Source: a virus
Strand: one strand, 5' to 3'
Length of the DNA: 64,000 nt
IMG/VR virus record: IMGVR_UViG_3300014839_000005
Span: 1-64,000 of that record
The notes beneath the pieces were generated by a model. That model saw only the letters and a list, made by a program, of their open reading frames with translations. It searched no databases and was not told the DNA's origin. Of the stretch, positions 1 to 64,000 are shown in pieces; positions within the stretch are counted from its first letter, which is position 1, and each line of letters starts with the position of its first letter. Both the position numbers and the translations under genes were made by a program.

Positions 1-70
1 GACAAGACAAATAAGAAGGCCGAAGCAGAGAAAAAGTATCGTTTTCATAATATCTCCTTTATAATAAGCG

Positions 71-316
71 TTATTGCTTATTAAAGAATAAAGTTATTAC
101 AGATAGTTTTGAACAATCACAACCTTCATGATCGATGATAGTCGTAGCTTCTAAGGATTTGAACATTGGGCATTGATAAAGTTCCAACAAAAAATCCTTA
201 GTAATTGGTGTTGGCTTGAGTATGATTTGATAACCATCAGGTTCATCAAAAATGAATGCAATTGGTTTTCCAATAAGAATAAGTTGGATGTAACCATGCA
301 ATTCTTCAAACTTCAT
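71..316 (-). CDS. hypothetical protein
   Basis: 81-aa ORF with GGAG SD, downstream of the 366-393 promoter motif. Confidence 0.55.
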   Translation of the reverse strand: MKFEELHGYIQLILIGKPIAFIFDEPDGYQIILKPTPITKDFLLELYQCPMFKSLEATTIIDHEGCDCSKLSVITLFFNKQ

Positions 317-365
317 ATAAAATCCCTTTCTTTGAATAGTAAGACGGCATTGCCTTACTATCTTA

Positions 366-393
366 GTTATACCATATAAGGGGGTATAATAAC
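366..393 (-). promoter_or_regulatory. GTTAT-N18-ATAAC promoter/operator copy
   Basis: exact 18-nt spacing, intergenic, upstream of ORF 71-316. Confidence 0.65.
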
Positions 394-402
394 TAAAAAA
401 AA

Positions 403-430
403 GCCTCCAATACCTTTCAGTATTGGAGGC
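403..430 (-). terminator. intrinsic terminator after NAMPT
   Basis: GCCTCCAATAC/GTATTGGAGGC 11-bp stem followed by a T-run on the minus strand. Confidence 0.75.
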
Positions 431-454
431 CTTATTTTCTAAATAAATAACAGT

Positions 455-1804
455 TTATTCGTAGTATATAACGCCATTTGCATTCTGTCTTATCTCTTCA
501 AAAGAATACTCTTTCATAATATTCCCATTAAGATAGACGGTTTGCATCAGGCTGTTATAACTTTCTCCGTTCACTGTTTTTACCTTGCGAAGCATCGACA
601 GCTCCAAATCGAGAATGCCTTTTTTGGATTTCTTGCCAGGGTCAGTTGCTGGATCTTTGTAGACCTCAATATCTTTTCCATCAACTTTAGCCCAGCTGCA
701 TTTGAAGGCAAACTTATTCGTATCCCTGTCAAAGCCTTTTTGAAGCAATCCACCACCCATTCCGAATGCGAGATTGGTAGCGCTGAAATGTATCTTCTCA
801 GCAGCTTCCAAAATTTTCTCCAGAATTTCATCATTGATACCGTCTCCTTGAATTACTCTTACCTTATTCAAGACTTTATATCCTTGATGATTCATTGTAT
901 AACCAAATCGATCACCTAGAATACAAAGAAGCCGGCAAACAACTTCAACAGGATCGCCAGAATCAGGTCTCACAACCAATGTCGCATTCATCTTCATCAC
1001 TTCTTCTTTGAGTTTATCTCCCCAAAGATTTGCTGCGGCATTGTAATTGATCATATTTCTATATGCATCAATCTCGTTGTCTTTCCCCCACATACTCATG
1101 GTGAAATGCTCTGCCACAGGGATGGAGAAACCGGCCATGTTGATGTTGTAATATTTATTGGCCATCCATATACCAGCAATAGTATCCGACCCCATAAAGT
1201 TAACCAAATGAGCTGCCCCACCAATCATTGCCTGTTCCTGACAAGAGACGCCCCTGCTGCCAAAATCATGGAGTTTGAATCCAATTTCGGCATTGGGATT
1301 ATCGGAAGTTTTATTAAGATATTTCTGGATAACACTTTTGACATGCCATCCGTATGTGGCTATAGTAATAGGATACCATAACCTGACCAAAAGTGTTTCA
1401 ATCCACGAAACAATCCCGAAAATATCAGGATCTTCAACGGAAGTCTGGACGGAAAATAGAATGTTATGGGTAGGAATAACGCATCCTTCAGGAACTGCCC
1501 TGATTTTTATAGGAAGCCTTCCTCCATAAGTATTGACAATTTTCATCCATCCATCGTAATTAAAAGGACAACCATGAAGTTGAGCAAATGCTTTTGCTTC
1601 TTCAACTTCAAATCTGGTTATCGGATTCGAAAGATATTTTTTCAGATAATACTGCAAACCGAAGAAAAGTGTTTCTCTCCAACGACCACCACGGCTTTCA
1701 AAATAAGAAAACATCGCAGTAGTCTTGGGAGGATATTGACACCAGTGGGAAAGTTTGTAGCTATCGGTGTCTAAAACCAGGCTAAGGACAAGGCGATTTT
1801 CCAT
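455..1804 (-). CDS. nadV: nicotinamide phosphoribosyltransferase (NAMPT/NadV), with an internal in-frame deletion
   Basis: motifs DTDSYKxSH, LHDFGxRG, SDTxAG, AEH, RPDSGDP, QGDGI; start re-set to MENRL at 1804 (GGAG SD). Confidence 0.9.
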   Translation of the reverse strand: MENRLVLSLVLDTDSYKLSHWCQYPPKTTAMFSYFESRGGRWRETLFFGLQYYLKKYLSNPITRFEVEEAKAFAQLHGCPFNYDGWMKIVNTYGGRLPIKIRAVPEGCVIPTHNILFSVQTSVEDPDIFGIVSWIETLLVRLWYPITIATYGWHVKSVIQKYLNKTSDNPNAEIGFKLHDFGSRGVSCQEQAMIGGAAHLVNFMGSDTIAGIWMANKYYNINMAGFSIPVAEHFTMSMWGKDNEIDAYRNMINYNAAANLWGDKLKEEVMKMNATLVVRPDSGDPVEVVCRLLCILGDRFGYTMNHQGYKVLNKVRVIQGDGINDEILEKILEAAEKIHFSATNLAFGMGGGLLQKGFDRDTNKFAFKCSWAKVDGKDIEVYKDPATDPGKKSKKGILDLELSMLRKVKTVNGESYNSLMQTVYLNGNIMKEYSFEEIRQNANGVIYYE

Positions 1805-1844
1805 GATAAAACTCCTTTGTTTCAATTCTCTCATTGAGAATCTA

Positions 1845-2861
1845 TTAAAGTTTATTGACAAAATACTGGATTATTGCGAGATGATCTTCAAAGAAATTTT
1901 CTTCTAACAATGCAAGATCATTAATAGGAACCCATTGAGCTGAAGCCGCATCATCGTCTCCTCTTACAACAGGAAGAGGTTTGTCACCATCAAGAACAAA
2001 TAGATAAGCATGAGTTATGCTACGACCACGCAAACTTCGTTTTGGATGGTCAAAAACATGCTGATCTTTGATACAACGCTCAAGAACTGGAAATGGAACA
2101 GCTATTTTTGTCTCTTCCCTTAGTTCCCTGATAGCGCAATGGCTGATAAACTCATCCTGATTCAAGAATCCACCAGGAAGTGCATATCTTCCTTTTCCAG
2201 GTTCGACTTTTCTTGTAACTAAAAGAATATGACCAGCCTGAACGACAACCGCATCAGTTGTTACAAATGTTGGAGGAAATGGGGCAACTCCCCATATTTT
2301 TTTATAAGATTTAATATAATGATACTCATCCTGTAGTCGTTTAAAAGTATCAGTTTTCTTAAAATCATCCAATTCATTTGCAACACGAACTGGGACCATA
2401 TGATCCCATTTATCCGTTTCTCCCAACAGTCTTTCGCGTATTAGCGTTCCATCAATTCTTTCTCCATACGCAAAAACTGCTGGTTGCGGCAAAAGTTTCC
2501 ATTGAGGAAAGAAATTCAGATAGTACGAAGAGTCATCTTTAAAATGACCTATCAAAGAAACATCACCCTCTCCTACCATACTTGCTACGGTATTTTGAAG
2601 TGACGTTATCCATGTAGTATCACTATAAAGAAAATCACGAAGAGGGCGAATAAGAAGTCTGCTGGTTTCTTGCCCCGATAAACTATTATTAATAAAATTT
2701 CGTCGGGACTCAAAATCCCACGGATTTTTTATTGTTGTTGGAGCCCTATAACTTCCAAGAACAACAATAACACGATCTGATTGTTCAAGTGCGGTTTGAA
2801 TGAGGGTTTTGTGGGCGTTATGAAATGGTTGACCGCGCAGTACAAATACTGTATACTTCAT
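1845..2861 (-). CDS. nadM: bifunctional NMN adenylyltransferase / Nudix hydrolase (NadM-Nudix, NatV-like)
   Basis: GxQPFHxAH nucleotidyltransferase motif; Nudix box GGFLNQDEFISHCAIRELREET. Confidence 0.92.
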   Translation of the reverse strand: MKYTVFVLRGQPFHNAHKTLIQTALEQSDRVIVVLGSYRAPTTIKNPWDFESRRNFINNSLSGQETSRLLIRPLRDFLYSDTTWITSLQNTVASMVGEGDVSLIGHFKDDSSYYLNFFPQWKLLPQPAVFAYGERIDGTLIRERLLGETDKWDHMVPVRVANELDDFKKTDTFKRLQDEYHYIKSYKKIWGVAPFPPTFVTTDAVVVQAGHILLVTRKVEPGKGRYALPGGFLNQDEFISHCAIRELREETKIAVPFPVLERCIKDQHVFDHPKRSLRGRSITHAYLFVLDGDKPLPVVRGDDDAASAQWVPINDLALLEENFFEDHLAIIQYFVNKL

Positions 2862-2940
2862 ACTAACTCCTTTTGTTTCGGCTCTCTCTTTGAAAGCCTA
2901 TGTGAATACTGTTACATTTTAAAGATACTACATGGTTCAG

Positions 2941-3075
2941 TGACTGCTCCCACGGCTAAAGCCGTGGGCTTTCTCGCTCACAAGATCGTAAATTGGCCTG
3001 AAAAATCGGTTAAAGGGCATTTGGCTCCTAATCAGGTTTAAAGCCCCGCGACTTTAGTCGCAGGGGATATTTACA
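2941..3075 (+). mobile_element. non-autonomous IS200/IS605 derivative (PATE-like), boundaries approximate
   Basis: left hairpin CCCACGGCTAAAGCCGTGGG; right end GTTTAAAGCCCCGCGACTTTAGTCGCAGGGG-ATATTTACA, resembling the right end of the tnpB element (GTTTAAAGCC...TTTACA). Confidence 0.7.
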
Positions 3076-3108
3076 TTTTATTCCTTCTAATTGTTATAAT
3101 TAAAAAAA

Positions 3109-3127
3109 AGGCTGCGCGATGCAGCCT
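3109..3127 (-). terminator. intrinsic terminator
   Basis: AGGCTGC/GCAGCCT stem flanked by A- and T-runs. Confidence 0.65.
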
Positions 3128-3131
3128 ATTT

Positions 3132-3539
3132 TTAATCAGTTTCAGGAATATCAGTCGCTTGAGGAGCAGGAGGTACTGGAGGAATATCACTTTCAGGAAC
3201 TACGTCAGGGTCTGCGTTACTCATTGACGTAAGGATTGCTGCTTCAACCTCTTCAAGATCGTCTGTCTTCTCAAGTTCATTACCATAGTCGTCATAGATA
3301 ATGAATTTAGTTGGCGTGATATCGAGATCGAAATCGATATTCTGAGCCATATCGCATATAAACTCAATTTTGCATCCTGAGTTTGAAGCGATAGCGGATT
3401 CAATATCAGGTTCAACTGATCCAGGTTCCGTATCGTCATCTTTTGGATATGTGCAAATAATACTTGTTACTTTTTCGAGATTAATTAATTGAGTATGATA
3501 TCCGTCAGCTTCTTTTGTGATTACTTTTATTGCTCTCAT
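3132..3539 (-). CDS. acidic hypothetical protein with Pro-rich tail
   Basis: 135-aa ORF, GGAG SD. Confidence 0.65.
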   Translation of the reverse strand: MRAIKVITKEADGYHTQLINLEKVTSIICTYPKDDDTEPGSVEPDIESAIASNSGCKIEFICDMAQNIDFDLDITPTKFIIYDDYGNELEKTDDLEEVEAAILTSMSNADPDVVPESDIPPVPPAPQATDIPETD

Positions 3540-3561
3540 ATTTCTCCTATACTAGAAATAA

Positions 3562-3588
3562 AGAAGGGGCTTATTCAGCCCCATCTTC
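3562..3588 (-). terminator. terminator closing the ubiquitin-like operon
   Basis: GGGGCT/AGCCCC stem with extension, just downstream of the Ubl stop. Confidence 0.6.
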
Positions 3589-3610
3589 GGTGAAATAACC
3601 AACCGAATGG

Positions 3611-4084
3611 TTAGTTACCTTTGGTTCTCGTGCTCAGAACGAGGCGCACGGGAAGGGCGGCATCTGCGGGTGTCGGAATGGTCGTATCGCCAGAGACCGC
3701 TTCTCCGCCATTGATACGGTATTCATAGACATCCTTACCCTCTTCCGTGTAGAACTTCGCCCTGTCTGCCGGCGGCAGCGTGTTGATCAGGCTTTTGATC
3801 GAAGTGCCTGATTCACAGGGAAGTTCGATGATGGCATCCGTATGCCCGATACGGATGATTTTTACCGTAAAGGGCGTGTTGCCCTTCATAGCGTCGCCGA
3901 TATAGACGACATCGCCGTCTTCGAGTTCGTAGCCACGTTCCACATTCTCCTGGTTCACGGTGATGCAACCAGGCCTGTAGTTCACGTTGGCTTTGTCCAG
4001 AAGGCCTCCAACTGTCGGGTTGTCGGAGATTTCATACTCGATGACCGGCTTACCGATGAGTACTAATTTGACCAGAACACACAT
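3611..4084 (-). CDS. tandem di-ubiquitin-like (beta-grasp) protein
   Basis: two ~70-88 aa ThiS/MoaD/Ubl-like units, each ending K-G-N (DAMKGN; TRTKGN*); adjacent to E1 and JAB. Confidence 0.75.
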   Translation of the reverse strand: MCVLVKLVLIGKPVIEYEISDNPTVGGLLDKANVNYRPGCITVNQENVERGYELEDGDVVYIGDAMKGNTPFTVKIIRIGHTDAIIELPCESGTSIKSLINTLPPADRAKFYTEEGKDVYEYRINGGEAVSGDTTIPTPADAALPVRLVLSTRTKGN

Positions 4085-4101
4085 GATAGAACTCCTTAAG
4101 G

Positions 4102-4869
4102 TTATATTGACTTGAATTGGCGATACATATGATCATAATGTTCGCCATCTGCTGCAACACATTCGGGAAATACAAACTGCAGTTCACTAAGAACCTTTGG
4201 TGCAGTAGCTTCACCGCGTTTCAGATATTCTTTTCCATACTTCAGATCAAAGTGATGGATAAGCCTCCAAACCGCTCGACTGGCTAGATTATATACGGTT
4301 GGTATTATTGACGCAGATGCGCCACATGCCGATACTTCGGCCTGATCGTCATCGTATAATGTCTTTTGCCATTCTTCAACTTCGACTGGATTATTTGGAT
4401 CAAAGGCATAGACCCTACCTTTATCTATACCCATTCTCGTCTCAATAACCAAATCGGTGGTGAATGAATACTGTAAAACGTTCTTAAATATATCCTTTCT
4501 ACTGGCCATGGTATCGGTCAATAGAAAGACATAAGTTGATCTTACATCGTTTTGGTTAGTGACCATTTCATTGTGAGTCTCAATAGTAAAGCCGCACTTG
4601 CGCATAATCACATCAGCAAGTGCCATTACTTTTGGCATACCAATGTGACTTCGATCATACGCCTGATTGACTAAATTATGCTCCTCAACAATATCACCAT
4701 CCCACACTTTCATTGTTCCTTGGCCTTGGACTGAGTTGCCCCAGCCCATTTGAGCTAATTGGAGAGCTACATATGAGCCCGTTGCTCCGACACCGATAAT
4801 TGCTACGCTTTTCTTTCCAATTTGACTTGGATCGAGTAGCGCTAATTGCCTCGAATAATCCATAAACAC
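4102..4869 (-). CDS. ThiF/E1-like adenylating enzyme
   Basis: YSRQ, GxGxxG (IGVGATG), DxDxVExHNLxNQ, KV, TD, ETRMG; candidate catalytic Cys in SACG; no CxxC pairs. Confidence 0.9.
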   Translation of the reverse strand: MFMDYSRQLALLDPSQIGKKSVAIIGVGATGSYVALQLAQMGWGNSVQGQGTMKVWDGDIVEEHNLVNQAYDRSHIGMPKVMALADVIMRKCGFTIETHNEMVTNQNDVRSTYVFLLTDTMASRKDIFKNVLQYSFTTDLVIETRMGIDKGRVYAFDPNNPVEVEEWQKTLYDDDQAEVSACGASASIIPTVYNLASRAVWRLIHHFDLKYGKEYLKRGEATAPKVLSELQFVFPECVAADGEHYDHMYRQFKSI

Positions 4870-4875
4870 CTCTTT

Positions 4876-5679
4876 CTATTTTGTAAACTCAAAAGCGTAT
4901 GAGTGTTTATGTTTATTTTTCTTACTTCTTTTTCCTCCAGCAAAGTAATTTTCCCTCGGTGTATACGTGGTATCAGGCCCATAATGCTTGACTATTCCAC
5001 GATTAGGAAGTGGGGGAGTCCCAAATCCCATTCTTCTTTGATTCCAGTCATCAACTCCTTCTCCATATAACTCATCACTGAAACCGTTGCTGAGAGGATA
5101 TGATGGCGTGGTGGGAAGATTTACCGCTTTCAATTCGAGGATTTTTGCCCTTATCTTTTTATCCTCTTCATCTTCATCGGTTTCCCATTTGATATTATCA
5201 AAACGACGTTTGTTCTGATAATCGTAAAATGAGATAGACAGCAATCCTGCCTTGTTGAAAATGCCTCGGATAAGATAAGATTCGTTTCTATTCATTCTTT
5301 CAATTGACTGAGTCTCATCCTGTCCTGAAGGAGAAACTCCCATATCGACATGGGAGTGTCCCCAGAACTTCGCCTTGCTTAAATCGGCTTCTCTGTTATG
5401 AGTCATCAGCCATTCAGCCATCAATGTTTCACCTTCGGGGGAGATTTCACACGTGGCTCCTGCAGCTTCAGAGTGTTTGGGATAAAAGATATCCCTGATA
5501 ACGTATGTATTGTTTTCAAGTTCGTCTACAAAACCAAATACGCCGACTTCATGAGGATGAAGATCGGCAATAGCAGTCAACCATTTCAAGGCATTACCTG
5601 TAACCCTGATTGTAGGTGCTGTTATTTTAATTGGTTCGAGAGTTGTGTAAGTTGTTTGTTTAGCTGGTTCTGGCTTCAT
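4876..5679 (-). CDS. JAB/MPN+ metallopeptidase
   Basis: N-terminal HEVG Glu and HSH-x7-S-x2-D motif (WGHSHVDMGVSPSGQD). Confidence 0.88.
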   Translation of the reverse strand: MKPEPAKQTTYTTLEPIKITAPTIRVTGNALKWLTAIADLHPHEVGVFGFVDELENNTYVIRDIFYPKHSEAAGATCEISPEGETLMAEWLMTHNREADLSKAKFWGHSHVDMGVSPSGQDETQSIERMNRNESYLIRGIFNKAGLLSISFYDYQNKRRFDNIKWETDEDEEDKKIRAKILELKAVNLPTTPSYPLSNGFSDELYGEGVDDWNQRRMGFGTPPLPNRGIVKHYGPDTTYTPRENYFAGGKRSKKNKHKHSYAFEFTK

Positions 5680-6781
5680 TTGCTTCCTCCACTATTGGCC
5701 ACATTTGAATAGGGCGACCCATCACATCATCTTCATTGGGAGTGCGAATATATCTCACCAATAAATCGACGAGCTGTTCCAGGTCTTTGTTAATCAGACA
5801 TTTTAATATCGGCTCAGTCCATGTTCCGAAACAGGGTTGGCCAACAAGATTAACATGACCGCATTCTTGACCAGCATTTAAGTCTTCTCTTGTGCGGTTT
5901 CGTATGATAATCGGAGGTTCATTTGTTACTCTGGTTCCCAGCATGGCGTCAAGCCTTACATAGAATTCCATTTCACCAATATCTCTCTTCTTACCATCTT
6001 TTAACGGGTTGGTTATGATGTGGTCGGTTTTAATTACGAGATAATTGTTGGTAAAGTAAATTTCCTTTATCATATTATGCTCGTTTTTTACCAATCCATC
6101 AATTTTTTCCCTGAATAACGAAACAATGGGATCCGCTCCGAGCGAACTTGATAACCTTGTAATTTCATTCTGCATAGTCATAAGATTGGCCATTAGTCTG
6201 TTATACTGAGCAGTTCTATCCGTCAGCATTTTGGCCCGACCTGCAGCGTCATTATCAAGTTTGGAAGCAATTAACGTTGTCAGATTTTCAGGAGTGATTT
6301 TTTCAAGATTTGGAAGCCCTCTTAATGAATTGTGTTCTGACCCATCTTTGGGAACGTCACGGAATGCGGGATGTTCTTTTTGGCATGTACAGCGATCAAT
6401 CAATTCCTCACAATCCTCACATCTTTCGCAATCGCAATCCGAAAGAAGGTGATCACATGCCGGACATCTTGGTTCTTCATCAACCTGTCCAGGAGCAGGT
6501 GTTGCACCTGCATTTTGGGCAGTTTGTCGTTGCTGCTGCTCGGCTGCAGTTACTATGGCATAACTGTATTCGACAATGCCGTTATTAGCATGTGTTGTTA
6601 TCGGTCTGCCGAAATGATTGCTAATTGCAATCCTTAGCAACTCAACAGTGGGTGCGTCAAGTATGTCAAACTTGAACTCACCGCTGGTTTCCCCAAAATT
6701 CCCTTTTGCATACCTGAAAATACTTTCAGGTATTGTAGCGAGAGTAAAACGAAACTCTCGCTTTAATAGTACAGTTACCAT
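5660..6781 (-). CDS. Cys-rich / coiled-coil protein with C-terminal E2 (UBC)-like domain
   Basis: GHVNLVGQPCFG resembles the E2 HPNV-x3-G-x-IC motif; twin CxxC-x6-CxC; paralogous C-terminus to 6790-8829. Confidence 0.6.
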   Translation of the reverse strand: MVTVLLKREFRFTLATIPESIFRYAKGNFGETSGEFKFDILDAPTVELLRIAISNHFGRPITTHANNGIVEYSYAIVTAAEQQQRQTAQNAGATPAPGQVDEEPRCPACDHLLSDCDCERCEDCEELIDRCTCQKEHPAFRDVPKDGSEHNSLRGLPNLEKITPENLTTLIASKLDNDAAGRAKMLTDRTAQYNRLMANLMTMQNEITRLSSSLGADPIVSLFREKIDGLVKNEHNMIKEIYFTNNYLVIKTDHIITNPLKDGKKRDIGEMEFYVRLDAMLGTRVTNEPPIIIRNRTREDLNAGQECGHVNLVGQPCFGTWTEPILKCLINKDLEQLVDLLVRYIRTPNEDDVMGRPIQMWPIVEEANEARTS

Positions 6782-6789
6782 TCTTCCTC

Positions 6790-8829
6790 CTATACAGGAA
6801 TTGCCCCAGCCAATACTTCATCAAAGTGTTGGTCTTCGGGCTTGTTTATAAATTCAGCCTTTTCAGGTTCTTTTTCAGTCGCTTTTTGTTCTTGCAACCT
6901 TATCATTTCCTCCGAAATTTCGGGCCAACAATTTACATATTTGCCGGCTGCATCATCGGTATTCGCTTGTTGCAAAAACAGAATTAACTGAAGTACTAGT
7001 TGATACAAATCCCTTTTCTTATATGCATTTGTCATACCAATTGCCAAAGTTCCATGACAAATGTGTCCATCCTGGAATACATGAGGAGCCTGCATATTTT
7101 GACCGCTGAAAGCTACTATCTGATGCTTCGTGTTCTTAATGAGGACAGTATTGTCGGTATTGTATGAATTGGAGTGCATTCCAATGGTAATATGGAACGT
7201 TCCAATATCATGCATCTTTTTACTTCTGTCATCACGGGCATACAAGTCATCAGTATATACATGAACAGTTTCGTCTTTGATGAAGACGGTCTTTACTTTT
7301 GGAATAGACTTTACCGCAGTGTATTCATCAAATGCTTTTTTCCGCATCTTTGTCTGCTGTTCAGACTCATTAAAAGATTCAATTTGTTCCATGTATTTTG
7401 AACACATTTTTCCAGATTCCATAGCCTTGGTCAAATAATCTTCATACGCAGCCTTTGCATCCTCATATGCCTTCTTCAACTGACGAATGACGGAACTGGA
7501 ACTGTCCATGACAAATTTAATATATTCATCACAGTTTCCCTTTTCCAGAATAGCCTGATAATTACTGTCGATTTTCAGCAATTCAGAATATGGAACTAAA
7601 CCGTCAAACCGTCTTGCTATTTCACTCATAGCTGTTTTTGCAAACTTCTTATTATCATATGCGTTAAACATCAATATGATAATATTCCGTTCTTGTAATG
7701 CAAATACGACATTAGTCGCAGTATCCTTATAAATTTTATCGTATTTTGCATATGGTGAGTTTCTTTGTTCGGCGAATATTTTATCTATCGCTTCTTTTTT
7801 GGCGTCTGAACTCATGGATCCATCTTTAATAGCCTGAATCTCTTTGTTTACATCATTACCTTTAATAATGGCAAGATTATGAATTTCAGTTCCAAAAGCA
7901 GTGGACTTAATCTCACTGATAGTGTTGGTAATATCTGTATAACCACTTTGCGCACCATTAGTAGCGATAAATAAAAAAGATTGATTTACAATAGACTTAG
8001 AACTCAACGCTTTCTTTGCCTCCATAAGCCATCTTCTGTCGTCGCCTATAATAAGATGACATTTTACTTGATTGGCAAAATCAAATAGAAAACTATCATC
8101 AAATACTTCTGGAGCAGCGCGTAGTTTACATACCTTGAATTTGCTGTCATTTTTACTTTCGAAGCGAAATCCTATAGTATGTAACTGTTGCAATCGCTCA
8201 TCAACAGTTTCAGATACTTTATCCAGCGCTTCTGCTAAAGTGGTTTTATGCCTTTTCACTGTACGCCTTCCTCCTTCATCTTCCACATTTTCCATAACCT
8301 CTTCAGCCATCGTTTCTGCCAATCCTCTCACAGTTCCTCGTAATCTTTCCTCTGCAGCTCGACGTTCTGGCGCAGGACCTATACCTCCAGTTGGTTGTGC
8401 CATATCCTCAGGCCTTATAACACGAACCATTGGTTCAGGTTCTTCAGGCATTGGTTCTTCAGCATAGGCAGTTCTGATTTCTCTTTCAAAGTTAGCCACA
8501 TCAAACCTTTGAGTGCCAACCCCTGCCTCTTGAATAGCTTCATACGTTGTTGTCTCTTTTACTGAACCATTAGTTAGACTATTAAGAATGTCATCGTTGT
8601 AATAATATTTATGAATGATCACTCTCATCCCTACAATGTCGGCTTCCTTATCAAGAGGCATTAAACGGTCAGAATCTCCTGCAAGTTCCCATACCCTTTG
8701 AAGAGCGCCCAGGACTCTGATATAATAGTTCTTTGTTATCATAGCGGCTACTCCGCCGCCATTTAGCACAAATGGCTCAAACGGAATTCCGAGAACCAGC
8801 GCCAACCTTTCCTCGATAAATCCGAACAT
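6790..8829 (-). CDS. large coiled-coil protein with C-terminal E2 (UBC)-like domain
   Basis: APHVFQDGHICHG matches the E2 active-site pattern; helical coiled-coil segment precedes it. Confidence 0.62.
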   Translation of the reverse strand: MFGFIEERLALVLGIPFEPFVLNGGGVAAMITKNYYIRVLGALQRVWELAGDSDRLMPLDKEADIVGMRVIIHKYYYNDDILNSLTNGSVKETTTYEAIQEAGVGTQRFDVANFEREIRTAYAEEPMPEEPEPMVRVIRPEDMAQPTGGIGPAPERRAAEERLRGTVRGLAETMAEEVMENVEDEGGRRTVKRHKTTLAEALDKVSETVDERLQQLHTIGFRFESKNDSKFKVCKLRAAPEVFDDSFLFDFANQVKCHLIIGDDRRWLMEAKKALSSKSIVNQSFLFIATNGAQSGYTDITNTISEIKSTAFGTEIHNLAIIKGNDVNKEIQAIKDGSMSSDAKKEAIDKIFAEQRNSPYAKYDKIYKDTATNVVFALQERNIIILMFNAYDNKKFAKTAMSEIARRFDGLVPYSELLKIDSNYQAILEKGNCDEYIKFVMDSSSSVIRQLKKAYEDAKAAYEDYLTKAMESGKMCSKYMEQIESFNESEQQTKMRKKAFDEYTAVKSIPKVKTVFIKDETVHVYTDDLYARDDRSKKMHDIGTFHITIGMHSNSYNTDNTVLIKNTKHQIVAFSGQNMQAPHVFQDGHICHGTLAIGMTNAYKKRDLYQLVLQLILFLQQANTDDAAGKYVNCWPEISEEMIRLQEQKATEKEPEKAEFINKPEDQHFDEVLAGAIPV

Positions 8830-8895
8830 AATTCCTCCTAATTAAAAAAAATTAAGTTTATAATTAATTAACTAATTAATATTACCTACATTATA

Positions 8896-8923
8896 GTTAT
8901 TACAGAAATGGAATTGAAATAAC
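8896..8923 (-). promoter_or_regulatory. GTTAT-N18-ATAAC copy with adjacent TATAAT, heading the ubiquitin-like operon
   Basis: minus strand reads GTTAT-N18-ATAAC-TATAAT, 67 nt upstream of the 8829 start. Confidence 0.75.
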
Positions 8924-8930
8924 AGAGGAA

Positions 8931-9233
8931 TTATGAAACGGTATCGTGAGAGAGGTTTATGGCTCTTTTAATTTTAACCCAGCCTTCCCAACTATTGCAC
9001 CAAAAAGCGTGAGCACCTAACATATTAAGTTTTCCTAAAATATTAAACTGGAGAGGATCAGGAACCTCTCCAGATTTTTTAACTTCAAGAAAACATGGTC
9101 CAGTTATTTTGTTGGTAAAGAAAATGTCTGGGATGCCATTATCTGAGCATCTTATGATTTTAAAACAGATCATGTGTTTATAAGAGCGCAGATCTTTTAA
9201 AATCTTAGTTTGAAGTTTCTTTTCTTCAGCCAT
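8931..9233 (-). CDS. VRR-NUC domain nuclease
   Basis: ExxLQxxI, GIPD, FLEVK, pattern PxPLQ; next to SNF2 helicase. Confidence 0.85.
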   Translation of the reverse strand: MAEEKKLQTKILKDLRSYKHMICFKIIRCSDNGIPDIFFTNKITGPCFLEVKKSGEVPDPLQFNILGKLNMLGAHAFWCNSWEGWVKIKRAINLSHDTVS

Positions 9234-9423
9234 GTTTTTCTTCTTGATCTATTGATGTTGAATTATATCCGTCTGAATGCCCTATATCATATCCAGCCTT
9301 AAAAGCATCTTCAAGAATTTCTAATATATCTATCATCATACTGTCGATAAATTCTTTTGTTTCTTGTTTTTTTACATCAAGTTTATCCGCTTTGTATTTA
9401 TCCCAAGCTTCTGAAGCACTCAT
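9226..9423 (-). CDS. hypothetical protein
   Basis: tiles the operon with overlapping start/stop; GGAG SD. Confidence 0.55.
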   Translation of the reverse strand: MSASEAWDKYKADKLDVKKQETKEFIDSMMIDILEILEDAFKAGYDIGHSDGYNSTSIDQEEKHG

Positions 9424-9614
9424 GGTCTCTCCTTTTGAATATCTGTTAATTCATGCAGTTCCTGAAATATATAACCTGTATTTTCGGCTAACACTAATAT
9501 TGCACATTCTCCTCCATCTCGAATTTTATTTTTATACCAAAAACCACACCGTTCTTGTAGACAATTGGCAAATGACATAGTAGGCTCATCTTTTGATAAT
9601 GGACACACTTTCAT
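9420..9614 (-). CDS. small Cys-rich hypothetical protein
   Basis: CP...C...C...C pattern; tiles the operon. Confidence 0.55.
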   Translation of the reverse strand: MKVCPLSKDEPTMSFANCLQERCGFWYKNKIRDGGECAILVLAENTGYIFQELHELTDIQKERP

Positions 9615-9616
9615 AA

Positions 9617-11398
9617 TTAATCCTTTAAAAAAAGTTTCCTCATATTAGCTAAAGAGGTTAAATCCTCAGATAATTCTTCTTTTCGATTAACAGCCTCTAA
9701 AATATCTTCATCAATCGTATCTTTACACGTCAGGTCTATTATAGTAACCTTTTTCTTCTGACCTTCTCTTACCTGACGCCCGATAGCTTGATTTCTTTTA
9801 ATATATGAATAATCAATGGCAAAGAATATTTGATAATTCGAAAATTGTATATTTAACCCAACACCACCCTTGGAAGGATTGGCTACTAGAATTCTATATT
9901 GTGGATCTTTAAATTTTTCAACAGTTTCAAATGCATCTATATCTTTATACAATTTCAAGACAGGCCCATAGCCGGCTTTTTCTATTGCGTCAGTTATGAT
10001 ATCAATAGAATGCACGAAACTGCTCCAGATAATAATCTTACTATTTGGTATGTTTCCAAGTGTTTCGATAAGTAACTTTAATTTTGCGTTTTCTTTAAAA
10101 TCTATGATGTTTTGCTCTTTTGTTTCAGAACCGTCATCCGCTACTTTAATCACTGTATTTAAATAAAATCCAGAAGCGATTTGTTGCAGTTTAGTTATTA
10201 AAGTAAGAGCTGTTTTTGTTGATATTGTTTCATCACATGCGTTATCAACTTCACATTTCTTATTGCATTTCTCGCACATATTAAATATGGTGGCAACAAG
10301 ATTGGTCTTCATATCTTGATAGACTTTAGCTTGTTCAGCATCCATTTCACATTCATATCTTTCAAATATTACATCTGGAAGGTCTAAACATTCATCCCTG
10401 GTAAATGCCACGGCTACTTTGTCGATGATTTCCTTGACCGCAGTTCTTGTTCCAGATAATTCTTTCCATATAAATCCATCGGGATCCACAGTAAAACAAA
10501 ATCTCCTTCTGAATTCATAAAATGAAGCATACGGAACTGTATCAGGTCCAAGGAATCTGTATGGCATGAAAAATGACAAGGAATTGTTTGCCACGAGTGT
10601 TCCGGTGACAACATACTTATACTTGATATTTTCAAATTTACTAATAACTGCTTTTGTTTGTCTTGAGCGATACGAGCCGATTCTATGGGCTTCATCCAAA
10701 ACAACCATATCAAAATAATTATCACTGAAGTAATCAGTAAGTCCATAAATAGACTCGTAGTTTGATAGGTAAATATCATAGTCAATATTTTTCTTAGCAT
10801 CTTTAAATCCTTTATTAAGAATTTTATCTGCTTGAATTTTATTATTCAACACAACGCATTTAAGATGCGGCACTTGTATTCTAGCTTCTTCCTTAACATT
10901 AGTTTTCAGATTACTTAATGTTATAACAAGACATTTCTTGATTTGACCTTTTTGAATTCTTTTATCTATTGCCCATAAATAAGGAGCTGTCTTACAAGTA
11001 CCAGGATCAGCTAGAAGTGCTGCGGAGCTATTATAAGCCATCATATTAAACATTACCTTCTGGTGATCTAACGGCTTATAGATTCCTTTAACATCATAAT
11101 CAAATTTAATCTCTCTGCCATATTGTCCTCTGATCTTCTGGACATTCTCGATTCGTTTTTGCGTATTGAAAGAGACTGTTTGTATAGCTTCTTCAGCGCC
11201 AGGACCATATTCTATTCCATAATTCATGAAGTTAAGAATTTTAGGGCCGGATTTGACTGGAAGATAGATCTGATTAAGGCCTCGTATCTTCCAGCCATCA
11301 GTACAATTTTGTATAACCTCTAGCAAATCACGATCATTACATTCTACGCATAAAATAAATAAATCAATCTGTGTCACTTTCATAATTCTCCCTAACAT
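9617..11398 (-). CDS. SNF2-family (SF2) helicase
   Basis: ADPGTCKT Walker A, LDEAH, TGT, GGVGLN, QAIGRQVREGQ. Confidence 0.9.
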   Translation of the reverse strand: MLGRIMKVTQIDLFILCVECNDRDLLEVIQNCTDGWKIRGLNQIYLPVKSGPKILNFMNYGIEYGPGAEEAIQTVSFNTQKRIENVQKIRGQYGREIKFDYDVKGIYKPLDHQKVMFNMMAYNSSAALLADPGTCKTAPYLWAIDKRIQKGQIKKCLVITLSNLKTNVKEEARIQVPHLKCVVLNNKIQADKILNKGFKDAKKNIDYDIYLSNYESIYGLTDYFSDNYFDMVVLDEAHRIGSYRSRQTKAVISKFENIKYKYVVTGTLVANNSLSFFMPYRFLGPDTVPYASFYEFRRRFCFTVDPDGFIWKELSGTRTAVKEIIDKVAVAFTRDECLDLPDVIFERYECEMDAEQAKVYQDMKTNLVATIFNMCEKCNKKCEVDNACDETISTKTALTLITKLQQIASGFYLNTVIKVADDGSETKEQNIIDFKENAKLKLLIETLGNIPNSKIIIWSSFVHSIDIITDAIEKAGYGPVLKLYKDIDAFETVEKFKDPQYRILVANPSKGGVGLNIQFSNYQIFFAIDYSYIKRNQAIGRQVREGQKKKVTIIDLTCKDTIDEDILEAVNRKEELSEDLTSLANMRKLFLKD

Positions 11399-11437
11399 TT
11401 CTTGGTTATTTACTATAATTAATACTATATTTACACT

Positions 11438-12115
11438 ATGAATTCAACATTTATTTATGCCTTATTAGATCCAATAGAAAAACAAGAGTTTCATATTTAT
11501 ATAGGTAAAAGTGATAACCCATATATACGGTATTATCAGCATCTAAAGGATAAAAATCATAGTTATAAAACTTGTTGGATTAAATCACTTACTAAAGAAA
11601 ATTTAAGTCCCGATATACAAATTCTTGAAATCGTAGATCAATATATATGGGAAAAAAAAGAAATAGAATGGATTAAATTTTATAGAGAACATAATTATAT
11701 TATAGTTAATGAAACTAATGGTGGAGATGGTGGATATTTTACTAAAGAAATTCAAAGAAAAATGATTGAATCTCGTAAAGGAAGAAAACCTAATCTTGGA
11801 AATCATCATTCTGAAAAAACAATAAAAAATCTTAGTAAATTAAATATGGGAGATAAGAATCATTTTTATGGAAAACACCACTCTGAACAAACTAAAATCA
11901 AATTAAAGGAATCTCATATAGGTATATGCCGATCTAAAGAAACTAGAAAAAAGATGAGCGAAGGTCACTATGGTAAACGCCGCTCTGAAGAAACTAAAAG
12001 AAAAATTAGTGAATCTCATAAAGGAATATGCCCATCTGATGAAATTAAGCAAAAAATAAGTAAAATTAAAATAGAAAAAAATAGACAAAAACAACATCTT
12101 ATTTTATTTTCATAA
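11438..12115 (+). CDS. free-standing GIY-YIG homing endonuclease with NUMOD3 repeats
   Basis: FIYAL...IYIGKS...RYYQH; repeated HSEET/KISESH units; opposite orientation to its neighbours. Confidence 0.88.
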   Translation: MNSTFIYALLDPIEKQEFHIYIGKSDNPYIRYYQHLKDKNHSYKTCWIKSLTKENLSPDIQILEIVDQYIWEKKEIEWIKFYREHNYIIVNETNGGDGGYFTKEIQRKMIESRKGRKPNLGNHHSEKTIKNLSKLNMGDKNHFYGKHHSEQTKIKLKESHIGICRSKETRKKMSEGHYGKRRSEETKRKISESHKGICPSDEIKQKISKIKIEKNRQKQHLILFS

Positions 12116-12125
12116 TAATTTTATT

Positions 12126-12611
12126 TTATGTTGTCCAGTTGAAGAACCCTGTTTTTATATTATTATTTTCCACTAATCCAGTAAAAATAAGACGCTTATT
12201 TTCTGTTGCCCAATCCTTAATTTCAATATTATAGTGATATTCTTTTCCAGAACTATTTTTTGAGTCTTCTACAGTAAAATCCTTACTCAATCGCGCCTTA
12301 GCCAACATTCCCAGCACAAAACTCTCCATATTTGTCGGCCAAATAAGAGATGAGGATGGATTTTCCATATTCATAACATCTTTGAAAATCACACTGTTTT
12401 CTGCAGCTAGAGATTCGAGTCTTTTTGATATTTGATTACAAGCATGAGCTGTAATGTTAAGCCCATACTCTCCCGTATTGTCATGTTCCTTAATTTCTCG
12501 CTTCAAATCGTCAACAAGGCGAGATAAATTCTTGATTTTTGAGTCTATTTCTGCCTTTTCAGCAAAGGCCTCAGCATATTCTTGATATTTTTTGTCCAAT
12601 TCATCACTCAT
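12126..12611 (-). CDS. hypothetical protein
   Basis: 161-aa ORF tiling the operon. Confidence 0.6.
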   Translation of the reverse strand: MSDELDKKYQEYAEAFAEKAEIDSKIKNLSRLVDDLKREIKEHDNTGEYGLNITAHACNQISKRLESLAAENSVIFKDVMNMENPSSSLIWPTNMESFVLGMLAKARLSKDFTVEDSKNSSGKEYHYNIEIKDWATENKRLIFTGLVENNNIKTGFFNWTT

Positions 12612-13267
12612 TGCAACTCCTCTTGAAAAACCATCACGCCATACTTGTTAAAAGAGACATCTATAGTATCAAAATAAGTAAATTTTTCTAAAAATTTGTT
12701 ATTTTCGTCGATTAAATCGAGAAATTTATGCAACATTCTAGTCTTTAATCCGTTAGTTGTCTTATATAATGGATAGTTTAATAATTCACCATCTTTAGTG
12801 ATGGTAAATTCAACTCTTATTTGATTTTTTCTTAAAATTAACTCATTTGTCAATACAAATGACGCTCTCAAAATAGAAGATATATCATCTAGGTATTTGT
12901 TTATGTAAAAAAAAGGAATAATAAGCGTTGTGCTGGTAAAATAAGGATATTTATATCGTAGACCGACCATATTTTCAAACTTAAAATCAATTGGCTTTAT
13001 CCTGCATAATTCATTTATAGATGAATTGATATGATCGTTATATATTATCACCTTTTTTCCAATAAATGGCTTTAAACATAATGGAGTATTGATTTTAAGT
13101 AAATTATGATCTTTATATATAGTATTTTTCGTATTATCATTAGTTTGTATAAAAGCTATTGATATCGTATTGTCGGTTTCATGAATAACAGAGTAATCTA
13201 TGTAATTTTTATTTGGTTTAAACTTTGTAAGATCAATAAATTTAGATATAGTATCCGAATAAAGCAT
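12608..13267 (-). CDS. hypothetical protein
   Basis: 219-aa ORF with GGAGGAG SD. Confidence 0.6.
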   Translation of the reverse strand: MLYSDTISKFIDLTKFKPNKNYIDYSVIHETDNTISIAFIQTNDNTKNTIYKDHNLLKINTPLCLKPFIGKKVIIYNDHINSSINELCRIKPIDFKFENMVGLRYKYPYFTSTTLIIPFFYINKYLDDISSILRASFVLTNELILRKNQIRVEFTITKDGELLNYPLYKTTNGLKTRMLHKFLDLIDENNKFLEKFTYFDTIDVSFNKYGVMVFQEELQ

Positions 13268-13326
13268 AACTCCTCCAGAAGAAGAAAGAGGGATAATGCG
13301 ATACTTACCCCTCTTTTACTAATAGC

Positions 13327-13398
13327 CTAATAGTAACCAATGAAATACTTCGTCAGTAGCAAAATTAGATCCATTGAGATTATGGCTACAATAAGCAT
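13327..13398 (-). CDS. candidate 23-aa hydrophobic peptide MLIVAIISMDLILLLTKYFIGYY
   Basis: AGGAGG SD inside an upstream hairpin; followed by a terminator-like hairpin. Confidence 0.4.
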   Translation of the reverse strand: MLIVAIISMDLILLLTKYFIGYY

Positions 13399-13446
13399 GA
13401 AACCTCCTAACCGGCTTAACATTAAGCCGTCGGGAGCGGCAACCAA

Positions 13447-15528
13447 TCAGGCGTTCATGTAATCATTCGCCTTAGCTTCATCTTCAGTACAAGCATCAAA
13501 CTCATGCCTGATCTTCAGATGAGATATCTGGTTGTGTTCTGTTTCACTGATTTCTAATTTATTTTTGTTAATTATTTTTTCCATGTTTGTTGGACTTACA
13601 CTGAAGTAATAGATGATATCGCTCATCTTTAAACCCTTTTTCAGAAGAAGAGGCACGACCTTTTCAGAATCGTACTCCCTTATTTCCTTGGCATAATTAT
13701 CCAACTTGGCCGTTTCATCAATAGTTACTGTTTGTTCGCTGGTTTTAATAAAGGTTTTACATTTTTCTGTAAGATTTTTGATTTCTTTTTTATTGGTTTC
13801 AACTCGTTTCCACGCGGTTATACAATCTTCTTTGGTTTTTACCTCGAAGGATTCAATATCATTTATGTTGTTAATATGCTTTCTGTTAAACAGAGGACAA
13901 ATATTATTGTCTCCAAGATAACAACAATAACAATATTCATTCCTTCTTGGCAGAAATGATTTATCTGATTCTTTCATTAATTCATTTTCAATATCTATGA
14001 TTGAATCATTAATCCATTGACATGCTTCTTGTGCCATTTGTTCTATATTTTCAACTTCATATTCAACAGTTTTTCCAAACCGCAAATATTCTATTGATAC
14101 AATAACACGCTTAATGGATTCAGGAGGAAGGAATTTATACAAAAGAAGCAGATATATCTTAAGCTGCATATCGCGTTTCAATTGCTCAATAGTCATCATA
14201 ACTCTTGATGTTTTATAATCAGTAATCAATACATATTCAGGATAATATTCTATAATATCAAGGATACCTCTGAAAAATATTGAATCTGACCTCCAATCAG
14301 ACACGTAATTCCAATCTTTATCAAAAGCCAATTGTTTTTCAACAAGAGCTATCTGCCCGAACTTATTTGAGAAATCTTTTGCTCTATAAAACCTAAGCAT
14401 AATCAATTCAACATCCCTAATTATATCGGGATCAGTAACCTTAAAATTTCTTAATGTTTCATTGATTATTTTATTATAAGTATCAAGATCGGGCATTGAT
14501 ACTTTTTCATATTCTGATTCACCAATCTTTGCATCCATTTCATGAACAAAATGAGACATACCTTTAAAGCCGGTATACTGCATGATATCTTTAGGATTTT
14601 CAAATAAATAATATCCTAACTGTTTGGATGTTATTTCCTGTTTAGATTCATCCATCAGATTAAAATATTGTTTTGTATTTATCACTAAAGCATCATTTGC
14701 AAATTTTGTAATTATAGCATACAGAGAAAATTTATTTGCAAACGTCTCCCTATAACACCAGACACTTGTATTCTGTGCCACTTTATGGCATACAGATCCA
14801 GTAATAAGTGCATCCTGATCTGGTTCATGAACTTTATCTATATACCTTTTTTTCCATTTAAATGGACACTGGTGAAACAAATTAATTCTTGAAAAAGAAT
14901 ATGGTTGCGTAAACATCTTTTTTACTGCAGCCATTTTTTCTTCATTACTGATTTCTGGTTGTTGCGCTATCATATCCACCGCCTTTGTTTCTGGCAGGGC
15001 ATTAAACATATCCTGTTGCACATGAACACTGGGAAAATTTTTTAATTTAAGATAAAGTTCTATGGTCTTTTCAACATCATATTGAGAGCCATGGCCTTTA
15101 CTCGGATCAAATTTAATACCTTCTCTGATACATGCCTTTTTAAGAGCATTTCCACCATTATATCTTGCCCTGCAAATGCTTAAAGTGTCTTCTATTTCCA
15201 TTGGTTTTATTTTAAGAAATTTAAGGTCGAATTCAATTAAGTTATGTCCTATTACTTTTCTTTCTCCAATAAAATTAACAAGAGTTTCCTGAACACCATC
15301 TAATAAGTAATTAGGACTGTCTTTTACCATATCTATCGTTATTCCATGAACTGCTGTAGCTTCAGCTGGAATAAAATTATTTCGAGGTTTACATCTTTGG
15401 AAGAATTCTTTTCCAAGAGATCCGTCTTCTTTAAATCTTCTAGCACAGACTTCCACGATCTCTTCATGTTCAGGATTAAGTCCTGTTGTTTCAACGTCAA
15501 CGCAGACATATTGTTTCTCAGTACCCAT
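13447..15528 (-). CDS. DnaQ/DEDDh 3'-5' exonuclease fused to a PD-(D/E)xK (RecB/AddB/Cas4-like) nuclease
   Basis: DVETTG, GHN...FD, H...YD; SFSRINLFHQCP, GILDII...DYKTS, distal CYCC...CP. Confidence 0.82.
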   Translation of the reverse strand: MGTEKQYVCVDVETTGLNPEHEEIVEVCARRFKEDGSLGKEFFQRCKPRNNFIPAEATAVHGITIDMVKDSPNYLLDGVQETLVNFIGERKVIGHNLIEFDLKFLKIKPMEIEDTLSICRARYNGGNALKKACIREGIKFDPSKGHGSQYDVEKTIELYLKLKNFPSVHVQQDMFNALPETKAVDMIAQQPEISNEEKMAAVKKMFTQPYSFSRINLFHQCPFKWKKRYIDKVHEPDQDALITGSVCHKVAQNTSVWCYRETFANKFSLYAIITKFANDALVINTKQYFNLMDESKQEITSKQLGYYLFENPKDIMQYTGFKGMSHFVHEMDAKIGESEYEKVSMPDLDTYNKIINETLRNFKVTDPDIIRDVELIMLRFYRAKDFSNKFGQIALVEKQLAFDKDWNYVSDWRSDSIFFRGILDIIEYYPEYVLITDYKTSRVMMTIEQLKRDMQLKIYLLLLYKFLPPESIKRVIVSIEYLRFGKTVEYEVENIEQMAQEACQWINDSIIDIENELMKESDKSFLPRRNEYCYCCYLGDNNICPLFNRKHINNINDIESFEVKTKEDCITAWKRVETNKKEIKNLTEKCKTFIKTSEQTVTIDETAKLDNYAKEIREYDSEKVVPLLLKKGLKMSDIIYYFSVSPTNMEKIINKNKLEISETEHNQISHLKIRHEFDACTEDEAKANDYMNA

Positions 15529-15530
15529 GA

Positions 15531-15833
15531 TTATTCCTTTACTACATTTAATAAATCTTCAATTTTTTTTCTTAATGTGAGATAATATTCAACATCTTCA
15601 GTTACTAATGGCCGTTCCATTAATTTACATATAGCAACATGAAGGACACTTAATTCCATAGCTGTGAAAGCTACATTAACTTCAGTAACTTCTGTACGAA
15701 CTTTAATTCCAAATCCTTTTTCTATACCAGTTTCAAGTTCAATACATCTAGTTTTATATGTATCCCTTTGTTTCATTGCTTCGTCAAGTAGTTTTTTTAA
15801 TTCTTCAAGTTCTACATTTTTAAATCCGAACAT
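15531..15833 (-). CDS. coiled-coil hypothetical protein
   Basis: 100-aa ORF, GGAGG SD. Confidence 0.55.
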   Translation of the reverse strand: MFGFKNVELEELKKLLDEAMKQRDTYKTRCIELETGIEKGFGIKVRTEVTEVNVAFTAMELSVLHVAICKLMERPLVTEDVEYYLTLRKKIEDLLNVVKE

Positions 15834-16080
15834 GATGCCTCCTCATATATTCTTTCATCATTAAACGAACATCAGAGTCTTTAGCAAGGTGATAAAGATT
15901 AAATTCTGTCACGTAAGCTCCTAAACAAGCGCCACTTTTGTCTTTTGTTTCAGTTATTTTATCAGCATCATAATCTTCATCATCAAAATCCACAACATAG
16001 CATTTTTTAATCTTACCTCTTCCCATTTGAAACACATCCTGAACTAATCCGCCTTCTACTTGAATAACAATACTTGACAT
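15820..16080 (-). CDS. hypothetical protein
   Basis: N-terminal IVIxVEGGLVQxV...VVDxD pattern; tiles the operon. Confidence 0.6.
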   Translation of the reverse strand: MSSIVIQVEGGLVQDVFQMGRGKIKKCYVVDFDDEDYDADKITETKDKSGACLGAYVTEFNLYHLAKDSDVRLMMKEYMRRHHVRI

Positions 16081-16129
16081 ACAGAGTCCTTTGTAAAAAA
16101 AAAGATTGTAATATAACTAAAAAATGATT

Positions 16130-16840
16130 TACGAGTAAGCGTTGCCTCCCCAAGGCGAGTAGAGCCCCTCAGCGAGACGAGCCTGGGGAAGGCAAAAGCG
16201 TGAAGTTGCGTTTATCTAGAATTAACAGATAGTGCTACACATATCCGCTTCCTTTTGGAATATAATCTTATATTACAATTCATTAATGCAACTAAGATCA
16301 CTCATGAACGATAAGTGATCGTCTGGCGTTGAACCACCTAGGGCTTCCCTAGGTGGGGCCAGACGTGAGCGAAGAGTTCATCATACACACGTTACTCTGT
16401 GGTCAGTATGGTACATACTGACATAAAAATCTTGCATTAAATCTTTTTTGTCTGGATTAAATCGATTGTTTGCTGATATTGATGAATAGGTTGCTTATTG
16501 CTGTTATTACATAAAAGTAGAATAGATAACAATAGTACAGTCCAAAATGCCATAAATACAATACAAAAGTCATTCATTACAATATTCCATTCTAATAAAT
16601 ACCTGGCTATAGTATTTTGTCTATAGCCAGGTTCTCCAAAATTAAATTCTAAATTTTAACCAATTAAATCAATCTTTTCTAATAAACATCTAATTTTAGC
16701 ATCATATAATAATTTTTTGCATAACTAAGACGAATGTAAGGCCCGTACAGGCAAGGCCTGGTTCCACTGGATTAATTCCCAGTCGCGTCTGATACAGACG
16801 GTTTAGGAAACCTTATGCAAGACGATTCGAACCCGAATAA
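16130..16840. repeat. non-coding cluster of inverted repeats
   Basis: e.g. CCACCTAGGG-CTT-CCCTAGGTGG, GTCAGTATG-GTA-CATACTGAC, CCTGGCTATAG-N8-CTATAGCCAGG, CGTCTG-ATA-CAGACG. Confidence 0.7.
16503..16530 (-). promoter_or_regulatory. GTTAT-N18-ATAAC copy (weak -10)
   Basis: exact spacing, inside the non-coding hairpin region. Confidence 0.5.
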
Positions 16841-16850
16841 TACAAATAAT

Positions 16851-17052
16851 TTAACACCAGCCAGGGTCTTCACCCTTAGCTTCACTCTCTTCGATTTTAA
16901 TACCCTCTCTTTCTCTGACGTGTGGCATTATAAATTGGCCACAGTCACATTTTAAAAATCCCATCATACCACAATCAAAATCATTAAATTGTGTTTCAGT
17001 AAGTTTAATTTTATCACCACATTTGCATGTGATAAAGTAACTCCTTGTGCAT
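16851..17052 (-). pseudogene. frameshifted small Zn-ribbon gene
   Basis: strong AGGAGG+ATG at 17052, but the CKC...CDC reading frame is +1 relative to that ATG. Confidence 0.4.
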
Positions 17053-17071
17053 AATTCCTCCTTATACAGGG

Positions 17072-17311
17072 TTAAGTATTAAGACAGTCGTGAAAATCAC
17101 TTACCATAATTCTATAAAGACGATTAGGTTGAAGATGAGCATTAACTGGAAACATTTTCCTTCTTGGAGTTGCAACAAAAACTATTGGCGCTTCACAATA
17201 TTTACATTTAGTTACTTTATGACTCATAACATCAATTGGTTTACTTGATGCTCCGCTAACGGGAACAACATTTATAAAAGCGCCGCCATTTAAAGGTTTG
17301 TAATCATCCAT
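17072..17311 (-). CDS. small Zn-binding phage protein
   Basis: CKYC...PVN...HDC. Confidence 0.6.
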   Translation of the reverse strand: MDDYKPLNGGAFINVVPVSGASSKPIDVMSHKVTKCKYCEAPIVFVATPRRKMFPVNAHLQPNRLYRIMVSDFHDCLNT

Positions 17312-17318
17312 AAGTTCC

Positions 17319-17594
17319 TCAACTGATTTTCATTGCAATATTGAATTTTTTTTTAATTAACACATACATTTCTTGTGCGGCTCTTGATTCAGGAGTATCT
17401 ACTTCACCATTTTTCCAATAACCTAAAGCATTCATACAATCTACTGGATCAGGAAATTGTATATGTATTTCTCCTTTACGAATCATTGTTTTTATATAAC
17501 TATTTTTAGTTATATAACTATAGAATAAAAGTAATAAAAATGTTACAATACCTGTTACTGTTGCAAATAACAAAACTAATAATATTATATCCAT
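17319..17594 (-). CDS. single-pass membrane hypothetical protein
   Basis: N-terminal hydrophobic helix. Confidence 0.55.
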   Translation of the reverse strand: MDIILLVLLFATVTGIVTFLLLLFYSYITKNSYIKTMIRKGEIHIQFPDPVDCMNALGYWKNGEVDTPESRAAQEMYVLIKKKFNIAMKIS

Positions 17595-17798
17595 TTACTT
17601 CTCCTTTTGTTTATCTTTTTTTTCACCCTCCAATATTGCTTCCATCATTATGAAATAATACAGTGAAACATCAGCGCCGCACTTAGGACAGACATAATAA
17701 GCCCTTCCTTTTCTAATAGCCGTAGTGATATCAAAATCACAATCACACATATATTTACCTTTTTGATGGTTTATAATTAATAAATAATAAAAATCCAA
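17595..17798 (-). CDS. Zn-ribbon protein
   Basis: CDC...CPKCG. Confidence 0.5.
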   Translation of the reverse strand: MDFYYLLIINHQKGKYMCDCDFDITTAIRKGRAYYVCPKCGADVSLYYFIMMEAILEGEKKDKQKEK

Positions 17799-17882
17799 AA
17801 TAAGCCGGCTGTAGTGTGTGGCCTTTGCCCGAAAGCCTGTATAGGAAGGAATTTCGGTGGAGGTAATACAGCCGGCACTTTA

Positions 17883-18095
17883 TTAATTCCTTTTTAAATA
17901 AAACAAAGATTGAATTTCATCTGCATTTAATTCTGTTTTATTACCAAAATCTGTTTTAATCCTATACACTACAAAAGATGTTACTGTAGGATGCTTAATA
18001 TCAAATATATACGAAGAAGTTATTCTGGCATTTCCTATTTTCCTACCATCTTTTGTATACAGTTTCATACCCTTTTTTAATTTGATTGTTTCCAT
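17883..18095 (-). CDS. hypothetical protein
   Basis: 70-aa ORF with SD. Confidence 0.55.
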   Translation of the reverse strand: METIKLKKGMKLYTKDGRKIGNARITSSYIFDIKHPTVTSFVVYRIKTDFGNKTELNADEIQSLFYLKRN

Positions 18096-18124
18096 AAAAT
18101 CCTTCCAGTATAACTAAAAGATAG

Positions 18125-18655
18125 AAGTGCTGTGCCAGTGATGACTGATGGTGCTCCTGTCATCCTGACTGCCGTCATGAATGCCGTAGGACATGAATGA
18201 CAATCGTCAGGATGACTGGTGCTCCATCAGATCAGAACGGGACACAGTACTGTGTGCTGACTACTAACTTTCTAGTAATGTTACATTACCTGAAAAAGTC
18301 TTATACTGAAATCTAAAAAGAAATATAACTAAAATTGACTAAGTAACAGAATAAATCACCCAGAAAGAGGTGAATTCGAATGCCACCAGCGCCTGGAGAG
18401 CCTCAGCTGGTAATTTTCCCGTAGGGAAAGATGTGCAACCAGTTGTTACAACTGGCAAACAAATTCTTATATTTCTTTTACTTTTTAAAGTGTAACTAAA
18501 TTGATTGTGTGACAGAGTAAAACACGGAAAATACATGTAAATACTATCTCTTCGGACCTGCAGTATAATGTCCTCAAGCTCAACTTCCTGCGAAGCGTAG
18601 CGGAGCAGGAAGTAATAATGAAGTAAGTTGTTTCAACTTACTATTTATTAACTTA
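18125..18655. repeat. non-coding cluster of inverted repeats
   Basis: long interrupted hairpin CTGATGG..GTCATCCTGAC/GTCAGGATGAC..CCATCAG; TTTCCC-GTA-GGGAAA; ACTTCCTGC..GCAGGAAGT enclosing GCGAAGCGTAGCGGAGC. Confidence 0.7.
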
Positions 18656-18662
18656 CACTTTA

Positions 18663-19247
18663 TTAAACTATTTTACGATCTAATTTTATTTGTTTTATAA
18701 CAATACCCAATTTAGACATTTCTTGAATAGTAAATATATTATTACGAACACTATTACAAACTCTACAGCACGGAACAACATTATCTATAGTATGTCCTTG
18801 ATTATTATCAATTCTATCACAACCAATATTTTCCGTATCTCCACAGTAATAACAAGGTTTTGTAATAATATTTTCTTTTAGCCAAGAAATTGTTAAATTA
18901 CAAGTAAATCCTTTTTGTTTATCTGTTTGTTTAAAACTTGATAATAAATAATTTACTCTATTTTTATTTCTCCATTTTTTAGCCTTTTCTTTTCCATATT
19001 TTTTAGAATAATTATTCTGATATAGTCTAATTTTATCTTTATTTCTTAAACGATATGATATTCTTTTTAATTTGTTATTTAAATCATAAATACGTTGTCT
19101 TTCTATAATTTTATTTTTATGTGCTAGACGATATTGTTGATCATATTGTTTTAGATTTTCTTTATGATCTACATAATATCGTCTAGCATATTTTAACATA
19201 TCGGCTTTATGATTTAAATAATATTGCCTAGAATATTCTTTATTCAT
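18663..19247 (-). CDS. HNH homing endonuclease
   Basis: CYYCG...DRIDN...H...NVVPCCRVCN; Tyr/Lys/Arg-rich repeats N-terminally. Confidence 0.82.
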   Translation of the reverse strand: MNKEYSRQYYLNHKADMLKYARRYYVDHKENLKQYDQQYRLAHKNKIIERQRIYDLNNKLKRISYRLRNKDKIRLYQNNYSKKYGKEKAKKWRNKNRVNYLLSSFKQTDKQKGFTCNLTISWLKENIITKPCYYCGDTENIGCDRIDNNQGHTIDNVVPCCRVCNSVRNNIFTIQEMSKLGIVIKQIKLDRKIV

Positions 19248-19257
19248 AACAATAGCC

Positions 19258-20274
19258 TTATTTATCTAACAATGTCGCAGCAGCGGCATCCATAGACGCT
19301 GCATCATCAGGTTCTGTTTTTGCGGCATCAGCACCAAATTGACTTGCTATTGCCTTCTCATCTTCTGAATCCATAGCAGCTGCAGGGCCTTCTTCAGGGC
19401 CCTCAATCATGACAGCTTCTTCAATATCAGCATTAAGTAAAGAAAAGGATGAACCACCTGCTGTAAGCGCGGCAGCTTGATTCATTTTAATACCTCTTTT
19501 GATTGGCTCCATAATGGCAGCTGCTGTTTCAGGAGTTGGAATGATATCGGTAATAAAGATATCTCTTCCAGCACCTTTTGTTTTCTTATGTATAAGACTG
19601 AACTGCATTCCAAAAAAGCCTTCAAATGGAATATCTTTCTTGGCTTCATATTTTTTAATTATATGAGCGGCTTTACAAAGATTCCATAGTTTATCCAAAG
19701 AAGCTTCTATACCTGCTATAGTATATAAACTTCTCGTTTCAAATCTATAAGGATTTGTTGAAATGTCAATTAAAGGAAACACCTTCATAAGACCTATTTC
19801 CTTACAGTCCTTATGCATAAAATCAGGACATTCTTTATACTTACATTCCCTATCCAACCAAGTTCTCTTATCGCCTTCAACTTTAAGTTGTTTAGCTACT
19901 GTACTCATGCCATGGCCTCTACACATTAATCCATCAGTGCTTGAATACATTGCCAAACTACTTTCCCACAATTGTTCAGGATGTGAAAATAGACAGATAA
20001 AATCAATCTTTCTTGGGGTCTTTGAATTATTTAATGTTTCTTCAAGCTTCTTTTGAATATCTTCATTCAATTTCCACTCTTTTCGTGTCACATCTTTGCC
20101 GCCAATCCTATCATTGATGGTGATTTCTTTTAACATCCTGAAGTAACCACATGGAATAGGATGATTGGCTTTATTCGGACCTTCGCCAGGAGCAAAACCT
20201 GTTGAGATTTTGCCCTTGTATTTGGTAGTCTGATTAATGACTCCATTAACGTCATGCGTTAAGCCTTTAATCAT
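19258..20274 (-). CDS. recombination-directionality-factor-like (Gp3-like) phage protein
   Basis: GKISTG...P...YF, CRGHG, C...CP...CK..G, T.S..TI pattern recalled for this family; acidic tail. Confidence 0.5.
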   Translation of the reverse strand: MIKGLTHDVNGVINQTTKYKGKISTGFAPGEGPNKANHPIPCGYFRMLKEITINDRIGGKDVTRKEWKLNEDIQKKLEETLNNSKTPRKIDFICLFSHPEQLWESSLAMYSSTDGLMCRGHGMSTVAKQLKVEGDKRTWLDRECKYKECPDFMHKDCKEIGLMKVFPLIDISTNPYRFETRSLYTIAGIEASLDKLWNLCKAAHIIKKYEAKKDIPFEGFFGMQFSLIHKKTKGAGRDIFITDIIPTPETAAAIMEPIKRGIKMNQAAALTAGGSSFSLLNADIEEAVMIEGPEEGPAAAMDSEDEKAIASQFGADAAKTEPDDAASMDAAAATLLDK

Positions 20275-20283
20275 TGTTCCTCC

Positions 20284-21051
20284 TTAAAAATCTTCTTCTG
20301 TTCTTTTAATAGCTGAAGTATCCATAGTGGCTGTAGGCTTAACATCTGTTGCGTCAGCTTCTTCTGCAGGGCTTATATTGCCGGCATCTGATGCGACAGC
20401 CGCTGTTGTAGCGGTTGACATTCTAGCCATTTCTTCATCAGTATATTTTCGTGTGACGCTTTTATCTCCAGGCATCAATTTATTGATAGCGGTCACTTTC
20501 AATTTCGGTTTATTATTTTGATCAGGAACAAAATCCACTGTAGCATATATTTGCTTTAACATTTTATGATGTCTTGTGATTTCTATTTTTCCAGCCGTCT
20601 CAGTAAAATCTATTGTGCAATTTTCTTTTAGCCAAGTTTCATTGACTTCAATTTTATCTTTTCCTGTTAAAGCCACCATTTGCGGCTTCATAAATCTTGT
20701 GGTATTTTCAATTTTTTTATCATCAGCACCTTTTGCTGGAATAAGAGTCACGGTATGAAATATTGATGCTCCTGGAGGAACAAGATTTGTTCCTTTATCA
20801 CAAACCTGCAATGACATATTAAGTAATAAAGCATTCTTTCTTGAAATTTTTATTTCAGGACTTGGTGTCGGAATGGGATGGGTAGGATCTTTTTTATCAA
20901 ACCATACAAACTCCCCAACCTTTACGACATATGTTCCTGGATGCTCAATCCTTCTGTTTCCCCTTTCTGAAGGGGCATTATTGATTGCAGCTTGTGTTTT
21001 TTGCTGATCCTCTTCGGATCTTGACGAAAAAAAGGCTCCTAAATCACCCAT
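20284..21051 (-). CDS. putative ssDNA-binding protein
   Basis: PGTYVVKV N-terminal strand, beta-rich body, acidic tail ending EEDF; replication context. Confidence 0.45.
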   Translation of the reverse strand: MGDLGAFFSSRSEEDQQKTQAAINNAPSERGNRRIEHPGTYVVKVGEFVWFDKKDPTHPIPTPSPEIKISRKNALLLNMSLQVCDKGTNLVPPGASIFHTVTLIPAKGADDKKIENTTRFMKPQMVALTGKDKIEVNETWLKENCTIDFTETAGKIEITRHHKMLKQIYATVDFVPDQNNKPKLKVTAINKLMPGDKSVTRKYTDEEMARMSTATTAAVASDAGNISPAEEADATDVKPTATMDTSAIKRTEEDF

Positions 21052-21095
21052 CGAAACCTCCGGTTGTTGATAGTTAAATAAAGCTTCTCAATATA

Positions 21096-21123
21096 GTTAT
21101 TACAGAAATTGCTTTGTTATAAC
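21096..21123 (-). promoter_or_regulatory. GTTAT-N18-ATAAC copy with TATATT
   Basis: exact spacing, upstream of the 21051 start. Confidence 0.7.
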
Positions 21124-21126
21124 ATG

Positions 21127-21807
21127 CTAAAATGGTAATTCATCTTCTTCAACAATTTTAGGTATATCTATAACTTTATGTCGTTGAATACTGACAACCA
21201 AATCGTTAGCTTCTTTTGCAACTTTACTCCAATCAGTATCTATTATTTGAATAGGTTCAGTTTGTTCACCCTGTTGATAATTACCCCACATTTTATATGT
21301 TATAACAACATTATCTTTTATATCTCTCCAAGGTTCTGGATCGAATATTGCCAACTTCTGCAATAGTTCTTTAGGAACTTCCGGTTCTTTTACATACCAT
21401 TCTCGATCTTCTTTATTAGGCTGGAGAAGCTTAATCATAAGCCTCTCCAGCGAATCATGAGCACTAACATTGGAATTAAATATAGAATGCATGAGTAAGA
21501 ATCGTTTTAAATTTTTATCATTACAAACTATAGTGGTTATGATATTGTCTATATCATTTTGCACCATTAATACAGAAGTTAAAAGTTCTGTATATGTTTT
21601 AAGTTCAGTTTCTCTTTTTTTAGCCCATCCTAGTTCGATATATAATTGTAATATGCTATATATCTCACTATATGGAAATCTGTCAAAACTCACCAACTGG
21701 TTCTTTTCTAAAAGCCCAATTACTTGGGTCAGGAGTTTTTGTCTTTTTATCGACCTCAGAATTCTGTTCATCTGATTCAAGCTCAAGTATACTGCTCTGA
21801 TCGACAT
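21127..21807 (-). CDS. hypothetical protein (true start probably inside the overlap with the primase-helicase 3' end)
   Basis: 226-aa ORF, acidic tail ending DELPF. Confidence 0.55.
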   Translation of the reverse strand: MSIRAVYLSLNQMNRILRSIKRQKLLTQVIGLLEKNQLVSFDRFPYSEIYSILQLYIELGWAKKRETELKTYTELLTSVLMVQNDIDNIITTIVCNDKNLKRFLLMHSIFNSNVSAHDSLERLMIKLLQPNKEDREWYVKEPEVPKELLQKLAIFDPEPWRDIKDNVVITYKMWGNYQQGEQTEPIQIIDTDWSKVAKEANDLVVSIQRHKVIDIPKIVEEDELPF

Positions 21808-24800
21808 GTTTACCTTCTCCTATATCGTTAATACGATCACTTAACCATTTATTAAACTTATCAGTCTTCTGATATTTTCGGTTATTTACTTTTACGATAC
21901 AGTTTCTGCTTAAAAGTAAATTAACAAGTATCGGCAGAAGATCATTTACAGGTTTCCCCCGTATTTTATCATCGGTTACTCCATCAACAAGACATAACTT
22001 GTTATTGGATACTCTTGATAGTACTCCTGCGAAAATAACCTTAATATCATCAACACTGAATTCACTATACTGCATGAATAAATTCATATCAACATATTTA
22101 AGCATGTTTATCATAACGGCCATATCGCCAAGATTTTCCTGTTTTTTCTGAATATCAGAATACCTGTCAAGATACATATTCTTTCCACAGTAAATCTTGG
22201 TTAAATAATCCATCATATACATGACATACTCATTCTTCACATAAATCTTATTATAATCATTTTCAAGAGTTGAATAAAGCATACTTGCAAGTGAGATTGA
22301 CAATCTTGCCAACTTTGCTCTCATCTCCTGATTGACTAATTGAGTCGATTTATGAAATTTTTCCAGCATTCTTTCCTGGGCGACATTTAAAGCATCTTCA
22401 AACCCATCTTCAAATATTACATCAGCTGGTTTTCTTGAATATGTCCATTTGATTAAGGTCTGACATTGATATTCAGTAAATTCCGTGGACATCTGTTCAT
22501 ATGCTGAACTGAAAGTCTCAACATCATCGGAGGCTACTATATAAGCAATATCAAACCTGGCAAGAATGTGATCTTTTCCACATAAACGCTTCAGCATTTC
22601 TATCCCACCTTCTGAAGCATTTTCAGAATTATAATCGGCATTCTTATATGTTCTTTTATTAGAGAGCATTATCTTTCTTACTCTTGCCCTCATTACTCCA
22701 TATTTCTGTTTTACTAGTTCAGCAAGACCTTCTGATCGTAGATAAGTCAAGTCATCAAAATCCTTTTCGGATATGATACTTAATTCATCTATAACGACAA
22801 CGCCACCATCATTCATTGGAAATTTTCCCCATTTAATTGTAGGCTTTTTCCTGTAATATTCAATAGAACCTACAAGGCCCGTCCTACTGACAGCATTAGA
22901 GCCGCCAAGGAATTCTCCAATTTTATAATGATTGTGCATAAACTTACTGACAACTGTTTTACCACAGCGACTCTGTCCAGCTATAAGAACTTCTACCCAA
23001 CCTCTTTTAATAGCCGGCAAAATAGTCTTATTATCTATTTCAATAGGCGAGAAATAAACTAAATCATTAAGAAAGAACAAGTCTTCCCTGCTATTGATTC
23101 CAGATGCATTGCTAAAGACCTCATATCGCCTATCTAAAGCCTGTTGTATGGTTTCATCTTTTTTCTGTTTAAATATCTGTAAAAGGTCATTAGTTTCATC
23201 ATTCATTACAAAGGTATCAATAGATGTTGCGATGGGATCAGCTGTGTAGCAGAATAGAACAGCATGTTGACCATTCCATGCTGTTGTTTGAACAGCCTTG
23301 AATCTATATGACTTGTTGGGATAGATATCCTTCTCAAGCATATAAGCCTCCATATCGATCTCAGATGCCCCTGCGTCCCTCATAGCCGACTCATCAGCAG
23401 TCTCGGCGATATCTCGTACCAGCCGGACATGAATAAGGCCATTAACGCCTTTATCTGTTAAGACAACATCATTGCAACGTTCTGCAATTTTAAGTAATCG
23501 TTTCTTTTGAATATTCTTTTTATCATCAGTTGTTTCAATTAATCCAAGTATATCATGTTCTTTTATTCTAATTGAAAAAGAATCTCTGGAATTGTATTCT
23601 TTTTCAAACTTAAAAGTCATATCATCAACTTCGCCAAATCCAGGTTTATCAGGTATGCTACAATGGCTGCATATTGCCTCACATAAATTATCATCGCGCA
23701 TACACTTACATCGCGCTTCCACAGTATGAGGATACTTAAATGATGAGCAATCAACATCGCCAACTGAGGCAATAAGATCAAGTTCAATCATTCCATCATC
23801 TGAATAATATCTGGATAATCTAGCTTCTTGAAGAGTGACTTTAAATATCTGTTTTTGTTTTCTGCTTATATTCTCACTATATACTTTTGTATTTATTTCG
23901 AGTTCTAAAAAGAGTTTTAAAGCAGTATCATTGAAACCATTAAGTTTCATGAAATCTGTAAAATCCTTTTGCGCTCTCTTTTGTTTTCCTTCCACATCTT
24001 TCATAAGTTCAGGATCTAACCCATATGGGTTAATATCTGACTTATCCAAATTTATTATTTTTACCTGTTTTGCATATGGATAAACACTTGCAGCGATGCT
24101 TTTAGAAGCTTTAACTCCAGAGTCATCGGCATCTGTTACTATAACAATTTCTTTTCCTGTAAAAAGTTGTTTTGCAACATCTGGACCGAATATCTTATTC
24201 ACATCAACATTAGCCGCAGAACCGAGAGTAACAGCATTTAATCCAAATCCGATAGCGCAATAGCAATCAGGTTCACCTTCCATGATATAAATCTTATTGT
24301 GCATAAAATTCATAGCAGGAGAAGGTATAGATGGATTGCCAGGAAATGGATGTGTCCATTTATTTCTTATATCTTCAGCCAATGGCTGATACGCTTTAAT
24401 ATTAACTAAATCACCATTGATTGAGAACATTGGAAAAGTAAAAGCCTGACCATTATAGCCAATCCTGTATTTAAGGATATGTTCTTCTTTAATATTTCTA
24501 GCCTGTTCTAAATAATCCCTCAAATCCTTTCTTCCCATCAATGTTGTAACATATCCATCGTTTATTGATTGATCTATATATGCTTCTTTTTTAACCTGGT
24601 CTTTTACTTCTTGTCCCATTACATATGGTTGACCTGTTTCTTTTACTTTTTCACCATTCAGTTTTTCATAGAGTTCTTTCATTTCCATCTTAATTCTTTT
24701 ATCATCCTCAGTCTTTCCAAGACTTAAGAATCTTTCAAGATGTAGACAGTCGATAGCCCATGAAGTAAACGATCCATCGTTCCTATCCATAGGGCCATTA

Positions 24801-25072
24801 GCGACAAACTCTTTATAAAAAATTGGAAGATTCCCTTTAATACCACAGGCGAAACAATGATATTTACCAGTGGTAGAATCAATACTCATACTGGCATGTT
24901 TATCTCCGCCGGACGCATGAGCAGCAGAATTTACGCAGAAGAATGAAGTTCCTTTATCATATTGTACACCAAAATCTTTATAGATCTGGTGATATTTACC
25001 ACTACACTCCATATCAATTATACTGAAGAGATATTTATAATCTCCCTTGTCTATATTATACTTTCCTGGCAT
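21683..25072 (-). CDS. primase-helicase: Zn finger + Toprim primase + MCM-like AAA+ helicase
   Basis: C..H...CFAC Zn finger; IMEGEPD and TDADDSG Toprim motifs; GQSRCGKT, GLVG...DGGVVVIDE, ARFD; start re-set to MPGKY (AGGAGG SD). Confidence 0.82.
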   Translation of the reverse strand: MPGKYNIDKGDYKYLFSIIDMECSGKYHQIYKDFGVQYDKGTSFFCVNSAAHASGGDKHASMSIDSTTGKYHCFACGIKGNLPIFYKEFVANGPMDRNDGSFTSWAIDCLHLERFLSLGKTEDDKRIKMEMKELYEKLNGEKVKETGQPYVMGQEVKDQVKKEAYIDQSINDGYVTTLMGRKDLRDYLEQARNIKEEHILKYRIGYNGQAFTFPMFSINGDLVNIKAYQPLAEDIRNKWTHPFPGNPSIPSPAMNFMHNKIYIMEGEPDCYCAIGFGLNAVTLGSAANVDVNKIFGPDVAKQLFTGKEIVIVTDADDSGVKASKSIAASVYPYAKQVKIINLDKSDINPYGLDPELMKDVEGKQKRAQKDFTDFMKLNGFNDTALKLFLELEINTKVYSENISRKQKQIFKVTLQEARLSRYYSDDGMIELDLIASVGDVDCSSFKYPHTVEARCKCMRDDNLCEAICSHCSIPDKPGFGEVDDMTFKFEKEYNSRDSFSIRIKEHDILGLIETTDDKKNIQKKRLLKIAERCNDVVLTDKGVNGLIHVRLVRDIAETADESAMRDAGASEIDMEAYMLEKDIYPNKSYRFKAVQTTAWNGQHAVLFCYTADPIATSIDTFVMNDETNDLLQIFKQKKDETIQQALDRRYEVFSNASGINSREDLFFLNDLVYFSPIEIDNKTILPAIKRGWVEVLIAGQSRCGKTVVSKFMHNHYKIGEFLGGSNAVSRTGLVGSIEYYRKKPTIKWGKFPMNDGGVVVIDELSIISEKDFDDLTYLRSEGLAELVKQKYGVMRARVRKIMLSNKRTYKNADYNSENASEGGIEMLKRLCGKDHILARFDIAYIVASDDVETFSSAYEQMSTEFTEYQCQTLIKWTYSRKPADVIFEDGFEDALNVAQERMLEKFHKSTQLVNQEMRAKLARLSISLASMLYSTLENDYNKIYVKNEYVMYMMDYLTKIYCGKNMYLDRYSDIQKKQENLGDMAVMINMLKYVDMNLFMQYSEFSVDDIKVIFAGVLSRVSNNKLCLVDGVTDDKIRGKPVNDLLPILVNLLLSRNCIVKVNNRKYQKTDKFNKWLSDRINDIGEGKHVDQSSILELESDEQNSEVDKKTKTPDPSNWAFRKEPVGEF

Positions 25073-25280
25073 TTTTAACCTCCTGATATAAAGGGTTTCC
25101 AAAAGCTATTGCACACACCATTTCTTCTTCTACCAATTTTGTAAATTCTGGTTGAATCTGGTTGAATGCGTTCCTGATGGATCGCTTTTGTCGGGAAGTT
25201 AAACTTTTAGGATATGTTAATCTGAATTTTGGTTTAACATTTTGTAACTTGTTAAATAACTGGTTGACTACAATATCCAT
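25056..25280 (-). CDS. hypothetical protein
   Basis: tiles the operon. Confidence 0.5.
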   Translation of the reverse strand: MDIVVNQLFNKLQNVKPKFRLTYPKSLTSRQKRSIRNAFNQIQPEFTKLVEEEMVCAIAFGNPLYQEVKNARKV

Positions 25281-25281
25281 A

Positions 25282-25545
25282 TTATATTTCCGATCTTGGC
25301 CTCACGGGAATGGCTTCCCTTGATTCAGCTGGTGCAGCTCCTTCGGCGGCAAGACGAACCTTCACATTCATTACTGGTTTAATTTCAACTCCACCATTTT
25401 TCTTTCTTGACACAGTGATAATAGTAACTGGTTTTCCCTCGATAATCATAGCTATCTCTTCCATACCACTGAATGATGTCATAGTATGAATTTGATACTT
25501 GATACCCGAATCCAACTGACCCTCAAACTTCAAGGACTCACTCAT
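25282..25545 (-). CDS. hypothetical protein
   Basis: GGAG SD; tiles the operon. Confidence 0.55.
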   Translation of the reverse strand: MSESLKFEGQLDSGIKYQIHTMTSFSGMEEIAMIIEGKPVTIITVSRKKNGGVEIKPVMNVKVRLAAEGAAPAESREAIPVRPRSEI

Positions 25546-25728
25546 AACACACTCCTTTTAAGGTAAAAAAAATTTTGACGGTAACAAGTAAAATAACGTT
25601 TCCTGAGAAAAATGCAAGTACTTTTTACAAGATATTTTGACTAATACCACATCTAGTATTTCATTTAATTTAAATAAGATATGTTGTGGTGCTTGTTAGT
25701 AGTACAAGTAGTACAAGCACCACAATAT

Positions 25729-25929
25729 TTATCCGTTCAGATCTACGACTTCGATGGGAACGTCTTTTGACCTGACCGCCTTAGTTGCTTGTAAAATTAA
25801 TACTTCCCTTTTTCCAGCGTCACTGGAAATAAGGTAAGTTGCTAATTTCACAGCTTCATCGATGTCATCAAACAGCCTTTCTCTTGAAAGCTCCTCACGA
25901 CGATAAACTGCAAATGTTTTTTTAGCCAC
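25729..25929 (-). CDS. hypothetical protein
   Basis: GGAGG SD with GTG start. Confidence 0.55.
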   Translation of the reverse strand: MAKKTFAVYRREELSRERLFDDIDEAVKLATYLISSDAGKREVLILQATKAVRSKDVPIEVVDLNG

Positions 25930-25942
25930 ACTTCCTCCTTTG

Positions 25943-26248
25943 TTAAGTTAAATATACCATACCAGACAGATTTGGACGATTACTTCGATAACTGCCATTT
26001 CCTATATAACTTAGCCCATTATGAATGGGAAAATAAAATCTTACACAATCAAGTGTTTCTTTATTTAATTTATCCTCCTCGTTTAATTGATGAATTTCCC
26101 TTGGGACTTCTTCAGGAAATGCATAATCAATTGTACCGCAGAATAATTCAATTTCTAAAGAGGTACGAGGTTTCATACCTCCATGGAAATCGAGAAAGTA
26201 ATCGTTAAGAAATGTTTTTTTGAAATTAACCTTTCTATGCACATACAT
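25943..26248 (-). CDS. hypothetical protein
   Basis: 101-aa ORF tiling the operon. Confidence 0.5.
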   Translation of the reverse strand: MYVHRKVNFKKTFLNDYFLDFHGGMKPRTSLEIELFCGTIDYAFPEEVPREIHQLNEEDKLNKETLDCVRFYFPIHNGLSYIGNGSYRSNRPNLSGMVYLT

Positions 26249-26257
26249 ACATATTCC

Positions 26258-27349
26258 TTATTTTAGAACATAATCAATAATCATCTTGAGATTTTCCCCG
26301 AATCCAGAAATCTGTATTTCATTGAATAGATAATCTTGAACTGCGACAAATGAAGTGACTGCCGGTGATACAGTATTGTCATCATAAATACGCAAGTATC
26401 CCTTCCCTCTCCATGGAGGAATATGATCTCTGGTATATTTATCATGTATTGTTCGATAATATAATCTCCTCGATACAAGCGCATCAGGAGCACCTGGAAC
26501 TGGGGGACAAAACGTTAATTCAATAAAATCCTTATGCCATTCAGGGTCATCGCATCTTACATTCAGCTTATGCCTTGCAAGACAGGACGCAAGATACTTT
26601 GCTAATTTAAATCGCACAGTATCTGCGTCGCAATGATAAAGCTTAGTGTAACGTGCGTAGTAATATTCTCTTTGTTCAACTGGGATGACGCCTTTCCATC
26701 CCAATTCATTTAATTCCTGAAATGAAGGAAGAGAAATGTCGATTCCATTCTTATCTGAATCTTTAAGATAAGCTAAAATTTTTTGCATAATAATATCAGA
26801 ACAAGTATGAAAATCGACATTGGAACATAAATCACTTTCCCTGATTGGTTTAATAAAGTTGGTAAGACCGAGAATCGTAATCAGGCTTTCAAAGTCAACA
26901 ACGTACTTTTTACTGGCATCAACTGATCCAGGTTCATCTTCAAAAATATACCATCCACTCAAATCCTCAATCCTGATATTAATCGATATTCCTGGAGCGT
27001 AAACTTGAGATACTCGTTGTTGTAAACAATAAAGCATTTTTAATCCCATAATCTCCGCTATATCGATAGACTTTGTATTATCAGGTTTTTTACTTCCCCA
27101 TGGAATAAGAATGGCGATAGGTTTATTATTCTCTATCGCTCTTCTTAATACAGAACGAATAGCGACCAGGCTTTCTGGGTTTGGAGCCGGTCCAAATCTG
27201 ACATGATGTGTTCCAACTAATTCGCTAACCACTCCTTCTAATTTTTGATTGGAAGTAGTGGCGGCAGGGACAGGAAATGTCAGCATTAAAGCATCTTTAA
27301 TCAAACCGGCATAAACATCGTCATTTGGAATTGAAATATTAAAGGGCAT
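26258..27349 (-). CDS. PvcA/Dit1-like (isonitrile synthase family) protein
   Basis: IE..KPI..LIP...K..N...DIAE...L..L..L.QRV..VYAPG..I.I..D and C-terminal PPWRG align by eye with PvcA as recalled (PDMAE..L..L..LCQRI..FYAPGAKI.V.SD; TPWHG). Confidence 0.62.
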   Translation of the reverse strand: MPFNISIPNDDVYAGLIKDALMLTFPVPAATTSNQKLEGVVSELVGTHHVRFGPAPNPESLVAIRSVLRRAIENNKPIAILIPWGSKKPDNTKSIDIAEIMGLKMLYCLQQRVSQVYAPGISINIRIEDLSGWYIFEDEPGSVDASKKYVVDFESLITILGLTNFIKPIRESDLCSNVDFHTCSDIIMQKILAYLKDSDKNGIDISLPSFQELNELGWKGVIPVEQREYYYARYTKLYHCDADTVRFKLAKYLASCLARHKLNVRCDDPEWHKDFIELTFCPPVPGAPDALVSRRLYYRTIHDKYTRDHIPPWRGKGYLRIYDDNTVSPAVTSFVAVQDYLFNEIQISGFGENLKMIIDYVLK

Positions 27350-27377
27350 TGTTTCAATCCTTTAGTTAAAGTTTGTT

Positions 27378-27602
27378 TTATTTTTTTGTCCAATCTGCAT
27401 CACCGTCTTTTTTCCAGTGAGTACAATTGGCTATCGCAACATTTAAAGCTTTACCATGCTTAGCAACTTTCATGTGTACGAGTTCTTCAATGGAATTGAT
27501 ATAATATTTATCTATTCCATCATATACATATCGCACACCATCAACTAAAAAACCAGCCTTTCCTTCGTGTGAAGTAAAACACAGTCTGATATGTTTATTC
27601 AT
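27378..27602 (-). CDS. hypothetical protein
   Basis: 74-aa ORF tiling the operon. Confidence 0.5.
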   Translation of the reverse strand: MNKHIRLCFTSHEGKAGFLVDGVRYVYDGIDKYYINSIEELVHMKVAKHGKALNVAIANCTHWKKDGDADWTKK

Positions 27603-28183
27603 ACCAGTTCCCCTCTATGATATTTATCAATTGCATCTTTTAACAATTGAATTTCTTTTACCCAAACACCGGAAGGTATTCTTTGAGGATTTGATCCCCT
27701 GATATTAAGGTCTGAAAATTGCAGGAGACGGTTAAACTTATTATCAATTTGATTGTCGAATTTAAATAAAAACTTTTGAACCATACTTTTCGTCCAGAGA
27801 CCTCCTACTGCTGGACGCATGTGGTTTTCGATAATAAACATAGTCTCATACATTTGTGAATAACTGATTTTTTTATTATCCGCCATTTCAGTTACAACTG
27901 GACTTGCTAAAGTTTTACTAATATCCGCATGACCAGGAAAGATAACAAGACCATTTTTCATTTTTCTCGTTAATGCTTTCCCAACATCATGTAGTGCCGC
28001 ACATATCAGCATCACTTTATCATGTGGACACATAATTCGTATCTGATCTATGACCGCTAAAATATGGTTATATACCGTTGAATAGCTTTGCCAACGTGAT
28101 GGAAGGTTATCAATCGATTTTAATTTTACCACCATTGGTAATTCAAGTAAATATTTTTCTAATTCCAACATTTTATCCTCCAT
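27599..28183 (-). CDS. HD-domain phosphohydrolase
   Basis: VYNH...ALHDVGK...GHA...ENHM. Confidence 0.8.
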   Translation of the reverse strand: MEDKMLELEKYLLELPMVVKLKSIDNLPSRWQSYSTVYNHILAVIDQIRIMCPHDKVMLICAALHDVGKALTRKMKNGLVIFPGHADISKTLASPVVTEMADNKKISYSQMYETMFIIENHMRPAVGGLWTKSMVQKFLFKFDNQIDNKFNRLLQFSDLNIRGSNPQRIPSGVWVKEIQLLKDAIDKYHRGELV

Positions 28184-28219
28184 GATTTGAAATAAATGAA
28201 CGTTATTGTTCCTATAATT

Positions 28220-28247
28220 GTTATTCCAATAAAAAAGAATAAATAAC
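28220..28247 (-). promoter_or_regulatory. GTTAT-N18-ATAAC copy
   Basis: exact spacing, upstream of the HD gene. Confidence 0.65.
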
Positions 28248-28274
28248 TAAAAAAAATATCAAGTAATAGCTAAG

Positions 28275-28302
28275 AAAAAGGGTATCGCATTATCCCCTTT
28301 TT
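28275..28302 (-). terminator. terminator immediately 3' of the ncRNA candidate
   Basis: minus strand AAAAAGGGG-ATAATGCGAT-ACCCTTTTT. Confidence 0.65.
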
Positions 28303-28303
28303 C

Positions 28304-28926
28304 GGTTCCAGTGGACATCCTCCTTTTAAGAGAATGTAAGCGAACCGGCGTATTAAACCGTTCACCAGATTGCGCTATAGCTGGTATCCTTTTGGGACTA
28401 GTCGCTATGTACATACCACGTTTAACCGTGGAAACGCTATATTATCGTTCTACACTCATTATGGAAAACTAGCTATATCCCCATAAATCATGTGCAAGAC
28501 AGTGACCTCTCTGGAAGATCTCCATCCAACCCCTTTCGGGACACTTCGCAAATTCTTTTGGAACTCGACGACAGAACGCCATCCGACAATATAGAGTTAG
28601 CTTTGTGACATTACTGCCACGTCCAAAGATACAGTTATTCTATATTCATATATCTTGCGATATACCAGAATATCCCTGTCTCCCGTACTAAGATAAGCTA
28701 CAATCCTTAGTTTCTACTATCTTGAGTTTTGGTTTAGCAACCAGCCTCTTAGATAATAGATGCGTTTTCACGCTGACAGATTTCCTCCCTGCTAAAGGAG
28801 ACTTCCTGTCTGTGCAATTCGAGTGTCAGGCCCCTCGAACCGAAGGTTCTTCACTCACACCTTTCCATATACATCTTACGATGCCTCACAGCCGGTAATG
28901 CATATGAGTTTTAATTCTCTGGAACG
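28304..28926 (-). ncRNA. large (~620 nt) structured ncRNA, family unassigned
   Basis: no ORF in the track; 5' GUUCCAG pairs with 3' CUGGAAC; five GNRA-capped hairpins and one C(UUCG)G, all on the minus strand; own promoter and terminator. Confidence 0.72.
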
Positions 28927-28950
28927 TAGAATAACATTGCTGTCATTATT

Positions 28951-28978
28951 GTTATTACTGATTTATTATTATAATAAC
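28951..28978 (-). promoter_or_regulatory. GTTAT-N18-ATAAC copy driving the ncRNA candidate
   Basis: exact spacing plus AATAAT -10, about 25 nt upstream of the closing stem. Confidence 0.7.
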
Positions 28979-29022
28979 AAAAAAAAGAGGCTTTTGTAAA
29001 AGCCCCTTTTTTATTATAAATC

Positions 29023-29517
29023 TTAAGCGCAAGATACAATTTCGTTAAAAATCAAATCCTTTTGCGCTAAGATTTCTTTCTTCGTGGCCTCTAAAGCGTT
29101 AATTGCTTGACGGTGTTCTTCAGCTTCAGCTTCAGTTTCTTCAATTTGCTTTTTAATAATTGCTGAAGCTTGGTTGACAAGGACCTTCGCTTCGTTAAGA
29201 AGTCTGATAGGGTCTCTTTTGCGAATCTTCACGGAAAGATCGCCATGAAATAATCGATCCTTTCCCCTGCCTCCTTGTTTTGCAACAATCACATCTGGAA
29301 TAAGTTTCTTTAAATCCAGATCAACGGTGAGAAGCGCATTGTACACGGCAGGAGAAACTATATCGTTGGTTTTATTCTCCAAAAGAGAAATTTGCGCACG
29401 TGACATACCAGTAGCGTCAGCAAGTTTTCCCTGATTCATACCTCTTTCTTCACGAAATTCACGAATTGCTGTTGAAACTCGTGAACGAACAAGTTCTGCA
29501 ATCTTTGGCATATTCAT
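29023..29517 (-). CDS. XRE-family HTH regulator with C-terminal coiled coil
   Basis: IREFREERGMNQGKLADATGMSRAQISLLEN. Confidence 0.82.
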   Translation of the reverse strand: MNMPKIAELVRSRVSTAIREFREERGMNQGKLADATGMSRAQISLLENKTNDIVSPAVYNALLTVDLDLKKLIPDVIVAKQGGRGKDRLFHGDLSVKIRKRDPIRLLNEAKVLVNQASAIIKKQIEETEAEAEEHRQAINALEATKKEILAQKDLIFNEIVSCA

Positions 29518-29562
29518 CTCCTTTTTTTTGATGTAATGCTTTATTACATTACATATTTAATA

Positions 29563-29841
29563 TTAATCCTGGTAATTAAGATACATATTGATGGTACTTC
29601 GAAATCCGATAAGAACATCCCTATTTCTGATCATATTTCCATCAATAGTAACTTTTTCAAGTTTTGACCATTCATGAAAAGTTTCCAGTACCTGGCCGAT
29701 TTTTTGAGTGACAATAGCGGCATTTTTCCTTTCAATATCACTCATAATCATCTCAGGATTTGCTGCAATAGTTACTACTAGAGGCTCAACAACTGCTACC
29801 ATCATCATTAAAGCTTGACTCATTGTTTCTGAATTATTCAT
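29563..29841 (-). CDS. hypothetical protein
   Basis: 92-aa ORF downstream of a promoter copy. Confidence 0.55.
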   Translation of the reverse strand: MNNSETMSQALMMMVAVVEPLVVTIAANPEMIMSDIERKNAAIVTQKIGQVLETFHEWSKLEKVTIDGNMIRNRDVLIGFRSTINMYLNYQD

Positions 29842-29893
29842 AAAAATTCCTTTGTTAATATTGTATAATGCGTTATTGCATCACACTATTATA

Positions 29894-29921
29894 GTTATAC
29901 CATATAATGGTTGATAATAAC
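29894..29921 (-). promoter_or_regulatory. GTTAT-N18-ATAAC copy with TATAAT
   Basis: exact spacing. Confidence 0.7.
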
Positions 29922-30159
29922 TAAAAAAAAGGGGGCCCTAAAGCCCCCAAATAATAGCGTCAGCTATTATTCTTACGCAGCAATTTTTTCATGCTTATGG
30001 TCATGACTTTTGCTTTTCTTCTGGGCCGCCATCACCTCGTCGTGTTGACGGGCTTTTCGTTCTTCGTCAGTTTCCGGCTGATACCGATGGGATCCGTCGC
30101 CACACATAGACAACCTCCTGAAAAAAGTGTTAATAGAATAGATTAAACTGTCCATTATA

Positions 30160-30187
30160 GTTATTCCAAATAATAGAAATTAATAAC
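30160..30187 (-). promoter_or_regulatory. GTTAT-N18-ATAAC copy with TATAAT
   Basis: exact spacing; implies the 29973-30155 ORF starts at the later Met (MCGDG, GGAGG SD). Confidence 0.7.
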
Positions 30188-30234
30188 ACTTTTTTATATT
30201 TAACCAAAGGTTCATTTTGAACCTTTGGTTTTTT

Positions 30235-30444
30235 TTAAATACAAGTAGGTTCTTTTTCCTTCGGTTCAACGTAATAACGCAGTATTGCTTGAAGTAATAT
30301 AAATCCGCCAAGAAATACAATCCCGATAATGCCCACAATTAAGGCTATTTTATTTTTAGCCATAAACCTCATTAAAGGATCAAAGTCATCCTTAATGTTA
30401 TTCAATTGTTTAATTAACATTTTTTTAATTGATTTAATATTCAT
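30235..30444 (-). CDS. small membrane protein
   Basis: one hydrophobic helix IALIVGIIGIVFLGGFILL. Confidence 0.55.
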   Translation of the reverse strand: MNIKSIKKMLIKQLNNIKDDFDPLMRFMAKNKIALIVGIIGIVFLGGFILLQAILRYYVEPKEKEPTCI

Positions 30445-30789
30445 AATTTTCTCCAGATTTAAGTGACTTACAACGATTTTGACTCAAAAAAAATTTCTCC
30501 AAATTTTAAACGATTAAGTTTACATAATATTTTATTAAACGCTTAAACTCAATAAGACCCCTTTCATTGATGAAAAATGTAATTTACAAAATGATAGTAA
30601 AAATTTAACGTTAAGTAGAATTCAGTCACTATATTAAAAACCTATTCTTTTTTCTATCTTAATACAAAATATTCTTTTTTTAACAGAAAATTGAATAGTG
30701 ATTGGAGAAAAATATTCTCATTTGTCAAATTTTTAACATGGGTATAACTTAAGTTATGATATGGGTTTAGAAACTTGGCTCGATTTTTG

Positions 30790-30865
30790 CTTAATTTATA
30801 TTATATATATATATAATAATATAATAATAGTATAGATAGATATATATATATGATATATAACATTA
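30790..30865. repeat. almost pure A/T tract with (AT)n runs
   Basis: TTATATATATATATAATAATATAATAATAGTATAGATAGATATATATATA. Confidence 0.7.
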
Positions 30866-31211
30866 AGAACGTCCAACTGGTCTACATTCTCTCTTTTTTT
30901 TTGTTTGTGAATGTAGTTGATTTATGCTTAGTTTTTGCCCTCTTTTTATTCAGTGTGTGTGCGGGAGAGAGAGAGACATTATGTTGGAGGTGTCGCCGAG
31001 TTGGACGTTACCTAAAGCTTTAATCTTGAATTGTAAGTCATTAAAAAAAACCATACGTTATTGTATGGTTATGAAAATTATTAATTCAATAAATAGTGTT
31101 ATTGCTATTTTTGAAGATTGACTTGTTTTAGAAAAAAATAATCGCCATCATGATTTGGAAAATCATGATAACCACCTCCTCTCAATCAAAGGAGATAAAC
31201 TGTACAATATA

Positions 31212-31239
31212 GTTATTCCTTAAAAACTGAGGAAATAAC
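31212..31239 (-). promoter_or_regulatory. GTTAT-N18-ATAAC copy with TATATT
   Basis: exact spacing. Confidence 0.65.
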
Positions 31240-31727
31240 TATGCCGGTTTCTTTCTTGCTAGAAATTTCAATACTCCATAAATACCGCCAAGAGCAGCCC
31301 CTAAAGCAGAAATAGCTTCAAAGATCTTTGTAAGCATATCCACGATATCTTTACTGGATTTGGCAGAATCTTTTAAATTCGTTAATACCTCAGTCGCTGT
31401 CTTAATTTGATTTTCAAGATTATAGATTTTTTGATCATATAATCTTATATCTTTTAAATAAACCATATATGGAACATATTTACCTCGTCCTAATGGATGT
31501 GGGTAATCAGGAACCATCGCATCTGAATCTCTTACTGTCTTTTCAACTCTTTTAAGAATAGTTCTTTGTCCAGACCCTGATCTGAGTAAAAATCCACCAG
31601 AACCATCCTCTTTCATTTTTCCTGATTCTATCAATAAGGTATCTAATTTTGTGTCAGGATATGCTAAAAGTGGTATACAGGCTAGGAGGAAACAAGTCAT
31701 TAATAGGACGCTTATTTTTTTCATCAT
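31239..31727 (-). CDS. secreted/membrane protein (signal peptide, coiled coil, C-terminal TM helix)
   Basis: MMKKISVLLMTCFLLACIPLLA; C-terminal AISALGAALGGIYGVL. Confidence 0.6.
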   Translation of the reverse strand: MMKKISVLLMTCFLLACIPLLAYPDTKLDTLLIESGKMKEDGSGGFLLRSGSGQRTILKRVEKTVRDSDAMVPDYPHPLGRGKYVPYMVYLKDIRLYDQKIYNLENQIKTATEVLTNLKDSAKSSKDIVDMLTKIFEAISALGAALGGIYGVLKFLARKKPA

Positions 31728-32107
31728 TACCCCCTTTGTTCAGGTTGAGGAGAAAACGCTAATTGAACAATATTAGCTAATTCATCTTTAATATTTAATT
31801 TTAATTCTGATACATCTTCAGTTAATTCTATATTACCATTATTATCTACAACAGTAAAGACCCATCCTGCTGCATATCCAAGACTATCAGGAGCTGCAGA
31901 TCCATGTTTAAGATTTTGACAAATATAGGCCTCAGCTATTACAGTTCCCGCATAATCAAGGTTAAACCAATAATATCGATCTTCAGCACATGAAGATAAT
32001 ACATATATTTTAGCATTATCTATAAATTTATTATGTATTCTACAAGTCACCTTATCACCTGTTTTGAATACCTGTCCATTATAGATAAAACTAGCTCCTA
32101 TTCCCAT
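31727..32107 (-). CDS. paralog array member 1
   Basis: YNGQVFKTGDKVTCRI...DNAKIY...YICQN...LGY...W. Confidence 0.75.
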   Translation of the reverse strand: MGIGASFIYNGQVFKTGDKVTCRIHNKFIDNAKIYVLSSCAEDRYYWFNLDYAGTVIAEAYICQNLKHGSAAPDSLGYAAGWVFTVVDNNGNIELTEDVSELKLNIKDELANIVQLAFSPQPEQRG

Positions 32108-32465
32108 TAATTAACTCCTTATATGTTAAAATTTTAGGAAAAGCATTAACAAGAATATATTCAAAACAATCTGGTAATTTTAATTTCTTAATACCACATA
32201 CATCAGAACTTCTAAGTTGAAATAATGGATGAACATAAAAAGCCCAGCTCCATTTAAAACCTAAACGATCTGGGGCTTTCTCACCATCATAATAATTTTG
32301 ACATATATAACATAAGACACTACTATCTGATGTTTTTATTTTTGTTATATATATTGCAGTAGTTTCTATAAAAGATCCTTGTATGTGGCATGATATTTTA
32401 TCACCTGTTTTATATAATACACCATTAATTGATAATGTATTAAAATGATTAGTATTTTCTTCCAT
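32091..32465 (-). CDS. paralog array member 2
   Basis: NGVLYKTGDKISC...YICQN...LGF.WSW...CFEYIL.NAFP. Confidence 0.75.
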   Translation of the reverse strand: MEENTNHFNTLSINGVLYKTGDKISCHIQGSFIETTAIYITKIKTSDSSVLCYICQNYYDGEKAPDRLGFKWSWAFYVHPLFQLRSSDVCGIKKLKLPDCFEYILVNAFPKILTYKELINGNRS

Positions 32466-32467
32466 AG

Positions 32468-32764
32468 TTACCTCGTAGGGAAAGCTGTTTCAAGAATACT
32501 TTCAAAACAGTCTGTATTTAATTTTTTAACATTGAACAGTTTAAATTCACTTGAATGTATTGCATATGAATAACGATATCCAAATTTATTTAAACAATCC
32601 CAACCTTGTACAATATTTTGACAAAGAAAAAAATATGACTCTTCACGATTAAGTCTTGCATCTTTAATTGTGCGAAACACTCCATCATTACGCAATATCT
32701 CGAATGAAACATAATCTCCTATCTTAAATTTAATTCCATTAATTATAAAAGTTTCTTTATCCAT
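32468..32764 (-). CDS. paralog array member 3
   Basis: NGIKFKIGD...FLCQN...FGY...CFESILETAFP. Confidence 0.72.
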   Translation of the reverse strand: MDKETFIINGIKFKIGDYVSFEILRNDGVFRTIKDARLNREESYFFLCQNIVQGWDCLNKFGYRYSYAIHSSEFKLFNVKKLNTDCFESILETAFPTR

Positions 32765-32766
32765 TG

Positions 32767-33053
32767 TTAATTCCTTGCATTAGGAAATGATTTATCCAAG
32801 ATCTCTTCAAAACAATTTAAATTTGATTTTTTTTGTAAATTATCAACATGATCTGTTGGCAATCCAAATAATATATTGAAAGACCAACTGCGTTTATATC
32901 CTAGATTATTAGGAGAACGATTGCCATTTTTAAAATTTTGACAGATATATCCTATTCCACCACCAATATTTCAGTTTCTACTATAGTACAAGTAATCTGA
33001 TCTCCTGTTTTGAATTTTTACCCATTATAACAAAAAAAGTCACCTGCAGCCAT
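32767..33053 (-). pseudogene. paralog array member 4, inactivated
   Basis: MAAGDFFCYNG*KFKTGD (in-frame TAA at 33018-33020), then frameshift to GYICQNFKNGNRSPNNLGYKRSW...CFEEILDKSFP. Confidence 0.75.
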
Positions 33054-33054
33054 A

Positions 33055-33384
33055 TTATTCTCCTATACGAGGAAAAGATTTATCTAATATTCCTTTAAAA
33101 CAATCTGTTGTTACTTTTTCTAAACCCCTTACTTGGTCATATATATAATCACCATTAACTGCAAATGCCCAACTATATTTATAACCAAACTGCCGAGGAG
33201 ATCTATTACCATTTTGTTTATTTTGACATATATATGCAGTCGTTCCATCGCTGGTTTTACTCTCTATATCATCTAACACATACAATACTGCATCAGTTAT
33301 AAAAGAACCATTTATATTACAACGGACATGATCTTTTGTTTTAAATTTTTGTCCATTATAATAAAAGAAACTATCCATAGCCAT
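33055..33384 (-). CDS. paralog array member 5
   Basis: YNGQKFKTKD...YICQNKQNGNRSP..FGYKYSW...CFKGILDKSFP. Confidence 0.75.
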   Translation of the reverse strand: MAMDSFFYYNGQKFKTKDHVRCNINGSFITDAVLYVLDDIESKTSDGTTAYICQNKQNGNRSPRQFGYKYSWAFAVNGDYIYDQVRGLEKVTTDCFKGILDKSFPRIGE

Positions 33385-33385
33385 A

Positions 33386-33817
33386 TTATTCTCCTATAGC
33401 TTTTGCAAATTTTTCATTTTCTTGAGTAATGAAATTATCAATAAGAATAGCGAGATTATCTTGATTAGGAATAGGTTTATAAAAAGGGCTAATATATGGA
33501 ACTTTATAAAGAGTAAAGTCTTTAATTGGCTGATCAAAGGTTCCTGTAGCTACCGTAACTATTGTAGCATAAACATGCCGATATCCTAGATATTTTCTAT
33601 CATTATCACCATCGCCACTGTCTATTTTATTATTACAAATAAAAATATATCTATCCCCATTATCAAAATCCATCTCATCATAAGCATCAGTATCAGATTC
33701 TCTTTTTGAATGGATATAGATTTTAGCATCATTAATTTTAGTACGACGAATAATACAAGTAATTTTATCACCAGTTTTATAAGTGACACCTTCTAAGCGC
33801 ATAGTAGTATCTTTCAT
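33386..33817 (-). CDS. paralog array member 6
   Basis: GVTYKTGDKITC...DAKIY...FICNN...LGY. Confidence 0.72.
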   Translation of the reverse strand: MKDTTMRLEGVTYKTGDKITCIIRRTKINDAKIYIHSKRESDTDAYDEMDFDNGDRYIFICNNKIDSGDGDNDRKYLGYRHVYATIVTVATGTFDQPIKDFTLYKVPYISPFYKPIPNQDNLAILIDNFITQENEKFAKAIGE

Positions 33818-34224
33818 GATTTATATACTCCTTCAATAGATAATTTATCTTTTAATATCATTTGGTCTATTACTTCTTTTAATTTATCTTTTTCCACTTT
33901 TTCAAATTTAGTGACACCATCAGACCAAGAAGGAAATGGTGTACCAAAGTACGTTGATTCAAGCAATCCTGTTCCAATAGCAAATTTATAGCCTAATAAA
34001 TTAGGGTTCCATATGTGAGTTTCTGGATTCCAACTTGATCTTTCATTATTACAAATAAATATAATTGGTTTAAAATGATTTACAGCACCAGCTACCCTTA
34101 TCATTTCTTCACAAGAGCAAATATAAACTTTAGCTTCATTAATATTATGTCCATTATAGATGCATTTAACAGCATCTCCAGTTTGTATGATTTGATTTTT
34201 ATATTCAAAAAAACTATCCATCAT
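33814..34224 (-). CDS. paralog array member 7
   Basis: TGDAVKC...EAKVY...FICNN...LGY. Confidence 0.72.
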   Translation of the reverse strand: MMDSFFEYKNQIIQTGDAVKCIYNGHNINEAKVYICSCEEMIRVAGAVNHFKPIIFICNNERSSWNPETHIWNPNLLGYKFAIGTGLLESTYFGTPFPSWSDGVTKFEKVEKDKLKEVIDQMILKDKLSIEGVYKS

Positions 34225-34628
34225 ATATTTATCACTCCTTTTTCAATTGCTAATTTATCACGAGATACCATAACATCAATAAGATTTTTTAATTCATCTT
34301 TAATTTTAATTTTATGTTGAACATCTGTAACATGATCACTCCAGACATTACCTTCAAATTTATTAATTAAAGCTGCAGTAAAAGCTTTTTCATATCCAAA
34401 ACCACCAGGATAGGGACTTTCTCCCAGATGATTATCATAAAAATTATTATATACAAACATGACACCAAGCCAAACGCGATTTCGTCCCCATATTTCCATT
34501 ATTTCTGCTTCAGAACATACATAAATTTTAGCATCTGGTATGAAAGAACCATTTATTTTACAAGAAATTGAATCCCCCGTTTTAAATACCTCACCATTAT
34601 AGATTATAAAATCAATTTTCATAGACAA
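34221..34628 (-). CDS. paralog array member 8
   Basis: YNGEVFKTGDSISC...DAKIY...FGY. Confidence 0.72.
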   Translation of the reverse strand: MSMKIDFIIYNGEVFKTGDSISCKINGSFIPDAKIYVCSEAEIMEIWGRNRVWLGVMFVYNNFYDNHLGESPYPGGFGYEKAFTAALINKFEGNVWSDHVTDVQHKIKIKDELKNLIDVMVSRDKLAIEKGVINI

Positions 34629-34693
34629 TATCCTCCTATAGGCTTTATATATAAAAAAGCAATCATTGTCCCAATTAATGTTAAAAGATTAGT

Positions 34694-35485
34694 TTATACT
34701 TCTACAAACTTGGAAAGCTGGGTTCCGCAACGCCCACAAAACTTATTGCCGTAAGGGTTGCTCTTACCACACTGGCCGCAATAAACATGTCTCGTTTTCT
34801 CTACAGTGATAGGTTCTTGCCTTCCCATCAGTTGAAGTCTAATAATGGTTGGTGAACCATCTTTTCCTTCAAATGATGTTCTTCCAAAAACCTGACCAGA
34901 CATTGAACCTGGAACTGTAGCGCCAGGTGTACCGGCAGTAAATGTAACATTTTGTGCTCCCATCATAGAGTTGGTGCTACATTTTGCATTTCCAGTAGAA
35001 TTTGAACATGAGTAAAAAGAATTAATACTCTGTCCACCTCTACTACAAATACTGCCGCCATCGTTGCATGGAACGTAGGGTTTAGGATAAAACCCAGAAT
35101 CAGGAACGATATAATTGAAATAAACAGTCTTCTGGATTTCCTTCCAGAATTTTACTTCAATTAATCCATTTTCAGGACTGTTTGGGTCCTGAACTTCACT
35201 ATGACACAAAGGCACAAATTTAAAGCGGTTGCCTCGAAGCATGTCCCCATCAACGAGGAACCGCTCTAAATCCACTGAGGAATAAGAATGAAGGATGAGT
35301 TCATCTCCGCCCAGAACGTCTGTTCCGTCGATACTGACGGAGCAACAGGCGCGTTGCCAGTTGTCGTTCTTAAGAAGGAGACTATACTCGGAATTGAAAG
35401 GCAGATAGACCTTGCCGGCAATTTCCCTAAGGACTTTTTTGTTGGAATCTTTAACGGCGAGGACGAAGTTATTGGAGTGCATCAT
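34694..35485 (-). CDS. conserved-looking phage protein with C-terminal double Zn ribbon
   Basis: beta-rich N-domain (EYSLLLKN...VSIDG...LERF...RFKF); CGQCG...CGRCG. Confidence 0.65.
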   Translation of the reverse strand: MMHSNNFVLAVKDSNKKVLREIAGKVYLPFNSEYSLLLKNDNWQRACCSVSIDGTDVLGGDELILHSYSSVDLERFLVDGDMLRGNRFKFVPLCHSEVQDPNSPENGLIEVKFWKEIQKTVYFNYIVPDSGFYPKPYVPCNDGGSICSRGGQSINSFYSCSNSTGNAKCSTNSMMGAQNVTFTAGTPGATVPGSMSGQVFGRTSFEGKDGSPTIIRLQLMGRQEPITVEKTRHVYCGQCGKSNPYGNKFCGRCGTQLSKFVEV

Positions 35486-35595
35486 TGTATGACTTTCTAT
35501 GGGTATACTGACCAGACACCCAGTATTCTTAAGGTCAGTTGGGACAATGATTGCTTGGATAGAAATATAATGATTATTCCAATAATCTGCAAGAA

Positions 35596-36018
35596 TTATC
35601 GATAAAATAAATTACTTAAATGATCTAATATATACTGGTCTCTGCTATCTAAGTGTGCCCAACGACATACAAATTTTAAACACATTCCTGATCTTAGCCG
35701 TTTAGGAAGGCGACAACCCTTTCCAGGTTCAAAGAAGCCTAAAGGACCCCAACACAATTTATATGTCTCCATTTCGCTTTCAGGAATAAATTGTAAATAT
35801 CCAAAATTTTCATAGCATTTAGTGCAACAGCACCCCGCCTCTACAAATGTGTCGCCCTTACCTTTTTGTGCTCTTGCTCTAATACATTGTCCATCTTTGA
35901 AATCACATTTAAAGCCTAAAAGATCCTGAATACTAGCCGCATGTTCGTGGGTTTTTATTTGAATATCTCTCATAGAGCTTACTTTTGTTTTTAATGCATC
36001 AAGTTTATGCATAGTCAT
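35596..36018 (-). CDS. Cys-rich hypothetical protein
   Basis: C...C...CCTKC...GC.L....RSGMC...C. Confidence 0.6.
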   Translation of the reverse strand: MTMHKLDALKTKVSSMRDIQIKTHEHAASIQDLLGFKCDFKDGQCIRARAQKGKGDTFVEAGCCCTKCYENFGYLQFIPESEMETYKLCWGPLGFFEPGKGCRLPKRLRSGMCLKFVCRWAHLDSRDQYILDHLSNLFYR

Positions 36019-36303
36019 CCTTTTGTTTTATTTTTTTATTCGTTTTTCAATAGTTGGTCTTACCTCATTCCACTCAAGAGCATATCCAAATAACTCCTGA
36101 GGATTTTTTTTAAGACACATAAAACCTTTACGAACTGCGCAAGTTCGACGAGGGCTACTGTAATGCAGTGTTTCTAATTTATTTGATACTTCCTCAAAGT
36201 CAGGACATGATCTCTTATCTTCAGCAAACATATAACAACAACACTGAATGATTCTTTGAATAGGCATAATTTTCCTTTTTTGAAATTGTTTAGATATTTT
36301 AAA

Positions 36304-36990
36304 TTAAGGTCTTTTTCTATCAGGAGGAATGAGTGCTTGTATTTCAGGTGGAAAATGTTTAATTCTTTCTTCTGTTTTATTATACAAATCAACAAATGGA
36401 TATCCGCAAGTTCTGTCCTTATGATCCTGATGAGTGGTAAGCCATGGAAATGGTCTTTCTACCCATGGAATAATAAATGTTCCCATTTCATCCAATTCTT
36501 GAATTCTGGATAAGACTCCTTCTCTGCAGTCGGTATATCTGACATCAATACCTTCGTCAGTTCTATGACCGCTGCCATGGACCCAGAAATTAGGATCATT
36601 TGATTTAAAATTATAGCACCAATCTCCTCCATTAAGTCCTTTTTTAATCATTGTAAAAGTATCAAAATGGAGTAGAATTCCTCTGGTTTTTTCCCAGAAA
36701 CAATAAAAATCTTCTTCTTTCTTAGAGGCTTCGCTGATAAATTTTTCTTGATAAATCTGAACAAATCCCATTTCAAGAAATGTTTTAATATATCCCTCTA
36801 AAGACATATTAAAACAAACATCATTATTTTGAAGAAGAAGTTGTTTTTTAACGTCGGAATGATCCATGTGCGCTAACATGCCAAGTAGTGTAGTTGTTTC
36901 ATCACTTTGACAATCCTTGCCAGTAAAATTTTCGGCAAAAGCTAATGGATCAAACTCCAAAGCTTCCTTGATTAATTTGTTTAAATTCAT
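36304..36990 (-). CDS. hypothetical protein
   Basis: 228-aa ORF tiling the operon. Confidence 0.65.
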   Translation of the reverse strand: MNLNKLIKEALEFDPLAFAENFTGKDCQSDETTTLLGMLAHMDHSDVKKQLLLQNNDVCFNMSLEGYIKTFLEMGFVQIYQEKFISEASKKEEDFYCFWEKTRGILLHFDTFTMIKKGLNGGDWCYNFKSNDPNFWVHGSGHRTDEGIDVRYTDCREGVLSRIQELDEMGTFIIPWVERPFPWLTTHQDHKDRTCGYPFVDLYNKTEERIKHFPPEIQALIPPDRKRP

Positions 36991-37259
36991 TTGATTCCCC
37001 CTTCAGGAAATGCGTTTTCAACTATATGGTCAAGTGGTTTTTTATCTTGTTCAATTTGTTTTATAACCTTTTGATTAGCTTCTTCTACACAGTAATCATC
37101 TATTTCAAAACTATCATCCATAAACTCTGCATTGTCATATGGAAGTCCTGCATTTCTTGCTGCTTCTATAGCTTCTTCAAGATTTTTTGCTTGAACATAT
37201 ATACTTCCGTAATTACTCCACGAGCATGGAATCCTGAATTCATAAAGTTTATCAGACAT
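36987..37259 (-). CDS. hypothetical protein sharing the C-terminal L..IV.NAFP tail of the paralog array
   Basis: PLDHIVENAFPEG. Confidence 0.6.
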   Translation of the reverse strand: MSDKLYEFRIPCSWSNYGSIYVQAKNLEEAIEAARNAGLPYDNAEFMDDSFEIDDYCVEEANQKVIKQIEQDKKPLDHIVENAFPEGGIK

Positions 37260-37502
37260 AACTACCTCTTAATCAGCCATTAACTGTTCGGGTTGGATTT
37301 CTGTATTTTCATCACAATCAAAACATTTGCGCAATTCCTTCATCGGGGCTCTACAATGTTCAGCTGCATCAGATGCCACTTCTGGTTCTGCGCCATCCTT
37401 GATATACATATTATAAAGAACTACTCTTTTTTGAAGTATATTTAAATCTCGCATTTTCATATATTCCTCCAAGTTAAGTTAATAACAAATGATTCCATTA
37501 TT

Positions 37503-37530
37503 GTTATTACCTAATACCTAAAAAAATAAC
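37503..37530 (-). promoter_or_regulatory. GTTAT-N18-ATAAC copy with AATAAT
   Basis: exact spacing; abuts terminator ATAACTGCCA/TGGCAGTTAT. Confidence 0.7.
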
Positions 37531-38009
37531 TGCCATAAGATTGGCAGTTATCTTTTTTTTACTTGCGTTTTTTAGGACGCTTAGGAGTGACTTTTTTAGG
37601 CGATTTTTTAACTTTTGGCATTGGAGGTGATAGTTGTAGATAGCCAAAATTAAGACCAAGGAAGTGTGTACTGTATGTTCTTATTTTTTCGGGATGAACA
37701 GTGGGCGACGAAAAACGAACATAGTCTTGAATTGCTTTGTAATCACTAATTCCTGGAGCTTTCCTGAATTCCAGGCGTAGGATTACTTCTACTATTCTGG
37801 TTTCAGGATTGAGACCCATGTTTTTTTACTTTCTTTTTGAGTAAGTTAATATTATAGTGATTAAAGTATTTCATTTTAACAACACAGCCATCGGCATTTA
37901 ATGGCTCTCCCATCCAATCTACTCCTTTTGCCAGATACTTTCCTAAGTCAACCTTTTTACCATAATGCACTTTAACGATGAATGAAACGATAATTTCTTC
38001 GGTTGGCAT

Positions 38010-38387
38010 TTATGCCTCCTCTAATTCCTGGAAAGAACAATACACCGTTTTTCCATTTTCAAATCTAACGTGGAATGGTAATGCTGATCCTTCGTCAATC
38101 CCAACCACTTTTCCAATAGTCCCTGGCTCCACTTGGGGACGTTTAATAAGTGAATTGGGATTAAGACCTTTTTTATTTAATTTAACTTCAGTATTGATTG
38201 GATACTTTTGTTCAAATGCCAGGGAAATTCGTGTTACAATAGCCACTTCTCTGTTATATGGCTTATTGATTGTTACTTCAGTTAAATGGCTTAATCCCAA
38301 ACCTGTAATATAATCCCGTAAATGATCAGCCAATGTTTTGGCATCATCTTTTTTAGCCACTATCGCAATATTTATTGTGCGGTACAT
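38010..38387 (-). CDS. hypothetical protein, possible C-terminal SH3/KOW-like domain
   Basis: GTIGKVVGID...FHVRFENG. Confidence 0.5.
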   Translation of the reverse strand: MYRTINIAIVAKKDDAKTLADHLRDYITGLGLSHLTEVTINKPYNREVAIVTRISLAFEQKYPINTEVKLNKKGLNPNSLIKRPQVEPGTIGKVVGIDEGSALPFHVRFENGKTVYCSFQELEEA

Positions 38388-38460
38388 AGGTAGGTCCTTA
38401 ATGGTGGCAAGGTGGGAGAAAAAAGGGAGAGGGCGAACTCTCCCTTAGGTTTGTTTATAG

Positions 38461-38859
38461 TTACTTACGAAATTGCATTCTTTTCAGTTTATCCAGCGCC
38501 CAGCGCTTATTCACATTTTTATTATATTGATTGAGAACTACCACATCAGTCCAGTTGACTATCTGACTGACTATTTCAGTATTTCTCAATGCTGAATACA
38601 TAGAGGATATGATAGATGCCGCTCTGCACAGTCTTATTTCATTCTCAACTTTCGGAGCGAATGCAGCCGTGACTGAGATAAATGGATTTGTAGGAAACTC
38701 CATTACATATTCATCGGGCCTTACTTTTCTGATGATAACCGATACAGTCTTCTTCTTCAGTAAGGGTCCATGCTGTTTATATATCTCAATTACATTATCT
38801 GTCATCCTCACAAGCCAACCATGGAGGCCGACCTGTTCTGAAAATTTCTTGAAATCCAT
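38461..38859 (-). CDS. hypothetical protein
   Basis: 132-aa ORF tiling the operon. Confidence 0.55.
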   Translation of the reverse strand: MDFKKFSEQVGLHGWLVRMTDNVIEIYKQHGPLLKKKTVSVIIRKVRPDEYVMEFPTNPFISVTAAFAPKVENEIRLCRAASIISSMYSALRNTEIVSQIVNWTDVVVLNQYNKNVNKRWALDKLKRMQFRK

Positions 38860-38874
38860 TGTCTTTTCTTTCTG

Positions 38875-39471
38875 CTAGGTTGATACTTTTTGTCGAACCT
38901 CCAATCCTTTTTCAGGACTGACGACTTCGACAATATCTACGGTAGGGATTTGATTCATAAACGTTGCAAATTTCTTCAACACCACTATCGTTTTTTTGGA
39001 CAATCCCTTTGTGGGAAATGTCGTCATTTTAAGCATCATTACATTGTTTGAGTGGCGCTTATATTGTCTCACCGCTCTTTCAGGCTGATTATCTGATGCA
39101 CTTTCGGGGATGTGCTTCAGATTAGCTTTGATATTTGATAACGACTTAACATGTCGCGCATTTTTTATTTTTAGCACTTTTGCAACATCCATTGCGGTCA
39201 TATCGGGGTGATCGGTAAACATCTGTTTTGCTTTGATCTGAAATTTAGCAGACAGATTTGATACCGTACTCACACGGAATGGAGATATTTTTTCTGAATG
39301 ATGATGAGTCTTAATAAAATATCCCCTTAACGCTCCCAATGATTTAAGTTGTACGTCACTGAAGGACTTTCCAAGTTTAGCTTCAATTTGTTTGGGTAAT
39401 AAACTTGGATCCCTCGAAAGCATTTCTTTTATTTTTATTCTGAGTGGATTAGGTAGGTGATAATGACTCAT
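38875..39471 (-). CDS. basic protein with two HTH-like repeats
   Basis: KEMLSRDPSLLPKQIEAKLG / KQMFTDHPDMTAMDVAKVLK, each followed by KSL. Confidence 0.5.
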   Translation of the reverse strand: MSHYHLPNPLRIKIKEMLSRDPSLLPKQIEAKLGKSFSDVQLKSLGALRGYFIKTHHHSEKISPFRVSTVSNLSAKFQIKAKQMFTDHPDMTAMDVAKVLKIKNARHVKSLSNIKANLKHIPESASDNQPERAVRQYKRHSNNVMMLKMTTFPTKGLSKKTIVVLKKFATFMNQIPTVDIVEVVSPEKGLEVRQKVST

Positions 39472-39679
39472 TTATTACCCTTTCTTTTTGTTTAACTCTT
39501 CTTTTTTATCCATCAATCTTTTTAGTTCTTTGGCGCTGCCGCCCCTTGCCTGGACTTTTTTAATTTTTTCATCAATGCTTAACGCATCATGCTTTGCCTG
39601 GCGAATGGCGGCTTGTTCTCTTCTCGCCTGTTTCGTCGATGGCATTTATGCACCTCCACAGGTTGAATTTATCGAAAAA

Positions 39680-40078
39680 TTATGTTGATTTCAGCTCTTT
39701 AGGTTTTTTTCTGAGGATTTTAAATAGACTTGAAGCTGTTTCCGACATGTTCGTCTTTTCGATTGCTGCAGCAATCAGCACTTCCGTTGGCATTGATTCA
39801 TGACCCACAAACATGTAATATGCCAAATTTTGAACAAACAGAATCTGTTTTTCTTCATCGAATTCAGGTGAAAAGAAAACAAACTTTTCACTTACGGCCC
39901 GTCCTGCCGCCTTGGTTCTTCCAGTTTCTTTGCAGAAGGCATCGAATTCTTCATGGCACTTGCACACGCCCCATCGAAGTCTCCCCTTATCAGGTTCTTC
40001 TATCATCGCAAAGGTACATCCACCTTTTGCCAATAATAGCCCAGCATTGTCGTGTTGTCGAACATGAAAGTATTGCAC
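39680..40078 (-). CDS. hypothetical protein
   Basis: C...D.FCKETGRTKA.GR pattern; GGAG SD. Confidence 0.6.
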   Translation of the reverse strand: MQYFHVRQHDNAGLLLAKGGCTFAMIEEPDKGRLRWGVCKCHEEFDAFCKETGRTKAAGRAVSEKFVFFSPEFDEEKQILFVQNLAYYMFVGHESMPTEVLIAAAIEKTNMSETASSLFKILRKKPKELKST

Positions 40079-40138
40079 TTTAGCTCCTTTGTTTAAGTAA
40101 ACAAATAATGGAGTCAGAACTATTCTGACTCCATTATT

Positions 40139-40166
40139 GTTATTCCGTTAAATTAGGCAAAATAAC
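40139..40166 (-). promoter_or_regulatory. GTTAT-N18-ATAAC copy with AATAAT
   Basis: exact spacing. Confidence 0.7.
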
Positions 40167-40167
40167 T

Positions 40168-41358
40168 TTACTTCCCTCTCATTCCCGCATCAAGTGCAAT
40201 ACCTTTTGCGGTTTGTGCTATAAGTAAATTAATCAATTCATTTGCTCCATTGTTATAGCCTTTTCCTTCTCCTCCCATTACAATAGAAGGAACCCAAGCT
40301 CCTGGATATTTTGCAATTGCGTCGGCATATTTTTCATTCACATATTTCCATGCTTCAAGTTTAACATCAAGAGCGCCGTTTGCATTCATAACCAGTTTCT
40401 TACGTTCTGCCTCTCCCTCTCCAAGAAGGATTTGTTCCCTTTTGGTTTGTTCTGCAGCTTTTGCGGCAAGAGTGGCAACATCCAGTTTCTGCTGTGCTTC
40501 AGTAACGGCCTGAGCTTTAACAACCTCTTGTTTCCATTTTGCTTCAGCCGCATTAGCTTCTCCCTGCTTTGATACTGTAATCACATTTTGCTCAGCTCTT
40601 TTTGCTGAAGCTATAGCAGTTTGAACATCCATATTAATCTGCTGTTGCTGTTTGATCTGACCTTCAACAGCTTCATCGTATGGAAGACTGGTAATTGAAA
40701 AGTTAAAGGTGCGAATTCCATATTCTTTTAAAACAGGCTCTTCCTGCCTTGCTGGAATTCCATGTTCATCTTTAACAATATCGACTGTTGTGACAGTCTT
40801 TTCATTATTGGTAATAGGATCGGTTGTCTTAACATCTTTTTGCACTGTTTTATAAACACCATTTGATATTTGATCCTCAACATAGTTAAGCAGATAATTT
40901 CTTTTCTCTGCATAACTTTCTTTGGAACTCATAAGAGGGCCAGTCATATAAATACATTTATTGACTGTCATTCCCACTAATTGAGTTTCAACTGCTTCCC
41001 AACTTCCATATTTGATATGCATATTGGTAAGATGAGGAATATCTAACGGTATTTCTATCTGAACAGAACCATTCATAGTTCCGTGTCCACCATCGTTGAA
41101 ACGGACGGGTGTTTTGAATTCATAGGAACTACGCCGAGGATATTTGGTGACTTTCCCGAATCCTTGATATTTGATTCCCTGATTTGTAAACCAGGTCAGT
41201 TTTCCCTTAACAGGGCTTTGAATAACCATAACATGACTGGCATCAAGGTTCTCGAAAACGCTGCAACTTGCAATAAGCGCAACTAATGCAATGACGAGAA
41301 GTGCTATCAACTTGATGGCGCTAATCATTGCTTTTGTTGTCGGACTTTGTTCCTGCAT
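40168..41358 (-). CDS. SPFH / band 7 family membrane protein
   Basis: N-terminal TM, SPFH domain, Ala/Glu-rich coiled coil (AEAKWKQE, GEGEAE). Confidence 0.8.
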   Translation of the reverse strand: MQEQSPTTKAMISAIKLIALLVIALVALIASCSVFENLDASHVMVIQSPVKGKLTWFTNQGIKYQGFGKVTKYPRRSSYEFKTPVRFNDGGHGTMNGSVQIEIPLDIPHLTNMHIKYGSWEAVETQLVGMTVNKCIYMTGPLMSSKESYAEKRNYLLNYVEDQISNGVYKTVQKDVKTTDPITNNEKTVTTVDIVKDEHGIPARQEEPVLKEYGIRTFNFSITSLPYDEAVEGQIKQQQQINMDVQTAIASAKRAEQNVITVSKQGEANAAEAKWKQEVVKAQAVTEAQQKLDVATLAAKAAEQTKREQILLGEGEAERKKLVMNANGALDVKLEAWKYVNEKYADAIAKYPGAWVPSIVMGGEGKGYNNGANELINLLIAQTAKGIALDAGMRGK

Positions 41359-41369
41359 TTTTAACTCCT

Positions 41370-41585
41370 TTACTTTAAATGTTTTTTGGTTTTAGTAATT
41401 TGGTCGGTGAGATCTTTTTCAACTACTTGCTGTTTAACATCTTCCAATTTTGCGGATAAAACAGCCTCCTTCCTGAAAATTGGAAATATGGGAGTACCTC
41501 TCATAAAAGGGAAAATGATTTGAGTAATCAATATCGCAAGTATGAGAACGACAACGACAAATTCAAACATAAACACAACAATCAT
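41370..41585 (-). CDS. small membrane protein upstream of SPFH
   Basis: TM helix plus short coiled coil. Confidence 0.55.
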   Translation of the reverse strand: MIVVFMFEFVVVVLILAILITQIIFPFMRGTPIFPIFRKEAVLSAKLEDVKQQVVEKDLTDQITKTKKHLK

Positions 41586-42355
41586 AATATGTCCCTTTCA
41601 TTTATGGTAATATAATTTTGAATTTATAATTGGCTTTTTTAATCCTTTCCATTTGATTGAGTGCATCACATATGAATGTAGCGTTATCCATATCATGACC
41701 ATCGCATGTAGCGATTGTTTGTGGAACTAAATTATTTTTATTCTCCCATGGAGGCCCCCAAACTTTTTTTTCACTATCACGAATTAAAAGTTTACCATCT
41801 ATGGAGCGCTTAATTCTATATCTTGCACCTCCTGGCATACAACCTCCTGTTGGTTGCAATTCATTAATGTTATTTGACAAAACTCATTTTTTACTGATTC
41901 TTTTATTGTTTCAAGTAATTGAGCAAGAAGTAAGTCTTGTTTTTGTGATTCTGATAATGGTCCTATTGCCGGACAACTCATCCTTAAAAGTTCTTGTCTT
42001 CCTTCTTGCATTACGGATAAGACTTTAGCTGTTATTCCTATACCTGCCACACTCATTTATTTCTCCTTAATATTACTTTGTATAAGTTTTTGCATCGCAT
42101 CTTCCACTTCAATCATATTTTTATTTCCTGCATATCTAATTACTTGTTTATGTTTGAAGTGAAAGTTATTCTTACTGGCCGGCATAATGACTAATCCTCT
42201 TGGTCTCCATTTAAGCCAACTAATGATATAGTCAGCCTCTTGCGTCTTTCCGCAACTTCCTTTTCACTCTTTTTCATGAGCTTTTTCATGAGGCTTACGC
42301 AAGGAAACCACGGGGCTTGTCCCCGTGGAGGAATTGCGTCCTCCAATTAAATAGG

Positions 42356-42384
42356 TTGACTTTTCAAGGAAAATAGAGTATAAT
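42356..42384 (+). promoter_or_regulatory. sigma70-type promoter of tnpB (probably leaderless mRNA)
   Basis: TTGACT-N17-TATAAT; ATG 7 nt downstream, no SD. Confidence 0.7.
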
Positions 42385-42391
42385 TAATAAT

Positions 42392-43543
42392 ATGAAAGCT
42401 ATAAGAACCATCAAACTTAAATTCACTGGGAACCATAAGGCCGATCAAATCCTCCCAAATTGGCTTGATGCGTGTAATTGGCTCTCTAAAATAATCTATG
42501 AGCAAAAAGATACTAATTCTAATCGTCTTGCAAAAATCTATTATGGAACTGTAAGAGAAAAGTTTAATCTTCCCTCCCAGCTTACCTGTACTCTTTTTAG
42601 AACCGTTACTGCTTCTTATATGTCTCAAAAAACTCAGCATAAAAAATGGAGTCTCGCGGTTTTTAGTAAACCGGTAATACCTGTCATTTGGAAAAGAGAC
42701 TTTGCTCGATCCAAAAGAGGAGTCACTCTTTGGGCCAATAAAATTACATTTAATGATCCCAGACTTCTCCCAGAAAATTGGAAAGATTCTAAAATATCTC
42801 TTCGTGGTAAACAGTGGTTTTTTAATCTTTCCTATGAGATTGATATACCAGAACCTAAAACGCAAGGCGTTATTGTTGGGACGGATCAAGGTATCAAAAG
42901 ACTTTTTGTTGCTTCTGACTCGAATAATAATAAACTGTTTTACAAAGCTAATCATCTTAACAACAAACTTTCCAACATCAGAAGAACCAGAGCTAAAGTA
43001 CAAGCGGTTGGAACCAGATCGTCTCGACAACTCTTGAAGAGAATGTCGGGACACGAGGCTTCCGTAACTGAACATGCAGTGCATGTTGCTTCCAAGAGAC
43101 TTGTAAATTGGGCTGATTCTGTTGGTGCAAGAAAAATTGTTCTTGAGGATTTGTCTAACATACGAGAAGCCTCTAAGAGTAAAGGTAAAACTCTTAGAAG
43201 TAGGATTAACCGTTGGCCTTATGGAAATTTCACGTTTTGTGTTACTTATAAGGCTGCTTCCAAGGGTATTTCTGTGGAGGTTGTTTCTCCCAAGAATACT
43301 TCTCGTATGTGTCATAGATGCGGTCATATTGACAAATCCAACAGGGACGGTTTTTTGTTCAAATGCACGAGCTGCGGTTATACCGCAGACGCGGATTGGA
43401 ACGCCAGCAAAAATATTGCGGGACGTTCTATGTCTATCGGGTTGAACTCGATAGATATGGGGAGAAGTAAATCCCCCAGAAAACCGGGTACTATTGAGAT
43501 GGTGTTGCATAACTGCGATACCTGCTCGATGCCTGTTGTTTAA
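42392..43543 (+). CDS. tnpB: TnpB RNA-guided nuclease
   Basis: RuvC-I GTDQG, RuvC-II VLEDL, Zn finger CHRCG/CTSCG, RuvC-III DADWNASKNI. Confidence 0.92.
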   Translation: MKAIRTIKLKFTGNHKADQILPNWLDACNWLSKIIYEQKDTNSNRLAKIYYGTVREKFNLPSQLTCTLFRTVTASYMSQKTQHKKWSLAVFSKPVIPVIWKRDFARSKRGVTLWANKITFNDPRLLPENWKDSKISLRGKQWFFNLSYEIDIPEPKTQGVIVGTDQGIKRLFVASDSNNNKLFYKANHLNNKLSNIRRTRAKVQAVGTRSSRQLLKRMSGHEASVTEHAVHVASKRLVNWADSVGARKIVLEDLSNIREASKSKGKTLRSRINRWPYGNFTFCVTYKAASKGISVEVVSPKNTSRMCHRCGHIDKSNRDGFLFKCTSCGYTADADWNASKNIAGRSMSIGLNSIDMGRSKSPRKPGTIEMVLHNCDTCSMPVV

Positions 43544-43621
43544 AGCCACGCCCCTTGTGGGCGTGGTAGTTTACATCTGCTTAATCTTGTTGATTCAGTT
43601 TGCATTGCCGCTTCCCTTTTT

Positions 43622-44548
43622 TCAAGTTCCTTTTGATTCATTTTCATTTCCTTTCAGTAAATACGGTTTATTAGCCATCTCTCCAAGTGTTGGCCCTTTC
43701 CAGAATGGATATACCCACCGTCTTGGTTTTTTAGATTCTGTATTAGATAAGCGCGGCCACCAATGCCCTCTTACCACAAATCTTTTATCAATTTTTCTTC
43801 CGCCACTACTAAGAGATTGGTAGTCTTTAGGTGCTGATAATGTGATGAACTTTTGGTCATGAAATTGGCCAGTCTTTATATTCTTAACAGACCTGATTCC
43901 ATGTTTTTCAGTATCACCAAGTATGCGGGTTGGATCATTAATATATAAGACGGTATTGAAGAACAGATTGGCCATATTTTTTGTATCTTCAGCTTCCATT
44001 GGAAGTATTAGCGCTCCAGGTTTTCTAGTTGCTGCACTTTGTTCTATAGTTTCATCCTGTCGCATATGCATCATAATACTTTCAAGCCCATCTTCATTAT
44101 TAACGAAAAATCCTGTTAAAGATACATTCCAATCTGGTTTAGGGACTTCTTTTCCATTATCTCCAACCCAGTGTACGTTTGGATTATTAAGAAGAATTTT
44201 GTTATCAAGAAATAAGATTCCATTGACCTTTCTAGGAGTATGTTCTGCAAAGTTTGTTTCAAACAATGTATCGTGTCCTTCAATCATGAATACATCAAAA
44301 GGATAATGAAAATCTGCAGAAGTTAAAGACCATGGAATATCCGTGTTTTTAAAAGCCTCTATGAGATCGTTAGTAAGAATAAAGGTTTTTTCACCATTTT
44401 CTATCCATGTCATGATTTTAGTTCTCATTACAGATAGATTATAGATGATTTCTTTAAACATTGGATAACTTCCAGGTCTTAGAGTTTGTTTGTCCATTAT
44501 AGTTTTAATCGTATCGATTGTCTCATCAACTTTACGAAGATAATTCAC
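43622..44548 (-). CDS. conserved phage protein with C-terminal VRGHW...W..PFWKG motif
   Basis: FVVRGHWW...RRWVYPFWKGP. Confidence 0.6.
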   Translation of the reverse strand: MNYLRKVDETIDTIKTIMDKQTLRPGSYPMFKEIIYNLSVMRTKIMTWIENGEKTFILTNDLIEAFKNTDIPWSLTSADFHYPFDVFMIEGHDTLFETNFAEHTPRKVNGILFLDNKILLNNPNVHWVGDNGKEVPKPDWNVSLTGFFVNNEDGLESIMMHMRQDETIEQSAATRKPGALILPMEAEDTKNMANLFFNTVLYINDPTRILGDTEKHGIRSVKNIKTGQFHDQKFITLSAPKDYQSLSSGGRKIDKRFVVRGHWWPRLSNTESKKPRRWVYPFWKGPTLGEMANKPYLLKGNENESKGT

Positions 44549-45160
44549 TTATACCTTCTTTCTTTAAAAGTCTTCCCAATGTGTTTTATCAACAAATGGA
44601 TGGATAGAATATGAATATTCATTTATATCATGATAGACAACGCCCCATCCGAGACATATATCACAATTAGATGTATCTCCATATCCACGAGATAATCGAC
44701 GTTCTCCTCCACATTGCCAACACATATGTTTAACATGAAATATGAATTGAATAAAATGCCAAATTTTTTTTAACATTATTCCTCCAGTTTGAACAATTCC
44801 TTTACTTTCATATTTAAAAGTTCTTTTACTTCCTCTTCCGTCAATTTAATGGATCTTCCATAATCCAACGCCACATGAATAAATTTTCCCTGTGGCGATA
44901 TGTGTTTGCATTCTATTAATGCCAGTTCAAGGCATTTGAATGCAGCCAACATCCTGTCTCCATGTTCTATTTCATTCATAATTTCTTCCTTAAAATGTTA
45001 TTTTACATATTAGGAGGTATTAATCGAAGTTTATCATGATAATCTTTTTGGTGTTCTTTAATGAATATTTTGCATTCGAACTTGGTGGGTTTTGAGAAGA
45101 CTTCTTTTTTTCCCGCTTTTACTCTCCAATTATAGATGGCACTTCTTCCTCTACCACCTA

Positions 45161-45520
45161 TCATATTGGACGGCATTCTTTCCTCCTTTGTTTAAAGTAT
45201 AAACGTTTCCATTCTGTTCTATGCTCAGGACAAAATCTTGGATATAGTTTTTGTCTTGGATAAAGTCGAATAACAAAGATATATCCACAGCCCCTTAATG
45301 CGCATTTAAGAGACATATCTACAACATCAAATTCTTTTGATTCGATGATACGATTTAATTTAATGATATATTTTTTTGATTTCTTTTTAGGTTTGCGGTT
45401 TTTAATATCGCGGTGTTTCATACAGTACTTACTTATAGGATGGCCAAGATAGTCGTGATGACATTCATGGCATTCCATTATTCTTAATCTTTGTCTGTTT
45501 TTGTACCTTGGTAACATCAT
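45161..45520 (-). CDS. basic Cys/His-rich (Zn-finger) protein
   Basis: CHEC...YC..H; C...GC...FC..H. Confidence 0.55.
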   Translation of the reverse strand: MMLPRYKNRQRLRIMECHECHHDYLGHPISKYCMKHRDIKNRKPKKKSKKYIIKLNRIIESKEFDVVDMSLKCALRGCGYIFVIRLYPRQKLYPRFCPEHRTEWKRLYFKQRRKECRPI

Positions 45521-45559
45521 GGGCAGGACTCCTTAATTCAGTAAAACCATACCATTATA

Positions 45560-45587
45560 GTTATTCCGAAATTTAGTGAATAATAAC
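45560..45587 (-). promoter_or_regulatory. GTTAT-N18-ATAAC copy with TATAAT at the strand switch
   Basis: exact spacing; first promoter of the minus-strand block. Confidence 0.75.
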
Positions 45588-45660
45588 TAAAAAAAGTCAA
45601 GCTTTTATTTTTGCCACATTTTATGTATTTTCATTGTATACTATATTAATTAGGAGTTTT

Positions 45661-48600
45661 ATGGCTATACCATCCCACCAAGACATACTTAAGAAGCTCA
45701 GCGACTTAGACACTTCGACCAGATCCAACGTTCTGATGAATGAGACTATTAAGAATACGGTAGGAAAGATATTGTCCTCAGTAGAGAATCCTAATATAAA
45801 ATTGCAGGTCAATGACATATGGTATAAACAAAAATACGATAATGACGACATCGCTGCCCAACAATCTGTTAGAAATAAACATCAGAACTGGACTGACGAT
45901 ATCAGGGCTGATGTATCGTTAATTGATAAAGCCACTGGAAAAATCATTGATCGTAATAAAGATTTAAAGATAACTAGCGTCCCAAAATTAACTCCTCGCA
46001 ATACCTATCTCATCGGCGGTAACGAATATTCTTTCACTAAACAGAGCCGTTTAAAACCTGGTGTATATACTAGAAGGCAGGAAAATGGCGAAATTAGTTC
46101 GTTTTTTAATGTCGATAAAACTATCGATTTTGATCGTGGTTTCAATAATAATTTTAAGCTTAATTTCAATCCTGAGCGTAAGACATTTACTATGGGTTAT
46201 GGTTCAAAAAATATACCCTTATATAATGCTCTTAAAGCGGTAGATATAAAAGATGAAGATTTGATGGATAAATGGGGAAAAGATGTCGTAGAGGCAAATA
46301 GACAGGCTTATGAAAAACATGAGTTCAGGGACCAAGCAAAATTGTATGAAGCAATATTTGGTAAAGCCGCTCCTGATACTATGACTCACGATCAATTAAA
46401 AAAAGAAATTAAAGATAGGTTATTTGCGACAAAATTAAGTTCTGAAACTACAAAACTGACCCTTGGAAAAGAATATGATGGAGTGAATAAAGATGTCCTT
46501 TTAGATGCTTCTAAAAAGATTATTGATATTCATAAAGGTGAGACAGAGGGAGATGATAGAGAGTCATTGTTGTATAAATCGTTTTACGATATTGAAGATC
46601 ATGCAAGAGAAAATTTGGTTAAAAAAAGCAAGAATATTATTGGGAGTTTGATTTATAAATTAGATAAAACTAAGAACATTAATAAATCAATAAGCTCGGG
46701 ATTCTTTGACCCGTATGTGATTGGCACAATAACAAAGAATATGTTATCAAGTCCTCCCAGTCAAACAAATATTATGTCTATGATTGGGGACGGAAATAAA
46801 GTCACTGTTATGGGTGAGGGCGGTATTGGTAATGAAAATGCCGTTACTAACCAAACAAGACAATTATCCAACAGTGAAGCTGGATTTATTGATCCATTAC
46901 ATACTCCTGAAGGCGGAAATATTGGAGTTACAAATCATTTAACCATCGGCACAATTAAAGTCGGTAATGATATTTATAATTCATTTCTTAAACTTAATGG
47001 AGAAAAAGTTCTTTACCGCCCTGTTGATACCCACCCTTTAAATATTGCCTTCCCAGACCAATATGATTTATCCAGTAAAAAGCCTGAACCTCTTAGCAAT
47101 AAGATTAAAGTGTTAAATCATGGAAAATTTAAAGAAGTAAAGCCCGAAGAAGTTGATGCTATTATGGCAAGTCATGTCAACATGTTCGACCACTCAGCTA
47201 ATATGATTCCATTTCTTGATTCCATACAGCCTAATAGGGGATTAACAGCGTCAAAAATGCAGGAACAGGCCCTTACCCTTAAATTTAGAGATAAACCATT
47301 ATTTAATCTTATCAATGAAAAAGGTCAAAGTTTAAACGAAAATTTAGGTCGCGTATCTCCCACTCCACGATCTCCTGTAGATGGTGAAGTTGTGGCAATT
47401 AACCCGAATTTAATAACATTACAAGATAAGCGTGGAAATAAAGTAAAAGTACAATTATACAATAATTTTTCATTAAATGCTGAAGGCTTTATTCATAATG
47501 AGCCAGTAGTAAAAATTGGCGATAAGGTTACAAAAGATCAATTACTTGCTGATAATAATAATACTAAAAATGGTCAGATAGCATTAGGAGCTAATCTTAA
47601 AGTTGCTTACATGCCATACAAAGGCTACAATTATGAAGATTCCGCTATTATGTCTGAAAGCGCCGCAAAGAAATTAACATCTGAACACATCTATGATTTT
47701 AGCGCTAAGAAATCTGCAAACGGCCATTTTTCTAAAAACAAGTTTAGAGCATATTATCCTGAAATAATTAATACGAAACAAGCTGCAAAACTTGACTCTG
47801 ATGGTGTAATTCACCCAGGGCAGGAAGTCGACCATGGAGACGTACTGATAGCTCATCTTGAGCGAAAGGCCCCCACAGCTGATGACATAGCCCTAGGAAG
47901 GCTTGAGAAGCAACTTCGCAGAGATATGGCTAATAAGGCTGTTACTTGGGATAATGACCATAAAGGGGTCGTTACAAGCGTTGCTAAACATGGTAATACA
48001 GTTACTGTAAGTGTTAAAACTGAGGAACCTCTTAAAATTGCCGATAAAATATCGGGTTTACATGGTAATAAGCATATCATCTCCAAAATAATACCTGATC
48101 ATGAAATGCCATTTAATCCCAAAACTGGTGAGTATATGGATCTCACCATGAGCCCAATTGGTGTTTCCAATAGGATTAATACTTCTCAATTACTTGAAGC
48201 TGCTGCTGGTAAAATAGCTACTAAAACTGGAAAACAATATGAAGTAAGAAATTTTACTCAAAGTGACAATACTGAGAGAGTTTTAAATGATTTGAAAAAA
48301 AATGATTTATCAGATAAAGATATTTTAGTCGATCCGCAATCTGGTCAACCATTTAAAAATCCTATTATGAATGGTGTTTCTCATATATTAAAACTTGAAC
48401 ATAAAGTTGACCATAAATTCTCTGCAAGATATAGGGATGGACATGATTCTAATGAACAAGCCATTACTGGTGGAGAAGAGGGCGGTAAAAATCTTGGTAG
48501 AATGGAAGTAGGAGCTTTATTAGCTAGAGGCGCTACAGAAAATCTTAAAGAAATGTTTAATATTAAAGGCCAAAAGAATAATGAGTATTGGAAAGCCCTT

Positions 48601-51600
48601 GAAACTGGAGATATGCTTCCTCCGCCGGCACCATCTTTTGTTTGGAATAAACAAATAGCAATGATGCAAGGTGCTGGAATTAATGTCGTTCAAAAGGGAA
48701 AACAACTTAATCTTAAACCTATTACTGATGAAGAGATAAAAGATTTATCTAATGGTAAATTAGAGAATCCAACAGATACATATAGAAAAAAAGACCTTGC
48801 TCCTATTAAGGGTGGATTATTCGATCCTGTTAAAGCTGGTGGTATGCAAGGTGAACATTATACACATTTTGAACTTCCCGAAAAGGTGCTTAATCCTATT
48901 ACCGCTACCGCCGCGTCTACTATGCTTGATCTTACTTTAGATGGCCTTGAAGATATTATTAATGGGAAACAATTTGTTGACCAGGATTCTGGAAAACTTG
49001 TAAAGCCTGGAACGCCCAATTCTTTTTCAGGCGGTCCTGCTGTTGAAAAATTATTAAGTCAAATCAATGTTAATAAGGAACTAGAACAACTTGAAAATGA
49101 TAGTAAAGTAATTACAAATAAAACACAATTGAATAAGATTCATAGAAAAATCAGATATTTTAAATCCTTACAACAAAACAAAATGAATCCAACTGATTAC
49201 ATGATAAAAAATGTATTAGTTGTTCCATCAAAATTCAGACCAATGTTTACTATGGGTACTGACAATACAGTAATTATGTCGGATGTGAATGATTTATATC
49301 AACAAACTGCTTATACTGCTGAAGCTCTTAAGGATTTAAAAGATACCTTAAATGAAACAATTAAAGATGATAATATAAAACATATTCAACTTGCTGAGAG
49401 TAGAGGACAGTTATATCAAGATGTTAAAGCCCTTGCCGGATTAAGAGAACCAACAGCATTTTTACATAGAAGTAAGAATAAAAAAGGCTTTGTTGCTCAA
49501 ATAGATGGTGGAAAAAAGCAAACTAAAGAAGGTTTTTTCCAGGATAAGGTTATTGAGAAAAGACAAGACTTGGTTGGACGTTCAACTATTATTCTTAATC
49601 CAGAACTTGGTGGAGATCAAATTGGAATTCCCAAATTAATGGCAAATAAAATTTTTCAGCCATTTATAATGCAAAAATTAGTAAGTTGGGGATATAATCC
49701 TCTTGAGGCACAAAAACAAATTGAAGATGATACTCCTGTATTTCAAAGAGCACGTCAAGTAGTATCTGATGAACGATTAGTTATAGCTAATAGGGCCCCT
49801 TCTTTACACCGTTGGAATATGACCGCATTTAAACCTATTCTTACCGACGGCAAATCAATAGAAGTACCAGCAACATCGATACATCAAAATTTCAATGGCG
49901 ACTTTGATGGCGACTGTTTTCAAATTCATGTTCCTATAGGTGTTAAAGCTCTTGAAGAAGCTAAGAAAATGACACCATCATCTAGTATGTTAAAAACTGG
50001 ATTTGACACCGTCCTGAATAAACCTGATTTAGATATGGTAGTTGGAAGTTGGCTTATGTCGCAGGGTAGAGGCGGAAAGGCTATTAATTTAAAATATGAT
50101 TCTATTGATAAAGCAAGACAGGATTTTAAGCAGAATAAATTTACTTATGGTGACACTATTACCGTAGATGGAATTAAAGCTCCATTTGGTCTGCATGAGA
50201 TTAATTCAGTTCTTCCTGAAGATGTTAGAAAATATGATATTGAGTTAACTGGAAAAAATATTGATAATTGGATTAAAGATACCACGTTAAAACACTCTGG
50301 AAACATGGGATTAACTTTAGCTGATAAAATTAAAGATATTGGTAATAATTATTCTACTGCTTATGGATACAGTCTTGGATTAAATGATGTTAGGACTGTG
50401 AGAGATATTCGAGATCCATTATTGGTTGAAGCTAATAGTAAAATGGATAAAAAAAATCCTTTTAGTATTATCAAAGAAATTGCTAATGTAAAAGATAAAA
50501 TGATTAAATTACTTCCTGGAAGATTAAATCCCGACAATCCACTTGTGATTGCGGCTTCATCTGGTGGTGGTAGGGGATATGAAAATTCATCTCAAATAGT
50601 GGGTATGCCAGGAATAGTACTTGATGCTGATGATAGGCCAATTCCGATGCCTATTACAAAGTCTTATTCAGAAGGTCTGGATACTTCTGCTTATTGGGCT
50701 GCATCACATGGGGCAAGAGGTGCTAATATTAAAAAATCAATTCAGTCGTACAAACCTGGATGGATGACAAAAGATTTGATGAATTCAATTTATGACACAA
50801 GAATTCATCATGATATTCCAGTTGATACTGAAGGATTGGAATATAGCATTGATAATAGAAAACATGTTATGAATCGTTATTTGGCAAAAGATATAAAAGA
50901 TAGTCAAGGTAAAATTATAGCAAAACGAAATGATATCGTTGATGGAGATTTGATTAGTAAATTAAACAAAATGAAAATTAATAGTATTTTTGTTCAGTCT
51001 CCATTAACAGACCCAACTCCTGGAGATGGTATATCAAGTTGGTCATATGGAGTTGAAAATGATGGAAAGCGTTTAAAATCTGGAGATCATATTGGTGTTA
51101 TGAGCGCACACACTATTACAGAGCCATCACTTAATATGTCTATGAAAGCGTTCCATAGTGGCGGCGCTATGACTGGAACAACAGTAAATACCAAAGGTTC
51201 GGTATTTGATGCATTGGACAGAACCCTTAGATTCACTCAGGCTGTTCCTGATAAAGCTACAATGTCTACTGGTGATTCAAAAATTAAAAGTATTGAAAAA
51301 TCATCTATTGGCGGTTGGGATGTTGTTCTGGAACATAATGATGGTAGAGAAGAAACTAGATATATTGAACCAAACAATACTCCTATTATTAAAGTTGGAG
51401 ATAAGGTTAAAAAGGGCGATTTACTTTCTACTGGTAATGTGTCAATGCATGATGTACTTAAATATAAAGGAATGAAGGAAACGCAAAAATTTCTTGTTGA
51501 TGAACTTGACAAATTGAATGAAGGAAAACTAGATAGAAGAAATATTGAAGTTCTTGTACGTGGTATTGCAAATACTACAAGAGTGATGAATCCAGGCGAT

Positions 51601-52008
51601 AGTGGGTATGTTGCTGGAGATACAGTTCCATTAACTACTATTAATGATTTTAATAAGAATCTCATAACCGAAAAGGATGTAGAGGAAACTGAAGGTATGA
51701 GATTGAATAAACCTTATGCTGGATTTGATATTGGAATAAAACTTGATAAGTCCGCTATTAAACATTTACAGAAAAAAGGTATTAAAAGAATAGAAGTAAC
51801 AAGAAATCCTATTATTCATGATCCATTTCTTGCCCCAGCTGGGATTGGCGGAAAAATAGCCTCTGCAAGTGAAGACTGGATCGCAAGAATGGCGCATAAT
51901 AGAATTGAAGCAGTTCTCAAAGAGGGTGCTACCCAAGGATGGAAAAGTTCTTTTGATGATAAAAATAAGAATCATCCGATTTCATTATTAGTTATGAATA
52001 AAATGTAA
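45661..52008 (+). CDS. single-chain two-barrel DNA-dependent RNA polymerase (beta fused to beta')
   Basis: beta motifs DKISGLHGNK, KLEHKVDHK, GGKNLGRMEVGAL; beta' motifs GRSTI, NRAPSLHR, NGDFDGD (49894-49914), HGAR, EPSLNMSMKAFHSGG; start re-set to 45661 (AGGAG SD). Confidence 0.93.
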   Translation: MAIPSHQDILKKLSDLDTSTRSNVLMNETIKNTVGKILSSVENPNIKLQVNDIWYKQKYDNDDIAAQQSVRNKHQNWTDDIRADVSLIDKATGKIIDRNKDLKITSVPKLTPRNTYLIGGNEYSFTKQSRLKPGVYTRRQENGEISSFFNVDKTIDFDRGFNNNFKLNFNPERKTFTMGYGSKNIPLYNALKAVDIKDEDLMDKWGKDVVEANRQAYEKHEFRDQAKLYEAIFGKAAPDTMTHDQLKKEIKDRLFATKLSSETTKLTLGKEYDGVNKDVLLDASKKIIDIHKGETEGDDRESLLYKSFYDIEDHARENLVKKSKNIIGSLIYKLDKTKNINKSISSGFFDPYVIGTITKNMLSSPPSQTNIMSMIGDGNKVTVMGEGGIGNENAVTNQTRQLSNSEAGFIDPLHTPEGGNIGVTNHLTIGTIKVGNDIYNSFLKLNGEKVLYRPVDTHPLNIAFPDQYDLSSKKPEPLSNKIKVLNHGKFKEVKPEEVDAIMASHVNMFDHSANMIPFLDSIQPNRGLTASKMQEQALTLKFRDKPLFNLINEKGQSLNENLGRVSPTPRSPVDGEVVAINPNLITLQDKRGNKVKVQLYNNFSLNAEGFIHNEPVVKIGDKVTKDQLLADNNNTKNGQIALGANLKVAYMPYKGYNYEDSAIMSESAAKKLTSEHIYDFSAKKSANGHFSKNKFRAYYPEIINTKQAAKLDSDGVIHPGQEVDHGDVLIAHLERKAPTADDIALGRLEKQLRRDMANKAVTWDNDHKGVVTSVAKHGNTVTVSVKTEEPLKIADKISGLHGNKHIISKIIPDHEMPFNPKTGEYMDLTMSPIGVSNRINTSQLLEAAAGKIATKTGKQYEVRNFTQSDNTERVLNDLKKNDLSDKDILVDPQSGQPFKNPIMNGVSHILKLEHKVDHKFSARYRDGHDSNEQAITGGEEGGKNLGRMEVGALLARGATENLKEMFNIKGQKNNEYWKALETGDMLPPPAPSFVWNKQIAMMQGAGINVVQKGKQLNLKPITDEEIKDLSNGKLENPTDTYRKKDLAPIKGGLFDPVKAGGMQGEHYTHFELPEKVLNPITATAASTMLDLTLDGLEDIINGKQFVDQDSGKLVKPGTPNSFSGGPAVEKLLSQINVNKELEQLENDSKVITNKTQLNKIHRKIRYFKSLQQNKMNPTDYMIKNVLVVPSKFRPMFTMGTDNTVIMSDVNDLYQQTAYTAEALKDLKDTLNETIKDDNIKHIQLAESRGQLYQDVKALAGLREPTAFLHRSKNKKGFVAQIDGGKKQTKEGFFQDKVIEKRQDLVGRSTIILNPELGGDQIGIPKLMANKIFQPFIMQKLVSWGYNPLEAQKQIEDDTPVFQRARQVVSDERLVIANRAPSLHRWNMTAFKPILTDGKSIEVPATSIHQNFNGDFDGDCFQIHVPIGVKALEEAKKMTPSSSMLKTGFDTVLNKPDLDMVVGSWLMSQGRGGKAINLKYDSIDKARQDFKQNKFTYGDTITVDGIKAPFGLHEINSVLPEDVRKYDIELTGKNIDNWIKDTTLKHSGNMGLTLADKIKDIGNNYSTAYGYSLGLNDVRTVRDIRDPLLVEANSKMDKKNPFSIIKEIANVKDKMIKLLPGRLNPDNPLVIAASSGGGRGYENSSQIVGMPGIVLDADDRPIPMPITKSYSEGLDTSAYWAASHGARGANIKKSIQSYKPGWMTKDLMNSIYDTRIHHDIPVDTEGLEYSIDNRKHVMNRYLAKDIKDSQGKIIAKRNDIVDGDLISKLNKMKINSIFVQSPLTDPTPGDGISSWSYGVENDGKRLKSGDHIGVMSAHTITEPSLNMSMKAFHSGGAMTGTTVNTKGSVFDALDRTLRFTQAVPDKATMSTGDSKIKSIEKSSIGGWDVVLEHNDGREETRYIEPNNTPIIKVGDKVKKGDLLSTGNVSMHDVLKYKGMKETQKFLVDELDKLNEGKLDRRNIEVLVRGIANTTRVMNPGDSGYVAGDTVPLTTINDFNKNLITEKDVEETEGMRLNKPYAGFDIGIKLDKSAIKHLQKKGIKRIEVTRNPIIHDPFLAPAGIGGKIASASEDWIARMAHNRIEAVLKEGATQGWKSSFDDKNKNHPISLLVMNKM

Positions 52009-52131
52009 TATGAGATATAATTATGATCTCAATTTTAGATGGAATGTTAATTATATTAGCGTTAGTTTTATTATGTAGTTTAATAGTTATGGTAATAGAA
52101 AGAAAATTTCCAGACTTGAAATGAGGTAATA

Positions 52132-52602
52132 ATGAATGCTGAATTAGGTAATATTGCAGCTGCTCCAATTAAAGGAATGAAAAATATTGTTCCCAAAGTC
52201 GGCAAATTTATCGAACATCATGGTGAAAATGTAATTGAAGGAGCCCATAGTGTTATTGAAGGTATTCATAATTTAAAGGAATCTGCTGATGATAAAATGA
52301 ATAAAATATCTGAATATTCTTTTATGGATGAACTGGAAAAAGTAGCAAAAAAATCTCATTTTGAAGTATTGAAAAAAAATAAAGTCCCCTTAAATGATGA
52401 AGAGCGTAAGAAGGTAATGGATCGAGATGCTGTATGGCATCAAGGTCCCAATGGAGCACCTTCTCCAGCTGTATGGAAATCAATAAATAAGAAGACTGGT
52501 AAAACAACTTTTGTAACGCATACGCACAGAGCTTTTAATACGGCTCCAACAGTTGAAGGAGCTATTGGCAGGTTTCATAAATTTATTAAAGGAACCGCTT
52601 AG
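52132..52602 (+). CDS. leader-motif family protein, motif internal
   Basis: MNKISEYSFMDELEKVAKK in mid-protein. Confidence 0.7.
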   Translation: MNAELGNIAAAPIKGMKNIVPKVGKFIEHHGENVIEGAHSVIEGIHNLKESADDKMNKISEYSFMDELEKVAKKSHFEVLKKNKVPLNDEERKKVMDRDAVWHQGPNGAPSPAVWKSINKKTGKTTFVTHTHRAFNTAPTVEGAIGRFHKFIKGTA

Positions 52603-52637
52603 AAGACTTATATTATAAATATTGGAGGATTAAAAAA

Positions 52638-52979
52638 ATGAATTTAGAAAAAATAGCAAACGACGCATTTGTTGATGAATTAAAAAAGATTGCAAGTGAT
52701 AAGTCTCCACATGTTTCTCATACATCATCAATGTATGCGCCAATAAAAGCTTCTGGTAAAGGTGGAAAATGGGGAGCAATTCTTGGTGGCGGTCTTACTG
52801 GAATTCTTGGTCATCAAGGTCTTAAACTTGCTAAAATAACGCCTGAAAATAAAGCTTACTTTCCAATTCTTATAGCATCAATACTTGGTGGCTCCTTATA
52901 TGGTGGATCGAAAGGTGCATATGTTGGAGCCGCAATGGGTGGCGCTGAAAAAGTTACATCTCATTTAAAAAATGATTAG
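52638..52979 (+). CDS. leader-motif family protein with glycine-zipper cargo
   Basis: MNLEKIANDAFVDELKKIA; GAILGGGLTGILG, ASILGGSLYGG. Confidence 0.75.
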   Translation: MNLEKIANDAFVDELKKIASDKSPHVSHTSSMYAPIKASGKGGKWGAILGGGLTGILGHQGLKLAKITPENKAYFPILIASILGGSLYGGSKGAYVGAAMGGAEKVTSHLKND

Positions 52980-52990
52980 GAAAACAATAA

Positions 52991-53479
52991 ATGGATTTAA
53001 TAAAAATAGCAAACAACGCATTTATTGATGAATTGGAGAAAATAGCAATACCAGCTTTTTTACAACATCCATTTCCAGCTTCATTAGAAGAAGCTAAAGC
53101 TATTAAATATTTAGGAAGATATTTTTCTCCTAAGCATCCACTAATTAAAGATTTAATTTCTTCTGGTAATGAATCTATTAATATGAATAAAAGATTATCT
53201 AATAATGGATTAATTGAATTACAACATCCTGATTTAAATGGGAAATTAGATAGATTAATTAAGCGACATGAATTAGCACATTATTTAAGAGATAAAAATT
53301 CAGGATTTAAGGGTGATGAATTATATAATACTCGATTAAAAAGATTTAAAGAAGAATTTATAGCAGAACTTTCGGCAACAAAAAGAATTCCAGAATATAA
53401 AAATAAATTAAAACGATATATTCATTCTTTAGGAGTTGGTGTTTATAGAGCTTTATTTAACAATGCTGGAATTAAATAA
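52991..53479 (+). CDS. leader-motif family protein with HExxH (zincin-like) cargo
   Basis: MDLIKIANNAFIDELEKIA; RHELAHY...EEFIAE. Confidence 0.72.
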   Translation: MDLIKIANNAFIDELEKIAIPAFLQHPFPASLEEAKAIKYLGRYFSPKHPLIKDLISSGNESINMNKRLSNNGLIELQHPDLNGKLDRLIKRHELAHYLRDKNSGFKGDELYNTRLKRFKEEFIAELSATKRIPEYKNKLKRYIHSLGVGVYRALFNNAGIK

Positions 53480-53554
53480 TGTCACAAGATTTTGCACCAG
53501 GTCTTCCCTCAAAATCACGCTGAGAAGGTTACATCTCATTTAAAGAATGATTAG
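53479..53554 (+). pseudogene. chimeric remnant: ligase-type 5' end joined to the 3' end of a 52638-type gene
   Basis: MSQDFAPGLPSKSR* then 37 nt matching 52943-52979 at 34/37. Confidence 0.75.
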
Positions 53555-53564
53555 AGTAATAATT

Positions 53565-54839
53565 ATGAATTTAGAAAAAATAAAAAATAACGCTTTTATT
53601 GATGAGATAGAAAAAATATCTTCTCCATTTCGTGCTTCAGATTTTGATAATATTATGAGAGAGGGGCAACGAGCTGGTAATGCATTGGCGGGAAAAATAT
53701 ATGGTGGAATTGGTGGAGGTATTGGTGGTTTAATATTAGGTGGTAAGATTGATAGAAAAATGTATGGCAAAAATAAAAGGCAAAATAAACAAGAGTCTTA
53801 TAAAGATTATAATAAGCGTAATAAAAATAATCAACGTATAGCAATTGAGCTTTTATCAGCAATTGGCGGGGCTGTTGGTGGAGCAAAAATTGGTGGAAAA
53901 ATTCCGTCATTAATTGATAATGGAATAAATAAATTTTTAACTACAAAAAAAATACCTGTTGCAACTAAAGGATTAATAGGCGGTACTGTTATTGGTTCAG
54001 GTGTTGGGGCTAGTAGTGGTTTAAAATTATCGAATCAATATTATGATGAAAGTCATGAAAAGTATATTAAAAGACGTAATAAAAATATTTTAAGAAATGC
54101 AATTATTGGTGGTTCTCTTGGTGCTCCAGTGGGATATTTTGGCACTAAAAAGATAAGGGAATTTATAGATATTTTGGACAAACCATATTCTGGTTATTCT
54201 GAAAGTGCTTATAAGAGTGAAAATATTCATGATCCTTATTTGAGGTTGCCATTTATTAAAACATCTGCATTAAATCCAATATTAAAAGGTGGACTTATTG
54301 GTGCTGGAATAGGGGGATCATTAGGATCTATTAGTGGGTTAGTAAAACCAAGAAAACGACTCAAAGAAGAAAAATTAAAAGATTGGAATAAAAGAAAAGA
54401 TAAAAAATGGTATCATTATGCATTACAACATTCAATTTTACCAGTTGTAGCATATGGTGGTTTGGGATCTTATCTTGGTGCAGCTTTTTCTACTGAAGAC
54501 GCAAAGAAAAAAATGAAAGCAGCAACATTGCCATTTAAAAATGCATTCAAAGAATATAAAAGACGTAAAGCAATGAACCCCAATATGGAATATGGAATAT
54601 TTGCGAATGCAAAAGATAAACAAAGCGCTAAAAAAATATTTACAGCAGAACTATTAAAAACTCATCCTGATAAATTCAGAAATCCTATTGTAAAAAATTA
54701 TGCACATATTCAAACTTTAAAATTGTTAAATATTTGGGATAATTATAAGAAAAGTGGACAATTTAATAAATTGCCTAATATGTATAAAGTAAATATATTA
54801 AAAAATGTACTTGATAAAATTAAAAAGGTTAAAATTTAA
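53565..54839 (+). CDS. leader-motif family protein: three glycine-zipper modules plus a C-terminal J-domain-like segment
   Basis: MNLEKIKNNAFIDEIEKIS; repeated GxxxG hairpins; KKIF..ELLKTHPDK; start re-set to 53565. Confidence 0.7.
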   Translation: MNLEKIKNNAFIDEIEKISSPFRASDFDNIMREGQRAGNALAGKIYGGIGGGIGGLILGGKIDRKMYGKNKRQNKQESYKDYNKRNKNNQRIAIELLSAIGGAVGGAKIGGKIPSLIDNGINKFLTTKKIPVATKGLIGGTVIGSGVGASSGLKLSNQYYDESHEKYIKRRNKNILRNAIIGGSLGAPVGYFGTKKIREFIDILDKPYSGYSESAYKSENIHDPYLRLPFIKTSALNPILKGGLIGAGIGGSLGSISGLVKPRKRLKEEKLKDWNKRKDKKWYHYALQHSILPVVAYGGLGSYLGAAFSTEDAKKKMKAATLPFKNAFKEYKRRKAMNPNMEYGIFANAKDKQSAKKIFTAELLKTHPDKFRNPIVKNYAHIQTLKLLNIWDNYKKSGQFNKLPNMYKVNILKNVLDKIKKVKI

Positions 54840-54856
54840 ATAAGGAATTATTAATT

Positions 54857-55693
54857 ATGGATTTTATTAAAATTACTGAAGAAGCTTTTATAAATGAATT
54901 AGAAAAAATAGCAAAAAAGCGTGATAAGATAATGGGTGTTGGGGCTATTGGTACTGGTGCTATTACTTTAAATAAAGCAAAATCATTACTTACTGGAAGA
55001 AAAACTTTATATCACGGCACAACTTCTAAAGCTTATTCTAAAATTTTAAAAGAAGGAATTAAACCTCCTAATAAGAAAAAAGCCTTAAATACAGATGTTT
55101 TTAAACAATGGAATAAAAATTTACATAAAAATTCAGTTAAATTTGTTTATCTTTCTCCTGATAAAAAAATTGCAAGACAATTTGCTGTAAGGGGAACGTT
55201 AGGCGGAACATTACAAATAAATAAAGATATAGCAAAAGATATAGTCAACAACAATAGTGCTATTAAGAATGTTTTGAACAGAAATGTTAAATTAATAATT
55301 AATAGTATGAATCCATTTTATAATAAAAATATTGTTAAAGCTAACATTCCTATTTGGAATAAAAAATATACAGCAATACCAAATCCAGAAGCATCATTAC
55401 AAGATTTTACTTCTTTATTGAATGATGAAGGTGGTGAAAAAGTAAACTCTATATTAAAATTTTTAAGTAATCATCAAGTAAAAGAATTTAATAAAAAATA
55501 TCCAGCTTTTAAATCAATTTCTCCAGAATATATTAAAGGTTCAAAAAAATATATACCATTTTATAAAGACTTGGGTAAATATATTAAAGCAAAACCAGGA
55601 TCTTTTGCTAAAGGTTTAGGTTTAGCCGCAGCTGGAACTGGCATCGCTGGTTTAGGTATTAAACAATTATTGAAGAAAAAAGAAGAAAAATAA
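54857..55693 (+). CDS. leader-motif family protein with ADP-ribosyltransferase-like cargo
   Basis: MDFIKITEEAFINELEKIA; LYHGT...ILKEGI.P...VYLSPD...A..FA; terminal GxxxG helices. Confidence 0.65.
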   Translation: MDFIKITEEAFINELEKIAKKRDKIMGVGAIGTGAITLNKAKSLLTGRKTLYHGTTSKAYSKILKEGIKPPNKKKALNTDVFKQWNKNLHKNSVKFVYLSPDKKIARQFAVRGTLGGTLQINKDIAKDIVNNNSAIKNVLNRNVKLIINSMNPFYNKNIVKANIPIWNKKYTAIPNPEASLQDFTSLLNDEGGEKVNSILKFLSNHQVKEFNKKYPAFKSISPEYIKGSKKYIPFYKDLGKYIKAKPGSFAKGLGLAAAGTGIAGLGIKQLLKKKEEK

Positions 55694-56295
55694 TGTCTAA
55701 CAATTACGCTCCAGGCCTTCCTTCTAAATCAAAATTTGATCCTATTGATCAAAGTGATGATAAAATAATTTTAATGAGAAAAAAATGTGTATTGTGTAAT
55801 AAGATAAAATTAATAAAAGATTTTCATATAAATAAACAAAATATAGATAATCGTCATAGTTATTGTAAAAAATGTCATAAAAAATGGCGAGATAATTATT
55901 ATTTAAAAAATAAAGAACAAATAAATAAAAAACATATACAATATAATCATAATAATAAAAAACAAATTGCTGAAAATAATAAAAAATGGAGGCAAAAAAA
56001 TAAAGTTAAATATCAAGATCAAAAATTGAAATATAAATATAATATTACATTAGATAAAAAAAATCAAATGATTGTAGAACAAAGTGGAAGATGTGCTTGT
56101 TGTGGTGATGTTTTGGGAGTTAATCCTAAAAATATTTGTGTTGATCATGATCATATTTATAATATTATAAGAAAAATTTTATGTATGAAATGCAATATTG
56201 TTTTAGGATTAACAAAAGAAAATATTGATATTATTTTAAAATTATTAGAATATATTAAATATTGTAATAAATTAAAGGAGCAATATGGAAAATAA
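55693..56295 (+). CDS. EndoVII-type HNH endonuclease whose first ~25 aa copy the ligase N-terminus
   Basis: CACCG...VDHDH...RKILC.KCN; N-terminus MSNNYAPGLPSK. Confidence 0.8.
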   Translation: MSNNYAPGLPSKSKFDPIDQSDDKIILMRKKCVLCNKIKLIKDFHINKQNIDNRHSYCKKCHKKWRDNYYLKNKEQINKKHIQYNHNNKKQIAENNKKWRQKNKVKYQDQKLKYKYNITLDKKNQMIVEQSGRCACCGDVLGVNPKNICVDHDHIYNIIRKILCMKCNIVLGLTKENIDIILKLLEYIKYCNKLKEQYGK

Positions 56296-57676
56296 AGAAT
56301 TTGCTCCTGGACTTCCTGATAAAAATCTGTTTGACAAAATTAATCAAAATGGTGAAACAAGATTAGTTATTCAAAAACATTTAGCTACTACCCCTCATTA
56401 TGATTTAAGATTGCAAGATAAAAATATTGCACATTCATGGGTTATTAAATCACTTCCTGGAGAACAAACCAGAATATTAGCTATACGACAACCCACTCAT
56501 ACTACAAAATATATGGATTTTGAAGGAAAAATAGAATCTGGATATGGTAAAGGAACTGTTAAAAAAGTTTATGATAAAGATGTTCATGTCTTATATGCTA
56601 ATGATAAGAAAATAAAGATGGTGTTGCCTGAAGGCGAATTCACCATGTTAAAACCTGAAAAGTTTAAAGATACTGATTGGTTAATGATACGAAATAAACC
56701 TATTAAAAATCCTATAACTGATAAACCTCAATATAAAGTAATAACCAAACCTTTAGATTTTTCTGATAAAAATAAAGTTCTTCAGCCTAAAGTCGATGGA
56801 GCCAATGCTATATTTGATTTAAGATCTGAGGCGATGAATAGAATTTATTCATATCGTACTAGCAAAAAGACAGGAATGCCAATAGATCACTCGCATCAAG
56901 TTCCAGGATTACGAGATCTTGAAATCCCAAAATCTTTAGATGGAACTGTTCTTCGTGGAGAATTATATGCTACAAAGAATGGAAAGCCATTACCAGCTGA
57001 GACTATAGGTGGAATACTTAATTCTAAACTAGATGAAAGTTTAAAAAAACAAAAAGAACTTGGAAAATTAAAACCATATATTTTTGATATTGTTAAATAC
57101 AAAGGTAAAGATGTTTCAGAAGAACCATATGCCGCTAAATATGATTTATTAAAATCAGTTCAAAAGAAATTACCACAACTAAGAGTTGCTGAGACGGCAT
57201 TTACTTCAAGTGCCAAACAAAAACTTGTTGATGCTATCAAATCGGGTAATCATCCAAAAACTGTTGAAGGTGTTATTGAGTGGGATCTTACAAAATCAAC
57301 AGGAGATCCTAAAAAACTTAAATTCAGAGATACTCATGATGTCTATATTAGGGAAATCTTTCCGGCGATTAGTGGCGTTAGTGGTAAAGAAAAAGACGAA
57401 GCAGGTGGATTTAAATATAGTTGGACTAAAAATGGCCCAATTGTAGGTAATGTTGGAACTGGTTTTGATAAATTAAAACGACAAGATATGTGGAAAAATA
57501 AAAATAATTATGTAGGAAAAGTTGCAAGAGTTAAATCTCAACAAAAATATAAATCTGGCAGTTTAAGGGCTCCTAGTTTTTATTCTTTAGATATAGAAAA
57601 AAATTTAAATTTAGAAAAAATATCACAATTTGCATTTTTAGATGAAATAAAAAACTTGTTAATTTTAAATGAATAA
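56285..57676 (+). CDS. LigD-like 3'-phosphoesterase + ATP-dependent DNA ligase (PE-NTase-OB), no polymerase domain
   Basis: IQKH...HYDLRL...HSW (PE); PKVDG, GEL, YIFDI, EGVI, K.K; VGNVGTGF (OB). Confidence 0.85.
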   Translation: MENKEFAPGLPDKNLFDKINQNGETRLVIQKHLATTPHYDLRLQDKNIAHSWVIKSLPGEQTRILAIRQPTHTTKYMDFEGKIESGYGKGTVKKVYDKDVHVLYANDKKIKMVLPEGEFTMLKPEKFKDTDWLMIRNKPIKNPITDKPQYKVITKPLDFSDKNKVLQPKVDGANAIFDLRSEAMNRIYSYRTSKKTGMPIDHSHQVPGLRDLEIPKSLDGTVLRGELYATKNGKPLPAETIGGILNSKLDESLKKQKELGKLKPYIFDIVKYKGKDVSEEPYAAKYDLLKSVQKKLPQLRVAETAFTSSAKQKLVDAIKSGNHPKTVEGVIEWDLTKSTGDPKKLKFRDTHDVYIREIFPAISGVSGKEKDEAGGFKYSWTKNGPIVGNVGTGFDKLKRQDMWKNKNNYVGKVARVKSQQKYKSGSLRAPSFYSLDIEKNLNLEKISQFAFLDEIKNLLILNE

Positions 57677-58094
57677 CAAATTTAAAAAATGTTCTATATG
57701 TAAGATAGAAAAATCATTAAATAATTTTTATACTGATCCTACTCATAAAGATGGGCATCAATCGAGGTGTAAACAATGTGATAATAAGAATGGAAAAGTA
57801 TATAAATCTAAACATAAAATAGAAAGAATGAATTATCATTTAAAATGGAAATATAATATTTCATTAGAACAAAAAAATAGAATGATTATAGACCAAAATA
57901 GTAAATGCGCATCGTGTGGAGATATGCTTGGTATTAATGCAAAAAATATTTGTATAGATCATAATCATATTACAAAAATAGTTAGAAAAATACTATGTCA
58001 AAAATGTAATGCCGCATTAGGATTTATGGAAGAAAATGTAGAAAAAATATTAAAATTAGCAGAATATGCTAAATATTGTAACCAGATAAAATAG
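57669..58094 (+). CDS. EndoVII-type HNH endonuclease, paralog of 55693-56295
   Basis: CASCG...IDHNH...RKILCQKCN. Confidence 0.8.
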   Translation: MNNKFKKCSICKIEKSLNNFYTDPTHKDGHQSRCKQCDNKNGKVYKSKHKIERMNYHLKWKYNISLEQKNRMIIDQNSKCASCGDMLGINAKNICIDHNHITKIVRKILCQKCNAALGFMEENVEKILKLAEYAKYCNQIK

Positions 58095-58103
58095 AAAATT
58101 ACA

Positions 58104-59489
58104 ATGGAAAACAATCCTATCTTCTACGTCCCTGTTCCCGTCATTTGCGGCGGACAGATTGTTCAGTATAAAACTGAAGGTAATTATTATTATGTAAAAA
58201 TAAGTGATACGCACCCAATGAATGGAGCTATAGCATGTTCTTTAATCTATCCTCCAGGCGCAAAAGCTAATTATGTTGTAGGAGATAGGGTAAAAGTTCT
58301 TGTTATGATGATGTTTGGTGGCGTTGAAATGAAAATACAGGGAGTAATGCGTAGTGCAAAGCATTACATTCTTGGTCTTAATGATAAAGGTCTAATCTTT
58401 CCTCTAGAAGAAGGTCCGTCATATTTAAGAAATGAAAAAGATCATTCATTTTTAAATAGAGATAATGATGCCGGCCTTTTAGCAACTGATGATGGATGTG
58501 CTATTATTACAACTCGTGGAGCTATCAAAACTATACATAGCCCCTTTGGTAATGGTATATATGAAAATATGAAACAGGATATGTATCAAAATTATCATCG
58601 GATAATTTCACATAACGAACCATATCAATCAAGAGAATATTTTGGGCTTTTTAAGGGATTAGATGCTGAAGATAAAAAATCGAGAACAGATCCTAAACGT
58701 TCTCTTTTATGTTATAAAAGATTTGTTACTCAAACAATGGATCCGTCCAGTTGGGTATCTACCTGTGAAGGGTCCTGGAATCCTTGGGTAGGGGCAAATA
58801 ATAGTGTTGAAGAAATAATTAAAGGTAGTAATATATTATATACCAAAATTATTCATTCTGGCGCTACAACTACAGCAAAAAGATTGACCGTGGAAGCCGG
58901 CGAGGAAGGCCCTACATTTTATAATTTCAGAATAGATAAGATGCTGACTGGAGAAAAAAGCATTCCTCTTGGAGCTGGAGCTTCTCCGGCGGTGTCAGGA
59001 AATACATTTAAATGCAGTATATCAGATAGTGGAGAGGTGGATGTACGAGCGGCTGCCAAGGGTATACCTTTAACAAATTTTTCAGGAGTACAATTAAAAA
59101 TTGACACTGATGGAAATCTTATTATCAATGCTAAAGGGGCTATTACTATATCTCATGGGGATGCAGATAAAAGTACATGTAGTATTGAATTTGATGGTAA
59201 GGGTGGAATCGATGTTAAGGCTTTGGGAGGATTTAAAGTTAATGGACAACCCGTTGCCAGTGCTACATTTATAGATTTTTGGTTACAATATGCGGCAGCT
59301 ATGTATACGTGTGCTACACCAGGATCTCCAGCGGTAATAAATCCTGCCGCCATACCATATATAACACAAAATTCTATTCCATTGACTAAGGATGCGAGTG
59401 CCGGAGGTTTTACGACAGCTGGATTGCCAGTTGCTCCTCCAATTACTGGATTACAACCATTTGCAGATTATCATCAGACAACAGCTTAA
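58104..59489 (+). CDS. putative baseplate spike/hub protein (gpV/gp5-like)
   Basis: N-terminal OB-like strands ending VGDRVKVL; C-terminal short beta-strand repeats (LKIDTDGNLIINAKGAITI...GGIDVKA). Confidence 0.42.
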   Translation: MENNPIFYVPVPVICGGQIVQYKTEGNYYYVKISDTHPMNGAIACSLIYPPGAKANYVVGDRVKVLVMMMFGGVEMKIQGVMRSAKHYILGLNDKGLIFPLEEGPSYLRNEKDHSFLNRDNDAGLLATDDGCAIITTRGAIKTIHSPFGNGIYENMKQDMYQNYHRIISHNEPYQSREYFGLFKGLDAEDKKSRTDPKRSLLCYKRFVTQTMDPSSWVSTCEGSWNPWVGANNSVEEIIKGSNILYTKIIHSGATTTAKRLTVEAGEEGPTFYNFRIDKMLTGEKSIPLGAGASPAVSGNTFKCSISDSGEVDVRAAAKGIPLTNFSGVQLKIDTDGNLIINAKGAITISHGDADKSTCSIEFDGKGGIDVKALGGFKVNGQPVASATFIDFWLQYAAAMYTCATPGSPAVINPAAIPYITQNSIPLTKDASAGGFTTAGLPVAPPITGLQPFADYHQTTA

Positions 59490-59586
59490 ATATTTTGATT
59501 GATTAGCTCAATTAACGTATATTATAATTAATCAGTATAGTTCCAGATAATCATTAAATTTTGTATTATACAAAAGAGGTAACAAA

Positions 59587-61836
59587 ATGATAAAGTTACA
59601 AGATGCAGTTTTAAGAAAGCCCACCTTTGAAAAAACAGCCACATACGAACTTCCTCAAGATGTAACAAACTGGAACTCTGAAATATTGGAGAAGTTCTTT
59701 GAAGAAGTGAATTATCTTCCAAAAGATATCAATACTGAAATAGTAGTCAATAGTATTGATGAGAACAAGGGATATGCAAAAGGTTCAGTTGTGGTTTGGT
59801 ATGGAAACCGCAAGTTAAATTTTCCTATTATTGTAAAGGATTTTCAACTCTATCCTTTTGATGTTTATATTACTGAAAAAGATGGTAAGTTTAAATATAA
59901 TAATGCTACAGAAGTCAATGTTAAAACATATTTAATGTCAAATGAAATTGGCAAAATTGAAAATATGTATGATGCTGCTATGGGTGCCAATATTAAGACT
60001 CCTGGTAATATTTCTCCTAAACGACATATCAATCTTTCTGACGACTATAATATTGATTGGATTTCCGCTTATCCTAATTTCACCAAGATGTCTTCAGATT
60101 GGCGGGAAGAAGATTTTAAGCACCTGAAAAATGTCCTTGAAAAGAATGCAGATATCGCTAGTTCATTTGTTGATACTACAGGGGACTTGGTTAATAATAT
60201 TATTAATCTTAATCGTGGTAAACAAGCAATTCCAAGAGATAAAGCACAAGGCAAACTTGACCTTAATAATGTTGTTGATGCAAAACAGGCACTTACTGTT
60301 ATTGATGCCGAAATGTTTGATACGGCAAAATTGATTCCCATTAAACCTCCAGCTGTTTGTGAATTAAGATTATATCAATATCCGTCCATGGAAGATTTCA
60401 TGGATAGAGGCGATAGTGAACTGTTAAGATTTTCTGCATCTAAAACTGGAAAACCTATTACTGGCGTAGTTCTTGATTATAAGACAATTGAAACTTCTGG
60501 AAATTGCCCTATTGAATGCGCCTCTTCTGTAACTTCAAAAGATGCTGATCCCATAGAACAAGCAAGAGCGGTTCGTAATCGTAGACCTCAGATATTTATC
60601 TGTTCTGAAGGTAAATATTATTCAACAGACGATGACTGGGGAAAATCAGGTATTTGTTTTTATGGATCCAATATTTTATCAATACCTGGTATGGTAGATA
60701 AAATTGTTGAAAGAATAGCTAATAAAACCACAAATGATTATCTCAGATTTAATAAAGATAATCATGGTAATGGTGATGATAAGATTTTTCATCGTAATCT
60801 TGAATTGCGCCAAGGTAAAGAAAATGTTGAAAATGGTGACGCAATCAAAAGCCATTATCAAGGTATCATTCCATGGCCGGCAACTGTATATCCGAACTTT
60901 GCAAGTCAAAATAAAGAATTACTTCTGATTTATGGAAATAATGATACTTATGAATGTGTCAAAATTTCTGGTCCATTTAAGAGATATAGGGTTAACGGGA
61001 CCACCGCATATGCTTGTTCAGAAATGGCTCTTATTCCTGCAAGAATTGCTGTCATTCAGCAAGTTGGTTCAGTAACTGATCCAGTCTATAAAATGATTGC
61101 AGGAGAAAGTAAAAAAGTATATTTAATTCCAGAAAATACTCTTGTTATCAATATGGATTTTATGGAGAGATTGAATAAAGATGACTTTATGAGTCCAGCA
61201 AAGCCTATTCAGAAGATTTATGAAGAAGCTTCAATTCTGAAGGTGGCAATAGATCTTGGACAAGATGGATATCGTATTTATGGAAGTCCTGTAAAACCTC
61301 TTCAGAAGATAGCGCATTTTGATGATAATACATGTCTTAATACTAAAGATGCTATTAATGTATTAAAAATTCTTGGTATGGAGAAAACAGCCGCCGAAAA
61401 AGCTCTTAAAACTGTTCTTATTAAAAATGCTGAATCTCCTGGTTCATCCATTATGGTATATGGAGTCAGGAATGATTATATTAATCCTAAACTTTATGAT
61501 GGTATTGAGAAACAAGCCAGAGTAAGAGATATATACCGTCAATTAGCTGCTGAGTTGAAAATAGATTTAATTAAAGAAGCTAGTGTTATAAGTGATCCTG
61601 AAGCTGTAGATGTTATGTTAAGTTTAAATTTTGTTAATGAAGATAATCTTAATGAATATGTTGATCAGGTTCATATTATTAAAAAGGTTATCGGCAAACT
61701 TTCAGCAATGTTGGTAGCTTCAAGGATGGGTCTTAGTGATATCGATGAGACTGCTACAAAGAAAGCTATTGATGGGTTAGACAATGTCGTCAAGGGACTT
61801 GAGAATATTAAATTATCAATATCTAATCAAGGATAA
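59587..61836 (+). CDS. large probable virion protein with recurring K-x-A/S sites
   Basis: 749 aa; FEKTA, FTKMS, ILKVA, LQKIA, MEKTA, IEKQA, LIKEA. Confidence 0.55.
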   Translation: MIKLQDAVLRKPTFEKTATYELPQDVTNWNSEILEKFFEEVNYLPKDINTEIVVNSIDENKGYAKGSVVVWYGNRKLNFPIIVKDFQLYPFDVYITEKDGKFKYNNATEVNVKTYLMSNEIGKIENMYDAAMGANIKTPGNISPKRHINLSDDYNIDWISAYPNFTKMSSDWREEDFKHLKNVLEKNADIASSFVDTTGDLVNNIINLNRGKQAIPRDKAQGKLDLNNVVDAKQALTVIDAEMFDTAKLIPIKPPAVCELRLYQYPSMEDFMDRGDSELLRFSASKTGKPITGVVLDYKTIETSGNCPIECASSVTSKDADPIEQARAVRNRRPQIFICSEGKYYSTDDDWGKSGICFYGSNILSIPGMVDKIVERIANKTTNDYLRFNKDNHGNGDDKIFHRNLELRQGKENVENGDAIKSHYQGIIPWPATVYPNFASQNKELLLIYGNNDTYECVKISGPFKRYRVNGTTAYACSEMALIPARIAVIQQVGSVTDPVYKMIAGESKKVYLIPENTLVINMDFMERLNKDDFMSPAKPIQKIYEEASILKVAIDLGQDGYRIYGSPVKPLQKIAHFDDNTCLNTKDAINVLKILGMEKTAAEKALKTVLIKNAESPGSSIMVYGVRNDYINPKLYDGIEKQARVRDIYRQLAAELKIDLIKEASVISDPEAVDVMLSLNFVNEDNLNEYVDQVHIIKKVIGKLSAMLVASRMGLSDIDETATKKAIDGLDNVVKGLENIKLSISNQG

Positions 61837-61839
61837 ATT

Positions 61840-62094
61840 ATGATTGATTTAGCAAAAATTTCTCAAGAAGCATTTATAGACGAATTGCAAAAAATAGCAA
61901 TGTCTGAAAGTGTTATAACAAAAGCTATTAATGCATCACACAATAAGGCTATGAGTCTTTTAGGACAATCACCAATAAGTGCATCAAATATTTCTGCAGC
62001 TGCAAAAAAAATAAGACAATCATCTAATATGAGATTAGGTCTTGCTAAAAGACGCGATAATGTTGGATATAGTTTTCTTAAAAAAGGAAGGTAA
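61840..62094 (+). CDS. leader-motif family protein
   Basis: MIDLAKISQEAFIDELQKIA. Confidence 0.72.
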   Translation: MIDLAKISQEAFIDELQKIAMSESVITKAINASHNKAMSLLGQSPISASNISAAAKKIRQSSNMRLGLAKRRDNVGYSFLKKGR

Positions 62095-62096
62095 TT

Positions 62097-62543
62097 ATGA
62101 TTGATTTACAAAAAATTGCTGAAAGTGCATTTGTGAATGAACTTGAAAAAATATCAAAACTTTCACACACACTTGAACCTGACGCTTATACACCTACTAT
62201 TAAACATTATGTTAAAAATATCCAAAATATTGAAAAGAAAGAAAAATCTGAATGGAATAAATTAAAAAACAAATATAAACCAGAAATAAGATCTAATAGA
62301 TTGGCTGCATTAGGTGGAGCCCTTGGAGGTGGTGGAGCTGGTTTTGCTATAGGAAAATTATTTGGTCTTCCCGTTTCAGGAACCATTGGTGGTAGTTTAC
62401 TTGGCGCTGGTGGGGCTGGTGGTATTATGAGTTATATTAACGAATTAAAAAGACCATCTTTTGGAAAAGAAATGTCTTCACATACAGAACGATATGGAGA
62501 AGGCGCTCCTAATATCAAAGATTTGCTAATAAATAGAGAATAA
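62097..62543 (+). CDS. leader-motif family protein with glycine-zipper cargo
   Basis: MIDLQKIAESAFVNELEKIS; GGALGGGGAG...GGSLLGAGGAGG. Confidence 0.75.
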   Translation: MIDLQKIAESAFVNELEKISKLSHTLEPDAYTPTIKHYVKNIQNIEKKEKSEWNKLKNKYKPEIRSNRLAALGGALGGGGAGFAIGKLFGLPVSGTIGGSLLGAGGAGGIMSYINELKRPSFGKEMSSHTERYGEGAPNIKDLLINRE

Positions 62544-62544
62544 G

Positions 62545-62745
62545 ATGAATTGGCTTCAAAAAATAGCTGAAACTGCTTTTGATGATGAAATGCAAAAAAT
62601 TCTTCAAGCTGAAGGTATTGATAAAATAATGGATCATAGAGCTTTAACTAGAGTAACGAATATGAATCGCTCTGGTACTAATGTTGGAATTAATGATGAA
62701 TACAACCCGACAGAATCAGAAAGTACATATGGACAATCGTTTTGA
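62545..62745 (+). CDS. leader-motif family protein (short)
   Basis: MNWLQKIAETAFDDEMQKIL. Confidence 0.68.
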   Translation: MNWLQKIAETAFDDEMQKILQAEGIDKIMDHRALTRVTNMNRSGTNVGINDEYNPTESESTYGQSF

Positions 62746-63145
62746 AGAAATAACGAAATACGCTTTTGATGAAGAGTTAAAAAAAATAGCAGACTTTTAT
62801 ACTGATATGTTAGCTACTTATCCTGATGAAGAAGAGGAACCTGAATACGAGGAAGAATATCCAGAACAAGCCGCTTCTTATGACTCCCAACGACCTAATC
62901 CAATTCCTAGTCTATTTGCTGGTGCAGGAACTGGAACTGCTTTAGCATCTGGTCTTGGAATGTTGAGTAATAATATATTGGGCAATCCTATTTCTCAAAA
63001 TTTTGCCAGAAATGCTATTATTGGCGGTTTAATGGGTGGATTAGGTGCTGGTATTCCAATTTTGATAAATCATTTTTCGTCATCAAATAATAATGAGGAA
63101 AATGATGTTGCCGCTCAACCCATCAATTCAATAATGGAAAATTAA
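62729..63145 (+). CDS. leader-motif family protein, acidic linker plus glycine zipper
   Basis: MDNRFEEITKYAFDEELKKIA; start re-set to 62729. Confidence 0.7.
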   Translation: MDNRFEEITKYAFDEELKKIADFYTDMLATYPDEEEEPEYEEEYPEQAASYDSQRPNPIPSLFAGAGTGTALASGLGMLSNNILGNPISQNFARNAIIGGLMGGLGAGIPILINHFSSSNNNEENDVAAQPINSIMEN

Positions 63146-63571
63146 ATGCATTCTATTACACATAAAGCTTTTATTAATGAGTTGGAAAAAATATCTGCAG
63201 CCGGTATAGTGGGAGATATATTAGCAGCTTCGTTGTTAGGTCAATTAGCTATGACTGGTGCTCAACATACTAAAGGAATAAAAGAAGCACTTAAAGCGGG
63301 TGCTACACTAAAACATGCTTTTAGTGCTCCTCCTTTGCCTATTGGAAAAGAATGGAAATTTGTACCATTAAATAGAGTAAATAATCAATTAAAATTACAA
63401 GAAAATCAATTAGCATCTATGACTAAAGAGAAATCTTCTTATGAACATTTTTTAGATGAACAAAGAAAACGAATGCAGACAATTGCTATGCCTACTGGTG
63501 CCGTTGTTTCTATAGCAGCAGAACGAAAACATGATCGTGAACATATACATAAAACACCAATGAAAGGATAA
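63146..63571 (+). CDS. leader-motif family protein
   Basis: MHSITHKAFINELEKISA. Confidence 0.72.
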   Translation: MHSITHKAFINELEKISAAGIVGDILAASLLGQLAMTGAQHTKGIKEALKAGATLKHAFSAPPLPIGKEWKFVPLNRVNNQLKLQENQLASMTKEKSSYEHFLDEQRKRMQTIAMPTGAVVSIAAERKHDREHIHKTPMKG

Positions 63572-63574
63572 ACA

Positions 63575-64000
63575 ATGAATAAAGATACTATGCAAAAAAT
63601 TGCAGAAGAAGCATTTATTGATGAGCTGGAAAAAATTTCTGGTAAGAAAAGCGAAGTTGCTGGAACAGCAATTGGTGTAGGTGGATCCATTGGAGGGTAT
63701 GCGCTGACTAAAGGTGCAATTAAACGAGGAATGACACCAGAATATGCTAAGGCAATTAATGAATCTCTTATAAAAAATAAAACTATTGGAAAAGTTATGG
63801 GATCTTTAGCGCATTCACAAATGAAACATCCAGGTAAATGGTTAGCCGGTGGATTAGCTCTCAGTGCTATTCCTATCGCAGGTGGGTTAATGCAGAAAGC
63901 TAAATCAAAAGAAGAAATGGATAAACAAAACAAACAAACAATATCTAATTTAGCGCTTGGTCCCTACAATCTTGGTAAACGTATTAAAGCCTCTCTTGCT
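63575..64000 (+). CDS. leader-motif family protein, truncated by the window end
   Basis: MNKDTMQKIAEEAFIDELEKISG...GTAIGVGGSIGG; open to position 64000. Confidence 0.72.
   Translation, partial: MNKDTMQKIAEEAFIDELEKISGKKSEVAGTAIGVGGSIGGYALTKGAIKRGMTPEYAKAINESLIKNKTIGKVMGSLAHSQMKHPGKWLAGGLALSAIPIAGGLMQKAKSKEEMDKQNKQTISNLALGPYNLGKRIKASLA

What the first reader, a model, noticed from the sequence alone, without database searches (positions are those of the whole stretch)
3611..8923. Complete phage-encoded ubiquitin-like conjugation operon (E2-E2-JAB-E1-diUbl)
Seen: one promoter (8896-8923), five tightly packed genes and a terminator. They encode two E2-like proteins with Cys in the HPN-x-G-x-C position, a JAB peptidase, a ThiF/E1 and a di-Ubl. 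Known: bacterial Bil and CBASS Cap2/Cap3 systems use E1/E2/JAB chemistry against phages. Inference: here the virus owns the machinery, with no effector gene and no sulfur-transfer (ThiG/MoaE) context. It may tag host or viral proteins, or decoy or reverse host Ubl defences. I know of no characterisation of this architecture.
Basis: partly seen in the sequence, partly recalled or inferred. Interest (0 to 1): 0.9.

Follow-up and report, generated by a model that had tools for sequence, protein, structure and literature searches.

The report
Phage-owned ubiquitin-like protein-tagging operon
An uncultured peat-soil phage, like every relative I could find, carries a complete five-gene kit for attaching small ubiquitin-like tags to proteins; such machinery has so far been studied in bacteria only as a defence against phages, and this kit uses an undescribed transfer-enzyme family and tags that do not end in the usual glycine.

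Summary
Five tightly packed minus-strand genes (8829-3611) encode two paralogous proteins with a predicted UBC/E2-fold C-terminal domain and an invariant His-x7-Cys, a JAMM/JAB peptidase, a 255-aa ThiF-type E1 with an invariant Cys, and a two-domain beta-grasp protein. Pfam names only the E1. The other assignments rest on structure prediction, family motifs and weak profile hits.

The cassette follows the SNF2 helicase gene in all 17 IMG/VR contigs with an orthologous helicase. It is almost absent from 185,579 prokaryote genomes, so it looks like a core module of a phage lineage rather than a defence island.

Both Ubl units end in K-G-N in 58 of 59 database relatives. Two distant cassettes use NAA or SAA at both sites instead. 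This points to a polyubiquitin-like precursor cut into two modifiers whose reactive end need not be glycine.

Best reading: a working phage Ubl-conjugation cascade, related in kind to Bil but not a member. Targets and role are unknown.

This scan already found the same cassette on other DNA (e1-5403685, e1-5857117). I found no paper describing it.

The parts
8890..8918 (-). Promoter-like site: TTCAAT (8918-8913), 17-nt spacer, TATAAT (8895-8890), in an AT-rich 100-nt intergenic region
   Evidence: Read from the sequence. It did not reach the threshold of the consensus scan. Unproven.
8834..8839 (-). Shine-Dalgarno AGGAGG, 4 nt upstream of the ATG at 8829
   Evidence: Sequence
6790..8829 (-). 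Large E2-like protein (679 aa). It has a conserved N-terminal domain, a variable acidic linker, a middle domain, a coiled coil, and an E2-like domain at about residues 508-642 (6904-7308) with invariant H583 and C591.
   Evidence: There are no Pfam, PHROG or PADLOC hits.
5660..6781 (-). Small E2-like protein (373 aa). It has an N-terminal alpha/beta domain (1-75), a Cys-rich stretch found only in close relatives, a coiled coil (178-232), and a UBC-fold domain at 217-365 (5687-6133) with invariant H309 and C317.
   Evidence: AF2 model mae7f9a8153a1, pLDDT 84.9. E2 matches at Z up to 8.0. Alignments.
4876..5679 (-). JAB/JAMM metallopeptidase (267 aa) with E44, H108-x-H110, S118 and D121
   Evidence: Weak Prok-JAB hits in 6 of 16 members. 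CSN5/BRCC36 at E about 0.5.
4102..4869 (-). Single-domain ThiF-type E1 (255 aa) with GxGAxGS, D119/R124 and an invariant S-x-C182-G
   Evidence: Pfam ThiF 7.8e-17. Alignment A6. The profile hits MccB, UBA6, PaaA, UBA1 and, over its whole domain, ThiF.
3611..4084 (-). Di-Ubl precursor (157 aa). Unit 1 is residues 1-69 (3878-4084) and unit 2 is residues 70-157 (3614-3877). Each unit ends in K-G-N. The gene's GC is 0.53 against 0.34 for the window.
3566..3582 (-). Terminator-like hairpin GGGGCTGAATAAGCCCC followed by a T-rich tail, 29 nt after the Ubl stop codon

Best explanation
This is a phage-encoded ubiquitin-like conjugation cascade that its phage lineage keeps as a core module.

Proposed mechanism, all steps inferred:
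1. The di-Ubl is made as a polyubiquitin-like precursor.
2. The JAB peptidase cuts at the two identical K-G-N motifs. This releases two different modifiers and, in relatives, removes C-terminal extensions.
3. The short, presumably homodimeric ThiF-type E1 adenylates the exposed C-terminus. It may hold the modifier on its invariant Cys182.
4. The modifier passes as a thioester to the invariant Cys of the UBC-fold domains of the two paralogous E2-like proteins (C591 and C317).
5. The long non-catalytic regions of these proteins act as built-in substrate adaptors (an E2/E3 hybrid) and direct transfer to lysines of unknown target proteins.
6. JAB can also reverse the mark.

The cassette is fixed next to replication and recombination genes in every relative and is nearly absent from cellular genomes. 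I therefore read it as serving the phage's own infection programme, by tagging phage or host proteins, rather than as a borrowed defence island.

Shown here: the gene set, the folds, the invariant residues and the conservation. Inferred: every chemical step, the targets and the benefit to the phage.
For: Folds and motifs for all five parts.

Gene order E2L-E2L-JAB-E1-diUbl is conserved in 14 IMG/VR contigs at only 30-45% protein identity. It is also present in the 3 further contigs found through the helicase, so 17 of 17 contigs with an orthologous SNF2 carry it. The next-nearest helicase relatives have none.

Simpler variants (one E2L, JAB, E1 and a mono- or tri-Ubl) keep the same end motif.

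Within each precursor the junction motif equals the terminal motif, in three different states: KGN, NAA and SAA. This fits one protease releasing separate modifiers.

C-terminal extensions after KGN vary in length and sequence, as expected of propeptides.

Only 6 MAG contigs among 185,579 species genomes hold the large E2L. Atlas neighbours are mostly viral.

One fused E2L-E2L (L023) has lost His and Cys in its second domain, like an E2/UEV pair.

The setting is a phage replication module.
Against: No biochemical data exist.

The E2 assignment rests on a predicted structure with Z no higher than 8.0, a range the tool flags as possibly only a common arrangement. There is no sequence-level match to any E2 family in Pfam or the PDB.

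The E1 lacks the Cys domain and ubiquitin-fold domain that eukaryotic and Bil E1s use to load E2s.

The modifiers do not end in Gly-Gly.

No target is identifiable.

Transcription is not shown. Contigs from an RNA library cover the operon, but they could be carried-over DNA.

A fixed position in the genome does not by itself exclude a defence or exclusion role.
Confidence: 0.62

Rival explanations
1. It is a Bil-like anti-phage defence system carried by the phage. It would exclude competing phages, for example by tagging their structural proteins.
For: It has the same four activities as BilABCD, which tags a phage tail protein (papers read). Phages are known to carry defence systems (my knowledge). 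In this phage the NAD-salvage genes next door suggest a conflict-related neighbourhood.
Against: The cassette is present in 17 of 17 lineage members at a fixed position among replication genes, at 30-45% identity. That is unlike a variable defence island. It is almost absent from bacterial genomes. No PADLOC model matches except a partial Cap2 E1 hit. The E1 architecture differs from Bil.
Confidence: 0.12
2. It is a counter-defence device. The phage cascade would decoy, out-compete or reverse host Ubl-based immunity (Bil, Type II CBASS, Bub), with JAB stripping host tags from phage proteins.
For: JAB enzymes cleave Ubl-target isopeptides. Host Ubl systems attack phage proteins. The neighbouring NAMPT and NMNAT/Nudix genes look like an NAD-restoring counter-defence pair (function from my knowledge).
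Against: A lone peptidase would be enough for reversal. Keeping an E1, two E2-like proteins and two modifiers points to active tagging. The NAD genes adjoin the cassette only in this phage. The host and its defences are unknown.
Confidence: 0.12
3. It does not conjugate proteins. The E1 would activate the C-terminal Asn (or Ala) of a beta-grasp carrier for other chemistry, such as a MccB-like succinimide or nucleotide adduct, or a thiocarboxylate sulfur carrier. The Cys proteins would then have another role.
For: Asn is invariant at the end of each unit. The E1 profile's best solved relative is MccB (E 7.6e-11), which adenylates a C-terminal Asn (my knowledge). The Ubl units resemble ThiS, MoaD and SAMP.
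Against: The MccB match covers only the shared nucleotide-binding part, and the E1 has no N-terminal peptide-clamp domain. There is no rhodanese, ThiG, MoaE or other partner nearby. Two UBC-fold proteins with an invariant His and Cys, plus a JAB, are always present.
Confidence: 0.1

Closest known systems
Type I/II Bil (BilABCD) bacterial ISG15-like ubiquitination operons (operon class 6d of Iyer et al. 2006, PMC1779556; Chambers et al., PMC10557695; Hor et al., 10.1101/2023.09.04.556158)
   Same: Separate genes for a beta-grasp Ubl, an E2, a JAB peptidase and an E1. The peptidase is expected to pre-process the Ubl. The chemistry is Cys-based.
   Different: [quoted passage not shown] Here the E1 is one 255-aa domain.
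- Bil has one E2. Here there are two paralogous E2-like proteins of 373 and 679 aa, from a family no E2 profile detects.
- Multi-domain Bil Ubls are conjugated whole through a terminal Gly. Here each domain carries its own K-G-N (or NAA/SAA) end, like a polyubiquitin precursor.
- Bil sits in bacterial defence contexts. This is a core module of a phage lineage.
Type II CBASS Cap2 (E2-E1 fusion) / Cap3 (JAB)
   Same: E1, E2 and JAB chemistry. The E1 is weakly similar to the Cap2 E1 part (PADLOC E 1e-11). The conjugated C-terminus in CBASS can be Ala as well as Gly (my knowledge), which parallels the NAA/SAA variants.
   Different: There is no CD-NTase in the 128.5-kb record. E1 and E2 are not fused. 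A dedicated beta-grasp modifier is present.
Bub (6E/DUF6527) operons (PMC11601596)
   Same: E1, E2 and Ubl, with a peptidase that cuts a precursor. The Bub E2 appears among the fold matches (9eav_D, Z 5.1).
   Different: Bub works through Tyr/Ser oxyesters, has a Ser-His peptidase and uses Ubl-E2 and peptidase-E1 fusions. Here Cys is invariant in E1 and E2L, the peptidase is a JAMM enzyme and all genes are separate.
Eukaryotic polyubiquitin precursors and E2/UEV pairs (Ubc13-Mms2)
   Same: Head-to-tail modifier units, sometimes with an extra C-terminal residue. A catalytic E2 is paired with a second UBC-fold protein; L023 has a dead second domain.
   Different: The two units here differ from each other. 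The end motif is not Gly-Gly. Both E2-like proteins keep the Cys in the core group.
MccB / PaaA peptide-modifying E1-like enzymes
   Same: They belong to the same adenylating superfamily and are the top solved hits of the E1 profile. MccB acts on a C-terminal Asn (my knowledge).
   Different: The similarity is confined to the Rossmann part. There is no peptide-clamp domain. The substrate here is a folded beta-grasp protein, and E2-like and JAB partners are present.

Membership tests
UBC/E2 superfamily | alpha-beta4-alpha3 UBC fold | tested here: met
   The model of residues 217-365 has the order helix, four strands, loop, three helices. It aligns to about 120 residues of UbcH10, E2S, UBE2K and UbcH5 at Z 6.8-8.0, rmsd 3.2-4.0. 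E2s make up 47 of the top 50 matches. This rests on a predicted structure and a moderate Z.
UBC/E2 superfamily | Catalytic Cys between strand 4 and helix 2, preceded by an HPN motif | tested here: inconclusive
   An invariant Cys (C317/C591) lies 8 residues after an invariant His and just before helix 319-330. The triplet is (P/G)-H-V, not H-P-N. I had no residue-level superposition.
UBC/E2 superfamily | Sequence match to a known E2 profile (UQ_con, Prok-E2_A-E, Cap2 E2) | tested here: not met
   No Pfam hit, even at E up to 1, for any of 35 members. No PDB E2 was hit by the profile. No PADLOC hit.
Bil (BilABCD) | E1 with IAD-AAD-CYS architecture | tested here: not met
   The E1 is 223-276 aa in all 18 aligned members, a single adenylation domain. 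The Bil architecture is as stated in PMC11601596.
Bil (BilABCD) | Ubl + E2 + JAB + E1 as separate genes in one operon | tested here: met
   here with a second E2-like gene.
Bil (BilABCD) | Ubl C-terminal Gly exposed by the JAB peptidase | tested here: inconclusive
   The conserved end is K-G-N. 18 of 58 ORFs stop at N. Two relatives use NAA or SAA, with no Gly. The cleavage site is unknown.
Type II CBASS | CD-NTase gene and E2-E1 fusion (Cap2) | tested here: not met
   No SMODS match in the 128.5-kb record, which is about 71% complete. E1 and the E2-like proteins are separate genes.
Bub (6E) | Catalytic Ser/Tyr instead of Cys; DUF6527 Ser-His peptidase | tested here: not met
   Cys is invariant in E1 and E2L. 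The peptidase has the JAMM motif.
JAMM/MPN+ peptidases | E ... H-x-H-x7-S-x2-D zinc site | tested here: met
   E44, H108, H110, S118 and D121 are invariant in 16 sequences. Prok-JAB is hit weakly in 6 of 16 members.
ThiS/MoaD sulfur-carrier systems | Gly-Gly terminus and a sulfur-transfer partner (ThiG, MoaE, rhodanese, cysteine desulfurase) nearby | tested here: not met
   The terminus is K-G-N. The neighbours are helicase, exonuclease, endonuclease and NAD-salvage genes.
MccB-type peptide adenylyltransferases | N-terminal peptide-clamp domain before the adenylation domain | tested here: not met
   The adenylation domain starts at about residue 5 of a 255-aa protein. MccB aligns only over profile positions 11-108.

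The most novel reading that the evidence does not exclude
This phage lineage runs its own ubiquitin-like tagging system for its own benefit. The system uses a previously unrecognised E2 family and modifiers whose reactive C-terminus is not glycine: asparagine in most cassettes and alanine in some. The E1 would then activate a C-terminal Asn of a folded protein, chemistry known only from the microcin enzyme MccB. The two modifiers cut from one precursor would be handled by two dedicated E2/E3-hybrid enzymes.
Probability: 0.33. Interest if true: 0.88.

Novelty: new variant of a known kind. Interest (0 to 1): 0.78.

Why it matters
Prokaryotic ubiquitin-like conjugation (Type II CBASS, Bil, Bub) is so far understood as bacterial immunity against phages. 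A complete cascade kept as a core module by a phage lineage would show that viruses of prokaryotes also use protein tagging, as many eukaryotic viruses do.

It would also add a large uncharacterised E2-like family: 3,270 cluster representatives at E up to 0.001 in metagenomic proteins. It offers a minimal E1 that must load an E2 without a Cys domain or a ubiquitin-fold domain.

The non-Gly termini (KGN, NAA, SAA) make the question of which C-termini E1 enzymes can activate directly testable. Trypsin would leave a G or a GN remnant on modified lysines, which tells the two cases apart.

Tried and rejected
Searches that did not help:
I recovered gene neighbourhoods through the search for related loci instead.
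- The P0002-family alignment found nothing in viral or metagenome contigs. A single-protein scan with the exonuclease also found nothing.
- Megablast of the operon and tblastn of the large E2L against 50,697 phage records gave no match. No cultured relative is known.
- PHROGs and PADLOC recognise none of the parts except the E1. Ten longer family members carry no Pfam domain. The protein atlas returned only viral hypothetical clusters.

Leads followed and dropped:
- Cultured phages with the nearest E1 (about 30% identity) are Xanthomonas PhiXhv-15 and Flavobacterium FpV4. My family HMMs detect no E2L, JAB or KGN-Ubl next to that E1, so they are not models for this cassette.
- A strict 'one E2L per Ubl type' rule fails. 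L023 has two E2L domains and one Ubl, and L024 has two E2L genes and no Ubl within 8 kb.
- The N-terminal 75 residues of the small E2L gave only middling, mixed fold matches (Nmd3 and GGCT-like, Z about 6.5). I draw nothing from them.
- Contigs from two peat metatranscriptome libraries cover the operon and its neighbours alike. This cannot separate RNA from carried-over DNA, and it gives no strand or expression level.
- No terminase (Terminase_6N) was found in the incomplete record, so this says nothing either way.


Full report
WHAT IS THERE

The window is the first 64 kb of a 128.5-kb IMG/VR virus record, estimated about 71% complete. On the minus strand, five ORFs run head to tail:
- 6790-8829 (679 aa)
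- 5660-6781 (373 aa)
- 4876-5679 (267 aa)
- 4102-4869 (255 aa)
- 3611-4084 (157 aa)

Their spacings are 8, -20, 6 and 17 nt. A strong AGGAGG precedes the first ATG. A perfect TATAAT (8895-8890) with a poor -35 element lies in the AT-rich spacer upstream, but it did not pass the consensus scan. A GC-rich hairpin with a T tail (3582-3566) follows the last stop codon.

Around the cassette are phage replication and nucleotide genes: SNF2 helicase, a DnaQ-like exonuclease fused to a PD-(D/E)XK nuclease, primase/helicase, ligase and a fused RNA polymerase beta/beta'.

THE FIVE PROTEINS

Standard libraries recognise only the E1: Pfam ThiF 7.8e-17, and partial matches to the CBASS Cap2 E1 part in PADLOC. 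I therefore collected relatives and tested each assignment.

1. Di-Ubl. An AF2 model (pLDDT 84.3) has two beta-grasp domains, residues 1-66 and 70-157. Foldseek places it with linear di-ubiquitin and ISG15 (E 1.7e-6, probability 1.00). The single domains match SAMP1 (Z 9.2, rmsd 2.2, 77 residues) and MoaD (Z 9.1). Five of 13 orthologues hit Pfam ThiS, best E 3.4e-6.

2. JAB. E44, H108, H110, S118 and D121 are invariant in 16 sequences, which is the complete JAMM site. Six of 16 hit Prok-JAB weakly, and the profile touches CSN5 and BRCC36 at E about 0.5.

3. E1. The nucleotide loop GxGAxGS, D119, R124, ETRMG and an S-x-C182-G are invariant in 18 sequences. The profile hits MccB, UBA6, PaaA and UBA1, and it matches ThiF over the whole domain. 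It is one adenylation domain with no Cys domain or ubiquitin-fold domain.

4. The two large proteins.
   - They share a C-terminal domain (BLASTP E 6e-10).
   - In 35 sequences from both paralogue families and distant variants, T252, G269, H309, C317, G319 and D352 are invariant.
   - The AF2 model of the 373-aa protein (pLDDT 84.9, and above 90 across most of the domain) shows helix, four strands, a loop carrying His and Cys, then three helices.
   - An unbiased structural search and a second look both give E2 enzymes almost exclusively: UbcH10 Z 8.0 (rmsd 3.8, 123 residues), E2S 7.8, UBE2K 7.9. E2s are 47 of the top 50, with RWD domains and the Bub E2 lower down.
   - Foldseek alone is weak (E 0.04), though its top hits are also E2s.
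   - No E2 sequence profile detects the family. This is a UBC-like fold by prediction, not a demonstrated E2.

HOW WIDESPREAD AND HOW FIXED

The large protein has 17 relatives in the 5.8-billion-protein collection and the small one has 8. Five of the contig lengths listed for the two families coincide, which suggests the two genes share contigs.

A profile of the shared domain finds 3,270 cluster representatives at E up to 0.001, and 270 at up to 1e-30, among 1.84 billion proteins. Atlas neighbours are unnamed and mostly viral.

In IMG/VR, 14 contigs of 15-208 kb carry the same five genes in the same order, at 26-45% identity for the large protein. They sit in a conserved block: exonuclease, two small genes, SNF2 helicase, three small genes, then the cassette.

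Starting instead from the helicase, all 17 contigs with an orthologous SNF2 (at least 39% identity) have the cassette immediately downstream. Three of them were new. The three next-best helicase relatives I scanned (L044-L046, 26-30% identity) have none.

Only six contigs among the genomes of 185,579 prokaryote species hold the family. All six are MAG contigs, and two of them (L019, L020) carry the same phage gene block. This pattern fits a core module of a phage lineage and does not fit a mobile defence island.

The phage itself recurs in peat, permafrost and freshwater metagenomes from many studies.

VARIANTS THAT INFORM THE MECHANISM

More distant cassettes have one E2-like gene, JAB, E1 and a single Ubl (L017, L018, L021, L022, L023), or a tri-Ubl of three near-identical units (L016). 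The gene order is shuffled in these.
- Their Ubls resemble unit 1 of the di-Ubl.
- Their E2-like proteins resemble the large paralogue.
- The small E2-like protein and Ubl unit 2 therefore look like later additions of the core group.

In L023, two E2-like domains are fused, and the second has lost both the His and the Cys. That recalls an E2/UEV pair. L024 has two active copies. A simple one-E2-per-modifier rule does not hold, so the two paralogues may work as a pair.

THE END MOTIF

In 58 of 59 database di-Ubl relatives, both the junction and the C-terminus read K-G-N.
- 18 ORFs stop exactly at N.
- 18 have one extra residue (L, E, K, N, F or R).
- The rest have 2-28 unrelated extra residues.

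The mono- and tri-Ubl variants also end in KGN.

Three distant cassettes differ:
- L040 has ...VNAA at both the junction and the end.
- L041 has ...SAA at both.
- L043 has AGN and KGN, followed by an acidic tail.

The junction motif therefore equals the terminal motif within each protein, in three different states. That is what one expects if one protease cuts both sites and releases separate modifiers, as with polyubiquitin. It differs from ISG15-like Bil Ubls, which are conjugated whole.

These variants also show that the reactive residue need not be Gly. Whether KGN-type modifiers end in Gly (with Asn trimmed) or in Asn is open. Two things favour Asn: Asn is invariant while the next residue varies, and many ORFs end exactly at the motif. 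The precedent of all known Ubl systems favours Gly. An E1-family enzyme that activates a C-terminal Asn exists (MccB, my knowledge), but the similarity seen here is generic.

MOST LIKELY MECHANISM

The proposed sequence is: precursor, then JAB cleavage at the motifs, then adenylation by a ThiF-like E1 dimer (possibly with a Cys182 intermediate), then a thioester on the E2-like Cys, then transfer to lysines of targets chosen by the long N-terminal regions of the E2-like proteins. JAB can reverse the mark. All of these steps are inferred.

I put 0.62 on a working conjugation cascade that serves the phage. The rivals are a phage-carried Bil-like exclusion system (0.12), a counter-defence device against host Ubl immunity (0.12) and non-conjugating C-terminal chemistry (0.10).

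COMPARISON WITH KNOWN SYSTEMS

In kind this is closest to Bil, which also has separate Ubl, E2, JAB and E1 genes. It fails Bil's E1 architecture, it has two E2-like genes from a family no profile detects, it uses a polyprotein precursor with a non-GG end, and its genomic setting is different.
- It is not Type II CBASS: there is no CD-NTase and no E2-E1 fusion.
- It is not Bub: Cys rather than Ser/Tyr, and a JAMM rather than a Ser-His peptidase.
- It is not a sulfur-carrier system: there are no partner enzymes.

Five full-text searches, and reading of Iyer et al. 2006 and the Bil and Bub papers, found no description of a phage-owned cassette like this.

Within this scan the same cassette was already reported on another phage (e1-5403685, a 208-kb phage, probably the contig of L005), and a single-Ubl variant was noted as well (e1-5857117). 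My results agree with those notes. They add the lineage-wide conservation measured from the helicase, the motif co-variation, the dead second E2-like domain in L023 and the size of the family.

LIMITS
- All folds are predictions from shallow alignments (13-35 sequences).
- The E2 match is moderate.
- The host is unknown.
- No cultured relative was found.
- Transcription is not shown.

Noticed in passing
window 3611-4084; loci L002-L014: The Ubl gene is far more GC-rich than its surroundings: GC 0.53 and GC3 0.63, against 0.34 for the window. In all 12 orthologous loci the Ubl gene is 0.04-0.14 above the locus GC. This could be codon selection for high expression, but it is unexplained.
   Followed up: partly
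Ubl relatives P0170, P0171, P0172, P0174, P0189, P0207, P0212, P0227; L007:8129-8665; L010:15082-15594: 18 database di-Ubl relatives have a C-terminal extension of at least 4 aa after the last KGN. Eight of them end in Ala-Ala (RRLAA, DSIAA, LRIAA, LLKAA, YRKAA, YKLAA, YMIAA, FRLAA), although the extensions are otherwise unlike each other. This resembles an ssrA-type ClpXP degron (my knowledge) and also the NAA/SAA termini of L040 and L041. The window's own Ubl has no extension.
   Followed up: partly
window 455-2861: Directly downstream of the cassette lie a nicotinamide phosphoribosyltransferase gene (NAMPT_N + NAPRTase) and a cytidylyltransferase-like/NUDIX fusion. Together they look like an NAD-salvage pair of the kind phages use against NAD-depleting defences (function from my knowledge). 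Relatives have other genes at this position.
   Followed up: no
window 2941-3127: DNA contigs from two independent metagenomes break at 2941-3074, where a short stretch has about ten-fold higher depth (3026-3074). A bidirectional terminator-like hairpin sits at 3109-3127. This looks like a strain-variable junction or a short repeat between the cassette block and the NAD genes.
   Followed up: no
window 11438-12115 (+): This is a NUMOD3-motif homing-endonuclease-like ORF. It is the only plus-strand gene in this block and is absent from the syntenic block of relatives, so it is probably a mobile insertion between the SNF2 gene and the next conserved gene.
   Followed up: no
L025:2310-4988 (Xanthomonas phage PhiXhv-15, PV764602.1): In cultured 228-kb Xanthomonas and Erwinia phages, a short E1 about 30% identical to this one follows an 892-aa protein. 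That protein has an H-x3-L-C-x-G segment and a very Cys-rich tail that recalls the Cys cluster of the small E2-like protein here. My HMMs found no JAB or KGN-Ubl next to it. It may be a different E1-linked system in culturable phages.
   Followed up: partly
window 5660-6781, residues about 105-135: The small E2-like protein has a CPxC...CxCxxCxxC...CxC cluster that is conserved only among its closest relatives (6 of 7) and is missing in the wider family. It may be a lineage-specific zinc-binding insert.
   Followed up: partly
window 45634-52008 (+): A 2,124-aa ORF matches PHROG families for both RNA polymerase beta-type subunits, that is, a single-chain beta/beta'-like polymerase. An earlier first-reader note says the same.
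   Followed up: no

Follow-up and report, generated by a model that had tools for sequence, protein, structure and literature searches.

Three described RNAs, ROOL, GOLLD and OLE, are the closest counterparts of the RNA reported here. ROOL (RF03087) has a mean length of 581 nt (PMC5737381), reaches a reported abundance equal to that of 16S rRNA (PMC5737381, PMC12286853) and was seen by cryo-EM to form a homo-oligomeric nanocage (PMC12286853). ROOL and GOLLD often lie beside tRNA genes or tRNA islands, in phages or prophages (PMC5737381, PMC12286853). OLE (RF01071), an ornate and exceptionally highly expressed RNA of ~600 nt, is encoded in the chromosomes of extremophilic anaerobes and has a protein partner, OAP (PMC3413148).

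The RNA under study is encoded on the minus strand at positions 28304-28926 of the window, by which we mean the whole stretch of DNA that was analysed, positions 1-64,000 of an IMG/VR virus record of 128.5 kb (estimated completeness of the record: 71%). The source is an uncultured peat-soil phage, and the stretch was found in public peat, permafrost and freshwater metagenome runs. Like ROOL, the peat-phage RNA is large, rich in helices and phage-borne, and appears to have a stand-alone gene rather than to be a leader; unlike ROOL, it has no match to the ROOL model and its nearest tRNA gene is ~85 kb away, tRNA adjacency being frequent, not obligatory, in ROOL. With GOLLD (RF01998; PMC12286853) it shares the nature of a large, helix-rich RNA of a phage or prophage, but neither a match to the model (which includes the universally conserved 3′ region of GOLLD) nor the tRNA context. 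The likeness to OLE lies in the size of ~600 nt, the ornate structure and the high expression; the differences are the phage setting, the lack of a model match and the lack of an oap-type partner gene nearby.

We hold, with a probability of about 0.85, that 28304-28926 truly encodes a non-coding RNA that is transcribed independently, folds strand-specifically, is abundant and lies outside all known families. Its own transcription signals, the absence of an ORF, the strand-specific fold and its presence as RNA place it in the general kind of large structured phage ncRNAs. Within this known kind, the best reading, which rests on one sequence, is a new family that so far has a single member.

All genes surrounding the RNA element are encoded on the minus strand, and those neighbouring it specify an HTH protein, an HD protein and a weakly PvcA-like protein. 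The GC content of the RNA body is 0.42, compared with 0.31-0.37 in the flanks. Code 11 leaves the flanking genes intact and yields 73 codons for the longest stop-to-stop frame over 28250-28980; the same scan gives 94 codons under code 4 (TGA=W) and 109 codons when TAG is read as Q, the latter at the cost of five read-throughs. The absence of an ORF at 28304-28926, which an earlier note on this DNA had pointed out, thus holds under three genetic codes. None of the 10 small ORFs of the RNA region was found among 15 billion called proteins by an exact look-up, in which the spelling of the start codon may defeat a match.

The RNA forms a self-contained unit (window 28275-28978), the parts of which follow one another on the minus strand with no gaps: the terminator of the HTH gene, the promoter motif, the ORF-free body, the U-run hairpin, a second promoter motif and the HD operon (Table 1). 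The earlier note had placed a promoter at 28951-28978. This proposal has gained in strength, since 28945-28978 matches a 34-nt motif, GTTATT-N14-GKWATAAC-WATWAT, which occurs in 11 copies in the window (≤2 mismatches allowed), all of them on the minus strand, versus 0.03 copies expected. The other copies are found at 360-393, 8890-8923, 21090-21123, 28214-28247, 29888-29921, 30154-30187, 31206-31239, 37497-37530, 40133-40166 and 45554-45587. Those copies that were checked stand 31-61 nt ahead of the start codons at 8829, 21051, 28183, 29841 and 40078. Outside the window, further copies were found in the remaining half of the genome and in five related-phage loci (four distinct phages), in the latter on the primase strand. 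The motif closes with a TATAAT-like hexamer, and its two outer hexamers are inverted repeats of each other; we therefore interpret it as a putative promoter with a built-in operator, possibly one for a dimeric regulator. Judged by the position of the motif, transcription would start at ~28937-28940, and the primary transcript probably extends from ~28938 to 28275.

As a separate feature, the AT-rich stretch of 1.4 kb at window 29841-31239 (GC down to 0.22, no long ORF) carries three copies of the promoter motif as well as AT palindromes at 30791-30860, and is a possible control region or origin.

The 3′ end of the unit is marked by a hairpin (28302-28275) with an 8-bp stem composed of A/U pairs and GGG, a 12-nt loop and a following U-run. 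Stem, loop and U-run of the terminator proposed in the earlier note are therefore present; its weak points are that a consensus scan did not list it and that one RNA contig spans the hairpin. The two terminators enclosing the promoter and the body (28272-28302 and 28981-29011) are 71% identical to each other and constitute repeat family D4. The independent transcription that had been suggested for the RNA is upheld by the motif upstream, the U-run hairpin downstream and the second motif copy, which would serve the next operon. Since the HD operon owns an exact copy of the motif past the terminator, the RNA does not look like the leader of a dependent operon; it appears to be a unit of its own, and the next operon appears to be independent of the RNA's promoter.

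Table 1. Features of the RNA locus and RNA-run contigs mapped to it (window coordinates)
Feature	Position	Strand	Remarks
HTH gene, 164 aa	29517-29023	minus	Pfam HTH_3; upstream neighbour of the RNA
Terminator of the upstream HTH gene	29012-28981	minus	14-pair hairpin, then T-run; upstream edge of the RNA unit
Putative promoter/operator motif	28945-28978	minus	exact match to GTTATT-N14-GKWATAAC-WATWAT
RNA body	28304-28926	minus	ORF-free, closed by the end helix
Closing helix, 7 bp	28925-28919 / 28311-28305	minus	GUUCCAG/CUGGAAC; pairing probability 0.98
GUAA-capped hairpin	28871-28884	minus	in the MFE fold
5′ domain	28711-28866	minus	four stem-loops parted by single A residues; helix probabilities 0.93-0.99
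Stem with symmetric 3x3 purine internal loop (AAG/AAA), UAGC loop	28775-28810	minus	probability 0.93-0.97
GAAA-capped hairpin	28762-28773	minus	in the MFE fold
GCAA-capped 7-bp hairpin	28648-28665	minus	in the MFE fold
GUAA-capped hairpin	28605-28620	minus	in the MFE fold
3′ multi-branch domain	28433-28598	minus	closed by an 11-bp helix, probability 0.99
Second GAAA hairpin	28531-28540	minus	inside the 3′ multi-branch domain; in the MFE fold
Hairpin with 10-nt loop containing the palindrome UAGCUA	28459-28486	minus	inside the 3′ domain
Terminator-like hairpin and U-run	28275-28302	minus	3′ end of the RNA unit
Second copy of the promoter motif	28214-28247	minus	exact; 31 nt ahead of the HD gene start codon 28183
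HD / 74-aa / 363-aa operon	start codon 28183	minus	downstream neighbour of the RNA
X10 contig	29086-29416		HTH gene; word depth 6.7
X10 contig	28797-28895		wholly within the RNA; word depth 6,922
X10 contig	28050-28635		3′ half of the RNA, running into the HD gene; word depth 271
X10 contig	27590-27949		HD gene; word depth 19.3

The 676-nt stretch reaches a predicted folding energy of -223.6 kcal/mol, with a z value of -7.4 on the minus strand versus -2.8 on the plus strand. For 28300-28930 (minus) the MFE is -211 kcal/mol and z is -6.4 relative to dinucleotide shuffles, the best value among 11 windows of the same length, the ten same-strand controls ranging from +0.3 to -4.8. At the 300-nt scale, with GC regressed out, the RNA region is merely 1-2 sd below the trend, and the strand asymmetry of its fold ranks third and fifth among 425 windows. 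Since the controls reach -4.8, another stretch of the window (16081-17071) reaches -8.7, yet on both strands, and the 300-nt signal amounts to 1-2 sd, the fold energy is supportive, not decisive. The stretch of ~1 kb at 16081-17071 has a fold z of about -8 on either strand, contains tiny ORFs only, several GC-rich hairpins and no repeats, and includes the tRNA T-arm-like GGGTTCGAATC, although ARAGORN calls no tRNA there.

A stronger signal than the energy is given by the number of GNRA-capped hairpins together with the closed helices of high probability. On the minus strand the RNA has six GNRA-capped hairpins of ≥4 bp, five of which are in the MFE fold, and on the plus strand it has none; the background in the genome is 0.60 per 631 nt (minus), no other 631-nt plus window has more than three, and shuffled sequences have 0.66 on average, with 0/2000 reaching six. 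This bears out the strand specificity of the tetraloops to which the earlier note had drawn attention. Most of the predicted helices have a pairing probability of >0.9. Several individual elements had likewise been read correctly from the letters: the ends do pair in the prediction (probability 0.98), the two GUAA, two GAAA and one GCAA hairpins all recur in the minimum-energy fold where they had been placed, and the purine-rich symmetric internal loop at about 28775-28810 is present, predicted at 0.93-0.97. By contrast, the supposed C(UUCG)G hairpin (28837-28849) had to be given up as non-canonical, for a C.U mismatch comes after the closing pair and the fold favours another pairing with a 3-nt loop.

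UAUGG and CUAAG flank the 5′ domain on its two sides, a pair with a 10-of-11 likeness to the classic GAAA-tetraloop receptor, and two GAAA loops are present in the RNA. This receptor-like motif and the palindromic loop are leads only, as either might occur by chance frequently enough. The only two natural variants, at 28647 and 28666, affect a 5-nt bulge and a G.U end pair just outside the GCAA hairpin, and are uninformative on the fold.

Scanning of the whole window with Rfam at gathering score detected no family in the RNA. Neither did any of 4,227 models match the RNA body at E≤10 in scans of 951, 346 and 371 bases, the inputs of ~350 bases having been chosen so that the filters were at their laxest. 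What was left at E≤10 was rejected: noise of terminator type at 28965-29084, and a signal of 21 bits that resembled a CRISPR repeat and lay on the wrong strand. The earlier note could not match the RNA to any class, and this proved right in the Rfam check for ROOL, GOLLD, OLE, RNase P, tmRNA and group I/II introns, all of which are unmatched; nor does any Rfam cis-regulatory family match the RNA at gathering score or at E≤10. ARAGORN calls no tmRNA at the RNA and no tRNA in the 64-kb window. As a positive control, the same tools found the genuine tmRNA of the phage (137 bits) and two tRNAs ~85-94 kb away. The tRNA-Pro, tRNA-Gln and tmRNA genes are located at ~114-123 kb of the record, which puts the nearest tRNA ~85 kb from the RNA. 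The tmRNA (L081:18522-18929, record 122522-122929, minus; Rfam RF00023, 137 bits, E 2e-54) has a tag of 29 residues according to ARAGORN, and a copy of the promoter motif is found ~300 nt upstream of it. The two tRNA genes are at L081:10203-10276 and 17295-17367.

Homologues of the RNA were sought both directly and through the neighbouring proteins. BLAST with the RNA in distant mode gave no match in GenBank phages and PLSDB plasmids. A covariance model built from the 5′ domain (R1, self-score 195 bits) matches only its own site and nothing in the other sequences scanned, and no second copy of the RNA was found in its own 128.5-kb record either by BLAST or by R1; ten whole IMG/VR records yielded nothing with the same two methods. 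Neither exact words taken from the RNA nor a pattern anchored on its loops had a match in IMG/VR or in 185,579 species genomes, and BLAST against 401 Bacteroidales genomes returned chance 23-25-mers only, the top one within a coding gene.

Used as single IMG/VR queries, HD-194, HTH-164 and the primase gave no close relatives. The 363-aa neighbour protein is widespread, with 74 relatives. Fifty loci of these 363-aa relatives, taken from IMG/VR and JGI metagenomes, have nothing else in common with the phage; the HD gene and any comparable leader are absent from them, and searches with nhmmer and blastn detected no homologue of the RNA there. Alignment of the primase led to true syntenic relatives (33-45% primase identity), which keep p87 upstream and p226, p255 and p338 downstream. 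Because these relatives are without the block from p101 through p92, the RNA included, the RNA is located in a hypervariable accessory region. Closer relatives are known by protein, with 84% and 75% identity for the primase and 85% for the 363-aa protein. The sequence itself is nearly invariant across runs from many peat studies.

Three related phages have a different conserved non-coding element (L063:16290-16650, L072:16241-16603 and L064:16301-16647) directly after the p338 homologue. It consists of a promoter-like block, a closed fold and a terminator-like hairpin, keeps 29 pairs through double changes, matches nothing in Rfam and is not represented in the window.

A probe of 851 bases was found in 20 runs from 17 studies, five of the runs being metatranscriptomes. 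Four runs were compared over 27300-30300, using contigs that are unstranded, do not reveal true ends and give depth as one mean per contig. The check for a transcript turned out in favour of the RNA: contigs from RNA runs lie inside the predicted RNA in two studies, are far deeper than the flanks in one of them, and cover 28312-28895 of the RNA body. In X10, an RNA run of 73 Mb, the word depth of RNA contigs is 271 to ~6,900, versus 2-20 in the flanking genes, values which as contig means indicate a rough level (Table 1). Summed over the 5′ domain (28711-28866) the depth in X10 is 7,700-43,000, with the peak of 43,000 at 28714-28814, and the depth of the 5′ part exceeds that of the 3′ part by a factor of 15 to >100. 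X16, from another study, has contigs at 28312-28454 and 28548-28697, and besides these only two 31-letter pieces, with 3 mismatches each, at 28227-28257 just beyond the terminator. Contigs cannot prove absence where coverage is lacking (28916-29016 in X10; the 5′ half and the flanking genes in X16), and no transcript ends were drawn from them. The coverage in X10 and X16 fits a very abundant, stable RNA and is hard to reconcile with carry-over of DNA.

In the deepest X10 contig the phage sequence breaks off at 28895, within the loop of the first hairpin, and is followed by 22 foreign letters that are absent from the phage and from IMG/VR; their single occurrence in the 185,579 species genomes is in a Bacteroidales MAG from a fen, in which the covariance model R1 has no match. 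Splicing and a link to the host were considered for this junction and set aside in favour of a library chimera, as ~7 of 9 letters are shared at the junction. We read the contig as a chimera of two abundant RNAs that arose in library preparation; it hints at a frequent RNA end near 28895. Given the excess of depth in the 5′ part and the stop of the deepest contig at 28895, the most abundant species may be the 5′ part, possibly without the end-pairing helix, rather than the full closed molecule.

The 22 letters are part of a structured stretch of ~500 nt (L061:45-560, plus strand; MAG Bacteroidales fen_984, PLLO01000011.1) that ends in a terminator, precedes a UbiD gene and is unmatched in Rfam. 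A homologue at G136:C130:59691-60205 is 72% identical to it, keeps 11 pairs via double changes and differs by indels that are not multiples of three. This stretch is probably an undescribed Bacteroidales RNA.

The depth profile raises the question of whether the long transcript serves chiefly as the precursor of a shorter, stable working RNA that comprises its 5′ half (~28636-28895) or a sub-piece, e.g. 28714-28795, with the 3′ half and the end helix being dispensable. The rise of depth in X10 from 271 (28050-28635) through 1,100-3,500 (28647-28666) to ~6,900 (28797-28895) would agree with this, as would a contig that ends in adapter letters at 28795 and the absence of the 5′ strand of the end helix from the deepest contig, which ends at 28895. 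In X16, however, a run of a different study, it is the 3′ half (28312-28697) that is covered and the 5′ half that is not, and the contig depths are single means that break at the variant sites 28647 and 28666; moreover, the 3′ domain is folded as well as the 5′ domain and there is no terminator-like site near 28620. We regard a mere precursor as unlikely. A far smaller chance is left to a long cis-acting leader, attenuator- or riboswitch-like, that would control read-through into the HD / 74-aa / 363-aa operon. The RNA is indeed directly upstream of that operon and on the same strand, its end helix adjoins the terminator hairpin, and the X10 contig 28050-28635 extends beyond the terminator and into the HD gene. 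Against this, the exact motif copy owned by the operon (28214-28247) intervenes between the terminator and the start codon, both the HD gene and a comparable leader are missing from the 50 loci of 363-aa relatives, and no Rfam cis-regulatory family matches; known riboswitches, besides, are several times shorter than 620 nt.

It is just as improbable that the RNA is a very diverged ROOL, GOLLD, OLE or raiA member beyond the reach of the Rfam models. Its size is like that of ROOL (mean 581 nt; PMC5737381) and so are the phage setting and the high abundance (PMC12286853), but 0/4,227 models respond at E≤10, even with the inputs of ~350 bases, and there is no tRNA within 85 kb. The orphan status of the RNA, in a hypervariable accessory region that is missing from syntenic relatives, and the fact that other windows of the genome fold well too, could be taken to mean that it is transcribed but functionless, a decayed gene remnant or spacer with a fortuitous structure that merely shields it from decay. 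We think this quite improbable in view of the dedicated putative promoter and terminator, the ten-fold enrichment of GNRA loops on one strand only, the closing helix and compact multi-hairpin domains predicted at high pairing probability, and the near-invariant sequence in runs from many peat studies. That the locus works at the DNA level, for instance as an origin of replication or a packaging site, is hardly credible: it is non-coding and ~1 kb from the AT-rich, repeat-bearing stretch 29841-31239, but apart from its hairpins neither direct nor inverted DNA repeats occur within it, its GC content is above and not below that of the flanks, its fold signals are strand-specific, and it is in strong excess over the flanks in RNA libraries.

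The putative promoter and terminator of its own, the separate promoter of the next operon and the likeness to ROOL and GOLLD make a folded RNA that acts in trans the most economical explanation, one to which, arguing by analogy, we would give slightly better than even odds. We propose that this phage gene is read from the minus strand, from the motif used before many minus-strand genes, and that the resulting transcript of ~620-660 nt, which has no reading frame, would end at the U-run hairpin before the promoter of the next operon and fold into a closed structure of several domains with many GNRA-capped hairpins. It would be neither a message nor a cis-acting leader; the folded particle might instead be a scaffold, a decoy or a self-assembling structure for a partner from the phage or the host, a type of role that has also been put forward for ROOL and GOLLD. 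The 5′ domain (~180-300 nt) would accumulate above the rest of the RNA. More tentatively, the RNA may be the founder of a new family that reaches very high levels during infection in peat and whose particle, possibly self-assembling, holds or diverts a factor independently of any tRNA context. Self-assembly, which we consider rather doubtful in itself, could proceed through the GNRA loops, the receptor-like UAUGG/CUAAG pair around the 5′ domain and the palindromic UAGCUA loop.

Large, intricate RNAs that are free of protein are rare, and ROOL, GOLLD and OLE were recently found to form unexpected RNA-only assemblies. The peat-phage RNA is another, unrelated candidate, with clean gene boundaries, a length that can be transcribed in vitro and apparently very high natural levels, and its distance from tRNA genes could help to show which traits of such RNAs are general. 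For the phage itself, it would mean that a virus which already has an RNA polymerase of its own as well as a tmRNA and tRNAs devotes resources to yet another RNA gene.

Follow-up and report, generated by a model that had tools for sequence, protein, structure and literature searches.

The window analysed here is a stretch of 64,000 nucleotides, positions 1 to 64,000 of a viral contig (IMG/VR record IMGVR_UViG_3300014839_000005) that spans 128.5 kb in total. Its right-hand part contains two clusters of open reading frames that share a short peptide, hereafter called the tag (Table 1). Directly upstream of the first cluster lies the gene of an untagged RNA polymerase, whose orthologue in a relative (G001) is 63% identical and occupies the same position. 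The second cluster directly follows the gene of a conserved head-module protein, for which no Pfam or PHROG family was found and the structure model was too poor for use. The G001 orthologue of this protein is 47% identical, and the homologues in other relatives lie 7-9 kb upstream of the protease gene. The head genes near the tags encode TerL, the protease, an acidic scaffold-like protein and MCP; tail-region genes are also present in the contig.

Table 1. Tagged ORFs, their neighbours and further tag copies. Coordinates up to 64,000 are common to window and contig; larger ones are those of the contig.
Feature	Position (nt)	Strand	Tag (nt)	Remarks
2124-aa fused beta-beta' RNA polymerase	45634..52008	+		Untagged; NADFDGD-type motif
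156-aa basic ORF	52132..52602	+	52294-52353 (aa 55-74), internal	No Pfam/PHROG family
113-aa ORF	52638..52979	+	52641-52700, N-terminal	Gly-zipper-rich cargo; SD-like site upstream
162-aa ORF	52991..53479	+	52994-53053, N-terminal	HELAH string in cargo (putative metalloprotease); no Pfam match
424-aa ORF	53565..54839	+	53568-53627, N-terminal	Alternative start 53547; Gly-zipper segments, C-terminal HPD string; no significant Pfam match
278-aa ORF	54857..55693	+	54860-54919, N-terminal	Candidate ADP-ribosyltransferase-like (ART-like) cargo
463-aa LigD-phosphoesterase + ATP-dependent DNA ligase	56285..57676	+	57608-57667, C-terminal	Pfam LigD_N, DNA_ligase_A_M, OB
749-aa conserved head-module protein	59587..61836	+		Untyped, portal-sized
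84-aa basic ORF	61840..62094	+	61846-61905, N-terminal
148-aa ORF	62097..62543	+	62103-62162, N-terminal	Gly-zipper cargo
66-aa acidic ORF	62545..62745	+	62551-62610, N-terminal
138-aa acidic ORF	62729..63145	+	62738-62797, N-terminal	Frame open from 62681; C-terminal half hydrophobic/Gly-rich
141-aa ORF	63146..63571	+	63146-63202, from first codon
147-aa ORF	63575..64000	+	63587-63646, N-terminal	Leaves window, ends at contig nt 64018; sole cargo with detectable homologue in closest relative
Strong tag copy	69201	-
Strong tag copies	77938, 78124, 78258
Degenerate tag copies	73940, 74146, 76529
Degenerate tag copy	~81034			In scaffold-like ORF
623-aa predicted prohead protease	78546-80417			By N-domain fold and PHROG

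Sixteen strong copies of the tag in 15 ORFs, together with several degenerate copies, were found in the whole contig, all of them within 52-81 kb among the head genes. The first-pass annotation had listed twelve tagged proteins. All 12 were recovered at the ORFs it had named, ten with an N-terminal, one with an internal and one with a C-terminal tag, although the count is too low for the contig as a whole, where four more strong copies lie beyond the window. Alignment of the 16 copies gave a consensus of about 19 residues, x-L-x-K-I-[AST]-x-x-A-F-[IV]-[DN]-E-L-x-K-I-[AS], with invariant I, F and E and the core A-F-x-D-E-L-x-K-I-A. Similarity stops directly past K-I-[AS], and in most tagged ORFs a Shine-Dalgarno-like site lies 8-14 nt ahead of the ATG preceding the tag. 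Judged by its hydrophobic moment, which fits a helix better than a strand, the tag is predicted to be an amphipathic helix. The 16 copies scored 24-37 bits against the tag profile, compared with a maximum of 8.4 bits for all six-frame segments of 20 shuffles; this comparison is circular, since the same copies had seeded the profile, and the scans of other collections described below are the independent checks. No Pfam or PHROG family covered the tag region in any tagged ORF, and no published paper was found that names the tag or contains its motif strings, in agreement with the first-pass annotation, which had not recognised it as a named family.

After masking of the tags, no pair of cargos matched by BLASTP (E<0.01), so the claim that they are unrelated holds. 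The functional labels that had been attached to them fared unevenly. The ligase is real, with LigD_N and ATP-ligase domains, and in a relative (G041) a 40% identical ligase likewise carries a C-terminal tag-like AAFFNELERI. The HExxH and J-like (HPD) strings are visible, but no Pfam model matched them. For the ART-like label, the YHGT region gave weak PARP/Tpt1 matches (Pfam E about 0.01; PHROG also weak) and the nearest Atlas structures were all ART folds at low TM, and we treat it as a lead only. In terms of overall character, a pI above 9 was calculated for 14 of the 16 tagged ORFs and for 48 of the 159 others (p = 1e-5). The core proteins share 38-78% identity with their G001 counterparts; a detectable homologue in that genome was found for 1 of 17 tagged or degenerately tagged proteins, and the tagged ORFs occupy the same genomic slots there despite the replacement of the cargo. 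The cargos are thus mostly basic and hypervariable, like the T4 internal proteins. Among 73 tagged ORFs from IMG/VR, the Pfam matches were to cargo-domain families only. The tagged enzymes comprise the ligase, the ART-like protein, an SNF2 helicase, GNAT, MazG and a C92 amidase, and a good many tagged ORFs are small and lack recognisable domains. Several cargos contain Gly-zipper or hydrophobic stretches; such proteins could be membrane proteins for use in the producing cell, which would run against a targeting role.

The N-domain of the 623-aa ORF had T4 gp21 as its top structural match (Z 8.9, rmsd 3.0, 129 residues), followed by the VZV, HCMV and KSHV proteases (VZV Z 7.5), and the ORF matched the PHROG 'head maturation protease' at E 2.6e-7. 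At the level of the fold, these matches point to a gp21-family prohead protease. Among 50 IMG/VR contigs picked solely by the presence of the exact 10-residue core, this protease family was present in 42, including 18 of the 18 that are at least 90% complete. The family also works in the tagless relatives G002 and Arash, so the enzyme can do without the tag.

The acidic ORF that follows the protease contains, in most relatives, an internal motif, G-R-[IV]-[MF]-A-[RH]-x-F-x-[DQ]-E-[LF]-x-K-[LI]-A, which is absent in the tagless Arash and Vibrio D181 and degenerate in the tagless G002. By this resemblance, the tag appears to share or copy a motif of the scaffold-like protein. Moreover, all 28 matches of the sub-motif [DEQ][LIMF]xK[ILVM][AS] fell in head-region genes, with none in the other 128 genes. 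When the full tags were masked, 8 matches remained compared with 1.06 expected (Poisson p = 1.5e-5), distributed over a 329-aa core-like protein (three sites), the scaffold-like ORF and a 166-aa ORF. A narrower form, [DE]-[LIM]-x-K-[IVL]-[AS], is likewise enriched in untagged proteins of the head module. In G001, head genes contain the sub-motif at about 6 times the rate of other genes, and the orthologue of the 329-aa protein has its three sites at the same positions. A looser form, L-E-K-x-A, occurs just past the protease domain and at the N-terminus of MCP; in an alignment, the L-E-K-V-A of this MCP and the E-K-x-A of more distant MCPs do not coincide, which makes a shared MCP cleavage site uncertain. 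A plain cleavage site with no part in targeting would account equally well for the motif in the scaffold-like and core-like proteins.

The tag is not private to this phage but widespread in uncultured phages. Its exact 10-residue core was found in more than 117 stretches in IMG/VR, compared with a calculated expectation of about 3, mostly 2-12 residues past a start Met. Of the 110 viral matches, 65 had their first in-frame Met at most 15 residues upstream, compared with 17 of the 98 from bacterial genomes (Fisher p = 5e-10). The tag profile retrieved 129 cluster representatives at E <= 0.001 from a library of 1.84 billion proteins, with the core inside the first 12 residues in 92/128. At least two tags per chain, often 55-65 residues apart, were present in 32 of the 129, and some proteins have 2-5 tags, as would be the case for tags that mark processing units. 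Near-complete relatives have 2-11 copies each, and the position before D-E varies across the clade. The carriers form a large clade of uncultured tailed phages of 100-210 kb, and TerL shares only about 25% identity with its counterpart in any cultured phage. None of five cultured phages with a related protease has the tag, and none was found in 50,697 cultured phage records by tblastn, which is an insensitive test here. A tagged SNF2 helicase shares 38% identity with Arash gp217, a protein detected in virions, and this homology offers a weak link of the tag to virion proteomics. The study of Arash virions reported 116 proteins in all, and the authors concede that abundant proteins may have been carried over (PMC10585845).

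One of the closest known systems is that of T4; its capsid-targeting sequence (CTS) of internal proteins was reportedly treated by Mullaney and Black in 1996. The T4 CTS, MKTYQEFIAE, is carried by IPI-III and Alt and is removed by the prohead protease gp21 (PMC3012670, PMC5694885, PMC8442874), and the T4 internal proteins are basic and diverse and have only the CTS in common (PMC3012670, PMC8442874). The present system is similar in that a short leader stands on unrelated, basic, hypervariable proteins near head genes, a gp21-fold protease is encoded in the genome, one candidate cargo is ART-like as is T4 Alt, and the F-[IV]-[DN]-E of the tags in this genome resembles the F-I-A-E| at the end of the CTS. 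On the other hand, the tag has about 19 residues instead of 10 and no alignable similarity to the CTS, is also found in tandem, has its motif inside a scaffold-like protein, serves up to 15 or more clients per genome and belongs to a different, uncultured lineage. Kinship in sequence with the CTS was rejected, the by-eye match being limited to the F-I-x-E end, where x is variable in the clade. The internal and C-terminal positions of some tags are unlike the T4 CTS and run against a targeting reading.

In phiKZ, 201phi2-1 and SPN3US, the propeptides of head and ejection proteins are cut by gp175/gp245 at (S/A/G)-x-E (PMC5694885). Such systems resemble ours in that many head-internal proteins are processed, here presumably, by a gp21-family protease at a short motif; their protease also cuts itself C-terminally, and there are paralogues with conserved N-termini. 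Their propeptides, however, are mostly longer than 100 residues and family-specific, with no single portable consensus, and a phiKZ-type propeptide was ruled out for a tag of about 19 residues that is near-identical across unrelated cargos. The cargo-loading peptides of encapsulins, which are thought to dock inside the HK97-fold shell, are likewise short, portable and found at either end of unrelated cargos. Encapsulins, however, are non-viral compartments with another peptide consensus and no protease step, and an encapsulin system was ruled out by the presence of TerL, protease, scaffold-like, MCP and tail-region genes. In herpesviruses, assemblin is fused to the scaffold, M- and R-site cleavage takes place at Ala|Ser, and the scaffold tail binds the MCP. 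The phage protease is related in fold, its C-terminus is extended by a long helical region, and a semi-conserved x-[DE]-K-x-[AS] stands right after its catalytic domain; the candidate cut past K-I-A in the tag would put Ala at P1. It has no sequence similarity to assemblin, an Ala specificity would be hypothetical, and the tagging of cargo is not a herpesvirus feature.

On balance, we lean slightly towards the tag being a T4-CTS-like capsid-targeting and processing signal. According to this proposal, the tag would imitate the conserved mid-protein helix of the phage's own scaffold, so that a protein tagged at its N-terminus, or more rarely internally or at its C-terminus, would be drawn into the scaffold core or procapsid during head assembly. 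Cleavage inside the tag or directly behind it, by the prohead protease with its fold of T4 gp21 and herpesvirus assemblin, would follow, and the mostly basic cargo would remain alongside the DNA in the head and exit together with it at infection. Binding, packaging, cleavage site and ejection are all inferred, and the entry of some cargos into membranes, proposed by the first-pass annotation, would be hypothetical too. There are two candidate bonds, one after the invariant Glu (D-E|L) and one after K-I-A, where conservation ends. All characterised gp21-family proteases cut after Glu (PMC5694885), and a cut at D-E|L would therefore be at least as likely as the K-x-A site favoured by the first-pass annotation. 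Its broader idea, a portable tag that acts in the protein and marks varied cargo for the head, is supported in part by independent circumstantial lines, namely the head-module location, the gp21-fold protease, the scaffold motif, the character of the cargos and the sub-motif. A bolder version is more doubtful, and we offer it tentatively: the tag could be a clade-wide, position-independent 'virion zip code' that copies a scaffold assembly helix, by which proteins or tag-joined modules would be co-assembled into the procapsid core and released by the protease.

Several other explanations have to be weighed against the targeting signal. Tagged genes sit in swappable slots and cargos are exchanged between relatives, as would be the case for a DNA-level cassette, for example a recombination joint or a region of translation initiation that travels along with gene cassettes and encodes a functionless peptide. 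Nevertheless, synonymous codons vary freely at conserved tag residues (Ile ATA 8 / ATT 8, Ala GCA 7 / GCT 7, Leu four codons), the mean nucleotide identity among the copies is only 68%, the peptide is kept across contigs of widely differing composition, and copies are also internal and C-terminal. The tag is conserved at the protein level, as had been claimed, and the comparison of codons and nucleotides leaves the cassette close to refuted. It is unlikely, though far less so, that the motif is solely a cleavage or recognition site of the prohead protease and that the tagged ORFs are expendable scaffold-core or filler proteins, chopped and expelled without any targeting. T4 gp22, gp67 and gp68 are scaffold-core and filler proteins that are degraded and expelled in this way. 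The short sub-motif repeated in scaffold-like and core-like proteins and just past the protease domain, the proteins with 2-5 tags and the many small, domainless tagged ORFs all suit such a role. Still, a bare site rarely requires some 19 conserved residues in an amphipathic helix, the tagged enzymes are implausible as filler, and the strong N-terminal preference resembles propeptide targeting.

An amphipathic helix in which D, E and K are strictly conserved, placed at either end or inside a protein and in several cases joined to Gly-zipper or hydrophobic cargos, might also dock to a partner outside the head, such as a phage or host chaperone, a membrane complex or a replication compartment, with the proximity to head genes reflecting co-regulation only. 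We consider this improbable, given that, within the genome, the motif is confined to the scaffold-like protein and other products of the head module, that the co-occurrence with the protease family is perfect in complete genomes, and that the phage's ubiquitin-like conjugation operon, tested as a partner, is present in only 2 of 20 tag-bearing genomes. More improbable still is a degron or timing signal, by which destruction through the head or a host protease would limit activity to one phase of infection. A conserved, exposed N-terminal helix on enzymes that could harm the DNA of the phage or the cell (ligase, ART-like protein, helicase) would fit this role, whereas nothing points to a host protease, and the motif in scaffold and core proteins and the basic hypervariable cargos would be left unexplained.

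Proteins carried in the phage head and injected with the DNA are the first weapons against host defences. To our knowledge, they can hardly be recognised by sequence except in T4 and the phiKZ group. With a searchable conserved tag, such proteins could be picked out across a large clade that is uncultured and otherwise unannotated, where the tag labels 2-16 proteins per genome and is found in at least 129 significant cluster representatives. If the zip-code reading is true, the injected proteome of hundreds of uncultured large phages would become readable from sequence, with a ligase bearing a 3'-phosphoesterase domain, an ART-like enzyme, SNF2 helicases, GNAT, MazG and many Gly-zipper proteins among the examples. 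The link to the scaffold motif suggests how capsid-targeting signals may originate, namely by the copying of a piece of the scaffold. A short portable capsid-loading tag for foreign proteins is already useful in T4 engineering; the 19-residue peptide would, if this reading is true, be a ready-made packaging handle, the second of its kind and unrelated to that of T4.

From 52 kb onward, the plus strand of this single 128.5-kb virus contig, whose first half is the window, carries tightly packed ORFs, and the tag occurs in 12 of them. The first-pass annotation had located all twelve correctly, together with the placement of the tag: directly after the start codon in 10/12, internal in one (ORF 52132) and C-terminal in a ligase. 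An alignment of 16 copies gave the consensus x-L-x-K-I-x-x-x-A-F-I-D-E-L-x-K-I-A, with I, F and E invariant. Four further strong copies outside the window are listed in the table, and several more on the contig are degenerate. All tags lie within the head region: downstream of the fused RNA polymerase, downstream of a conserved 749-aa head-module protein, or in the stretch from TerL to the protease. Most tagged ORFs have an SD-like site 8-14 nt upstream of the ATG leading into the tag, and 0-35 nt separate them from the preceding gene. The tag profile scored 24-37 bits on the copies and 8.4 bits on the best of 20 shuffles, a circular comparison because the copies themselves built the profile; the real tests are therefore searches of other collections.

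In line with the earlier proposal, the tag is conserved at the protein rather than the DNA level. The conserved residues are written in varied synonymous codons (Ile ATA/ATT 8:8, Ala GCA/GCT 7:7, Leu with four codons from two families), and the mean nucleotide identity of the copies is 68%. The hydrophobic moment of the tag peptide is that of a helix, not a strand. No family in Pfam or PHROG covers the tag, in agreement with the earlier view that it is not a named family. A literature search with the motif strings found no paper containing them, and the mReC paper (PMC7481178) mentions neither the protease nor any N-terminal motif.

The cargos are indeed unrelated, as no pairwise match among them was left once the tags were masked. 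A pI above 9 was found for 14/16 tagged ORFs and for 48/159 other genes (p = 1e-5). Identity to G001, the closest relative, is 41-78% for the RNA polymerase, MCP, TerL, protease and the 749-, 461- and 329-aa proteins, and 38% for the scaffold. A G001 homologue was detectable for 1/17 tagged or degenerately tagged proteins, and the same slots hold tagged ORFs in G001, with the leader variant M-D-K-Q-A-L-L-E-Q-V-Y-E-E-S-F-x-D-E-L-x-K-I-[AS]. One cargo had been labeled ART-like; an ART-like protein was recognised, at the level of a lead only. Among 73 tagged IMG/VR ORFs, most had no Pfam domain, and a few matched SNF2 helicase, C92 amidase, GNAT, glyoxalase-fold or MazG. One tagged helicase is 38% identical to gp217 of Salmonella phage Arash, which was detected in Arash virions; the resulting link to the virion is weak, because that study lists 116 "virion" proteins, some of which may, as its authors concede, have been carried over (PMC10585845).

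Several other features of the region were observed. The RNA polymerase is one 2124-aa ORF fusing beta-like and beta'-like parts, with a visible NADFDGD-type motif; it adjoins the head module, is untagged, and has a 63%-identical orthologue at the same place in G001. A small basic segment of the K-x-x-Q-x-R-x-x-F-A type, which we take to resemble DUF3008-like phage domains, occurs in both the two-tag ORF and a nearby 125-aa ORF. The tagged ORF after the two-tag ORF matches Pfam DUF5661 (E 4e-6).

In the tagged ligase, a LigD 3'-phosphoesterase domain is joined to an ATP-dependent ligase, a combination of end healing and sealing that is unusual in a phage protein possibly travelling in the virion. 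Its two neighbors, which overlap its ends by a few bases, are paralogous endonuclease VII genes (Pfam E 4e-17 and 8e-19); the layout is suggestive of homing endonucleases surrounding a cargo gene. The C-terminal tag is not an accident of these neighbors, because a 40%-identical ligase of the relative G041 likewise ends in a tag-like A-A-F-F-N-E-L-E-R-I.

Where might such a tag have come from? Directly after the protease gene comes an acidic scaffold-like ORF; then come a 166-aa ORF, three decoration-like paralogues and a 339-aa homologue of the protein annotated as the Arash major capsid protein. The middle of the acidic ORF holds a conserved stretch in most tag-bearing relatives, G-R-[IV]-[MF]-A-[RH]-x-F-x-[DQ]-E-[LF]-x-K-[LI]-A, and this is the tag core. 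This stretch is absent from the Arash and Vibrio D181 counterparts and degenerate in G002, a complete tagless relative, so the cargo tag looks copied from a motif of the scaffold. The three paralogues stand in tandem right before the MCP gene (147, 168 and 233 aa), have an N-terminal domain in common, and probably decorate the capsid; two of them have long C-terminal tails rich in Thr or in Ser/Pro.

We then quantified a sub-motif of the tag. The pattern [DEQ][LIMF]xK[ILVM][AS] occurred 28 times in the 47 genes at 52-87 kb and 0 times in the other 128 genes; since it was picked after the tags were seen, this is supportive rather than independent evidence. With full tags masked, 8 sites were left against 1.06 expected from shuffles (p = 1.5e-5), including sites in the scaffold-like ORF, the 166-aa ORF and the 329-aa protein. 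The last has three [DE]-[ILMF]-x-K-[IVM]-[AS] sites (residues 179, 194 and 219), the same in G001 despite 44% identity. In G001 the sub-motif is approximately 6 times denser in head genes than in the rest. A looser L-E-K-x-A form appears as I-D-K-L-S at residue 269, just past the protease domain, which spans contig 78546 to about 79280, and as L-E-K-V-A at residue 15 in the MCP N-terminus. Such a distribution is to be expected of a maturation-protease site, as in T4 (PMC5694885). For the MCP N-terminus, a shared cleavage site is a hint only, because the x-K-x-A strings, though carried by almost every MCP of the clade at its N-terminus, fall in different alignment columns. We do not call the 749-aa protein a portal: neither BLAST nor HMM comparison linked it significantly to the phage G portal or to Arash gp218, and its structure model had a mean pLDDT of 40.6, too low for use. 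The parallel with the T4 order of portal, small core proteins and protease was dropped with it.

The 623-aa prohead protease matches a PHROG head-maturation protease family (E 2.6e-7). Its N-terminal domain was modeled with a pLDDT of about 80-90, and exhaustive structural alignment against 48,161 chains gave T4 gp21 as the best match (Z 8.9, rmsd 3.0, 129 residues), with the VZV, HCMV and KSHV proteases next. Only the exhaustive aligner gave this clear top match; Foldseek matched gp21 weakly, at E 0.15, and the protease sequence profile found only chance matches in the PDB. This protease family is encoded in 42/50 IMG/VR contigs picked solely for the exact tag core, and in 18/18 of those that are at least 90% complete. 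It is also present in the cultured phages Arash, Vibrio D181, Bacillus phage G, Mycobacterium Bixzunavirus and Gordonia Pupper, the Pupper homologue being annotated as a capsid maturation protease. In many relatives the gene is broken by large in-frame inserts, directly after the invariant S-M-G motif (profile position ~158) or elsewhere; the insert in contig L024 and the N-terminus in contig L006 look like inteins of Hint-type sequence. A complex prediction of MCP, protease domain and a 45-residue tagged N-terminus scored 0.00, which speaks neither for nor against an interaction.

Feature coordinates on the contig, its relatives and related contigs
Feature	Location	Strand
RNA polymerase	window 45634-52008	
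Endonuclease VII genes	window 55693-56295; 57669-58094	
Tagged ligase	window 56285-57676	
Strong tag copy	contig 69201	minus
TerL	contig 70742-72403	
125-aa ORF	contig 73019-73396 (L001:10019-10396)	
329-aa head-module protein	contig 74839-75828 (L001:11839-12828); G001 5045-5866	
Two-tag ORF	contig 77761-78255 (L001:14761-15255)	
Two strong tag copies, one ORF	contig 77938 and 78124	
Tagged ORF with DUF5661 match	contig 78252-78524	
Strong tag copy	contig 78258	
Prohead protease	contig 78546-80417	
Three tandem paralogues	contig 82036-83749 (L002:36-1749)	
Interrupted protease genes	L024:9995-12859; L006:8906-11818	
Split protease matches (relatives)	G009, G012, G013, G015, G022, G031, G032, G043, G047, G055	

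An exact scan for A-F-x-D-E-L-x-K-I-A found more than 117 stretches among the IMG/VR matches listed, where we estimate approximately 3 by chance. Among the listed matches, 65 of 110 distinct viral ones had the first in-frame Met at most 15 residues upstream, most commonly spaced from the nearest Met as M-x6-A-F. In 596 Gb of bacterial and archaeal genomes, by contrast, the same pattern lay mostly inside unrelated cellular proteins and was N-terminal in 17/98 (Fisher p = 5e-10). Most bacterial-genome matches are due to chance or are unrelated internal segments of cellular proteins, which by their flanking sequence are transketolase-like, PhoU-like and actinobacterial PAC2-like. The Anaerolineales MAG contig CAZEQC010000003.1 (115,798 bp) holds four copies in 1.6 kb, with the leader M-I-D-F-x-A-F-S-D-E-L-V-K-I-A that IMG/VR contig L076 also has; it is probably of phage origin and was binned into the MAG, and its binning is a possible hint at the host.

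Against 1.84 billion cluster representatives, a 91-tag profile found 129 proteins at E <= 0.001, with a median length of 118 aa; the core lay within the first 12 residues in 92/128, and 32 of the 129 had at least two copies. Four proteins from public data (P0004, P0011, P0012 and P0016) carry 3-4 copies per chain, spaced regularly at ~57 residues in P0004; such chains may be cleavable arrays of small modules. The per-genome count that the first-pass annotation had suggested gave 2-11 copies in near-complete relatives and 14 for this contig by the same measure, the highest seen. No tag was found in Arash, Vibrio D181, Bacillus phage G, Mycobacterium I3 or Gordonia Pupper, nor in G002. A tblastn search of 50,697 cultured phage records, insensitive for a query of 25 residues, also found none, and a word-indexed homologue search with the tag region returned only the query and one 78%-identical orthologue. 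With G002 and five cultured phages of the protease family lacking it, the tag is a derived trait that belongs to an uncultured sub-clade.

In T4, basic, hypervariable internal proteins and Alt enter the scaffold core via an N-terminal CTS of 10 residues that gp21 later cleaves off (PMC3012670, PMC5694885, PMC8442874). Our findings all fit this logic: a tag copying a scaffold helix would load cargo into the head, and the head protease would then process it, as gp21 does in T4. On this analogy, we read the tag, with somewhat better than even confidence, as a capsid-targeting and processing signal. Alternatively, it could be a plain cleavage motif on expendable core proteins, which we think unlikely; that it serves other partners or roles is less likely still. 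We rejected one such role, in which the invariant Lys makes the tag a substrate for ubiquitin-like conjugation by the phage's own operon, as only 2/20 tag-bearing genomes have an E1 homologue.

For a targeting and processing signal, two positions of the cut are candidates. All characterised gp21-family enzymes cut after Glu (PMC5694885), which favors D-E|L as one candidate site, and the T4 CTS end F-I-A-E| is much like F-[IV]-[DN]-E in this genome. Conservation ends sharply after K-I-[AS], which fits the K-x-A site of the first-pass annotation as an alternative.

The kind of system is already known from T4. Compared with the T4 CTS, the tag is different, longer and more widespread, and what distinguishes it is its breadth, its position independence, its use in tandem and its apparent origin from a scaffold motif.
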